Shown: one piece after another, positions 1 to 64,000 of the stretch
Position numbering within the stretch: position 1 is the first letter of the stretch
Layout: every line of letters begins with the position of its first letter
From: Eledone cirrhosa
Taxonomy: Eukaryota
Direction of reading: 5' to 3'
Assembly (NCBI GenBank): GCA_964016885.1
Contig: OZ024742.1
Span: 161,572,001 to 161,636,000 of the forward strand
Length of the DNA stretch: 64,000 bases
Program-made: the position numbers and the translations under genes
The notes under the pieces: model-generated
Seen by the model: the letters and a program-made list of their open reading frames with translations, nothing else
Database searches by the model: none
Told to the model about the DNA's origin: nothing

Positions 1-98
1 TATATGTATATATATGTATATATATATGTATATATATATGTATATATATATATATATATGTATATATAAATGTATATATATATGTATATATATATATG

Positions 99-143
<45 letters not shown>

Positions 144-144
144 G

Positions 145-211
<67 letters not shown>

Positions 212-222
212 GTATATATATG

Positions 223-255
<33 letters not shown>

Positions 256-497
256 GTATATGTATATATATATATGTATATATATATGTATATATATGTT
301 TATATATATGTATATATGTATATGTATATATATATGTATATATATGTATATGTATATATATATGTATATATATGTATATATATGTATATATATATATGTA
401 TATATATGTATATATATGTATATATATATGTATATATATGTATATAAATATATGTATATATATATGTATATATATGTATATATATATGTATATATAT

Positions 498-528
<31 letters not shown>

Positions 529-551
529 GTATATATATTATATATATATAT

Positions 552-647
552 AAAAATAATACAGATACAATATAGACACAAACACATATATATAGTTTAT
601 CAAAGTTCTTTCGTTGCACATTTGCAACATCGTCAGTGGTGTTATTG
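552..647 (-). ncRNA. Satellite cassette copy 1 with minimal hammerhead-like core (PLE pLTR-derived)
   Basis: Minus strand reads CUGACGA-U-GUUGCA-AAUG-UGCAAC-GAAA-GAACUU; perfect 6-bp stem II; stems I/III weak; homologous to 57529-57620. Confidence 0.7.
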
Positions 648-793
648 TATATATATATATATATTTATATATATATGTATATATATATGTATATATATAT
701 ATGTATATATATATGTATATATATATGTATATATATGCATATATATATATATGTATATATATATGTATAAATATATATATATATATGTATATA

Positions 794-840
<47 letters not shown>

Positions 841-957
841 GTATATATATAGAGATATGTATATATATATATGTATATATATATATATGTATATATATAT
901 GTATATATATGTATATATATATGTATATATATATGTATATACATATCTATATATATG

Positions 958-990
<33 letters not shown>

Positions 991-1003
991 GTATATATAT
1001 ATG

Positions 1004-1058
<55 letters not shown>

Positions 1059-1178
1059 GTATCTATATATGCATGTATATATGTATGTATATATATATGT
1101 ATATATATATGTATATATATATGTATATATATATGTATATATATATGTATATATATATGTATAAATGTATATATGTAT

Positions 1179-1226
<48 letters not shown>

Positions 1227-1313
1227 GTATATATATATGTATATATATATATGTATATATATATGTATATGAATATATATATGTATATATATATGTATAT
1301 ATATATATATAAG

Positions 1314-1344
<31 letters not shown>

Positions 1345-1743
1345 GTATATATATATGTATATGTATATATATATATGTATATATATATGTATATATATAT
1401 ATCTATATATATATATATATGTATATATATATGTATATATATATATGTGTATATATATGTATATATATATGTATATGTATATATATATACGTATATATAT
1501 ATGTATATATATATATATGTATATATATATGTATAGATATGTATATATATGTATATATATATATGTATATATATATATGTATATATATATGTATAGATAT
1601 GTATATATATGTATATATATATATGTATATATATATATGTATATATAAATGTATATATATATGTATATATATATGTATATATATGTATATATATATGTAT
1701 ATATATATATATATATGTATATATATGTATGTATATATATATG

Positions 1744-1774
<31 letters not shown>

Positions 1775-2030
1775 GTATATATATATATGTATATGTATAT
1801 ATATATATGTATATATATATGTATATATATGTTTATATATATGTATATATGTATATGTATATATATATGTATATATATGTATATGTATATATATATGTAT
1901 ATATATGTATATATATGTATATATATATATGTATATATATGTATATATATGTATATATATATATATATATATGTATATAAATATATGTATATATATATGT
2001 ATATATATGTATATATATATGTATATATAT

Positions 2031-2061
<31 letters not shown>

Positions 2062-2084
2062 GTATATATATTATATATATATAT

Positions 2085-2180
2085 AAAAATAATACAGATA
2101 CAATATAGACACAAACACATATATATAGTTTATCAAAGTTCTTTCGTTGCACATTTGCAACATCGTCAGTGGTGTTATTG
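2085..2180 (-). ncRNA. Satellite cassette copy 2 with hammerhead-like core
   Basis: Identical to 552-647. Confidence 0.7.
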
Positions 2181-2318
2181 TATATATATATATTTATATA
2201 TATATGTATATATATATGTATATATATGTATATATATATGTATATATATATGTATATATATGCATATATATATATATGTATATATATATGTATAAATATA
2301 TATATATATATGTATATA

Positions 2319-2363
<45 letters not shown>

Positions 2364-2462
2364 GTATATATATATAGAGATATGTATATATATATATGTA
2401 TATATATATATGTATATATATGTATATATATATGTATATATATATGTATATATATATCTATA

Positions 2463-2511
<49 letters not shown>

Positions 2512-2814
2512 GTATATATATATGTATATATATATGTATATATATATATGTATATATATATGTATCTATATATGCATGTATATATGTATGTATATATATA
2601 TGTATATATATGTATATATATATGTATATATATATGTATATATATATGTATATATATATGTATATATATATGTATAAATGTATATATGTATATATATATG
2701 TATATGTATATGTATATATATATGTATATATATATATGTATATATATATATGTATATATATATGTATATGAATATATATATGTATATATATATATGTATA
2801 TATATATATATAAG

Positions 2815-2845
<31 letters not shown>

Positions 2846-2974
2846 GTATATATATATGTATATGTATATATATATATGTATATATGTATGTATATATATA
2901 TATCTATATATGCATATATATATATATGTATATATATATGTATAAATATATATATATATATGTATATATATATG

Positions 2975-3009
<35 letters not shown>

Positions 3010-3110
3010 GTATATATATAGAGATATGTATATATATATATGTATATATATATGTATATATATGTATATATATATGTATATATATATGTATATATATATC
3101 TATATATATG

Positions 3111-3143
<33 letters not shown>

Positions 3144-3434
3144 GTATATATATATGTATATATATATGTATATATATATGTATATATATATATATGTATA
3201 TATATATATGTATCTATATATGCATGTATATATGTATGTATATATATATGTATATATATATGTATATATATATGTATATATATATGTATATATATATGTA
3301 TATATATATGTATATGTATATGTATATATATATGTATATATATATATGTATATATATATGTATATATATATATATGTATATATATATGTATATGAATATA
3401 TATATGTATATATATATGCATATATATATATAAG

Positions 3435-3469
<35 letters not shown>

Positions 3470-3831
3470 GTATATACATATGTATATGTATATATATATA
3501 TGTATATATATATGTATATATATATATCTATATATATATATATATGTATATATATATGTATATATATATATGTGTATATATATATATGTATATATATATG
3601 TATATGTATATATATATATGTATATATATATGTATAGATATGTATATATATGTATATATATATATGTATATATATGTATATATATATGTATAGATATGTA
3701 TATATATGTATATATATATATATGTATATATATATATGTATATATAAATGTATATATATATGTATATATATATGTATATATATATATGTATATATATATG
3801 TATATATATATATATATATTGTATATATATG

Positions 3832-3898
<67 letters not shown>

Positions 3899-3909
3899 GT
3901 ATATATATG

Positions 3910-3940
<31 letters not shown>

Positions 3941-4238
3941 GTATATGTATATATATATATGTATATATATATGTATATATATGTTTATATATATGTATAT
4001 ATGTATATGTATATATATATGTATATATATGTATATGTATATATATATATGTATATATATGTATATATATGTATATATATATATGTATATATATGTATAT
4101 ATATGTATATATATATGTATATATATGTATATAAATATATGTATATATATATGTATATATATGTATATATATATGTATATATATTATATATATATATATA
4201 TGTATATATATATGTATATATATTATATATATATATAT

Positions 4239-4332
4239 AAATAATACAGATACAATATAGACACAAACACATATATATAGTTTATCAAAGTTCTTTCGTT
4301 GCACATTTGCAACATCGTCAGTGGTGTTATTG
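4239..4332 (-). ncRNA. Satellite cassette copy 3 with hammerhead-like core
   Basis: Core identical to 552-647. Confidence 0.7.
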
Positions 4333-4494
4333 TATATATATATATATATTTATATATATATGTATATATATATGTATATATATATGTATATATATATATG
4401 TATATATATGTGTATATATATATGTATATATATGCATATATATATATGTATATATATATGTATAAATATATATATATATATGTATATATATATG

Positions 4495-4529
<35 letters not shown>

Positions 4530-4548
4530 GTATATATATAGAGATATG

Positions 4549-4595
<47 letters not shown>

Positions 4596-4620
4596 GTATA
4601 TATATGTATATATATATATG

Positions 4621-4667
<47 letters not shown>

Positions 4668-4834
4668 GTATATATATATATGTATATATATATATGTATC
4701 TATATATGTATATATATATGTATGTATATATATATGTATATATATATGTATATATATGTATATATGTATATATATATGTATATATATATGTATATGTATA
4801 TATATATGTATATATATATATGTATATATATATG

Positions 4835-4865
<31 letters not shown>

Positions 4866-5047
4866 GTGTATATATATGTATATATATATGTATATATATA
4901 TGTATATATATTTATATATATATGTATAAATATCTATTATATCTATCTATATATATATATATGTATATATATGTATATATATATATATATGTATATATAT
5001 GTATATATATGTATATATATATATGTATATATATATATATGTATATG

Positions 5048-5080
<33 letters not shown>

Positions 5081-5093
5081 GTATATATACATG

Positions 5094-5173
<80 letters not shown>

Positions 5174-5622
5174 TATATGTATATATATATATGCATATAT
5201 ATATGTATGTATATATATATGTATATATATATGCATATATATGCATATATATATGTATACTGTGTATATATATGTATATATATGTATATATATATGTATA
5301 TGTATATATATATATCTATATATATGTATATATATGTATATATATATATGTATATATATGTATATATATATGTATATATATATATATGTATATATATATG
5401 TATATATATATATGTATATATATATATATGTATATATATATGTATATATATATGTATATATATATATGTATATATATGTATATATATATGTATATATATA
5501 TATATATGTATATATATATGTATATATATATATATATGTGTATATATAGATGTATATATATATATGTATATATATATGTATATATGTATATATATATGTA
5601 TATATATATATGTATATATATA

Positions 5623-5671
<49 letters not shown>

Positions 5672-5868
5672 GTATATATATATGTATATATATATGTATA
5701 TATATATGTATATATATATGTATATATATATGTATATATATATGTATATGTATATGTATATATATATGTATATATATATATGTATATATATATGTATATA
5801 TATATATATGTATATATATATGTATATGAATATATATATGTATATATATATGTATATATATATATAAG

Positions 5869-5901
<33 letters not shown>

Positions 5902-6273
5902 GTATATATATATGTATATGTATATATAATATATGTATATATATATGTATATATATATATCTATATATATATATATATGTATATATATATGTATATATAT
6001 ATATGTGTATATATATATATGTATATATATATGTATATGTATATATATATATATGTATATATATATGTATAGATATGTATATATATGTATATATATATAT
6101 GTATATATATATATATGTATATATATATGTATAGATATGTATATATATATATGTATATATATATATGTATATATATATATGTATATATAAATGTATATAT
6201 ATATGTATATATATATGTATATATATATATGTATATATATATGTATATATATATATATATATGTATATATATG

Positions 6274-6338
<65 letters not shown>

Positions 6339-6670
6339 GTATATATATGTATATATATATATATGTATATATATATATGTATATGTATATATATATATGT
6401 ATATATATATGTATATATATGTTTATATATATGTATATATGTATATGTATATATATATGTATATATATGTATATGTATTATATATATATGTATATATATG
6501 TATATATATGTATATATATATATGTATATATATGTATATATATGTATATATATATGTATATATATGTATATAAATATATGTATATATATATGTATATATA
6601 TATGTATATATATGCATATATATATATATGTATATATATATGTATAAATATATATATATATATGTATATA

Positions 6671-6717
<47 letters not shown>

Positions 6718-6816
6718 GTATATATATATAGAGATATGTATATATATATATGTATATATATATATGTATATATATGTATATATATATGTATATATATATG
6801 TATATATATATCTATA

Positions 6817-6865
<49 letters not shown>

Positions 6866-7180
6866 GTATATATATATGTATATATATATGTATATATATA
6901 TATGTATATATATATGTATCTATATATGCATGTATATATGTATGTATATATATATGTATATATATGTATATATATATGTATATATATATGTATATATATA
7001 TGTATATATATATGTATATATATATGTATAAATGTATATATGTATATATATATGTATATGTATATGTATATATATATGTATATATATATATGTATATATA
7101 TATGTATATATATATATGTATATATATATGTATATGAATATATATATGTATATATATATATGTATATATATATATATAAG

Positions 7181-7211
<31 letters not shown>

Positions 7212-7334
7212 GTATATATATATGTATATGTATATATATATATGTATATATGTATGTATATATATATATATATATATGCATATATATATATATGTATATA
7301 TATATGTATAAATATATATATATATATGTATATA

Positions 7335-7381
<47 letters not shown>

Positions 7382-7818
7382 GTATATATATAGAGATATG
7401 TATATATATATATGTATATATATGTATATATATGTATATATATATGTATATATATATGTATATATATATCTATATATATGTATATATATATATGTGTATA
7501 TATATATATATATGTATATATATATGTATATATATATGTATATATATATGTATATATATATATATGTATATATATATATGTATCTATATATGCATGTATA
7601 TATGTATGTATATATATATGTATATATATATGTATATATATATGTATATATATATGTATATATATATGTATATATATATGTATATATATATGTATATGTA
7701 TATGTATATATATATGTATATATATATATGTATATATATATGTATATATATATATATATGTATATATATATGTATATGAATATATATATGTATATATATA
7801 TGTATATATATATATAAG

Positions 7819-7851
<33 letters not shown>

Positions 7852-8217
7852 GTATATATATATGTATATGTATATATATATATGTATATATATATGTATA
7901 TATATATATCTATATATATATATATATGTATATATATATGTATATATATATATGTGTATATATATATATGTTATATATATATGTATATGTATATATATAT
8001 ATGTATATATATATGTATAGATATGTATATATATGTATATATATATATGTATATATATATATGTATATATATATGTATAGATATGTATATATATGTATAT
8101 ATATATATATGTATATATATATATGTATATATAAATGTATATATATATGTATATATATATGTATATATATATATGTATATATATATGTATATATATATAT
8201 ATATATGTATATATATG

Positions 8218-8284
<67 letters not shown>

Positions 8285-8295
8285 GTATATATATG

Positions 8296-8326
<31 letters not shown>

Positions 8327-8605
8327 GTATATATATATGTATATATATGTTTATATATAATGTATATATGTATATGTATATATATATGTATATATATGTA
8401 TATGTATATATATATATGTATATATATGTATATATATGTATATATATATATGTATATATATGTATATATATGTATATATATATGTATATATATGTATATA
8501 AATATATGTATATATATATGTATATATATGTATATATATATGTATATATATTATATATATATATATATGTATATATATATGTATATATATTATATATATA
8601 TATAT

Positions 8606-8699
8606 AAATAATACAGATACAATATAGACACAAACACATATATATAGTTTATCAAAGTTCTTTCGTTGCACATTTGCAACATCGTCAGTGGTGTTATTG
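8606..8699 (-). ncRNA. Satellite cassette copy 4 with hammerhead-like core
   Basis: Core identical to 552-647. Confidence 0.7.
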
Positions 8700-8863
8700 T
8701 ATATATATATATATATTTATATATATATGTATATATATATGTATATATATATGTATATATATATATGTATATATATGTGTATATATATATGTATATATAT
8801 GCATATATATATATATGTATATATATATGTATAAATATATATATATATATGTATATATATATG

Positions 8864-8894
<31 letters not shown>

Positions 8895-8913
8895 GTATAT
8901 ATATAGAGATATG

Positions 8914-8960
<47 letters not shown>

Positions 8961-8985
8961 GTATATATATGTATATATATATATG

Positions 8986-9036
<51 letters not shown>

Positions 9037-9381
9037 GTATATATATATATGTATATATATATATGTATCTATATATGTATATATATATGTATGTATATAT
9101 ATATGTATATATATATGTATATATATGTATATATGTATATATATATGTATATATATATGTATATGTATATATATATGTATATATATATATGTATATATAT
9201 ATGTATATATATATATGTATAATATATATATATATGTGTATATATATGTATATATATATGTATATATATATGTATATATATTTATATATATATGTATAAA
9301 TATCTATTATATCTATCTATATATATATATATGTATATATATGTATATTATATATATAATGTATATATATGTATATATATG

Positions 9382-9414
<33 letters not shown>

Positions 9415-9421
9415 GTATATG

Positions 9422-9452
<31 letters not shown>

Positions 9453-9466
9453 GTATATATAACATG

Positions 9467-9555
<89 letters not shown>

Positions 9556-9992
9556 ATATATATATGCATATATATATGTATGTATATATATATGTATATA
9601 TATATGCATATATATGCATATATATATGTATATGTGTATATATATGTATATATATGTATATATATATGTATATGTATATATATATATCTATATATATGTA
9701 TATATATGTATATATATATGTATATATATGTATATATATATGTATATATATATATATGTATATATATATGTATATATATATATGTATATATATATATATG
9801 TATATATATATGTATATATATATGTATATATATATATGTATATATATGTATATATATATGTATATATATATATATGTATATATATATGTATATATATATA
9901 TATATGTGTATATATAGATGTATATATATATATGTATATATATATGTATATATGTATATATATATGTATATATATATATGTATATATATATC

Positions 9993-10035
<43 letters not shown>

Positions 10036-10670
10036 GTATATATATATGTATATATATATGTATATATATATGTATATATATATGTATATATATATGTATA
10101 TATATATGTATATGTATATGTATATATATATGTATATATATATATGTATATATATATGTATATATATATATATGTATATATATATGTATATGAATATATA
10201 TATGTATATATATATGTATATATATATATAAGTCATATATTTATATATATATATCTATATATATATGTATATATATATGTATATGTATATATATATATGT
10301 ATATATATATGTATATATATATATCTATATATATATATATATGTATATATATATGTATATATATATATGTGTATATATATATATGTATATATATATGTAT
10401 ATGTATATATATATATATGTATATATATATGTATAGATATGTATATATATGTATATATATATATGTATATATATATATGTATATATATATGTATAGATAT
10501 GTATATATATATATGTATATATATATATATGTATATATATATATGTATATATAAATGTATATATATATGTATATATATATGTATATATATATATGTATAT
10601 ATATATGTATATATATATATATATATGTATATATATGTATATATATATATGTATATATTATATATATATG

Positions 10671-10703
<33 letters not shown>

Positions 10704-11041
10704 GTATATATATGTATATATATATATATGTATATATATATATGTATATGTATATATATATATGTATATATATATGTATATATATGTTTATATATATGTA
10801 TATATGTATATGTATATATATATGTATATATATGTATATGTATATATATATATGTATATATATGTATATATATGTATATATATATATGTATATATATGTA
10901 TATATATGTATATATATATGTATATATATGTATATAAATATATGTATATATATATGTATATATATGTATATATATATGTATATATATTATATATATATAT
11001 ATATGTATATATATATGTATATATATTATATATATATATAT

Positions 11042-11134
11042 AAATAATACAGATACAATATAGACACAACACATATATATAGTTTATCAAAGTTCTTTCG
11101 TTGCACATTTGCAACATCGTCAGTGGTGTTATTG
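11042..11134 (-). ncRNA. Satellite cassette copy 5 with hammerhead-like core
   Basis: Core identical; 1-nt deletion outside the core. Confidence 0.7.
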
Positions 11135-11276
11135 TATATATATATATATATTTATATATATATGTATATATATATGTATATATATATATGTATATATATG
11201 TGTATATATATATGTATATATATGCATATATATATATATGTATATATATATGTATAAATATATATATATGTATATA

Positions 11277-11323
<47 letters not shown>

Positions 11324-11342
11324 GTATATATATAGAGATATG

Positions 11343-11389
<47 letters not shown>

Positions 11390-11414
11390 GTATATATATG
11401 TATATATATATATG

Positions 11415-11463
<49 letters not shown>

Positions 11464-11630
11464 GTATATATATATATGTATATATATATATGTATCTATA
11501 TATGTATATATATATGTATGTATATATATATGTATATATATATGTATATATATGTATATATGTATATATATATGTATATATATATGTATATGTATATATA
11601 TATGTATATATATATATGTATATATATATG

Positions 11631-11661
<31 letters not shown>

Positions 11662-11801
11662 GTGTATATATATGTATATATATATGTATATATATATGTA
11701 TATATATTTATATATATATGTATAAATATCTATTATATCTATCTATATATATATATATGTATATATATGTATATATATATGTATATATATGTATATATAT
11801 G

Positions 11802-11834
<33 letters not shown>

Positions 11835-11841
11835 GTATATG

Positions 11842-11874
<33 letters not shown>

Positions 11875-11887
11875 GTATATATACATG

Positions 11888-11978
<91 letters not shown>

Positions 11979-12195
11979 ATATATATATGCATATATATAT
12001 GTATGTATATATATATGTATATATATATGCATATATATGCATATATATATGTATATGTGTATATATATGTATATATATGTATATATATATGTATATGTAT
12101 ATATATATATCTATATATATGTATATATATGTATATATATATATGTATATATATGTATATATATATGTATATATATATATATGTATATATATATG

Positions 12196-12226
<31 letters not shown>

Positions 12227-12434
12227 GTATATATATATGTATATATATATGTATATATATATATGTATATATATGTATATATATATGTATATATATATAT
12301 ATATGTATATATATATGTATATATATATATATATGTGTATATATAGATGTATATATATATATGTATATATATATGTATATATGTATATATATATGTATAT
12401 ATATATATGTATATATATATCTATATATATATAC

Positions 12435-12465
<31 letters not shown>

Positions 12466-12609
12466 GTATATATATATGTATATATATATGTATATATATA
12501 TGTATATATATATATATGTATATATACGTTATTCCGGGTTGAATCAGAGGTAACCACAGTAAGTTAGGTACTCAATACATAGCAGAGTATAACAGTTTTA
12601 ATATAGATG

Positions 12610-12660
12610 AGATTCTACAGGACTAGAACTGTTTCATTCATTAGAAATCATCAGGAATCT
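12610..12660 (-). ncRNA. Type I hammerhead ribozyme (inverted pLTR copy)
   Basis: Reverse complement of 16741-16791. Confidence 0.85.
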
Positions 12661-12771
12661 GGGTATCAAAAATAAATATGGTATTTATAGGTCTCTACAA
12701 GTGGTAGGAGAGGGTGGGGAGTGGGATGGGTGCAGGTCATTGGTTGATAGAAAAGGGAATTCATTAAGAGC

Positions 12772-14022
12772 CTATACCACGATGGATCTTACTGGATCAA
12801 CAAGAAATCTCAGACCCCATTTGACGTTAGCATGGGGGCGAGTGACTCGGCTGAAATTAGCGACCTTGTGGGCCTGTACATCCTACATAACCTGAAGAAC
12901 CTCTTTACCGGCCTTACTGGAGGTTTATACCGAGACGACGGCCTCTTCGCCCTGCATAAGGTTAGCCCCAGAACCACCGATGGGTTTCGGAAAAACTTAA
13001 GCTCTTTCTTCTCTAATCTAGGATTTAGTATAACTATAGATTCTAACTTGACTAGGGCCAACTTCTTAGATGTCACTCTCGACCTAGATACTTCCCTCTA
13101 TTACCCGTACCACAAACCTAACGAGTCCCTTAAATATATTAATGTTAATTCAAACCACCCCCAAAACATTACTGATAACCTAGTAAAAAGCGTCTCTATT
13201 AGAATATCTGGCCTCTCCGCCAACAAAGATATTTTTAATGCATCTGCCTCCTACTACAATGACGCCCTAGCCCGTAGCGGATAGATAACTTACCTAGAAA
13301 CCACCGCAAAATTGCAGAGGAGGAATAGACATAGGCAGATTAGCTGGTACAACCCTCCCTTCAATAGAGAGGTATCTACTCCGATAGCTAGGATTTTCTT
13401 CACTTTACTGAAATTACACTTCCCCATACAACATAGGTACTACACCATCTTTAATAAGAACACTATAAGACTGTCTTACTCCACCACACCTAACCTAGCT
13501 AGGAATATAGCCAACCACAACTCTAAACTAAATAAGCCAACCACCTCCGAAACCAATCCCCGGACTGGGGCTCTATGTAATTGCCTAAATAAGGAAACAT
13601 GCCCACTAGAAAACAAATGCCTCACAAACGACATCGTATATAAATGCGATGTCATCTCGGGCACCGAGGATTGCAAAAAAACTTACATCGGCATGACCTC
13701 CAACACCTTTAAGACCCGCTGGTATGCCCATACCCACTCCTTCAGAAGACCGGATAAATCAAACCAAACAACACTCGCCTCCTACGTTTGGGACCTCAAA
13801 AGGAACTCCACCCCCTTCACGCTTAATTGGAAAATACTCCAGAAAGCGCGCTCTTACAACGGAGGACACAAGGGCTGCGACCTTTGTATTTCAGAGAGCT
13901 ACGAAATTTTATTCGCCAAGGGCCCGCTACTGAACAAACTCTCTGAACACTGCCCGAACTGCATGCACAAGAACTTTGCAACATTCAAAGACTTTAAGCC
14001 AGTGTTAAAGCCCGATGGCTAA
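12772..14022 (+). pseudogene. PLE reverse transcriptase (C-terminal half) + GIY-YIG endonuclease; one in-frame TAG at 13282-13284
   Basis: FDVSMGASDSAE..LVGLYIL, GLYRDDGL, NFLDVTLDL, SNHP, WYNPPF, CNC..CPL..CL, VYKC..YIGMT, CDLC..E, C-x-H; ORFs 12832-13284 and 13312-14022 share a frame. Confidence 0.93.
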
Positions 14023-14149
14023 AAACGACCTCCCCCCTATTGGCCCCTATACCTCCTCCCCACCCTACCCCCACCCCTCCTCAACCTGGAATACGGCCAC
14101 TATGGTCATGTGAGTACCTCATTTGTATCTACTTTTTCTGCCTGTAGAG

Positions 14150-16290
<2,141 letters not shown>

Positions 16291-16740
16291 AATGTGTCTG
16301 TTGATTTGGCATATTGTTGATTAGTTTAAGAGAAGTTCGAAGATAATAGTAAGATATGCACTCAGTATTTTGAATCTGTCTGCAGAATTCCCTAGACCTT
16401 TGTCACTTAGTAGAACCTTAATGACTTTAGCTTTTAAAGAATCTCCCTTTCCTTTAATTCTATCGAGCATGAATGACCCCCCACTGATTTTATAGACATC
16501 TGCTAGCTTAAGAGAAACTTATTGACAAGGAATGGTATGCCATCCGGAACCTGTTTATAGAATTCTGTCTGCCTTTGTTACTCTAAAAACATAAATAAAT
16601 ATAAATTAACTATAGCTTTGTAGAATTAGCTTTTAATGAATTCCCTTTTCTATCAACCAATGACCTGCACCCATCCCACTCCCCACCCTCTCCTACCACT
16701 TGTAGAGACCTATAAATACCATATTTATTTTTTGATACCC

Positions 16741-16791
16741 AGATTCCTGATGATTTCTAATGAATGAAACAGTTCTAGTCCTGTAGAATCT
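16741..16791 (+). ncRNA. Type I hammerhead ribozyme in PLE pLTR
   Basis: AGAUUC-CUGAUGA-U-UUC(UAAU)GAA-U-GAAA-CAG(UUCUAGUC)CUG-UA-GAAUCU: 6-bp stem I, 4-bp stem III, GUA cleavage triplet. Confidence 0.88.
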
Positions 16792-16807
16792 CATCTATAT
16801 TAAAACT

Positions 16808-17002
16808 ATATATGTATATATATATGTATCTATATATGCATGTATATATGTATGTATATATATATGTATATATATATGTATATATATATGTATATATATA
16901 TGTATATATATATGTATATATATATGTATATATATATATATGTATATATATATGTATATGAATATATATATGTATATATATATGTATATATATATATATA
17001 AG

Positions 17003-17033
<31 letters not shown>

Positions 17034-17292
17034 GTATATATATATGTATATGTATATATATATATGTATATATATATGTATATATATATATCTATATATA
17101 TATATATATGTATATATATATGTATATATATATATGTGTATATATATATATGTATATATATATGTATATGTATATATATATATGTATATATATATGTATA
17201 TATATATATATGTATATATATATGTATAGATATGTATATATATGTATATATATATATGTATATATATATATGTATATATATATATGTATATA

Positions 17293-17332
<40 letters not shown>
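16808..17332. repeat. Resumption of the higher-order TA satellite
   Basis: Same ordered landmarks (gtatctatatatgcatg, gaat, aagt, tcta, tagat). Confidence 0.85.
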
Positions 17333-17336
<4 letters not shown>

Positions 17337-18411
17337 TTTACGTATCGAGAAAGAGAAAAAAAGGGGCGATAGGTGATACATATAGTTATTTGCCAAGTAG
17401 CGTATGCCAAAGGTGCTCGATACTAGTGCCGGCAGTATTAAATATTCGAAGTGTTAATATTTAGTGGGCTAGCGAGTTAGCAGAGCGTAAGCACGTGGGA
17501 AAGTAAAAAATCGGAGAATAGACCGTTAAAACATGTTTATTTAAAATATCACCTACGTATGTTTCGCCCAGTTGGGCTTCTCAAGGGCATAAATAATCAC
17601 AAGTGTTCCCTATATTGCTCGGAAAGAGTTTTTGGGGTTAAATCTACATCAAGGTTCATTGCTCGCAAAAATATCTTGTTTTGATTTTGCAGCAGGTCAA
17701 GGGAGATAACTCTGGCCGGTGTTAGGGCAGTCTTTCCCGGACAATTTTCTTTTTTTTTTTTTTTTTTTTTTTGCCGCATCCGTTTGTCTGAGGCTGGGTC
17801 TGGTATGCAAGGATTGTTTTCTGGGTGTTATTTTGCAGCGCCTGCCCGCCGGGGTGTTAAGACTTGTTGCAGGGAGATCCAGTGTACTATTTCACTCTTC
17901 ATCCTTAACCCATCTGAAGAAGGATATTTTTAAGCGATGTCTACAACTTATCGCTGTTTCAGCTCTGCTGTTGATGAGCTCGTGGGGTGCAGTTATGATG
18001 TGGTAGAGCTCCATGAGGCAAAGATCGCATTTCCTCTTGAAGTTGTACGGTGCAGCCCTGCCGACAATCTCCCATGCGTGGAGAAGCTGATGTTTAAGTC
18101 CTTTAGTGATGTGATGTAGTCCGCGAGCGAAGTGGAGTGCCTTAGTTTTCTATTTGTGAAAGAGTGGAGATGTGTTCGAAACCTAATTTTGAACGGGCCG
18201 GAGGTGGCCCCTATATAATGTTTAACGCTATTGTGGCTAGTAATAGTGCATCTATATATAACCCTATCAGTCAAGCAGTATCCTCTAAGGGGGCAGCGTC
18301 CTCTGTCGCGGCAGTTGCAATTTCTGTCGCGGTTCCGTCTATTTCCCACGGTAAGGCTATCATTGTTGCTGCCTACGTTGTTACCTACGCTACCGCAGCT
18401 GTCGTTAGCAC
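17333..18411 (-). mobile_element. PLE 3' fragment (GIY-YIG + 3' UTR with HHR variant)
   Basis: ORF 17993-18349: [35 protein letters not shown]. Confidence 0.88.
17548..17590 (-). ncRNA. Minimal hammerhead, U3-A8 variant
   Basis: UUGAGAA-GCCC(AACU)GGGC-GAAAC(AUAC)GUA-GG. Confidence 0.65.
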
Positions 18412-19593
<1,182 letters not shown>

Positions 19594-19735
19594 GTAAGAT
19601 CAAAATACTTGAGTGTGTTAGAGTTAAATACACTCGTCGTATTAGAGAAATGACAGTATAAGGTATAGCTCAATGTAATCCAACAGACCCGAAAAATTAT
19701 AAAAACGAAGCTCTCAATACATCAAAAGTCTTTAT

Positions 19736-19776
19736 TAGCCGACAATGTTTCGTCCCATTAATACTCATCAGGGCAA
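19736..19776 (-). ncRNA. Minimal hammerhead in a PLE-like 3' fragment (19594-20081)
   Basis: GCC-CUGAUGA-GU(AUUAAUGGG)AC-GAAAC(AUU)GUC-GGC, then AAUAAA. Confidence 0.65.
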
Positions 19777-20079
19777 GCAAAGAGACAAGAAGCATTAACG
19801 GCCAAAACAAGCCAAAACTCAGAAGAACAGGGAATTTATATCTATGAAAACTTAGGAAAGACATCATGGAAAGACATGCTAAAGTTAAAAGTGAGCATTT
19901 GCAAATATAGACTATCGGGCTAGAAGAGCAAGTAATATTTCAAACCCACGTTGAAAGAACAATACAAGACAAAAACATGAAATACAACATGGTAATACAA
20001 TATGAGAATTATAATATGATATAGAAAACATATAATGGATAAGAAGAAGTTGTATAAATTAAAATACAACATCGGCAGT

Positions 20080-20882
20080 TAAACATCCAATATTGAATCT
20101 TCGTTAATTATGTGAAGGACATATAAACTATATATTACGTTTCCTGAATTGTGAAAATGGTGATGTATACAAAAACCATAACATTATTTTGCTTCTCATT
20201 TATAATATTTCTCTGCACACAAGCTTCTTTATCATACACAAAAAATACTTTACCACTACAACCTCCATAACACTCTTGATTACCCGCTTAAAGTGCTTGT
20301 ATTGCATATAACACCTTGCCGCACAATAATCATATATAAATAAGACACACGTGCATGCCCCACGTGTAACTATTGCATGCAATAACTACTACAACTGACT
20401 AACAAACTATCCTCTTGCATTATCTACGTTAACTGCCGATGTTGTATTTTAATTTTAATTTTAATTTTGCTTTGATTCTGTTTTAATATGATTTTAATTT
20501 TTTAATTTAAATTGCCATTCAGAAATAATATAATGGATGTCACCCCACTGTGCACCAATATATACATATGTATCTGTATGTCTCTTGTGTTGGAAAGGGG
20601 GTCATGTATGTAAACAAACATTGAAAAATGCTCCGAAGACTTCAGACCTCGGTTTGGATGAAACAATTGTAAGCCAAGAAATGGTTTGAACAGAACTTTG
20701 ATTCATGTGAATTCTATATAACTGCTCTGTAGAACAATTGATGTTATTACATTGAGCTATTTATCTTACTGGTAATAAGGTAGTAATAAATTACTGTCTT
20801 TCACTGTTTAGGGTTTAAAATATATATAACTATAAAAAGTTTTAGTATATACATAACCATAAATAGTATCCTTAATACTATC
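20080..20882 (+). mobile_element. Non-coding PLE-like repeat, paralog of 38949-39722, HHR-like motif at 20630-20674
   Basis: Colinear similarity to 38949-39722; GCU-CCGAAGA-C-UUCAGACC(UC)GGUUUGGA-U-GAAACAAUUGUA-AGC. Confidence 0.7.
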
Positions 20883-20952
20883 TATATATGTATATATATA
20901 TGTATATATATATATGTATATATATATGTGTGTATATATATATGTGTGTGTG

Positions 20953-21012
<60 letters not shown>

Positions 21013-21138
21013 TGTGTGTGTGTATATATGTGTGTGTGTATATATATATGTGTGTGTGTGTGTGTGTATATATATGTGTGTGTGTGTGTGTATATATACA
21101 TGTGTGTGTGTGTATATATATATATATGTGTGTGTGTA

Positions 21139-21191
<53 letters not shown>

Positions 21192-21193
<2 letters not shown>

Positions 21194-22040
21194 CTTTCTT
21201 GCTCACACCTCACTCGCGTCGGGCGGTCTGCTGTCTCTCTCGCCCATGAAATCCACACAGTTTAAACTGATTGGACTCCCATGTGCTTGTTTTTTCCTAT
21301 CTTTGCGTTGCTATCCTTCTGTTTGTTTACTTGTCTCGCTCGCTTTACGCGATGTACTTGTCCCAATAGCTTTATTTCGCTATTGCTCGCACCAACTGGA
21401 GGTATATGATTTTTAAAGCGATGAAATACCAATGAAGGTTGGAAAATCACTGATGAAGGACTATTTTTATCATATGTAACCCATGTGCAACCACGCAGTA
21501 TTCAATCTTCTCATGTTTTTTATATATATTTTCCCCAACTGCGTTTGTCTGTTTCTCTCTTACTGCTCCCCCTCTCTCTGTTTCTCTCACCTTCTTTCGC
21601 CCCCTCCGTCAGTTACACTTTCTCTCGACTGGCCTCTTCCTCGCACTTCCACTCACTCACTCTCTGCTTCTCCCTTTCTCACTTCCTCCCGTTTGGCCTG
21701 AATTGGGGTCCTTTCTTGCTCACACCTCACTCGCGCCGGACGGTCTGCTGTCTCTCTCGCCCATGAAATCTACACAGTTTAAGCTGATCGGACTCCCATG
21801 TGCTTGTGTTTTCATATCTTTGCGTTGCTATCCTTTTATGTTTGTTTACTTGTCTCGCTCGCTTTACGCGATTTACTTGTCCCAATAGCTTTATTTCGCT
21901 ATTGCTCGCACCAACTGGAGGTATATGATTTTTAAAGCGATGAAATACCAATGAAGGTTGAAAAATCACTGATGAAGGACTATTTTTATCATATGTAACC
22001 CATGTGCAACCACGCAGTATTCATTCTTCTCGTGTTTTAT
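21192..22040. repeat. Partial tandem duplication of an unclassified repeat (21192-21520 and ~21708-22040; further fragment 31576-31690)
   Basis: Near-identical ~330-bp copies ~519 bp apart. Confidence 0.8.
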
Positions 22041-22116
22041 ATATATATATATGTGTGTATATATATATATATGTGTGTGTGTGCTTATATATATATATAT
22101 ATGTATGTGTGTGTAC

Positions 22117-22150
<34 letters not shown>

Positions 22151-22169
22151 ATATATATGTGTGTGCGTG

Positions 22170-22247
<78 letters not shown>

Positions 22248-22283
22248 TGTGTGTGTATATGTATATATATGTGCGTGTGTGTG

Positions 22284-22328
<45 letters not shown>

Positions 22329-22391
22329 ATATGTGTATAAGTATTAAGTTGTTAAACAATATTCGAAGATTATGTCAAAGAATGAGTTTTA

Positions 22392-22700
22392 CAGAAATCA
22401 TCCACGTCTTTATCACAGCTCATATGGTCTTTAAAAGAGAAGAACCTAGAATACTCCATTTTTTTTACAAAACTACGGAATAGTGGAATTTACCGCAACT
22501 CTAGTATATCAAATAACTGCCCGCTCTGTACAATGGAGACCCTGTTGATTATTAATAATTATGAGACCTTAATTAACAAAAAAAGTGAATTATTCTCTAA
22601 TTGCCTCCATAAAGCTATGTCCACTTTTTTAGCATCACATAAAACGAGAAAGAAAGAACCAATAACAACTCGGTTACCAGGAATATATAATCAACAGTAA
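22392..22700 (+). pseudogene. C-terminal PLE GIY-YIG fragment absent from the ORF track (no start codon)
   Basis: Manual translation QKSSTSLSQLIWSLKEKNLEYSIFFTKL..NNCPLCTMETLLI..LINKKSELFSNCLHK aligns with the end of 13312-14022. Confidence 0.8.
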
Positions 22701-23536
22701 AAAACATCAATGGCCTTTAATATTGCTTTATTTTATGAATATCTATGGAAAAAACAACGTTAGAATGAATGACAATATTTCAATTAGCATGCCTAAACAT
22801 TGATACACACCACCTTATTTGTTAACTTTGATCAACACCATCATTTATCTATAATTTAGTGCAATACATAATCCTTACATATCTATTGAATTTATTTAAC
22901 TGTGAATGTTTAATACATTTGTAATCTAAAATATTTGTAACCTAAAACGAGAAAGAAAGAACCAATAACAACTCGGTTACCAGGAATATATAATCAACAG
23001 TAAAAAACATCAATGGCCTTTAATATTGCTTTATTTTATTTTATGAATATCTTTAAAAGAACAACGTTAGAATGAATGACAATATTTCAATTAGCATGCC
23101 TAAACATTGATACACACAACTTTATTTGTTAACTTTGATCAACACCATCATTTATCTATAATTTAGTACAATACCTAATCGTTACATATCTATTGTATTT
23201 ATTTAACTGTAAATTTTTAATACATTTGTAATCTAAAACATTTGTAATCTAAAACGAGAAAAAAAAGAACCAATAACAACTCGGTTACCATGAATATATA
23301 ATCAACAGTAAAAAACATCAATGCCCTTTAATATTGCTTTATTTTATGGATATCTATAGAAAAAACGTTTGAATGAATGACAATATTTCAATTAGCATGC
23401 CTAAACATTGATTCACACAACTTTATTTGTTAACTTTGATCAACACCATCATTTATCTATAATTTAGTACAATACCTAATCCTTACATATCTATTGCATT
23501 TATTTAACTGTGAATTTTTAATACATTTGTAATCTC
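22640..23536. repeat. Three tandem ~305-bp units
   Basis: Unit start taaaacgagaaa..aaccaataacaactcggttacc at 22640, 22943, 23250. Confidence 0.92.
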
Positions 23537-24020
23537 TTTTAAATTTTAGTTTTAATACCCAATCTAAAAAAAATGTTTACGAAACTTATCTATATCTCCA
23601 AATGTTTAATGACTTTTGATCTATTATTTATAGTATAATATAGCATATATTTTTTTTAAATATACTTACTGCACTATAATATTTAAATTTGAGACGGATT
23701 CAAACTTATATATAAATGTGAATTTTTTCGCTGTACTTTCGATCTCTTATTTATTTATTTATAATATAATGTTTTATAATATATATGTAGTTATATATTG
23801 TATTCTATATATTTTTAAATATTTTTAAATATACCTACCATACTTCTATATACATGATTCAAATATAGAGAAAATATCCAATCTAAAAATTATTATAGAC
23901 ATTATTTTGAACTTTATACATGCACTCTTTGTTCGTTTTTCTTATATTATATATATATATTTAAATGTAACATGTTGTTATGAGTATAACTGTTATCATT
24001 TACCTAAAGTATACTACATT

Positions 24021-24212
24021 AATAATTGTTTCTACTTTAGGCACAAAGCCAGCAATTACCCAGTGTATTACTGGTACTTTATTTTATCGACCCCGTAAGG
24101 ATGAAAGGCAAAGTCAACCTCGGCAGGATTTGAACTCAGATCGTAAAGGGACGTAACTATGCTGGAAAGCATGGCGTCCGACCCTCTACCGATACTGCCA
24201 ATCCACCGCCCT
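24021..24212 (-). mobile_element. tRNA-derived SINE (second copy 50222-50414; decayed copy ~51200-51335)
   Basis: Minus strand A-box-like ggtggattggcagtatcggtaga and B-box gagttcaaatcc; near-identical copy at 50222-50414. Confidence 0.8.
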
Positions 24213-24244
24213 TTAACATCTCAGGGTATGTCATGTATCATTAT

Positions 24245-24298
24245 ATTTTGTCTGATGAGGACGTACTGTTGTACATCCGAAATATGTATAATAAAATG
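24245..24298 (+). ncRNA. Minimal hammerhead at the 3' end of the 22.3-24.3 kb PLE fragment
   Basis: CUGAUGA-GGACGUAC(UGUU)GUACAUCC-GAAAUAUGUA; stem I decayed. Confidence 0.6.
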
Positions 24299-24343
24299 TA
24301 ATTGATCAAAAGAACATCTATTTTATTAATAGTTATATTTTAA

Positions 24344-24408
<65 letters not shown>

Positions 24409-24420
24409 ATACATATATAT

Positions 24421-24469
<49 letters not shown>

Positions 24470-24472
24470 TAC

Positions 24473-24504
<32 letters not shown>

Positions 24505-24537
24505 GTTTATATATATATATATGTGTATATATGTATG

Positions 24538-24757
24538 AAGGCGTGTGGCTGAGTGGTTAGAGAATTGTATTCGCAATCGTAAGGTTGAGAGTTCGATTCC
24601 TGGACCAGGCGATGCGTTATGTCCTTGAGCAAGACACTCTATTTCACTTGGCTCCTTCTACCTGGAGTTGCGACCGATAGATAGTATTAGCAATTGGAAA
24701 GACCAACGGAAACATTGTTCCCTCGGTCCGATTTGACAAAAAAGTCGATCGTCTTCT
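24538..24757 (+). mobile_element. tRNA-derived SINE (second family)
   Basis: ggcgtgtggctgagtggttaga (A box) ... gagttcgattcc (B box), then tgtccttgagcaagacact core; decayed relatives ~40540-40695, 58000-58280, 62300-62500 (minus). Confidence 0.78.
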
Positions 24758-24760
24758 ATA

Positions 24761-24807
<47 letters not shown>

Positions 24808-25626
24808 ATGTATGTATATATATATGTATATATATATATATATATAAATATGTATATGTATATATATATGTATATATATATGTGTATATATATATATATA
24901 TGTATATGTATTAATATATATATGTATATATATATATATATATATATGTGTATGTATATATATATATGTATATATATGTATATATATATATGTATATGTA
25001 TATATATATATGTATATATATATATACAAAGATCGGAATTAAGAGTATTCCGCAGTTCACTGTAATAATAATAATAGTATTAGCTCAAAGAAGAATAGAG
25101 AATTTTCTTCTGAGCTCAAATGCAAATATATTACACAAAGAGAAGTGAGATGTGTGTAAAGAATTATTACAAGTGAGTTTTACCGTTACTGTATAGAGAA
25201 CAATATCTACAGGTTTAGCAATTAAATAGAAAAAAGCTAAGTCAGAATCAAATCTCTGAATTAGAGTTTTAAATTACCAACCTTATAACTATACGTTTGC
25301 TGATACGAATCTCGCTTCGTGTCACCACTGATATGTGCAGTATAACAGGTCACAGGTTCCTCAGTCAGCAAATGTGGACACTGTTCACGACACATCTAAC
25401 CTCATGGATAGAGAGAAAGCTAATATACACGCTGCCCAGAGTAGGGCGAAATCACGTGTTATTTGCATCAAATAACGGCTCTCATGGATTGGGGAAAATG
25501 CTAGAGAGGGCAGCCCAAACATTCGAATTTATTAGCTCAACAATTTGGAGCTCGTTAAGTATACAAAGATCAGAATTAAGAGTATTCTGCAGTTCACTAT
25601 GTATTAATATATATATGTATATATAT

Positions 25627-25992
25627 CAGGAAAACTCTGATATAACACCCGCAACCCTGATGGTATCCAATGATGTTGACTTGTTCTTCTTTTTGGTAAA
25701 TATCATCTTGGTTAAGAGAGTGGGACTGGCTTTGTGCAGTGCCTTTGCTCACTATAAAAGCTTCACGGCACAGGCATTGCTTTATATCTGGAGATCTCTC
25801 TGCACTTGTCGTCACATGGTACCATGGGCCCAGCACTATGTGTCAGTAATTGTCACAAGTGTAGTGTTTGTACCAGAGTTTTCAAGTCGCTGGCTGGACT
25901 AAAAAGTCACACTCGTTCAGCGCATCGGTAGGGGTTCTCCTACATGGATATAAAGTAGTGGCCGTACTCGAAAACGAGTTGGCAGCCACCAT
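25627..25992 (+). mobile_element. 3' end of an RTE-clade LINE
   Basis: C2H2 finger [23 protein letters not shown]; 3' gtggccgtactc stem shared with 46942-46953. Confidence 0.65.
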
Positions 25993-25993
25993 G

Positions 25994-26027
<34 letters not shown>

Positions 26028-26050
26028 TATGTATATGTATATGTATATAT

Positions 26051-26082
<32 letters not shown>

Positions 26083-26101
26083 GTATATATATATGTATAT
26101 A

Positions 26102-26243
<142 letters not shown>

Positions 26244-26334
26244 GAGTTTATGTTGGTTGTATACCAACACCTCAGTATGCAGGCTGGAGCACTCGACGAA
26301 GTGCGCAGGTTGGTTTGGTTACTCCGGAGTAGTG

Positions 26335-28397
26335 TAAAATAAAGTTAAATAAAAGTCAAATGATTAAAATTTAGCTTCGTTTATTACTGCTATATATATT
26401 TCAGTGACAGCCATCTTTGGCTGTGACCTCTTCAGGTAGTTTGAATTGGTATGGTATAGACAAGTACATATGTTGTTTAGGTGTATAATATTGTCAATAC
26501 TCTGATATGCCCAGTTCCTTGTTGGGTTGTTAATTCACTGAGGAACTGGAGTCATATGAATTCAAACAAACGAATTTCAGTGTCAAAGGTCCCCTTCTCC
26601 TCTCATTGGTCAGTTATTAGAACATTCCTCATTCTAAGTGTTGTTATTGTTGGAGTTAGCTTAAAAATTGATAAAATCGTAGAAGGGACAAGGTGTTAAA
26701 GGAACAAAATAACAAAAAAAGTGTCAAACTTCCCATTGGTCAGTTCTGAGAGCATTCCTCAGTCAGAAGTCTATAGAATTCTTTCTGGGGTGAGGCTCCC
26801 TGTAGTGTTTTTGCCTGCTATTGTTCAGTACATTTGACCTCCACCATTATTTTGGTACTGTTGTTGGTGTAGTGGTCAGCTTATATCTTGCTGCTGCTAA
26901 CAATTTAGAAGTATCCAGTTTGTGTTTTTTCTTCATCCCTCCTGCTACCATCGTAGTGGTGGGGGGGGGGGGGTTCTTCCATGTATATGAAGAAGTATAA
27001 GGCAAGAAATTAAGAAAACAGAAAATAAATAAATAATATAATAAAATAATTAATATAATTTGTGTAATTTGAAAATAAATACATAAATAGAGAATATAGA
27101 ATAAATGAGAGATTGGTGAAAAAGTAATGAAAATGAATATGGAGAAGTGAGAAATAATGTAGGATAAAGTGTGTGTGTGCTATAACCAATCTCAAGGTCA
27201 GAATATGTTGGATAGATTGGTATGAGACAAGATGTTAAGATGAAATAATCAAACTAAATGTGTTTGTGTTATAATCCATCTCAACTTAAAATAAATATAA
27301 ATATAAATATAAATTCTGACCTTGAGATTGGTTATAGCACACACACATTATTTCTCACTTCTCCATATTCATTTTCATTACTTTTTCACCAATTTTTCAT
27401 TTATTCTTTATTCTTTATTCTTTATTCTCTATTTATTTATTTATTTTCAAATTATACAAATTATATTAATTATTTTACACATTTATAACACAAACACATT
27501 TAGTTTGATTATCTCATCTTAACATCTTGTCTCATACCAATCTATCCAACATATTCTGACCTTGAGATTGGTTATAGCACACACACACTTTATCCTACAT
27601 TATTTCTCACTTCTCCATATTTATTTTCATTACTTTTTCACCAATCTCTCATTTATTCTATATTCTCTATTTATTTATTTATTTTCAAATTACACAAATT
27701 ATATTAATTATTTTATTATATTATTTATTTATTTTCTGTTTTCTTCATTTATTGCCTTATATTTCTTCATATACATGGAAGAACCCCCCCCCCCCCCCAC
27801 CACCACCCCCACCACCACCACCACCACCACCACCACTACGATGGTGGCAGGAGGGATGAAGAAAAAACACAAACTGGATACTTCTAAATTGTTAGCAGCA
27901 GCAAGATATAAGCTGACCACTACACCAACAACAGTACCAAAATAATGGTGGAGGTCAAATGTACTGAACAATAGCAGGCAAAAACACTACAGGGAGCCTC
28001 ACCCCAGAAAGAATTCTATAGACTTCTGACTGAGGAATGCTCTCAGAACTGACCAATGGGAAGTTTGACACTTTTTTTGTTATTTTGTTCCTTTAACACC
28101 TTGTCCCTTCTACGATTTTATCAATTTTTAAGCTAACTCCAACAATAACAACACTTAGAATGAGGAATGTTCTAATAACTGACCAATGAGAGGAGAAGGG
28201 GACCTTTGACACTGAAATTCGTTTGTTTGAATTCATATGACTCCAGTTCCTCAGTGAATTAACAACCCAACAAGGAACTGGGCATATCAGAGTATTGACA
28301 ATATTATACACCTAAACAACATATGTACCTGTCACTGAAATAGATATAGCAGTAATAAACGAAGCTAAATTTTAATCATTTGACTTTTATTTAAATT

Positions 28398-28404
<7 letters not shown>
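26335..28404. repeat. Large inverted repeat (arms 26335-27274 and 27483-28404) of a non-coding PLE-like 3' region
   Basis: Arms are reverse complements (identical translations at 26481-26699 + and 28093-28311 -); spacer contains a direct duplicate of 27554-27715. Confidence 0.93.
26388..26440 (-). ncRNA. Hammerhead motif in the left arm of the inverted repeat
   Basis: CUGAAGA-GGUCACAGCCA(AAGA)UGGCUGUCACU-GAAAUAUAUA. Confidence 0.65.
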
Positions 28405-28432
<28 letters not shown>

Positions 28433-28480
28433 ATAAAAGAGAAAACACATGTAAGCATTAAGAGAAGGATTTTATACAGG

Positions 28481-28581
28481 TATTTACGACCGTTTCATTG
28501 GTAAGTGCAACATTATATTGCTATACTGCAAATAGCAGCCACTCAATGATAATTGTTGTTCACGTCCAAATTTTCAAAATA
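28481..28581 (-). ncRNA. Hammerhead, U3-A8 variant with extended stem II
   Basis: UAUU-UUGAAAA-U-UUGG..GUG..CAACA..UUAU...AUAA-UGUUG-CAC..CCAA-U-GAAAC(GGUC)GUA-AAUA. Confidence 0.6.
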
Positions 28582-29121
28582 GTGAGTAAGTTACTCTTGA
28601 AATAGTTCTTAATATATAGAGAAAAACATTTTTTTTTATTGTATTTACTAGTATAAAGAGAGAGGAAGAGGAATTAGAAAGTGGGGGGGACAAACGGAAT
28701 AGTATAGAGAGAGAGAGGAAGGAGGAGAAGAGTTAGGAAATAGAGTGACAAACTGAGATGGAGGGAAGGGTAGAGGTGGAAGGATTCCTTGATCAGTTTT
28801 GATACGTAGACTTCATGTCGTCGATTTAGCGTGTAGTGAGTTAAAGAGAATTAAATTGTTCATAGTGGGAGGGATGGAGAGAGAGAGAGAGAGAGAGGGG
28901 GGGGTTATAAAAAAAAGATAAAAATAATGATAAAAATAAAAGTAAAGAAGGGGGGGAGAAAAGATAGCCAAAAAGGGGAGGGAAGAAAGGAAGAAAACGA
29001 AAAGGAATGAAGGAGAAGGGAGGGATATAGGTATTGGTTTTTGTGGATAATTAAAGGGGTTAGATACAATAAGAGGGTATAAGGTCTAAGTATATGCAGT
29101 TTGTCAGTTGGTAGTAAAAGG

Positions 29122-30534
29122 TTAAGGGTTCGATTTGCACTTGTAGTGCGAAAACTTTTCTTTGAGTCTATGGTTACAATAAATTGATCTTTCGATTTTA
29201 TTGTTGAGTAACTTATTCTTCGAACTCAAAATGTGGAACAGTTCAAGGTCACAAAATCGACAGCTTCTCATACCACTCCGATATGGGGGCGCGTTCGATA
29301 ATTTTTTCCACTTCAGGGTGTATTGATGGTTACTTTCCCTCAGTTGCCAGGTCTTGTTTGTAAGGGTAGTTACATAACGATGCTGGGAATGTTTCATTGC
29401 GTAACGGTGTGTATACCAACGGGCTTTAAATGTATTCCCAGTCGTTCCGATGTAATACCATTTCTGGTTGTCTGATTCCCCTGTGCATTGGTAAACCAGG
29501 TTAGAGGGCATACATTCATTATGTAATGGACAGATTTCAGGTAGGTGGCAGTTACAATTCTTCTCATGGGCAACTTTGGCATTATTGGTGGGCTGCAATG
29601 CCTATACAAGTGTGTTTCGTTTTGTTTGCCTACTAGTGGGTGGTTGTGTATTAGATATTCTGTTGTGTTTAATGGTGATTGTATTGTTATTGTTATAAAT
29701 GTGTGTTCTGGTGTTGTTATGTATCTTTTTAGCGTTAAGCATCTTAATGTGATCCTCTATATTTGGTGCCGTGGAGTAAGATAGTCTAATAGATTTAGTG
29801 TTAAGGATTTTGCTGTATCTATGTGAATCTGGAAAGTGCTTATTTATTATTCTAAAGAAGGTAGAGGGTAGGTTAGTGCTAATAGAGGTGTTAAATATGG
29901 GGTTATACCAAATATATTTTCTACTGCGTGACTTGTTTGATTTCGATGTTGTATTTCTATTTACCGTATAATTTGTAGTTCTGTGCGTAAATGCGTGTGT
30001 GCGTGTGTTTCTGGAGTTTGTGTTATGCGTGTTCGTGTGCGCTTTGCGGAGGCTCTCATCTATATATGCTACTCTATCTAAGTGGTCTGCCTTGTCTGGT
30101 GCGGTATTGTAATATTCTGCATGTTCCTCGAAGATTTGTCGGTTAGACGAGAGGCGAGAGATCCTAAGGGATATGCTGCGTGGAATGGATTTAATTATGG
30201 ATAGTGGGTGGTTTGAGTTACAGTTGATGCATGCTAAGTTTTCATTAATCTTGTGAAAAAGTCTTATATGTCCCGTATTTAGGTTAAGCGTCGCGTCCAG
30301 AAAGTTAACTGTTTTAGTGCTATACTCATACGTTATGCTAAGGCCTAGTTTCCCGAGAGTCTTTCTAATATTCTTACGGGGTCTTTCTATGCTCTGGTTA
30401 TTTAGGTTCTTAACTAGGAGAAGGGCGTCGTCTCTGTAGATTCCACCGTGAAGATCGCTAAACTTACTCTGTAAACTATGGGCTATGTAAATACCTACTA
30501 AATCTGTGACTTGAGCCGAGTCGTTAGCCACCAT
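29122..30534 (-). pseudogene. PLE RT C-terminus + GIY-YIG; one in-frame stop at 29602-29604
   Basis: [69 protein letters not shown]; both ORFs share a frame. Confidence 0.9.
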
Positions 30535-30565
30535 CGTGATGTATATATATATATGTGTGTATATG

Positions 30566-30614
<49 letters not shown>

Positions 30615-30662
30615 GTATATATATATGTATATATATGTATATATATATATATGTATATGTAT

Positions 30663-30779
<117 letters not shown>

Positions 30780-31115
30780 AATGAAAGGTATAGAAATTGT
30801 TGTAGCGAGAAGCTAACAGTATTCCATAACATATATGCGACTATAGCGTCAAAATGGGAAAAATAGTTAACGTAAGATGTGGGAAAAATAATTCAAACTC
30901 ATCTCAAAGAGAATCAGGATATAAATTCATCCACAGAATTTAGTGAAATCCAGGGAAAAATCAATAGAGCCTTAACTCATGATAAAATAAAGTCTAAAAT
31001 ACTCATCCTTCAATTTGGAAAAACTTCAAATGCTCTGTATAGTCTTAAAGACTATTTCATGAATATATGTATATATATATGTATATACACACATATATAT
31101 GTATATATATGTGTG

Positions 31116-31148
<33 letters not shown>

Positions 31149-31260
31149 GTATATGTGTGTGTGTATATATATATATATGTGTATATATATATATATGTAT
31201 ATGTGTGTGTGTATATATATATATATGTGTGTGTGTATATATATATATATATGTGTGTAT

Positions 31261-31343
<83 letters not shown>

Positions 31344-31404
31344 ATAATATTTGTTTCGACACACGATTTCATATAAAAAACCTCGCAAAACTAATTCATC
31401 GCCG

Positions 31405-31499
<95 letters not shown>

Positions 31500-31507
31500 C
31501 ATATATG

Positions 31508-31570
<63 letters not shown>

Positions 31571-31691
31571 ATATAACGGAGGTATATGGTCTTTAAAGCG
31601 ATGAAATACCAATGATGGTTGGAAGATCACTGATGAAGGACTAACTTTATTCATATGTAACCCATTAGCAACCACGCAGCACGTTTATTCT

Positions 31692-31764
<73 letters not shown>

Positions 31765-31766
<2 letters not shown>

Positions 31767-31845
31767 AAGCAGTTAAACCAGTGTTCTAGAACACTGGTTT
31801 AACCGCTTTACTCCGAAGAAGAGATATTATCTCGAAAATTAAGGA
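31765..31845 (+). other. 46-bp loopless palindrome followed by a CCGAAGA hammerhead-like core
   Basis: taaagcagttaaaccagtgttct|agaacactggtttaaccgcttta (1 mismatch); CCGAAGA-A-GAGAU(AUU)AUCUC-GAAA. Confidence 0.65.
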
Positions 31846-31937
31846 CATTTAAATAAATCTAAGGTAAATATCTTTTGCATTTGCATTTTTTTTATTCTAA
31901 TTCCATACCTGCATTGTTTGGCTTCACAAATTCAAAC

Positions 31938-32007
<70 letters not shown>

Positions 32008-32077
32008 TATATATGTATTGAGGGTTCCAAACCCCATTATCGGGCTAAAGTTTCTTTAGTCAAAATCCGGTGAAAGC

Positions 32078-32117
<40 letters not shown>

Positions 32118-32200
32118 TCCTATCCGGGAGCTTCCAACCGACATCGTCGCATTCTTTAAGGGTATGTCAATATTTGTTTATAAAACTTATCTATATTATA

Positions 32201-32258
32201 TTTTATGTGATGAAAGTGCACCATAATTTGCTTTGGTGTCCTTGAAATATGTATAATG
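32201..32258 (+). ncRNA. Degenerate hammerhead (GUGAUGA) in a PLE 3' remnant
   Basis: GUGAUGA-AAGUGCACCA..UGGUGUCCUU-GAAAUAUGUAUAAU; 3' side matches 24245-24298. Confidence 0.45.
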
Positions 32259-32313
32259 AAATAAATATGGTTTTCTAACTATAGTTTCCATTTGTTAATA
32301 TATTGTATATATA

Positions 32314-33057
32314 TGTAACGGAATATTATGTGCGGTTGTAACGATAAGTGGATGGATGGATGGATGTAACTGTTGTTATGGTGGTTTCGATGTAAAGAAA
32401 AATACTAGGATTGTGTTGTTACAAAGTTTATTTTATTATAACAATATTCAATTTGAATATTGAATGATAAAATCAATAACACAAAATATTCATACAATAA
32501 TTTGGTGGCTCTTCGAACCACGTAAATTCAAGTATCACAGAATACGATTATAATATAATTTGTACTGTATCAGAAAGGTACAATATGTGTAAACAGAAAT
32601 GGTGCGTGTAAAAATACTGAACTCATTATGAATGCGTGTGTGCGTATCAGTATATTTACTTATTTGTATTACATGAGTCAGCGATCAGCCAGGAAGGTGA
32701 GAATAAGTGGCAGACTGGTTTTTCGTGACGAGAGCTTGTAAATGCGACTTGTCTTGTCTGTATATCATTTCTTTTCTGTCGGGGCGTAAACAACCCCTGA
32801 ATTTATAAGAGTTGAAGTTAGAAAGATAGATATATCCTCTGAACTTTGGTTAGTCTCCCAAGGGATTAGTTTGCCAAGCGTAAACAAGTCAGATAGATTG
32901 ATATATCCTCTGACCTATTTTCTGTCAGGCGTAAACACCTCTGACCTGTCTTTAGCCTCTCCCAAGGGGTTAGTCTCTTGAGCGTAAACAAGTTACCACG
33001 GCTTGTCCCAGAGGCGGGAAAGCTCAGATTCGGTTTCGAATCTTCGTCGCCGTTATA
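32314..33057 (-). repeat. 3' LTR
   Basis: Near-identical to 36382-37142; termini TATAACG...CGTTACA on minus strand; adjacent PPT. Confidence 0.95.
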
Positions 33058-33443
33058 GTACCCCCCCCCCCCCCCCTTCTAGTGAGAAAGCTAAGATTGA
33101 ACGATCTAGGTGCATGTGAAATGAAGATAGGTATGACTAGGTGCGCTGCTGAAGAAAATCAGTAAAAATAAAAAACACATGAAAGTCATTTACAAACAGG
33201 AGAAATGAAAGAAAACATGCAAAGCAAAAGAAATTTACATGCAGGAAAATGTACTGTGATGTTACATAAAATTGAAAATGTTCGTACGAAAAGTTTGTTG
33301 ATTAAAAGTTCATTCATTTCATAGAAACGGAAAAATGTTCTTTTGTCTGTTCTTTTGATGTGGGTGATGCACAGAGTTAATTGATTTGTGTGTAGCAATA
33401 GTCCATGACCACAGAAATTGGCCGATTCGTTGAAATGTACAAG

Positions 33444-34515
33444 TTAGCCGAAATGTTGACCAGATGCATAATTTGTACTTACTAGATAAACTTGTACGTA
33501 TCGCGTGGGCCATCGGACTGTTCTTCCAGATTTGGTGTGTCGGGGTTGTGCAGAATTTGTCGTGTTTGTGTCGGGCAAAGTTGTTGGTGAGTCTGCTGGA
33601 GAAACGGTGGGTACTGGTGGCAATTCCTGTTCTATGAACGCTTTTTTTAAACGATCAATGGAGACGGTATTTCGTTTCCCGTTCAAGTCGAGGACGAAAT
33701 GCTTAGGGCGTTTCTGTATCACCTTATAGGGCCCGGAATACGGCGGACGAAGTTGCGATGGATACCGTCATTTCTAACGAAAACATGCGTCCATGTATCG
33801 ATGTCTTTTGGTATGTGTGAAGTAACGTGCTGTTGTTTATGGGCTGAAGGAGACAGATGCGACATCGATGACCGTAAACGGTGCACATATTTTGTTGGGT
33901 CTGGAAGTTCTTGTGGCGAAACAGGAACGATCATTTGTCTGGGTAGAGTGAGTACGGTGCCATACAACATTTCAGCCGGAGAATGTCCGACTCCCTCCTT
34001 AACAGTGGAACGAATACCAAGAAGAATGAGTGGGAGGTATTCGAACCAGTTAGTGGAGTCTTCGTAAGCCTTGATAGATGCTTTTAGCTGGCGGTGGAAG
34101 CGTTCTACCATGCCGTTAGCGGCAGGGTGATACGCTGTTGTACGGATGTGTTTGCACATGAGGAGACGAGTCAGCTCGGTAAATAGGTGTGAATCGAACT
34201 GACGTCCTCTATCCGTAGTGATGGTCGCAGGTGTGCCGAAACGCGAAACCCAGTAAAACACTAGCGTTTTGGCGACAGTTCCGCAGTAATATCCGTCAGG
34301 GGAAAAGCTTCTGGCCAGCGAGAAAATCGGTCGACACAGGTGAGAAGATGAGTGTAGTTGTGAGAAGGAGGCAAAGGTCCAACGATGTCTATATGCACAT
34401 GTTGGAACCGTGCATCAGGTGTTGCGAAAGAACCGATCGGGGCTTTGATGTGCCGGTGAATTTTCGCCTTCTGGCACGCGATACAGTTCCTAGCCCATTC
34501 GCGGGTGTCCTTGTT
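33444..34515 (-). pseudogene. Gypsy integrase (frameshifted)
   Basis: [46 protein letters not shown]; upstream [15 protein letters not shown] in an alternate frame. Confidence 0.92.
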
Positions 34516-35566
34516 GATGTTGATCGCTGGAATGTCTGCGCTGCATTTTGCAAACCGAAAGGCATACGCAGAAATTCGAACATTCCAAAGGGTGTTGTGA
34601 CGGCGGTCTTTGGAATATCTGCGGGTTCAACGGGTATCTGATTGTAAGCTCGCACAAGTTCGATCTTCGAAAATATGCGAGCCCCGTGCAGCGAGCTAGA
34701 GAAGTCCTGTAGCTGAGGCACTGGATAAGAATCAGGAACAGTGCAGTTGTCAGTGCACGGTAGTCGCCACAGATTCGCCAGTCGTTCGACGACTTCTTGG
34801 GTACACAGTGTATAGGTGAGGACCAGTTGCTGCTGGACGGACGTATGATGCCGAGATCCAGCATGTGCTGAAATTCTTGTTTGTCGGACTTCAGCCGGTC
34901 TGGTGGTAGCCTTCTAGGTCGTGCAGCGACAGGTGGGCCGTGTCTTTTTATGTGGTGTGTGACGTCATGTTTTACAGGGCAAGCGTTGAATAGTGGTCGA
35001 GCTACGTCTGGGTATTTGTTGATGATGTGGTTGTGTCGGGTTGTTGTTGTCGATCGTGAAATAACTGGACTGACTGTGGCTGCCCTAGTGGCTATGCCGC
35101 ACACAGCGAGACCAGTGGAGTTGTCAACGAGTCATTGGTTTTTCAGGTCCACTAGCAGCGAGAAGTGCTGAAGAAAGTCAGCTCCTAAAATAGGGGTCGG
35201 CAGCTTAGCCACAACGAATACCCACTGGAAAGTGCGGCGGAGTCCCAAATTTAGTGTCAGGGACTGTTCTCCGTAGGTCGAAATATGTGAGTGATTCACC
35301 GCCTGGAGCCAGGCTGGTGTCTCTCTCCTTTTTCCAGGAACGCAGGAAACCGGGATGATGCTGACTTCAGCACCAGTGTCGACCAGAAAACGTGTGCCTG
35401 TGACGCGATCCTGAATGAAAAATAGGCGACTTTGGTTATGAGGGCCAGAAACGTCCGTTGCATTCAGTTTCTGGCTGTGTCGTTTCCCTGATTCGTTTTC
35501 GAAACAAATGGACAGGGATGGCTGCACTTTTGTGCTCGTCTCCCGAATCTTTGGTGGTACCAACAC
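34516..35566 (-). pseudogene. Gypsy aspartic protease + N-terminal RT (frameshifted, truncated before YxDD)
   Basis: FLVDTGAEVSII..ILGADFL; GIIRPSSSNWSSPIHCVPKK, WRICGDYRAL, KTAVTTPFGMFEFLRMPFGLQNAAQTFQR. Confidence 0.92.
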
Positions 35567-36377
35567 ATTTCTGGTGAATCCAGAGATGCGCTCGGACTTC
35601 TTGAGCGACCACCAAATCGGCGAGTTCGACTGTTGGACCGACGCGTGGCAGGGTTGCCCAGTGACAAGGCCTGAATTTGTTGCGTCAAGGCCTGTATCTG
35701 TGTTGCTTGCTGTGCCAGTAACTGGTGTAGATCGGGCATCTCTGTGGCACTGGAGGGCTGAAGGAAAGGATTGGTGGAAGGCACGGCTGGCGTCACATTC
35801 GCTATTTTTGAGTGCGGATGTGGTACCTCCACGATCTTATCTGCCAGCTCGGCGAGTTCTCCCTGGTGGATGCTAGTACAACTTGTGTGGCAGAAGGTAA
35901 ACGCTGGAGGAAGAGTTGCTTGAAAATTTCTTCCGGGAGTTTATGTTCTCCCAGGAGCTGCTTCATTCGCCGCAGGAGTTGTGTCGGCTTTTTATCTCCT
36001 AATTCCTCCGATATGAGGAGCTGGTGCAAACGCTTCTGCTGCGACTCCGACGTCCGCTTAACTAATGTTCTTTTAAATGTGTCATATGACACAGAGCCGG
36101 GTGGTGCTAAAATGAGGTCTCGAACCTCATTCATAATCTCCGGAGACATCGAACCGATGAAATGTGTGAGACGGGATGCCTCGCTAACGATCCGGTTCGA
36201 TGCGTACTGCGCTTCGATGTGCGCGAACCACAGTGTTGGATCGTGCACCCAGAATGGTGGAAACCTTAATGTAAATGCCGCCCTGACTGCCATTTCTGCC
36301 GTAGATGAATCGTCGTGTGCTAGAGACATCATTTGTAGTGGATGATCAGAAGGTTGTATGTCTGTTTTACGGGTCAC
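35464..36377 (-). pseudogene. Gypsy gag (frameshifted)
   Basis: FPPFWVHDPTLWFAHIEAQY, ELGDKKPTQLLRRM, LFLQRLP, CWYHQRFG..A.KC..PC. Confidence 0.9.
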
Positions 36378-36381
36378 CAGT

Positions 36382-37241
<860 letters not shown>

Positions 37242-37318
37242 TATATAATATATATATGTGTATATATATATATATAATATATATATATGTGTATATATAT
37301 ATATAATATATATATATA

Positions 37319-37868
<550 letters not shown>

Positions 37869-37869
37869 G

Positions 37870-37931
<62 letters not shown>

Positions 37932-37932
37932 G

Positions 37933-37999
<67 letters not shown>

Positions 38000-38017
38000 G
38001 TATATATATATATATTA

Positions 38018-39722
38018 CGCAATCACCACTTCTAACACCACACCTCAAGGGCACACCTTACACCACAACTCCACACTCTCTGATCCACTCTATCTCGACA
38101 CAAATCATTCCATCTATCTATAACTTTATACCCTAGAAATATCCCCATAAACACCTACTTTTAGTATAATTACTTTCAAATACTTATAATTATATAGTGA
38201 TACAATACAGTCTATATAAGCTTTAAATACCAGATTCGACAATGAATTATATATGCAATTGTATTTATATGTATGGAGTGATAACATTGGATATATATAA
38301 GATTAATTTATTAACATAAGAGATCTGTCTAACTTATATGTTGAGTGCAATAAATTATGTATGAATACTATGTGAGTCATATATGCAAGTATAACTTGAT
38401 GGATAGATTAATGACATTGTAAATGAGGGATGTATTTGTCTGCCCTAGAGATATATTTGGCTTTGCCATGCAAACAGCCATACGCTGCTCCAGAACTTAC
38501 CAGAGGTTATGTAGACATAATTCTAATAGTTTCCCTGACATGCTCTAAGAGTAGACTACATTTGCAGTGAACTTTGATATAAAGATATGGCTCTTTGTAT
38601 GGAGTATTCAGTTGTAGCACTGTATGATAGGGAGTAATCATCCTAATATAGATACCTTTAGTACATCATGATAGAGTAGACTGTATTTAAAATTGGAAAC
38701 TGGATATAAATATATAACCGTCTATATTAGGAACTCAATTGAGACGCCTTATAATGTATGTTAGAACAATGAATTTAGTTATGGAAATCAGCTAGTTACC
38801 TCCCCTTACGCATTAACTCCCCTTAATTACACACATACTTCCGGATAATAAACCGCTGTAAATTATCGCAGCAGAATCAACCTATTCTATAAATTTGGAT
38901 TAAATAACACTGAGCCGCAATAAGCTAAAATAATTTAATTTAATGCATCAAACATCCAATACGGAATCATCGTTACTTATGTGATGGATGTAAAAACTAT
39001 GTATTACTTATCCTGAATGTGAAAATGGTGGTGGATACGAGAACCATAACTTTCTTTTGCTTCTCCTTTTTATTTTTATTTTCCTGCATACATACTTTTT
39101 TTATTATATACAAAAAATACCTTACCACTACAACCACCATAATACTCTTACTTACCCACTTAAAGTGCTTGTATTACATGTAACACCATGCCACACAATA
39201 ATCATATATAAATGAGACACACTTGCATGCCCCACGTGTAACTAACGCATACACTAACTACTACATCTGACTAACAAACTATCCTCTTGCATTATCTGTG
39301 TTAACTGCCGAATGTATTTTAATTTTGTTTTAATTTTAATTTTGATTTTGATTTTGAATTTGAATTGCTATACAGAAATAATATAGTATAATATATGTAA
39401 CTCCACTGTACATCAATCTGTATGTCTCTTGCATTGGAAAGGAGGTCAATTATGTGTACAAACATTGAAAAATGGTCCGAAGACTCCAAGCCTAGGTTTG
39501 GATGAAACAATTGTAAGTGAATAAATGCTTTGAACATAGCTTTGATTCTTGTGAATTCTATATAACTGCTCTGTAGAACAACTGATGTTATTACATTGAG
39601 CTATCTATCTTACTGGTAATAAGGTAGTAATAAATTACTGACCTTCACTATTTAGGGTTTAAAATATACATAACTATAAAAAGTTTTAGTATATACATAA
39701 CCATAAATAGTATCCTTAATAT
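38018..39722 (+). mobile_element. Non-coding PLE-like repeat with CCGAAGA HHR-like motif at 39474-39518
   Basis: 38949-39722 colinear with 20080-20882; flanked by (TA)n. Confidence 0.65.
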
Positions 39723-39771
<49 letters not shown>

Positions 39772-40009
39772 ACATATATATATATATATATAATATATAT
39801 ATATGTGTGTATATATATATGTGTATATATATATATATATATGTGTGTGTATATATATATATGTGTATATTTATATATGTGTTTATATATATGTGTGTAT
39901 ATATATATATATGTGTGTGTGTGTGTATATATATATATGTGTGTGTGTGTGTATATATATATATATGTGTGTATATATATATGTGTGTGTGTATATATTT
40001 ATATGTGTT

Positions 40010-40042
<33 letters not shown>

Positions 40043-40143
40043 GTGTATATATATATATGTGTATATATATATATGTGTATATATATATATATGTGTATAT
40101 ATATATATATGTGTTTATATATATATGTGTATATATATTTGTG

Positions 40144-40174
<31 letters not shown>

Positions 40175-40190
40175 TAGTATTATTGGGGCA

Positions 40191-40317
40191 CCCACTGATG
40201 AATTATAGGAGTCCACTTGAATATATATCTATTGATGATATACAAGCTCCTACATAAATTGTTATAATTTCACCCAAATTGTAGGAATCCTATAATGTAA
40301 CGAGACGTCCGTCTGGG
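40191..40317 (+). ncRNA. Hammerhead-like motif with long branched stem II and GAGA in place of GAAA
   Basis: CCCA-CUGAUGA-AUUAUAGGA...UCCUAUAAU-GUAAC-GAGAC(GUCC)GUC-UGGG. Confidence 0.55.
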
Positions 40318-40492
40318 AAGAGATATATTAGATATGTCTCATTTGAAATAATACAGCCAATTTTCCACGCAATACTTTTAGTTAGCACCCCGAACGCATA
40401 ATTGGGAATATAATCACTTATTTCCTAATGTTTGTTGAGTGAGTTGGAATTTGGCCGGAGTATCGCTAAAAAGCTTTCTCCGATATTGTATT

Positions 40493-40537
<45 letters not shown>

Positions 40538-41186
40538 AGAAATGTTTTCATTGCTGATAGTCTGTCAGTTACAACTCCTGGCAGAAGAAACAACATAAAG
40601 TATTTTCTGTAAGGCCACAACGTACTGCTTGATCTAGGAATGGAAACCACTAGCTTATGATCGTGCGTCCAGCACTAAAACCACTAGGTCATATGGTTAT
40701 ATAGATACATAACAATAGTAATAAGTAGTGGTTCCTCATATATACAGAGGAACCCCAGTGGCTGGGACCCATGGAAGAGGCAGAGCCAGGAAAACATGGG
40801 ATGAGGTTGTGAAGACCGGCCTGAAAAAAAAGTAAACCTCAAAACAGAAATGGTGGACCACGAAAGCTAGTTCTATGCCGTCTGGTGAAGACCCAGCATA
40901 CAAGATGACTTGACATCTCTGGATTCCACCATATAATACAATGCTTTTGCTATAGTATAAAAACTCAAACACACAATTGAGCTCATAATTCAAATTTACA
41001 ACTTTGGGGTTATTTCCCTTTGTTTGATGACGTTATCTTTTGTAAACATGGTTTCTTAGCAAAATTTACTTTTAACGGTATCTTAACTCGTATTGGCGCC
41101 TGAATAAAGGTCACTATCTTGATGCTTCTTATTTTCTGGAGGTATGCTCAAATTTGGGTAGAGATTTTTGTACCGTGTATAAACAT

Positions 41187-41227
<41 letters not shown>

Positions 41228-41230
<3 letters not shown>

Positions 41231-41508
41231 TTGTCCCCCGGTATTCGCGGGGGTTACGTTCCTAGAGTACCTGTGAAGAGTGAAAAACCGAATATTGGAC
41301 GTGGCCCATTAAAATGCCTATAAAATATAGGCCAGCAAATACGGTATATTCTTAATAATTTAACGTTAAAAGGCGTGAAAAAATATATATATTGCCACAC
41401 AAAAAAAGACATTAAAAAACACATATTTATGATTCTGCGAATGTAGTAGTTTCCATGAACAATATACGAGGTTCTAAGGAAAATTCCGCAAATGTCGGGG
41501 GTACACCG
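41228..41508. mobile_element. Tc1/mariner (Tigger/pogo-like) MITE
   Basis: Imperfect TIRs cccccggtattcgcgg / ccgcaaatgtcggggg, TA-rich flanks. Confidence 0.55.
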
Positions 41509-41549
41509 TGTGTGTGTGTATATATATATATATAATGTATGTGTGTGAT

Positions 41550-43840
41550 GAAATTGGGTGCATTGGCTACATATAGGTACACATTCTTCTGGGTGGGTTA
41601 CAGTGATTTTGTGGCTGAAGAAGGAACACTCCTAGCTGAGAACTATGTAGACCAGGTAATCAGTGTAAAAGAATAAACTTAGACTAATCTTGGGCAATAC
41701 AACAGCCACTATACTATCTGTATATGCTCCACAAGCTGGATGAGCAGAAAGACCACTTCTATGAGGTTCTCTTACAGACTACTTCAATGATAAATGATAG
41801 TGATCTCATTATTGTGGCTAGTGACTTAATGAACGTTGGGAAACTTTATAACAGTTCTCTTTCTCTCATTGGGCATGGTACAGAAAAGAGAGGTGGGGTC
41901 TAGGCTTTTGGAGTTCTGCAATAATTTCGACACAACCTTCAGGAAACCGGCCAGCCACCTGATTTCCTACCAATCAGCAGGTATAAAATCCAAGTACACT
42001 TCATTCTCTCCAGAAAACGAAATAGATGAATGATTGTAAATGCCAAGTCCTTTCCCAGGGAAAGAATGTACCACCCAACATAGTTATCAGTGACCTTAGA
42101 GTAAGGGCTAAATGGACTAAGAGAGAAAAGATATGGAAACAGAGAACCTGCTGAAATCCACAGACCAGGTCTGCAGTTGGAGTAAGGTCCCAGTTAGATG
42201 GAGGGTAACAGAGTGGTCGAATGATAAAGCAGGTAGAGATATATAAGATGAGGAGAGGGGAGAACAGAACAATACCAAGTAGCTAGAAGAGTGGCCAGGC
42301 AACAGGTATAGCTAGCAAAGAAAGAAGCAGAAAAGAAGTTTGCACATGTACTGCATCGTGAAGTATTTCGGATTGCAAAACCATGTACTAGAGAAAATGG
42401 GGAATGATAGTGGTGTATACCCTCTATTTAAAGCTGAAAAGAAAGAAGCTGGAAGACTTTCAATGAGAGACTACTGAATTAAAAGAATAAATGAGACAGT
42501 GATGGCCTACCCCAACTGAAGGACCATCTATAAAAGTTGACTGCAGTGTGATAGATAAAGCAATCAAAGACTGAAAGGGAGAGAAAGCAACTGGACCATC
42601 TGGTATAGTTTTCGAGATGCTAAAAGCATCAAGCATGGTAGGATACGAGCTAGTCAGACACATAGTTAATTAAGTTGTACTGGAAGAGGTCATACTCAAC
42701 AATTTGTGCAGGAGTATCTTTGTAAATTGCTTCAACAACAAAGGAGATGCATAAGAGAGTAGTAACTACAGAGGCATCAAGTTGGACTGGGTCATGAAAG
42801 TTGCTGAAATTTGGTGGGCACTTAGGAAGCTAGGTAAGATGAATGGCTTGTCAGGGTGGTGAAAGCCATGTATAAAGGAACAACCAACAAAATGAGAATG
42901 GGCAATGAATTTGAAGTGCAGAAGGGTGTCTACCAGGGCTCAGTCTCCTGTCCACATCTCTTTATGATTGTCCTTCAAGCCATCACTGAGAAGTTTAAAA
43001 TTGGCAATTCATGAGAACTCCTATATGCTGATGATCTAGTCCCCATAGGAGAGTTAGAAACAACATTTCAAGCATGGAAGAAGCTACAGTTAAAAGGTCT
43101 AAAAGTAAACTTTGCAAACATAAAAGTCTTAAGTAGGAAAGAGTACAAGAGAGTGATACCATAAAGGAATTGGCCTTATTCAATATGTCAGAAACGCATT
43201 GTAATCTATAGATACACAAGAGATGTAATCGGATTGCAGGCAGGCTAATGGAAAAGATAGACTTTGTATGTGACAGATGCTCAGGAGAATTAAGCACCAA
43301 GAACACGTGTGAAATAAATACCCTCAGGTGCCAGAGAAACTCCTTAGAAGTTGTTCATAGCTTTTGTTACCTAGGCAATCTAATTACCAGTTGGGGAGAA
43401 TGCTCTGAAAATGTGATAGCCAGGATCAGGACAGGCTAGATGTTTTGAGAGCTGAAATTGCTGCTGGCAACAAATGGCTTCTCTCTCAAGATGAAGGGTA
43501 GATTCTATGAAGTTTGTGTGTGAACAGTAGTGAAATATGGGCCTTGACTGTAAAGACCTGTGAAGGCTAGCAAGAAATGAAGCGAGTATGCTCCGATTGA
43601 TGTATAATGTCAGTGCGTATTAATGACATAGCATAAGCGAGCTGAGAGAAAAACTCAGCATAAGAGGAACTGGGCATGTGATGCATATGAAGATGGTAGC
43701 TGCATAAAAAATACAAAGAAATCCCAGTAGCTGAGATTCACAGAAGAGACAGACCCTGGAAGACCGACTTTAAGCTAAACTTCACAACAGAGATGACAAA
43801 GGACTGTGAGGGTTGCTGCTCTGCTGTGCTGGTAAAAACC
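41550..43840 (+). mobile_element. Decayed RTE-clade LINE (APE, RT, Cys-rich domain)
   Basis: Remnants VYAPQAG, KATGPSG, NYRGIKL, QGSV, LLYADDLV, FVCDRCSG, SFCYLG. Confidence 0.85.
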
Positions 43841-44399
43841 CTGCCACCAGTGTACAATGTGGCCTGACCCATCACTGCACACCCCACTCCATCAATGCTC
43901 CTCCAGTATCACTTTTTATCTATTCCCCCACTCTAAAGTCTTTAGATACCCTCACTATTACATCCAAGTAGCTTGTTCCTTCACCCTGTGCACCTCACAT
44001 CACCAATGCACCTTCCACTATCACTTCTCAGCTATTTTATCCTTTGTTACACTGCTCCCCACTCCACACTTGTGACTACGCCTCCACCACTATCTCTGCA
44101 TAGTTATTCTCACTATTACTACATCCCTTAACTATCGGGGGGTCACCCTTTCCCTCCTTTCGTCCTCTCAAATCACACTCCACCATACATTCGTTCGAAG
44201 CATAGATACCTAGAAAATTGATTAATTCATAATTTCTAACTTATCATTTGATAAGGGGAAGGTAACAAGAAAACTATGTTTCGATTTAATATTTCATAAA
44301 TTATGTCCCTTGAATCTTTGAGCGTGCCTTAAAAAAGATAAGTAAGGCGACAAAATAGAGTGACACGTTTAAAAACCCGTCTGCTTCAATTATGTAAAA

Positions 44400-44610
44400 C
44401 AGTGGTGTGTTCACACTTAGAATTTGCATCACCAGTCTGAAACCTCTATCTTGCTCAGAATATTGATCTCCTGGAAACAATTCAAAGACGTGCAACCAAA
44501 CAGATACCCTCCATCTACCATACTCTAAACGCCTTGCTTCCCTGGGCATGGATACATTAAAGCTCTGACGTCTGGCAACTGACTTGGTAGACATCCACAA
44601 GATTATTATC
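44400..44610 (+). mobile_element. CR1/L2-type LINE RT C-terminal fragment
   Basis: LEFASPV..NIDLLETIQRRATK..YSKRLASLGMDTL..RLATDL. Confidence 0.7.
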
Positions 44611-44899
44611 ATTAATAGATAACTGGCATCATTAAGATATTTGGCTCATCGTCAGTAGGCAACATCTTACTATATACATATAGCGCTGTCATTGGCCATG
44701 CAATCAAAACACAAACTGTGAACACCCATGTAAATGTAAGTAGATTATGGGTGGGCCAACAGGAAGGCTAAAAATAGCTCCTCGTTAAGCCCATAAGTCA
44801 GATTGACTAAAATTACAAATGTTAGGAACAAAAATATATCCACTCATGGTCTTGGGTACATTTTGTCTATATAATATCAACTGATGTATTATATATCTA

Positions 44900-46960
44900 T
44901 ATATACTAAATCATTGTATCATGACCTGTGCATACACACTACAGTCTTTGTCCCACTGCGGTCTTAGAATGGAAACAAAGTGTTGTGTAAGTCTGATGAA
45001 ATCAAGGCAAAATGGTACAACTACTTTAACGACCTCCTAAACCACATATCTCTCATTAATCCCTACATGATTGAGGCTATAGAGCAGTCTCCCATCATAA
45101 CAAACTTGATCCTCCCACATTGGAAGAGGTTAAGACTGCAGTGAGACAAATGAACTCTGGCAAAGCACCCGAGAAGGATGATATAGTGACAGAAACAGTA
45201 GAATAAGGTGGTCTTAAAGTAAACAATCTGCTGCATAACATACCAGCAGGACTGGAAGGAAGCCATTCTTGTTTCCTCTTCAAGAAGGGACCCAAAGATG
45301 TTCCTGACAACTATTCTTTACAATTAATTGTTGGTAAAATTGTCGCCTCGATTCTTCTTAATCATTTGCTGATGCATGTTGCACTTCACATTCTGCCAGA
45401 ATCTCAGCAGATATGATCTTTACTGCATGGTAGATGCATGAAAAGTGTAAGGAGTAACAGTCCGACATGTAATATTGCTTTATTGATCTCACATGTCAAT
45501 AGACAAGCCCTTTGAAGTATACTTTTGAAGATGGGTTGCCCTGAGTTTACAGGGCTTATACATTCATTGCATGATAGAGCAGCATAGGTTTGTGTTAATG
45601 GTGAGCTCCTAGAACCTTTCTCAGTTGAGACAGGAGTGAAACAGGGTGACCTGCTCACTCCAACTTTATCTTCTTTATAGTTGTTTTGTTAAGCATTCAC
45701 CAACACTGTTGTTGGCATAGACATACTGAACACCAGGGAGGCTCTTTAACATACAACAATTCTTTGCTGCATCAAAAACATATCTTGCACTGATACATCA
45801 TCTTTATGCAGACGACTGTGATCTTGTTAGTTACACAGAAGACCTTCAGCTTCTGATGGACTGCTTCTCAGCAGTGTGTGACAATCAGCCTAAAATAGAC
45901 ATTGGTGATGTACCAACATGCACCCAGAAAGCCATATATTCCACCATCTATATCTGTTGAAAGGAAAATATTGAAGGCTGTGGATAAGTTCATCTACCTG
46001 GGTCGGACTTTCTCCAGATGAAGAAGTAAGCTACCGGCTGTCTATAGCTTCAGTACTTCTGGTAAGCTGGAGTTACAGTCCAATATCAGCATGTGCACGA
46101 AAGTTGAAGTGTATCAGGCATGTGTGCTTAAACCTTGTTGAATGGATGTGAGACATGGACAACATACTGTGGGCATATCCAGTATCTTGAACGTTTCCAA
46201 CAACAATGCTTGCTCAATACATCCTCAAGATCCCATGGTGTTCTTATACACCATACACCAATATGCTGCAGCAGGCCTGTCTGAAGCATATAGACCATGA
46301 TCATGAAACAGCGTTTCTGGTGGTCAGGTCATATAGTATGACTCGAGGACAGCAAACTTCTCAAATAAATATTGTATGGAGAGTTGTTGCAATGCAAACA
46401 CCAGCAGTGTAAGTGACAAAAGTACTTTAAAGGCTGCCTGAAAGATACCCTGATAAAGTCAACATCAACACCGAAACATGGGAAAGTATTACAACTTACA
46501 GAACCCAGTGGCAAAATCTGATTGCTACCAGTGTTAAGGAATTAGAAAAGAAGCAGAGGGCCTATGCTGAAGTGAAGCAAGCAGCTAAATATGTGGAGGA
46601 TGTTAGTCCACTCCCAGAACGAGGTTTGAAAGTAACTCTTGGCTGTGAGGGATGTGGACATGTATATGTCAAAGACTGGGTTACTAAGCTATTGCAGATG
46701 CCTTACTCATGGAAATAACACCTTTAAAAACCCCATACACCTTGATTTTGTATGTGGTATTTGTACCAAAGTGTGTCATTCTGTAGGTGAGCTAACACAG
46801 CCAATATGACTCAAGCAGGCGGGAAACTTACCTGCATACTGTGCGGTATGACATTTAAGTCACTTCCTGGTTTGATAAGCCATCTAAGGTTACATCAACA
46901 ATAGCAACATTTTGGGGAATGTCATTTTTGTTTCTTTGTTCGTGGCCGTACTCAGACACA
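44900..46960 (+). mobile_element. Decayed RTE-clade LINE (second family)
   Basis: GKAP, FSVETGVKQGD, LYADDCDL, KFIYLG, GCETWT, ILYGEL, C2H2 tail, gtggccgtactc 3' end. Confidence 0.82.
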
Positions 46961-47040
46961 GGTATGTGTGTGTGTGTGTGTAGATAAATGTGTGCATATA
47001 TAAACATGTGCGTGTGTGTATATATATATACATACACACA

Positions 47041-48265
47041 TATGGCCTAGAATCAAAAGGCCTTAAAGTTAACTTGTCTAAGACTAAAATTCTAGAATGT
47101 AGAAAGGAAAATAGGGCACAGATGCCCTCTGGGAAATGGCCATGCTCAATGTGTAGGAAAAGAGTAGGTAGAAATTCCATTTTATGTCCCAAATGCAAAC
47201 TATGGGTACATGAAAGATGTAGTGAGATCACAGGTAAGCTATCTAAGAACATAGATTTTATATGTGGCCGATGCTCAGGTGCAATAAGTAGCAAGTGCCC
47301 ACAGGATACTAGCTCCTTCATGCCTAGATGGTTCTATAGAAATAGTGGACACTTTCCGTTACCTGGGTGACAAAATCAGCAATGGTGTAGGGTGCTCTGA
47401 AAGTACAGTAGCCAGTCAGAATGGGATGTAAAAAGTTCAGAGAGCTTATACCACTGTTGGCCACAAAAGGTTTCTCTCTAAAAATGAAAGTCAGATTGTA
47501 TGATGCCTGTATACGACAGCAATGTTACATGGCAGTGAGACATGGGCATTGTGTGCAGAGGACCTGTGCAGACTGGAGAGGAACGAAGTATGCATGCTCC
47601 GTTGGATGTGTAATAGTAATATACGCAAACAGCAAAACATAAATGAACTAAGTGAGAAATTAGAAATAAGAGGGATCAGATGTTGTTTACTTGAGAGAAG
47701 ACTACGTTGGTATAGCCACGTGATGCGCATGAAAGACGACAGCTGTATAAAAAAGTGCAGGGCGATCAAAATTGATGGAAGTTTCAGCGTAGGTAGACCC
47801 AGAAAAACCTGGGACGATTTGATAAATTCCGACCTTACACACTTGCACCTCTCTAAGACAATGTCACTGGACCGTGATCTTTGACGCCACGCAGTAATAC
47901 AGAAGACCCGCAAATATACACCCCAACCCTCTACGCCTACTCCCACTAACACCACCCTTTCTCTGTAAAGTTGGTACCACAACATCAAGTCCAAATTAAT
48001 GAGATAATGAGATCAAGATCGTGTAGGTGTCACGACAAAAAGCACAGTCCACGCTGTAATGTGGCCGTGTAGGTAACATGGTAAAAAGTTCCCGGTCTAT
48101 ACTGTAAATGTGGTTGGTGTTAGGAAGGGCATCAGGCCGTAGAAAACCTGCCAGATAGTCCTATACAAACGAGACACGGTCACCCGACCAATCTTGCCTC
48201 AAATTGGGACAACTCCCGTCTAACCCATGCTAGCGTGGAAGATAGACTTTAAACGATGATGATGA
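47041..48265 (+). mobile_element. RTE-clade LINE 3' portion
   Basis: GLKVNLSKTKI, WPCSMCRKRVGRNSILCPKCKLWVHERCS, LHGSETW, RRLRWYSHVMR, GRPRKTW; (GAT)n tail. Confidence 0.88.
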
Positions 48266-48959
48266 TATATATATATATATATATAATCCTCATTTTATGT
48301 CCACTTTTCCCTGCTTGTAAGGGTGGGACAGGTCCTCTTCAGCATAGCATCTCTCAACTCATCACAGTCCTTTGTCATCTCCTGTGAGCTTCAGTAATCT
48401 GAGGTCAGTTCTCACCACCTCTGCCCATGTTTTCTGTGGTCTTCCTCCATTGCATCTTTCTTCCACTGGGATTACTTGGCACTTCTTCACCTAGCGGTCA
48501 TCATCCATGCACATCACATGGCCATACCAACGTAGTCTTCTCTCCTGCAGACTACAGCTTATTCCTCTTATACATAAAACTTTCAGAGGAGTGCATTCCA
48601 TTACAGAAAAGATGGGATAATTTCATAAAAATTTGTTTTAAAAATTCAAATAATTTTTTTTAATGTTTATAGGATCTTTTTATTTTATTTTTGAAATGTA
48701 ATCAATATAAATTAAACTATTGGATTCAAGTATCAATTATTTTGGCATGGGCAAGGTTTTAACAGTTAACACCCACACACACACATTCTATGGTAACAGC
48801 CGCAGTGTAACTTTACCTCAAAAAGCTAACTGAACAATCTGAAGCAAGACACCAAGAATAGGGTAAAATGTCTGTACTATACCCATCCAGTCACTCTTAT
48901 TGCAACAACTCCAATTTTATCTCTCCTACTCTAAAAAGAAAAAATATGATCATCCTTAA

Positions 48960-49184
48960 CCCTTTTGTTACTATATCTTTGAAGAAATACACATTTTGAA
49001 AATAATGAACAATTTGGAGGAATTTAGTAATATAGCTTGACATTTTCATTATTTATTAGCTGATGTTTGAAACATTACTTAACAAAAGTTTCTTACATAA
49101 AACTATGATGGAAGTTGTTAATTTATACATAAACACTTTAAAACAAAGTTTTGTATTTTTAAACCAGAGGCGGTATCAAAAGGG
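48960..49184. mobile_element. piggyBac-like MITE
   Basis: TTAA-CCCTTTTGTTAC ... GTATCAAAAGGG-TCAA (TIR and decayed TTAA TSD). Confidence 0.5.
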
Positions 49185-49436
49185 TCAACTAAGATGAACA
49201 TACAAAACAAATACAAAGAATCACTTTGTTGTGTGTGTTTGTGTGTGAGTTTTTTGGGGGTTTTTTTTAATATAGATCTCTTCTTTCTTCATGGCAGCTT
49301 CTGGTTACTTTCAGGAAGTAAAAATAGCAGCCCCAACAGACCCAGTGGAAGAGGTTTGAAAAAAATATATAAGAAAATTATCCTCTAACCACTATCAGTG
49401 ACAATTTTTCAAAGACCCAATCCATTCGTGTGAAAT

Positions 49437-49826
49437 TCAATCAGGTTCATCATCAATAACTGTGTTGCTCTCAGAAGAAGAGAGGGGAGTGGCAGGAAGG
49501 ATTTGGCAATCTTCTGATACAGCCAGAACAATATCACCGCTGCTGTTGGTGTTGTTAGTAGAGGTGGCGCATTCAACAGGCAGGTCAACAGTGGTGGAAA
49601 CAGTTGCAGGCACTTCAACAATAACAGTGGCATCATCTGGAGAAGTTTCCAGAACAGGACGACAACAATGATGGGCAGATATGATGACTTCCTCGAATAG
49701 ATCTAATGTAATAATCCCTTCGGAGTCTAACTGCTCGAGAGCCTGGTTGCAGAACTTATGTACAGAACACATCAGATCTCCAACAGTCCAACATTTTGCT
49801 TGAACAACTCTGACCACATCAGGAAA
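49437..49826 (-). CDS. PARG-like: PARG-family gene, terminal coding exon
   Basis: Acceptor tttttcag, phase 0; VVRVVQAKCWTVGDL resembles the PARG C-terminal TVGDL motif; TGA stop at 49437-49439. Confidence 0.82.
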   Translation of the reverse strand, partial: FPDVVRVVQAKCWTVGDLMCSVHKFCNQALEQLDSEGIITLDLFEEVIISAHHCCRPVLETSPDDATVIVEVPATVSTTVDLPVECATSTNNTNSSGDIVLAVSEDCQILPATPLSSSESNTVIDDEPD

Positions 49827-50459
49827 CTGAAAAACAAAGAGAAAGACTTTTAAGAAATCAAATACCACAATGTTATCATCATTATAATTTAATGTTGTCA
49901 TCATTTAACATCATTATCATCACTTAACATCCATTCTGTCATGCTGGCATGGGTTGGACTGATGGTAATGATGATTCAACTGGTTTGGGATGTGAATATG
50001 CATACACAAACATACACATATATATGACAGGGCTTCCATATACATTCGATCTACCAAATTCACTCACAAGGTGTTGATTAATGCATGACTATGGCCAGAG
50101 ACAATTACCAAAGGTGCCACACACTGGAACCAATCCTGAAATTATATGCTTAAGAAGTTAACTTCTAAACCACACAGCTATACCTACATCTACTCAGGGA
50201 TAAAAAAAACAATATATATAATAATTGTTTCTATTTTTGGCACAAAGCCAGTAATTACTCCAGTGCATTACTGGTGCTTTATTTTATCGACCCCGTAAGG
50301 ATGAAAGGCAAAGTTAACCTCAGTGGGATTTGAACTCAGACCGTAAAGGGGCGTAACACTATGCTGCAATGCATGGCGTCTCACCCTCTACCGATACTGC
50401 CAATCCATCGCCCTTATATATATATATATATATAATAATGAAAATATATATACAAATGA

Positions 50460-50760
50460 AAATTATTGTGTACAGTGCTCAGGAGCACTACAACTCATCA
50501 AAGGTGCTTGTATAGTACATAGAATAATGTACAAATGTCAGGAAAGTGAACAGTGTATGAGTCATGATATACACACAGATATATGTGTGCATGTGTATGA
50601 AAGGGGAATATCAGGTGTAGTGTTGACGAATTTTGGGAAGCATGGAAGTTTTGAAGGATGCAGTGTGCCAACAGCTAACAATTGATGCTGGTAGTTTGTT
50701 CCATGTTTAACTTGCTTGAAACCACTGACTATTTGATGAAAAACCATTTGTTTTAACATT
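50460..50760 (-). mobile_element. CR1-like LINE 3' end
   Basis: WNKLP-like remnant and 3' UTR ending before an (ATT/TA)-rich tail. Confidence 0.5.
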
Positions 50761-51442
50761 TTCATGTTTAAATTTAAACCATTATTTATAACTTTTTGTA
50801 AGAACCTTTATGTTATGTTCCAAAAACTAACTTAACAAAAATGTTAGTTATATTACTTGATAGCACCAAATCTTTTATCATTTAAAAAATTAATTGACAA
50901 TCATAGGCAGTATATTTCATTAGAAATGTGGTAACTAAAGCATAAAGTTATGCTCCAAACACCATCTTAATAATGTAAAAGTTATATGACTAAATTCTTG
51001 CAAATTCTTCATTCTTTTCAAAATTATTTGAACATTGTAGATGGTGTCTTCATTATAATTTGTTAAGCAAAGAGTAAAAGAGAAGGGAAGTAACCACAGG
51101 CTTTTCAAGTCCTCAGGACTTTTGGGATTTCTTGTTGATGTTAATATGATTAATGTTCAGTTTGATATCTTTTACATTAGTATTTGAGGGTAAATAAACA
51201 AATTAGCATAGTCGCTAGCACAGTAGATGAAATGCTTTGCTGCATTCCTTCCAGCTCTCAATGCTTTGAATTCTAATCCTGCTAAAGTCAACTTTGCCTT
51301 TCATCCTTCCAAATTTGATAAAAAAAGTACCAATCCCATACTGGAGTCAATTCTTCCTCTATACCACTTTCTCACTTCCTCTCTATCACTCACTCACTCT
51401 CTCTCTCTCTCCTTCCTTCTCTAGAAGAAATCAGCTGTCAGA

Positions 51443-51634
51443 TTTATACCATTTTTCAGCCAAAGGTAGAAATTTTCCAATGGAAAGTAGAACATGTTTT
51501 GGTTTTAAAATCAACACGACCACCTCCACCTGGTTATGGTTTTGGTAATTTTAAAACCAAAAAGTGTTCTTTACATTGGAAAAGTTTTACTTTTCAGCAG
51601 AAAATTTCTAGTTTTCACTGAAAAACGGTATAAA
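51443..51634. repeat. Imperfect fold-back (MITE-like) in intron
   Basis: tttataccatttttcag..tagaaatttt vs aaaatttctag..ctgaaaaacggtataaa; ttttggttttaaaat vs attttaaaaccaaaa. Confidence 0.6.
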
Positions 51635-52214
51635 ATGCCCAAGACATGCCATATATCACAATGGTGCCCCTATTACTCCAATAGAAGTTACTGGTCCATA
51701 CATACAATTGAAAGTGAGCAGTGAGGCACAATGGCTCTAATATTAACATGTTGAACTGCTCACTTTAGTTTAACCCATTGTGACCAGATTTGTAACAATA
51801 ATTTGGAGAAATTTATTAAAATTATTATTTCATTATTATGATCATATTTGTAAAAGTTGGAATATTTAATTTTATATAAAATATACCTTTAAAATGGGTG
51901 TCTTTTTTTTCATTGAATCATGTGTTTTTGGCTGGGTTAGTATAAAAATAGGTTAACCCCATTGAAACAAAATGATTGATAAAATAAGAAACAAATTTGA
52001 GAAAATAAGTATGGAGGGTTAATTATGATTGACTGAACCCCTTTAAAAAACTGTAGCAGCATGACTTGAGTTTAATGATTGAAATCATCATCACAATTTA
52101 ATGTTCATTGTCCATACTTGTTGAAATTAGGTCTGTCATGTTTTGAGGCTAATCAGATCATTTGACCATGTCTTGCTCATATGCTCTGTTTTGGGGTTCT
52201 TTTTATAGCTGAAT

Positions 52215-52580
52215 GCCCTTCCTAATGTTAACTACCTTACAATTAGACTGGGTGCTTCTGTCCTGGCACCAGCACACCCACCTTACAGAGTAGACTGGGT
52301 GCCTTTTTTGTCATGTCACCAGCAGGACCACTATACAGAATGGACTGGGCACTTTTTTTTTGTCATGGTATAAGCATGGCTACCTTATATAGCGAACTGG
52401 GTACTTTATTGTTGAGATACCAGCATGACCACCTTAGAGTGGACTGAATGCATTTTTGTAGTGACACCGATATGACCACCTTACAGGGTTGACTGTGTTT
52501 TTTTTGTTGTGGAACCAACACAACCACCTTAAGGTGTAGACTGGGTGTTTTTTGTCATGGCACCAGCACAACCATCTTAA
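52215..52580. repeat. Decayed ~48-50-bp minisatellite
   Basis: Repeated caccagca..ccaccttacag..gactgggtg..ttttgtcatg. Confidence 0.7.
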
Positions 52581-52805
52581 AGGCCAGTAAAATAATAAAA
52601 TAATAACAGAATGTCTCCTGGTGACCACTGGCCACTGGTCTCTGTCCTGAGACATTTTACCCATTGCTGTCATTGACAGCATTTAGTTGTTTTAACAGTT
52701 GTTCTAGCGATGAGTTTTCTCATTTTTATATGTATTGAAATACACTCTCACTTCGTCTTGATCAGAGACAACATTGTTTTTAAAAAAAAAAAACATTTTT
52801 CTTAC

Positions 52806-52949
52806 CCGGACAAGTTTTTCACTTTGTTTTGTGTAACATATAAAAACTGGCGTTTTGATGTATGAGGAAACAATCCACTGGAGTAAAACTTCAAGTTGCG
52901 GATTTGATCCAGGGATTCCACATGAACTGACTAATGCTCGACAATCACT
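52806..52949 (-). CDS. PARG-like: PARG-family gene, 144-nt exon
   Basis: ttttcag / gtaag boundaries, phase 0/0; RALVSSCGIPGSNPQLEVLLQWIVSS..PVFICYT corresponds to PARG ATGNWGCG..GGD..LK.LIQ..AA. Confidence 0.85.
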
Positions 52950-53279
52950 CTGAAAATGAAGAACAAAGACAGGCCATATTAACAAAAGCCATTCTTTAAT
53001 TCAAACAGATGTATGTCTTATGTCTATAAAGAAAACTATGGTGAAGACGTTAAAGATCTAAGCAGATATTTTTCATAAGACTTCTAATTTAGACTCAAGG
53101 CCAACAAAATTTGAGGAGTGTATCGCTAGAATAAACAAAGTGATTCCCAAGTATTTAATTGGTAAATATATCATCATCATCATTTTGGCTTGCTCCCACA
53201 TTCAATCCCACCATGGGGCCGACCAATACACTGTAAGTAAATTGTGGGCAGAAACGGTAAGGAGGCTTTTATATATATC

Positions 53280-54084
53280 ATCATCATCATCATCTTCGTT
53301 TAACGTCCATTTTCCACGTTAGCATGGGTTAGACAGGAGTTGTCCCACTTGAGGCAAGGCTGGTCGGGTGACCGTATCTCGCTCATATAGGACTATCTGG
53401 CAGGTTTTCTACGGCTGGATGCCCTTCCTAACAACAACCACATTTCACATTTACAGTGTGGAACTAGGAACTTTTTACCGTGTTACCTACACGGCCACAT
53501 TACAGCGTGGATAGTGTGTGTTTTTTATCATGACACGTACACGATCTCGATCTCATTTTCTCGTGCTGTTGGTGGGAGTAGGGGGATAGGGTAGGGGTAG
53601 TGGATTTGGGTGTATATTTGGTTAAGAGATGCCTACTGACTGTAGATTTCGCTTTGTACATAGGCGAGGCGGGTCTTCTGTATTACTGCGTAGCGCCAAA
53701 GATCTCGGTCCAGAGACATTGTCTTAGAGAGATGTGTGTGAGGTCAGAATTTCTCAGATCGTCCCAGGTTTTTCTGGGTCTACCTACTCCGTAACTACCA
53801 CCAATTTTGATCGCCCTGCACTTTTTTATGCAGCTGTCGTCTTTCATGCGCATCACGTGACCATACCAACGTAGCCTTCTCTCAAGTAAACAGCATCTGA
53901 TCCCTCTTATTCCTAATTTCTCAGTTCGTTTATGCTTTGCCGTTCACGTATATTACTATTACACATCCAACGGAGCATGCATGCTTCGTTCCTTTCCAGT
54001 CTACGCAGGTCCTCTGCACGTAATGCCCATGTCTCACTGCCATGTAGTATTGCTGTTCGTATACAGGCATCATACAATCTGCCT
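53280..54084 (-). mobile_element. RTE LINE 3' fragment, inverted relative to 47490-48265
   Basis: Reverse complement of 47490-48265 with scattered differences. Confidence 0.88.
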
Positions 54085-54297
54085 TATATATATATATATA
54101 TATATATTTATACTTGGGGAGGGTCATATTTGTGTAATAATATTGCCAGAATTAATAACAGAACACACTCACTGTTTGGTTGGTTTCGCTTCTGTGTCTT
54201 TTATATCGGTTAATATAATTTATTCGGTCCTCAATGTTACCATTGACTGACCAACGGTCAAAAATACAGATATAATATAGACACAAACACATATATA

Positions 54298-54350
54298 TAG
54301 TCTAACAAAGTTCTTTTGTTGCACATCTGCAACATCGTCAGTAGTGCTAT
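54298..54350 (-). ncRNA. Hammerhead-like core with GAAA->AAAA change (predicted inactive)
   Basis: CUGACGA-U-GUUGCA(GAUG)UGCAAC-AAAA; C>T at 54317 on the plus strand. Confidence 0.6.
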
Positions 54351-54619
54351 TATATTTCCTTCTGTTGTATTGTATGCCTACGCCATCTTTATTTAGTGTT
54401 TTTTATTTATTTATTTTTATTTATTTTTTGTTTTTTGTCTTCTCTGCGCATGCGTCTGCATGTGTGTATAGTGTGTGTTCGTGTTTTGGTGACTGTGTAT
54501 TGGTTATTGTATTCTATCTTAGTTTACTTGTGTGTGTTTATATGTGTTTGTTGTTATTGTGCTTGTGTATGTATTTATTTATTTATACTTCTCTTAGGTC
54601 AGTATTGTTTGTTTGGGTG

Positions 54620-56990
54620 TTGTTGTTATTCCATTCATTTTTTTCTGTTTAGCCTTGGCCTTCTAAGTTCTATTTCGCTGGCCTCTCTGATTTGCCTATC
54701 TGCTGGGTCATTTCTATGTTGTCTATGTTACCGTCATGTTGTTGTCTGGCATGTTCGTATAGTACTGAACCGTTTTTTCATCCTTTTAGTTCCCCCCAGT
54801 GTTGGTCTATCCTTTCACCTATGCTACGAGCTGTCTTGCCTATGTATGTTGTTGTCATGTTTCTGCAAGTACCCTCGGTACATCTTACGCTATAGACTAC
54901 GTTTCTAGTTTTACAGTTTATCCAGGGGTTTACTTTACATATAATATATTTCCTATTAGTACAGTGGGTTTTCTTAAAAAGGTAGGTTTTGCTGATCAGG
55001 GATTTTATGGTGGTTCCTGGCTTTTCTACCACCTTAATCTTTAAGTGGGTCTTTCTCAGGGCCTTTCTACACTGGTTAGCTAATTTCCCTCCAGGGGTAG
55101 TGTCCACAAACATGACACTCTGGTATCTCTGGTTGTCGTACCATGAGATGGCTTTCCCTATCTTATGTCTAGTCCTATCTAAGCTATTCCATGATTTGTT
55201 CCTGTATAATGGGCAAATTCCTTTCATGTCCAGTTCTATGAGGGTCTTATACTTCTCTGTGGCTCCTTCGTATACTCTGATTCTGTCTCTTTGGTTGTAG
55301 CCAGAGAACTGCATGCGGTTGATGAAGTGTTGGATGTGTCTTTCCATTTCTGTTGGGTGGCACATGCGGGACACGTTCTTCATCACTCGTACCAAGTCTG
55401 CGATCAGAATATTAAACTTAGCACTACTGGACATTGCTGAGTTTTTGAGTATCAGGTATTTGGAGGCCATGGGTTTAGCGTAGTGTGAGTGGAGAATTTG
55501 GGCTCTCTCGTCTATAGTGTTAATCCAGAGTTCCGTGTCTAATACAGGTAGTCTATTGTTAGGGTGTTTGGAAGGGAAGTCGATAGTTACAGTTATACTC
55601 TGGTGTATGGAATTAGCTATCTGTTGGATGCTTTCCATTGTGCTATGTTCTAAATCAAACTTGTTAGTGCTCTCTAGTGGGGATGTTCTTATTACTATAT
55701 TGATGTCGTCTACGTAACGAGAGTACATGATGAGGTCTATGGAGCTTTCATTAAGGAGATCTTTGAGTCTCCGTTCTCAGCATCCCATAAAAAGGTTGGT
55801 AATGTCACCAGCTACGCTGACGCCAATGGTTGCTCCCTCATTTTGGGTATAGATCTTCTCGTTGAATTTGAATATGTGGCCCTTTAGGGTAGTTTTGATA
55901 CTAGCCCCTATTGCATGTGCGACCATTTTTCTTACCTGATCATTGTTTTGGGGGTTCCGTATAGCTTTGGTCCACCCAATCCACCTTCCCATAGGAGTCT
56001 TTTTTGCCATTGAGGTTATGGTGGGGGGGGGGGGGGTCTACCTCTTATGGGTCTACTGGGGCAGAAAGGTCTAAGGTCATGGTTGTCTAGGTAGTCAGTG
56101 TCGTAGGAGGCCCAGTTCGTCTGTGTCGACGTCGCAGAACTCCACCTCACTCTCAATGATCATCTCCACACATTTTTCTACAGCAAAATCAATGTTAATG
56201 GATGGGTACAGTGATACCACATCCATACTGCCTATTATGCAGTTGGATAGGTTTTTGTTTTTTGTTGCACTCACCGATTCTGCTGAGGAGGTCCTCTGTA
56301 CTGTCACATACATCTGGGGACATCTTGATTATGGGGCGTATAACCATTGAAAGTAGGAGATCCTGTAGTTGCTAGCTATATTTGCTCCGCATACAGGTCT
56401 TGTTGGTGGTCCTGTTGTCGGGTCGTCGACTGTCTTATGGTATTTGCGATGCCCATACAAAGGTGGTATGCCATTGTTAGACGCCTGGAAGTTGTTGGCA
56501 GTGCATCTGCTTGGCTTTAGGATGTCGGTCCACATCATCATGTGAGCGTTGAGGATTTTCTCTCTCCCATCATGTATTTGCTGTGCAATTTCACTCGTGT
56601 TGGTGATGTGGGGTTGCATAGCCTTGATGTAGTTCGGCATGCTGTCTATTGACATCCTACCAGACTTATCCGTGGGTAGACATACTACCTCACCATCCCT
56701 TGTGCGCTGCTTGAGGCTAACCAAGCCTTCTACAGGTTTCTTCCCAAGTTGTTGGACTTCTGGTCTGCTTTGTCTCTTAGTATACCGGTCTACTATTTGT
56801 CTAATCTTATTTCTAGCTATGGTGAACTGTGCCTCTGTCTCGTCATCTATTTGTTGTGGTATACAAATCCTTTTATTAAAGGGTAACCTCGTAGGATAGA
56901 TATTACCCATCTTATATGTTTTGTCAGCTGGATTGAAGAATAGTTTCTCTAAGGGGTTGTCATTATATCTATCGTCATAGTTGTGTGTGT
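54620..56990 (-). pseudogene. PLE RT + GIY-YIG, multiply frameshifted
   Basis: ORF pieces 56329-56910, 56095-56313, 55777-56010, 54778-55728 in colinear domain order. Confidence 0.88.
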
Positions 56991-57530
56991 TGCTATTATG
57001 TATGTGTTGCTACCATAAAATCCCTGATCAGCAAAACCTACCCTTTTAAGAAAACCCACTGTACTAATAGGAAATGTATTATATGTAAAGTAAACCCCCG
57101 GATAAACTGTAAAACTAGAAACGTAGTCTATAGCATAAGATGTACAGAGGGTACTTGCAGAAACATGACAACAACATACATAGGCAAGACAGCTCGTAGC
57201 ATAGGTGAAAGGATAGACCAACACTGGGGGTACTAAAAGGATGAAAAAACGGTTCAGTACTATACAAACATGCCAGACAACAACATGACGGTAACATAGA
57301 CAACATAGAAATTAGAATAATATCTAAACATAGAAATGACCCAGCAGATAGGCACATCAGAGAGGCCAGCGAAATAGAACTTAGAAGACCAAGGCTAAAT
57401 AGAAAAAATGAATGGAATAACAACAACACCCAAACAAACAACACTGACCTAAGAGAAGTATAAATAAATAAATAAATAAACAGACTAAATAAAGATGGCG
57501 TAGGCATACAATACAACAGGAGGAAACATA

Positions 57531-57584
57531 ATAGCACCACTGACGATGTTGCAGATGTGCAACGAAAGAACTTTGTTAGACTAT
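57531..57584 (+). ncRNA. Hammerhead-like core, intact, in the inverted pLTR
   Basis: CUGACGA-U-GUUGCA(GAUG)UGCAAC-GAAAGAACUU. Confidence 0.68.
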
Positions 57585-58944
57585 ATATATGTGTTTGTGT
57601 CTATATTATATCTGTATTTTTGACCGTTGGTCAGTCAATGGTAACATTGAAGACCGAATAAATTAAATTAGCCAATATAAAAGACACAGAAGCGAAAAGC
57701 AACCAAACAGTGAGTGTGTTCTGTTATTAATTCTGGCAATATTATTACACAAATATGACCCTCCCCAAGTATAACAATATTTGTTTCGACACACAATTTC
57801 ATATCAAAAACCTCGCAAAACTATATATATATATATATATATTAGAAAGTGAGGTTTTTTTACAAAATGAAAAATAACCGAGGTGTCCTACACGAGTGAA
57901 AGTATAAGGAAAAAGATAAAATCGAAAATGAAACTGGAGTCTTTTTTTTTTAAATATATATTTATTTGGTTCCTTTATATATATATAAAGGGTAGGGTAA
58001 AGACCCCCTTCGTTCATGAATGATCATGGGATTTGCACCTAGAAATTTCCCCTCCGAGGCACAAGTCCGGGCAAGGTTATTTGTGGAAGACCAGCAGTTG
58101 CCCATGTATACCAATCTCCCCTCTCAACGCCACCGATGTTGACCAAGTAAGTGGCACCAGTGACATTGCAACTCATTTCTACAGCTGAATAAACTGGAGC
58201 AACACGAAATAAAGTGTCTTATTCAAGGCCACAACGCATCTGCCGGTCCGAAAGTCAAACTTACAACCTCCCAATTATAAGCCCAATGTTCTAACCACTA
58301 TCACATGAATATGTGATGTTGTCACTCTTCATTTTCTTAATATTGATACTCCATCTGACACCATCTACATAACACCATGTGGCATCCATGACATTGAGTG
58401 CTTCTGCTGGATTACAACATTGTTGGTAAATTGATTATCATAAATTGCCTTATTACTAGAATGTAAATAAATCTATACCAATCCAATGCTACCCACAAAC
58501 TCAAGCAAATGCAAACCATGACCCTACAATTAACTCCACCCACCATAAACAAACCCAACAAGACATAAATTCAAAACATCCTTCAAATCTATACTCCGGC
58601 CTTTTCAGCCAAACAGCAATGAACCTGCTTCAATTACTGATATAGAGGAGGGGTGACAGGCAGCATCAGGTTGCAGCTGTCATATTCCATAATTTCTATA
58701 TTACTCTGCATGTGACTACTATCCCATTACATTCACACATAATCAGTATAACCACTAGAAATATTCCTCGACATAATCTTGTATATATGAGGAGTCATCC
58801 TCATCACCATTTTATGTCCATTTTCCAAGCTAGCATGGGTTCAACAAGTCCTGTTGTGGGCAATGCTAGGTCAGGTGACCATCTCTTGCTCATACAGAAC
58901 AGATTTTGGCTTGCTTTCTACAAATGGATGCCCTTCCTAATGTA

Positions 58945-59450
58945 ATGCCAACCACATTTACAGTGAGTACTAGGGTTTTTTTGTCATTACACCTACACAA
59001 CCACTTCACAGTGAGTACTGGATGCTTTTTGTTGACACCTACACGACCACTTTATAGTGAGTACTGGGTGCTTTTTGTCGTGACACCTACATAACCACTT
59101 TACAGTGAGTACTGAGTGCTTTTTACCATGACACCTACACAACCACTTTACAGTGAATACTGGGTGCTTTTTGTCGTGACACCTACATAACCACTTTACA
59201 GTGAGTACTGAGTGGTTTTTACCATGACAACTACAAAACCACTTTACTGTGTGGACTGGGTGCTTTTTGTCGTGGCACCTACACAACCACTTTACTGTGT
59301 GGACTGGGTGCTTTTTGTTGTGACGCCTACACAACCACTTTACTGTGTGGACTGGGTGCTTTTTGTCGTGACATCTACACAACCACTTTACTGTGTGGAC
59401 TGGGTGCTTTTGTCGTGACATCTACATGACTACTTTATAGTGTGGACTGG
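58945..59450. repeat. 48-bp minisatellite, ~10 copies
   Basis: acacctacacaaccactttacagtgagtactgggtgctttttgtcgtg repeated. Confidence 0.92.
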
Positions 59451-59916
59451 TGTATGAGTGTATAATAGTCAATACAGGTATACTGACACAAAAAAAAAAA
59501 TCCCCCAGTGAAATTGTCTATGTCTCCCATAAACAATACATCCTGCAGCATAGAAGTTTGACAAATATTAGTGGTGTATACTATACTTAGAAAATAAGGT
59601 ATAGGCTGGCATCAGGAAAGATATCCAGCTCGAGAAAACCTGCCTCAAAGGTCTCATATCAACCCATGCCAACACAGAAAAAGCATTGCAAAAATGATGA
59701 GTAGTAGTAGTTGTGGTGGTAATAGTAGTAGTAGCAGCAGCAACAGTGGTGGTAGTAGTAGTGGTGGTGGTGGTGGTAATAGTAGCAGTAGTAGTGATAG
59801 TGATAGCATCATGAGGAGCTTAATTTTTAGTGTTACAAGTAGAAAGGAAAGAGCTAAAGAATTTTTAAAAAAAGGAAATATTAAATAAAAAAATAAAAAA
59901 GATGTTCCCAACTTAC

Positions 59917-62228
59917 TTGGTATATATCTCTACATGAAGATACAGTTAAAATAGCAGACTCTATGATATCTTTGGAAGTGTTTTCATAAAAGTCGTATAA
60001 AGTTGGAGGTGGTGGAATGTTTTGTGGTTCGGAATCAATAGCAGTCATGACAGGAAATTTTCTATGCAAGCATGGCTGACTAAGTTGTGGGAGGTTCAAT
60101 GTTAAGTCTTCGCTATAATCGCTGGTAGGATTTTGCAATGTTAGAATGGCAACATGGATTACATTTTTGGCAATTTCATCAGCAATCATTTCAAGGCATT
60201 GCAAACACATATTGGATTTAAACTGAACATTACATGGAATGACCCCAAAAATATCTACAAAAGATTCGTACATTATTTCCTCTGACACCTGATCAGCAAA
60301 TGTCGACAGATTATCATCACTGTCCAATGACATAGAATGGATTTCACTGAGATCTTTAGATGTTGGGTCATCAGAAATATCAGTTCGAGAGATCACAGAT
60401 TCTTGATGTTGAAAATGTTCCCTAATATCAAAATATAGCAAGGAGTCTGGGGAATCAACACAACTCCTAAGTAACTCATCTTCAAAACTTGCCAATGTAT
60501 TGTCTTTAAATCCACTAAGACTCCCGCCACTGTGAAAACTTTCTTGATGCCAATTATTGCGTAAGTTCATAAAAGATTGACTGGTGGCATCAGTGCGCAT
60601 CAGCTCTTCAGCAAACTGCGAGAGTGTAATGTCACGGAATCCACTCATACTTGGTTCCATTGTTTTATTTTGCTCACTCAAAGAATTTTGCCTTTCAAGT
60701 TCTAAATAGAAATTGGCAAGATCTTCCTGAGGGACGAGTTTATGGCCCACATTAATTCCTCGGCAATTCGTGTCTTCTACAGTAGTCATATTTGGCAAGT
60801 TGGGTACATATTGGTAACGCAGCAGCTGTCGATAATATGGATTAATAAGATAGTTTTCGTGCAGTTCTAGCAAAGCATTTGTAAACAGTTCCTTTGTAAT
60901 AGTCAAGGCATATTTGTCATAATCAGGGAGATATACTCCTTGAGAACTACTTGAGGTATATGCAGCTCTTACACCATGGCATTCAATACTATCAATAAAC
61001 ATGTTAATTTTGTGAGCTGTTTTCAAGCTGCTGTCGAGAATATTTGTACTTAAATCATTGATCCAACATCCAAATAATGGGCTATTACTCATCCAACCAG
61101 ACAATGAAGAAGAGTTGCTCCAAAGTGATTGTCGTCGACTGGAAGAAGCTGAAGAAGGGTTAGTGCAATTGATTATAGCTTTCGCTTCCCAAAATATCTG
61201 ATTAACTAATTTATCAGCAACTGCAGTTAAATCTAGTTCTGTAGTTGAAGGGGAAACTTTATACTCTTTGCTAGTTGATAAAATAGAACTAGCAAGAGTG
61301 GAAATATTTAGACTACTTATTTCATTAAGAGAATCACATAAAATTTCATTGGAGAGGTAATCTGAATAACTGTAGATGGTTTCTGGTATGGCTGGCCGGA
61401 AAATGTTACAGGTTTTGTCAACAGACATGATGCTAGCATCAGAAAGATCTTTTAGTGTGCTTAAATTGCAGAAAAATGAACATTGTTTTTGTTGCTCTTT
61501 GTTTTCACACTGAAAACAAATTTCTTCTGAATCAACTATAGTCAGCTTGATATCTTCAAATAAATGTTCTACATAACCTTGGACAGTGTCTTCAGAGATA
61601 AAAGAGACGTTAGCGTTTCGATCGATGTTTGGTTCAGGGCCAAATTTAATTGGTACAGGCTTGTGTAAATTAGATGGAAGTTGAATATTTTGAAAGTTCT
61701 GCATACCGGTTGTATTGTAAACAATAGCAGCACTCTCTTGGAGTAGGTTTTCGATAAAGTTTGCAGCAAAATCGTGAACATTGTACATGCCAATTTCTTC
61801 ATGAATGGTGCCAGGACGAGTGGTGAGTTCCCGTTTCATGAAAGATTCGTACAATTCTTCAAAATCTGAACTAATGTCAGAGCTGCAACGAGTACTGCAG
61901 CTGCTACGACGAGATGTCAGATCACTCAAGTTTGAACTTCGGCGTCGGAAGTTTGAGATCCAGTCATGATAGTCAACATCCAAGTAATCCATTGATGTTG
62001 CATGGTTAAAGCTAGATGCTAAAATCCCACTGTTGTACAGAGAACAATGTTCTGGTATATACTTTGCTATAGACTTGAATTCTTTATCAAAACGAGGAGC
62101 AACATCATCAGTGCTGTGACCAGTACACTGGGGGTTCAATTCACATAAAGATTCAGTAAGAATTTCCTTTGTTAATCGCTTGGCAAAACTATCAATATCT
62201 TCAACAAATTTCACTTCTTTTCTTTCTC
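59917..62228 (-). CDS. PARG-like: PARG-family gene, giant 2312-nt exon encoding the insertion domain
   Basis: ~770-codon open frame; acceptor ttttttatttgaag (phase 1), donor caa|gtaagt (phase 0); phases match both neighbouring exons. Confidence 0.9.
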
Positions 62229-62980
62229 CTTCAAATAAAAAACGTTTTATTACAATTAACAGAAATCAATACAAATGGAAAATATCAACATTTTCCTTGT
62301 ACCCTTAATGAAATTCTTGGGGAAGATTCAGTGTGACACAGTGTGTGACTAGGCTGGTCCTTTGAATTACAGGTACAACTAACTTTTGCTAGCTGAGCAG
62401 AGAGGAACAACATAAAATAAAGTGTTTTACTCAAGGATACAATGCACCACTGGGAATCAAACTCACAACCTTATGATTATAACTACTTAGCTATGCACCT
62501 TCACTACATACAATATTCACATATTAAAAGTAAATTGATATTATATATGTGAACAATCAACAAAGAAAAACAAAGCAGAATAATACTGTTCAATGATGAT
62601 ATATATTAGTTTAAAGCTTGATATAATAGGAAAATAGTCTTAATGAAAACTTGCCAACCTCTAAAAACCCAAATGAGGAGTACCATGAAAAATAGGGCCC
62701 CAAAACGGGAAGAAATGAGGCAAAATGGGGAGATTTTACATAATGAAAACTATACCCATTTTCACAAGAAGACATCTCTCACCCACCCCAAAGTGGGTAG
62801 GAAATCTCCCTGTTGGACAGGGAGAGTTGGGAGGTCTGCTTAATGTTTTGGACGTTAGTCCTTCTTTGGAAGATAGAATGTAATTAATATAATGTACCCT
62901 TACAGGCATTTCAGAATAATTATTTATTAAGACTGATAAATATCTAAAATTTTATAATAATAACATAAATAAGAACCAAC

Positions 62981-63335
62981 CTTCAACATCGGTTGTTTCA
63001 TTGGCAATGAGGATTTGATCAGCATTATTTTTATTGGGAGGTGTCATACAGCTGGAATCAATGTTGGTTGGAAGATTGGTGTCTTCGATAATTTCAGTAG
63101 TTATAGTCTGTGTCTGGGAACAGACGCACATCTTATTGAAAAAGGAAGCATCACCCTCGGCTATATATGATGTGTAATTATTTAGGGAACATACTGCTGG
63201 CTGAAAGCCAACCAAACATTTATTGAGATCTCGCAACAGGTATCGGTCCATGTATTGCCTTTGCTGATTGTTAAACTTGTACGGAAGAGTATTGATGGCA
63301 CTGAGCATTGTTTCTAGATTACCATCAGATATCCG
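62981..63335 (-). CDS. PARG-like: PARG-family gene, 355-nt exon (upstream exons probably outside the window)
   Basis: Acceptor cttctcctccag, donor gaag|gttgg (phase 1); AINTLPY..QY..YLLRDLNKCLVGF matches PARG AIDAL.F...Q.....RELNKAYCGF. Confidence 0.85.
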
Positions 63336-64000
63336 CTGGAGGAGAAGAAAATAGGCAAACATTTCAATGAAAAACAATAAAATATCATCATCATTATTAT
63401 CATTTAACATGTTTTTCCTACTCACAAAGGCTGAACTGGTCATCACAGACCAAGTTAGTACTGACCTCTGAGACAGGTTGGGGGACTGCTTCTAACTTAC
63501 ATACAATCCTGCAATCTATAGTGTGTAATGGATGTTGTCATGCACCATGTAAATTTTGTAAAATGGTAGTGCTGGTGCCACAATAAAATGCACCCACTAC
63601 ATCCTACAAAATGGTGATTCTGGTGCCTTGATAACATGTACTCAGTACACTCAGTAAAGTAGTTGATGATAGGAAGGGCATCCAAAATTGAACATCTAGT
63701 CTCAGATCATGACAACCCATCCAACTCATGCAAGAGTGGAAAACAGATGGATGACGATGATATAAAATATACAAAAATAACAATATATACAATGTGAAAG
63801 CTGATCTCAAGAAACTAAACTATTTGCAAGAAGATAATTTCTTAAAAACGAAAAATGCTATTTTACTAAATACCTTAAAATTCTTGATTTAAAAAAAAAA
63901 CAAAAAAAAACAGTGTATTTCATTTCAAATATAGGAATGAAAAGATTAAAAATGTGTAGCATTTAAAGTTACTTACAGAAGCCTTATCACAGTAGTTTCC

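Follow-up and report, generated by a model that had tools for sequence, protein, structure and literature searches.

A PARG paralogue of the octopus Eledone cirrhosa with a split macrodomain, a likely type I PKA anchor and counterpart of the AKAP11/SPHKAP family

AKAP11 is a risk gene for bipolar disorder and schizophrenia with an LC3-binding role in autophagy, SPHKAP is active in neurons and in beta cells, and the fibrous sheath of sperm is assembled by AKAP3. These vertebrate proteins, like AKAP4, carry at their C-terminus half of a PARG domain, the C-terminal one; the other half has been reported as lost (PMC11377751). The determinant of RI binding in AKAP helices is described as F/Y-A at positions 1-2 (PMC12083921), and the FFAT motifs of SPHKAP and AKAP11 have been tested (PMC3261905). 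Active PARG enzymes are characterized by a GGG-x6-8-QEE catalytic loop with a preceding Asn (PMC7050489), and a cyclostome gene carrying both PF05028 and PF05716 has been tabulated (PMC11788884). In the literature covered, which included few subscription journals, no publication was found that describes AKAP helices in a split PARG of an invertebrate, and none paired AKAP11 with a macrodomain. Here, we describe an octopus gene which, taken as a whole, we consider likely to be a PARG paralogue that anchors type I PKA multivalently through its helix-bearing insert and that represents the counterpart of AKAP11, SPHKAP, AKAP3 and AKAP4 in an ancestral layout.

The window analyzed (64,000 nt of Eledone cirrhosa contig OZ024742.1) contains the 3' end of a 10-exon gene encoding 1,395 aa on the minus strand. 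Four exons, located at 62981-63335, 59917-62228, 52806-52949 and 49437-49826, have AG/GT ends and splice in phase into a single open frame of 1,066 aa, as the original prediction had stated, and the 3' untranslated part follows at 48667..49436. The start of the gene lies outside the window, six further exons reaching 11.3 kb further right. The nearest of them, which encodes the EE of the catalytic QEE motif, has its 3' end in the window (63977..64000) and extends to 64144 in extended coordinates, and five more exons lie beyond it. Co-splicing is confirmed by a 5,453-nt contig of run X21 (run type not on record), which contains the exons, the QEE exon among them, without introns and with zero mismatches in the listed pieces, and also covers the 3' untranslated part. 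In this contig, the presence of the 144-nt exon is deduced from a gap of 144 nt between record coordinates; it is directly listed on a relative's contig (X10). Of the pieces listed for runs X1 and X19, none falls on the exons, a result that does not bear on expression.

Within the 1,066-aa frame, RDLNKCLVGF (63204-63233) occupies residues 35-44 and CGIPGSNPQL stands at 899, so that 854 residues separate two motifs for which an interval of about 850 aa had been predicted. The corresponding canonical spacer, predicted at only about 15 residues, is approximately 10 residues long in Drosophila and mouse PARG and 15 in a second, canonical PARG with intact motifs encoded in the same genome (contig C12). 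As expected for a split domain, the Pfam PARG_cat_C match (PF05028) is divided: profile positions 112-154 fall on exon 62981..63335, which contains the end of the N-terminal macrodomain half and the start of the insert, and positions 170-203 fall on exon 52806..52949, which encodes the C-terminal half with a degenerate diphosphate loop, CGIPGSN...LQW, at 52875-52922. Most of the insert is encoded by the 2,312-nt exon 59917..62228, while the last coding exon, 49437..49826, supplies the final PARG-fold helices (W-T-V-G-D-L), an acidic tail and the stop. An orthologue with 88% identity is matched by both PF20811 and PF05028. When residues 125-1322 of the O. bimaculoides orthologue are modeled with AlphaFold2, both PARG halves mostly reach pLDDT 75-97 and fold together on human PARG 611-961, with 342 residues aligned, an rmsd of 1.9 Å and a Z of 36.9; the product of the large exon is largely of low confidence and likely disordered. 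The halves are thus predicted to refold into one domain, from which the insert would therefore hang out as a large loop. The gene is a PARG paralogue with a macrodomain interrupted by an 854-residue insert.

The insert contains the repeated amphipathic helices that had been noticed in it; all eight of those quoted are present, although the estimate of about ten was slightly high. They show the feature of type-I-selective AKAPs, an amphipathic helix of 14-18 residues with F/Y-A at positions 1-2. All on the minus strand, helix 1 (FAKRLTKEIL..., 62134..62187), helix 2 (FAANFIENLL..., 61717..61770), helix 5 (YALTITKELF..., 60859..60912) and helix 6 (FADQVSEEIM..., 60247..60300) fit a strict RI-type pattern. 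Helix 3 (YSDYLSNEIL..., 61315..61368) and helix 7 (IADEIAKNVI..., 60133..60186), the latter with F/Y-A in many relatives, fit the relaxed pattern, while helix 4 (VADKLVNQIF..., 61168..61221) is a loose fit that aligns poorly outside cephalopods and helix 8 (59938..59991) is degenerate here and begins with FA or YA in relatives. In total, seven of the eight fit the relaxed pattern and four the strict one, counts that none of 1,000 shuffles reached, with the caveat that the patterns, of which the strict one follows section 5 of PMC12083921, were written after the sequences had been seen and the shuffles are a lenient null. At least two strict matches per protein occur in 23 of 25 family proteins, in contrast to none across 11,885 residues of PARG halves. 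Several helices are retained in the orthologue alignment (helix 2 family-wide, as well as 5 and 6), in agreement with the expectation that they would be conserved.

Proteins with the same split architecture were found in molluscs, nemerteans and annelids as well as in a brachiopod, as anticipated for long PARG-like proteins of other protostomes. In the octopus gene, the C-terminal PARG half is preceded by several candidate R-binding helices, which is the layout described for the vertebrate proteins (PMC11377751, PMC12083921). Two results are new here. First, positions 603-684 of PF05716 (AKAP_110) match 10 of 11 tested C-terminal halves (E 1.4e-5 to 0.26), with a best score of 24.1 bits against a cut-off of 25; all AKAP-type Pfam matches lie below the curated cut-offs, only three of 32 whole family proteins match AKAP_110, and the canonical-PARG control comprised two short exon pieces only. 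Second, FFAT-like motifs occur in most non-cephalopod members. Of 20 non-cephalopod proteins, 15 have an early [DE][FY]x[TS]A motif no more than 70 aa from where the insert begins (for example, DFLTAQE, compared with the tested DFLTASE at 211-217 of SPHKAP), and a second, [DE][FY][FY][DE][SANG][FY], is found in 27 of 45 block-bearing matches, its counterpart being the tested AKAP11 motif EFFDSFD (residues 343-371); both patterns were written after the sequences had been seen. The N-proximal motif is found in none of the four cephalopod proteins, and the octopus copy has neither type; cephalopods have lost these motifs. In non-cephalopods, they would tie the scaffold to VAP proteins of the ER.

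Since the split family keeps both PARG halves, it is likely the invertebrate counterpart of AKAP3, AKAP4, AKAP11 and SPHKAP in the ancestral layout, as far as can be judged from sequence and from published descriptions of the vertebrate proteins. This likely link was missing from the original prediction. An unlikely alternative is convergence, in which the protein does anchor PKA, yet a PARG paralogue of protostomes gained its insert independently of vertebrate AKAP11, SPHKAP, AKAP3 and AKAP4, which took the PARG C-half separately. When the best-conserved block of the insert was used as a profile, it matched 49 proteins, with no deuterostome among those named; general PARG homology could explain the AKAP_110 matches, and short elements such as AKAP helices and FFAT motifs evolve time and again, the independent origins of AKAPs being stressed in PMC12083921. 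However, under convergence the C-terminal half-domain, the FA helices preceding it and, close to where the disordered part begins, two FFAT types would all have to arise twice, and the cyclostome gene has both Pfam domains (PMC11788884). In the PDB, the family profile found PARGs only and no chain of AKAP3, AKAP4, AKAP11 or SPHKAP. PF05716 yielded no candidate in the octopus genome itself, a negative result that carries no weight. The QW and W-x-V-G residues were also considered as a mark of the clade and rejected: Arabidopsis PARG has both and Tetrahymena has QW, so they may be ancestral.

The resemblance to PKA R-binding helices that had been pointed out is borne out, except that the type is RI (FA-motif), and an RII overlay is therefore probably the wrong first test. 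A profile of the eight helices gave nine matches among 177,635 PDB sequences, the sole natural one being the smAKAP peptide 5hvz_C (E 0.54); the other eight, designed armadillo-repeat proteins summing weak pieces, were set aside. Pfam SmAKAP matches seven of 32 family members (best E 1.6e-5, below the curated cut-off). The eight single window helices have no match in a Pfam scan, and the window's own exon pieces match neither SmAKAP nor AKAP_110. An RI D/D exon is present in this genome, together with one D/D exon that we take to be Sp17-like and two that we take to be RII-like, judging from their sequence. These latter exons would suit a reading that we regard as quite unlikely, namely that type II PKA or other D/D proteins of the Sp17/ropporin type are the main partners of the helices, so that the protein is a scaffold of the AKAP3/AKAP4 kind, structural or flagellar, and not an RI signaling hub. 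It is consistent with this reading that eight helices exceed the two or three described for AKAP11 and SPHKAP, that RII_binding_1 matches one of 32 family members and that some AKAP helices bind such proteins (PMC12083921). Nevertheless, the F/Y-A start is the published RI determinant, and the closest solved peptide is that of the RI-specific smAKAP. We conclude that the gene product is likely a multivalent anchor for type I PKA, in which several FA-type helices would dock RI dimerisation/docking (D/D) dimers and cluster the kinase.

The anchored kinase would then phosphorylate the best-conserved block of the insert (61660..61995, minus strand, single copy in the genome). This block contains an RRRSS PKA-consensus site (61933-61947), a serine series, helix 2 and an acidic motif (61837-61857) that is FFAT-like in many relatives and has Leu at position 2 here. 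All three predicted consensus sites, RRRSS, RRSS and RRQS, were found in the insert; R-R/K-x-S/T has four overlapping matches against 0.41 expected, and one of 1,000 shuffles reaches four. The RRRSS site is conserved and its block is better conserved than the helices, which would also fit a protein that is chiefly a regulated PARG enzyme, in which the insert would serve for autoinhibition or targeting as a loop under phospho-control, with the helices folding on each other or on the domain. Helix 8 agrees with this, as in the model it continues straight into the C-terminal PARG half and may pack on it. The pLDDT of the helices is low, however, at about 45-76, and the model does not pack them into a confident bundle.

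The pocket bears on the same question, and also on the predicted recognition of ADP-ribose. The octopus gene reads N..GGH-x7-QEE, keeping QEE and the preceding Asn with GGG changed. Across cephalopods, GGH replaces GGG, GIP replaces the G[A/V][F/Y] loop, and Lys stands at the position of the adenine-stacking Phe, a column presumed to be that of human Phe902. In contrast, 16 of 20 non-cephalopod lophotrochozoan proteins retain GGG-x7-QEE, G[A/V][F/Y] and an aromatic residue for stacking on adenine. Taken separately, GGG-QEE is missed in four of the 20 (two apparently faulty gene models), G[A/V][F/Y] is retained in 18 and the aromatic residue in 19. ADP-ribose recognition is thus doubtful for the octopus copy and plausible for most other lophotrochozoans, where the domain may have remained able to bind ADP-ribose polymers or to cut them; in cephalopods, it likely serves as a structural clasp that is weakened or inactive. 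The signature in 16 of 20 proteins, and QEE even in cephalopods, would favor a protein that is chiefly an enzyme. This is nonetheless very unlikely, as cephalopods, Owenia and the arthropod-like P0061 have kept the insert block although their pockets have decayed, and the genome has a separate canonical PARG. Mis-assembly or a chance chain of exons is ruled out because spliced contigs and orthologues in four phyla were found.

If the preferred reading, a type I PKA anchor in the ancestral AKAP layout, is true, it suggests where a medically prominent family of scaffolds came from and supplies invertebrate proteins for a direct assay of a link between ADP-ribose and cAMP signaling. It would also revise the loss of the N-terminal PARG half stated in PMC11377751, the origin of AKAP220 (AKAP11) and SKIP (SPHKAP) at the vertebrate base (PMC12083921) and the view of the PARG and AKAP_110 pair as cyclostome domain shuffling (PMC11788884). 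A folded N/C clasp in AKAP11, one that would be lost in C-terminal truncations, is a further prediction of this reading. More tentatively, the family may predate the divergence of protostomes and deuterostomes, having started as a PARG enzyme whose macrodomain had taken in a loop for PKA anchoring and ER tethering. The "lost" N-half might then still be N-terminal in vertebrate members, clasping the C-terminus, and many living lophotrochozoans might keep an active enzyme through which the turnover of ADP-ribose is coupled, at the ER, to type I PKA.

Among known systems, canonical PARG (human 4b1g/7kfp, Drosophila 8adj) shares with the octopus gene the helical and macrodomain fold (PF20811 and PF05028), QEE and the preceding Asn, but has a loop of 10-15 aa where the split family has the insert. 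SmAKAP (PDB 5hvz, PF15127), bound to the RI-alpha D/D, resembles the insert helices in its F/Y-A start and hydrophobic positions 5, 6, 9, 10, 13, 14 and 17; it is, however, a small single-helix membrane protein, and the likeness is weak and confined to the helix. The cyclostome "PARG_homolog" (g7740/GeneID:116945024), listed only in the tables of PMC11788884 as a cyclostome-specific product of domain shuffling, combines PF05028 with PF05716. The FFAT types of SPHKAP and AKAP11 (PMC3261905) resemble motifs of the non-cephalopod relatives, in contrast to the octopus copy. Finally, the AKAP110 family (PF05716) is similar in its C-terminal PARG half at the C-terminus and the long preceding region with several FA-type helices, while the split family differs in having a clear N-terminal PARG half, mostly the catalytic signature and up to eight helices.

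The split-PARG gene lies on the minus strand, and the four coding exons on which the original prediction rested (62981-63335, 59917-62228, 52806-52949 and, last, 49437-49826) have AG/GT borders throughout and splice in phase into a joint open frame of 1,066 aa. They represent the 3' part of the gene; six further exons extend up to 11.3 kb past the window, and the complete model comprises 10 exons and 1,395 aa. This model shares 1,242 identical positions over 1,404 alignment columns with Octopus bimaculoides LOC106877645, and for the insert exon by itself identity to that protein is 91%. One transcript spans the exons. An intron-free contig of 5,453 nt from sequence run X21, whose type is not on record, carries two exons from further upstream together with those of 355 nt and 2.3 kb and the final one, with zero mismatches to the gene in the listed pieces and a 144-nt gap in contig coordinates that matches the size of the small exon. 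In a relative's contig (run X10, 5,160 nt), the four exons of the window are all listed, along with five from further upstream.

The surroundings of these exons are rich in repeats. An intron of the gene holds a broken retroelement (54102-57780, minus strand) with several stops and inverted terminal arms of ~900 bp (92-98% complementarity); its reverse-transcriptase-like (YVDD) and GIY-YIG-like motifs presumably mark it as Penelope-like, and a Pfam scan of this interval returned no match. A 48-bp tandem repeat at 58937-59459 has at least eight overlapping copies in register, and related copies occur near 52250-52560. A TA-rich satellite occupies 1-12526 (12.5 kb, period 12-14, GC ~9%), with additional TA arrays at 14252-19596.

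The PARG domain is interrupted as predicted. In a Pfam scan, PARG_cat_C (PF05028) profile positions 49-111 fell on the exon at the window edge, 112-154 on the 355-nt exon and 170-203 on the 144-nt exon. Between the last two lie 854 residues, versus ~10 in Drosophila and mouse PARG and 15 in the canonical PARG of the same genome, a copy with intact motifs on contig C12. Residues 125-1322 of the O. bimaculoides orthologue were modeled with AlphaFold2 from a 32-sequence alignment. Mean pLDDT was 55; both halves were mostly at 75-97 (lowest 10-residue blocks 66-67), and the insert was low except for isolated helices. The halves are predicted to rejoin into one domain, because 342 residues across model positions 1-1193 superpose on human PARG 611-961 in VIA-align (rmsd 1.9, Z 36.9); a Foldseek alignment of the same model, which possibly leans on known PARG structures, covered only ~255 columns.

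Long PARG-like relatives had been expected in other protostomes, and they were found. A first search of 7,500 candidates yielded 8 proteins, a second of 231 candidates yielded 19, and a profile built on the conserved block picked out 49 from 1.84 billion representatives. This block, which comprises the RRRSS site, a serine series, an acidic motif and helix 2, is single copy in the Eledone genome. Organism look-up covered 29 of the 49 block matches plus the protein P0003. Named members are cephalopods, gastropods, bivalves, the brachiopod Lingula, the nemerteans Lineus and Tubulanus, and the annelids Owenia and Lamellibrachia; no deuterostome is among them in these or the other searches. Measured in 24 full-length lophotrochozoan proteins, the insert sits at the same loop and is ~850-1,950 aa long. 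Database labels are 'uncharacterized', 'serine-rich adhesin-like' or PARG. In the relative P0061 (958 aa, E 6e-4) the PARG domain is split too and a related acidic block is present, but there is no strict FA helix and the catalytic loop is degenerate. Because its nearest Atlas clusters, PARG-like proteins of 861-923 aa, are mostly arthropod, the split seems to be older than the protostome radiation. Two further arthropod-like relatives, P0058 and P0059, likewise combine a split, catalytically degenerate PARG with such a block, and P0059 has one FA-like helix downstream of it.

An unexpected Pfam match suggests a link between the family and vertebrate AKAPs. AKAP_110 (PF05716) matched the Lingula (E 5.9e-4), Lamellibrachia and P0061 proteins in their C-terminal PARG half; when C-terminal halves were scanned alone, 10 of 11 matched profile positions 603-684 (E 1.4e-5 to 0.26), the best score being 24.1 bits against a cut-off of 25. 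Two exon pieces of the canonical PARG, a weak control, gave no match. PMC11377751 describes the C-termini of human SPHKAP, AKAP3, AKAP4 and AKAP11 as homologous to the C-terminal PARG half, and says that the N-terminal part of PARG 'appears to have been lost'; the retained half is exactly the piece severed by the insert. PMC11788884 classes a cyclostome gene that has both PF05028 and PF05716 as a domain-shuffling product; this gene would be a natural intermediate.

Motifs in the insert that resemble the ER-targeting FFAT motifs of these AKAPs point in the same direction. PMC3261905 reports tests of DFLTASE (SPHKAP, construct 199-230) and EFFDSFD (AKAP11, construct 343-371) and mentions DFVTA-E as another AKAP11 motif; according to later work, VAP association depends on the FFAT motifs (PMC10460453, PMC12338517, PMC12663438). 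An acid-flanked [DE][FY]x[TS]A is found no more than 70 residues from the start of the insert in 15/20 non-cephalopod proteins, a stricter FFAT-like pattern gave 23 matches against 0.85 expected across 25 inserts, and the acidic end of the block reads [DE][FY][FY][DE][SANG][FY] in 27 of the 45 matches with the block located. Neither motif occurs in the four cephalopod proteins, the window gene included. The ~200 residues preceding SPHKAP motif 211-217 fit, by arithmetic and not alignment, profile 1-154 plus a ~25-residue linker like that of the present family. A further FFAT-like motif (such as DFTDALD or DYTDALD) precedes the last helix by ~20-40 aa in non-cephalopod relatives (9/20 by strict pattern) and in no cephalopod. 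MSP-domain matches are present in the genome; two exon matches on contig C1, with equal scores and 55 kb apart on opposite strands, either arose by recent duplication or reflect a duplicate in the assembly. Two observations count against the vertebrate link: no vertebrate protein is among the named block-profile matches, and plant PARG, too, has QW and W-x-V-G. The first would suit an insert that arose independently of vertebrate AKAPs; beside the shared C-terminal half and the FFAT-like motifs, such convergence is unlikely.

The AKAP-like helices of the original prediction are supported by sequence pattern in the window gene. Type I anchors have F/Y at 1, A at 2 and hydrophobic residues at 5, 6, 9, 10, 13, 14 and 17 (PMC12083921); four helices fit a strict and seven a relaxed form of this pattern, both drawn up after the sequences had been seen, and none of 1,000 shuffles (global or in 25-residue blocks) equaled either count. 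At least two strict matches occur in 23/25 family proteins (exceptions P0087 and P0061), and none in 11,885 residues of their PARG halves or in 42,033 residues of a redundant set of PKA R subunits. Independently of our patterns, a profile of the eight window helices searched against the PDB gave nine matches, of which the smAKAP peptide of 5hvz (E 0.54) was the sole natural sequence, and Pfam SmAKAP matched 7/32 family members below cut-off and none of the window gene's own pieces. Helices 2, 5, 6, 7 and 8 align family-wide, more by pattern than identity (face 0.23, other helix positions 0.14, rest 0.17). That the helices mainly serve other D/D partners is unlikely given the type I fit. The predicted PKA site is nearly family-wide, with RRRSS-N/Q-LSD present in 23/25 proteins, and no other part of the insert is as conserved as the block around it (0.58-0.69). 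The genome encodes an RI D/D domain that closely resembles the solved one of RI-alpha. It also has an RII-like gene with introns on C1 and, on contig C20 (locus L019, 514-1740), an intronless full-length ORF for an RII-like PKA regulatory subunit, a possible retrogene.

ADP-ribose recognition, also predicted, fared differently between lineages. By the defining features given in PMC7050489, GGG-x7-QEE is kept in 16/20, G[A/V][F/Y] in 18/20 and the aromatic adenine-stacking position in 19/20 non-cephalopod lophotrochozoan proteins, two of the non-keepers resembling faulty gene models. The window gene and three other cephalopod proteins have GGH-x7-QEE, GIP and Lys instead, a decay of the pocket. 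The window copy thus probably handles ADP-ribose weakly or not at all, with residual activity conceivable given its QEE and Asn. All three features are lost in Owenia, where the enzyme has thus decayed a second time, independently; the catalytic region of this protein (P0036) is unrecognizable, although its insert block, its helices and the early FFAT-like motif are retained. A chiefly enzymatic role would suit the non-cephalopod signature and is, with these losses, very unlikely. Judged by eye, Supplementary Fig. 6a of PMC11377751 shows the GNWGCGAF loop to be missing from its vertebrate AKAP rows as well.

The PARG and AKAP parts are both already known, and their C-terminal kinship is in print. 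In the literature searched, we found no description of a complete invertebrate PARG domain, mostly with its catalytic signature, that is interrupted by an insert of AKAP type, and the split form is absent from the unusual PARG architectures in the portion of PMC4245714 consulted. We propose that the refolded halves would close the insert into a loop, several of whose helices may bind RI dimers, and that the anchored kinase may phosphorylate RRRSS; non-cephalopod members would attach to ER VAP and may keep PARG activity. Taken together, the family is probably a split PARG paralogue acting as a multivalent type I PKA anchor, an invertebrate counterpart of vertebrate AKAP11, SPHKAP, AKAP3 and AKAP4, which would cluster type I PKA as SPHKAP is reported to do (PMC10460453).
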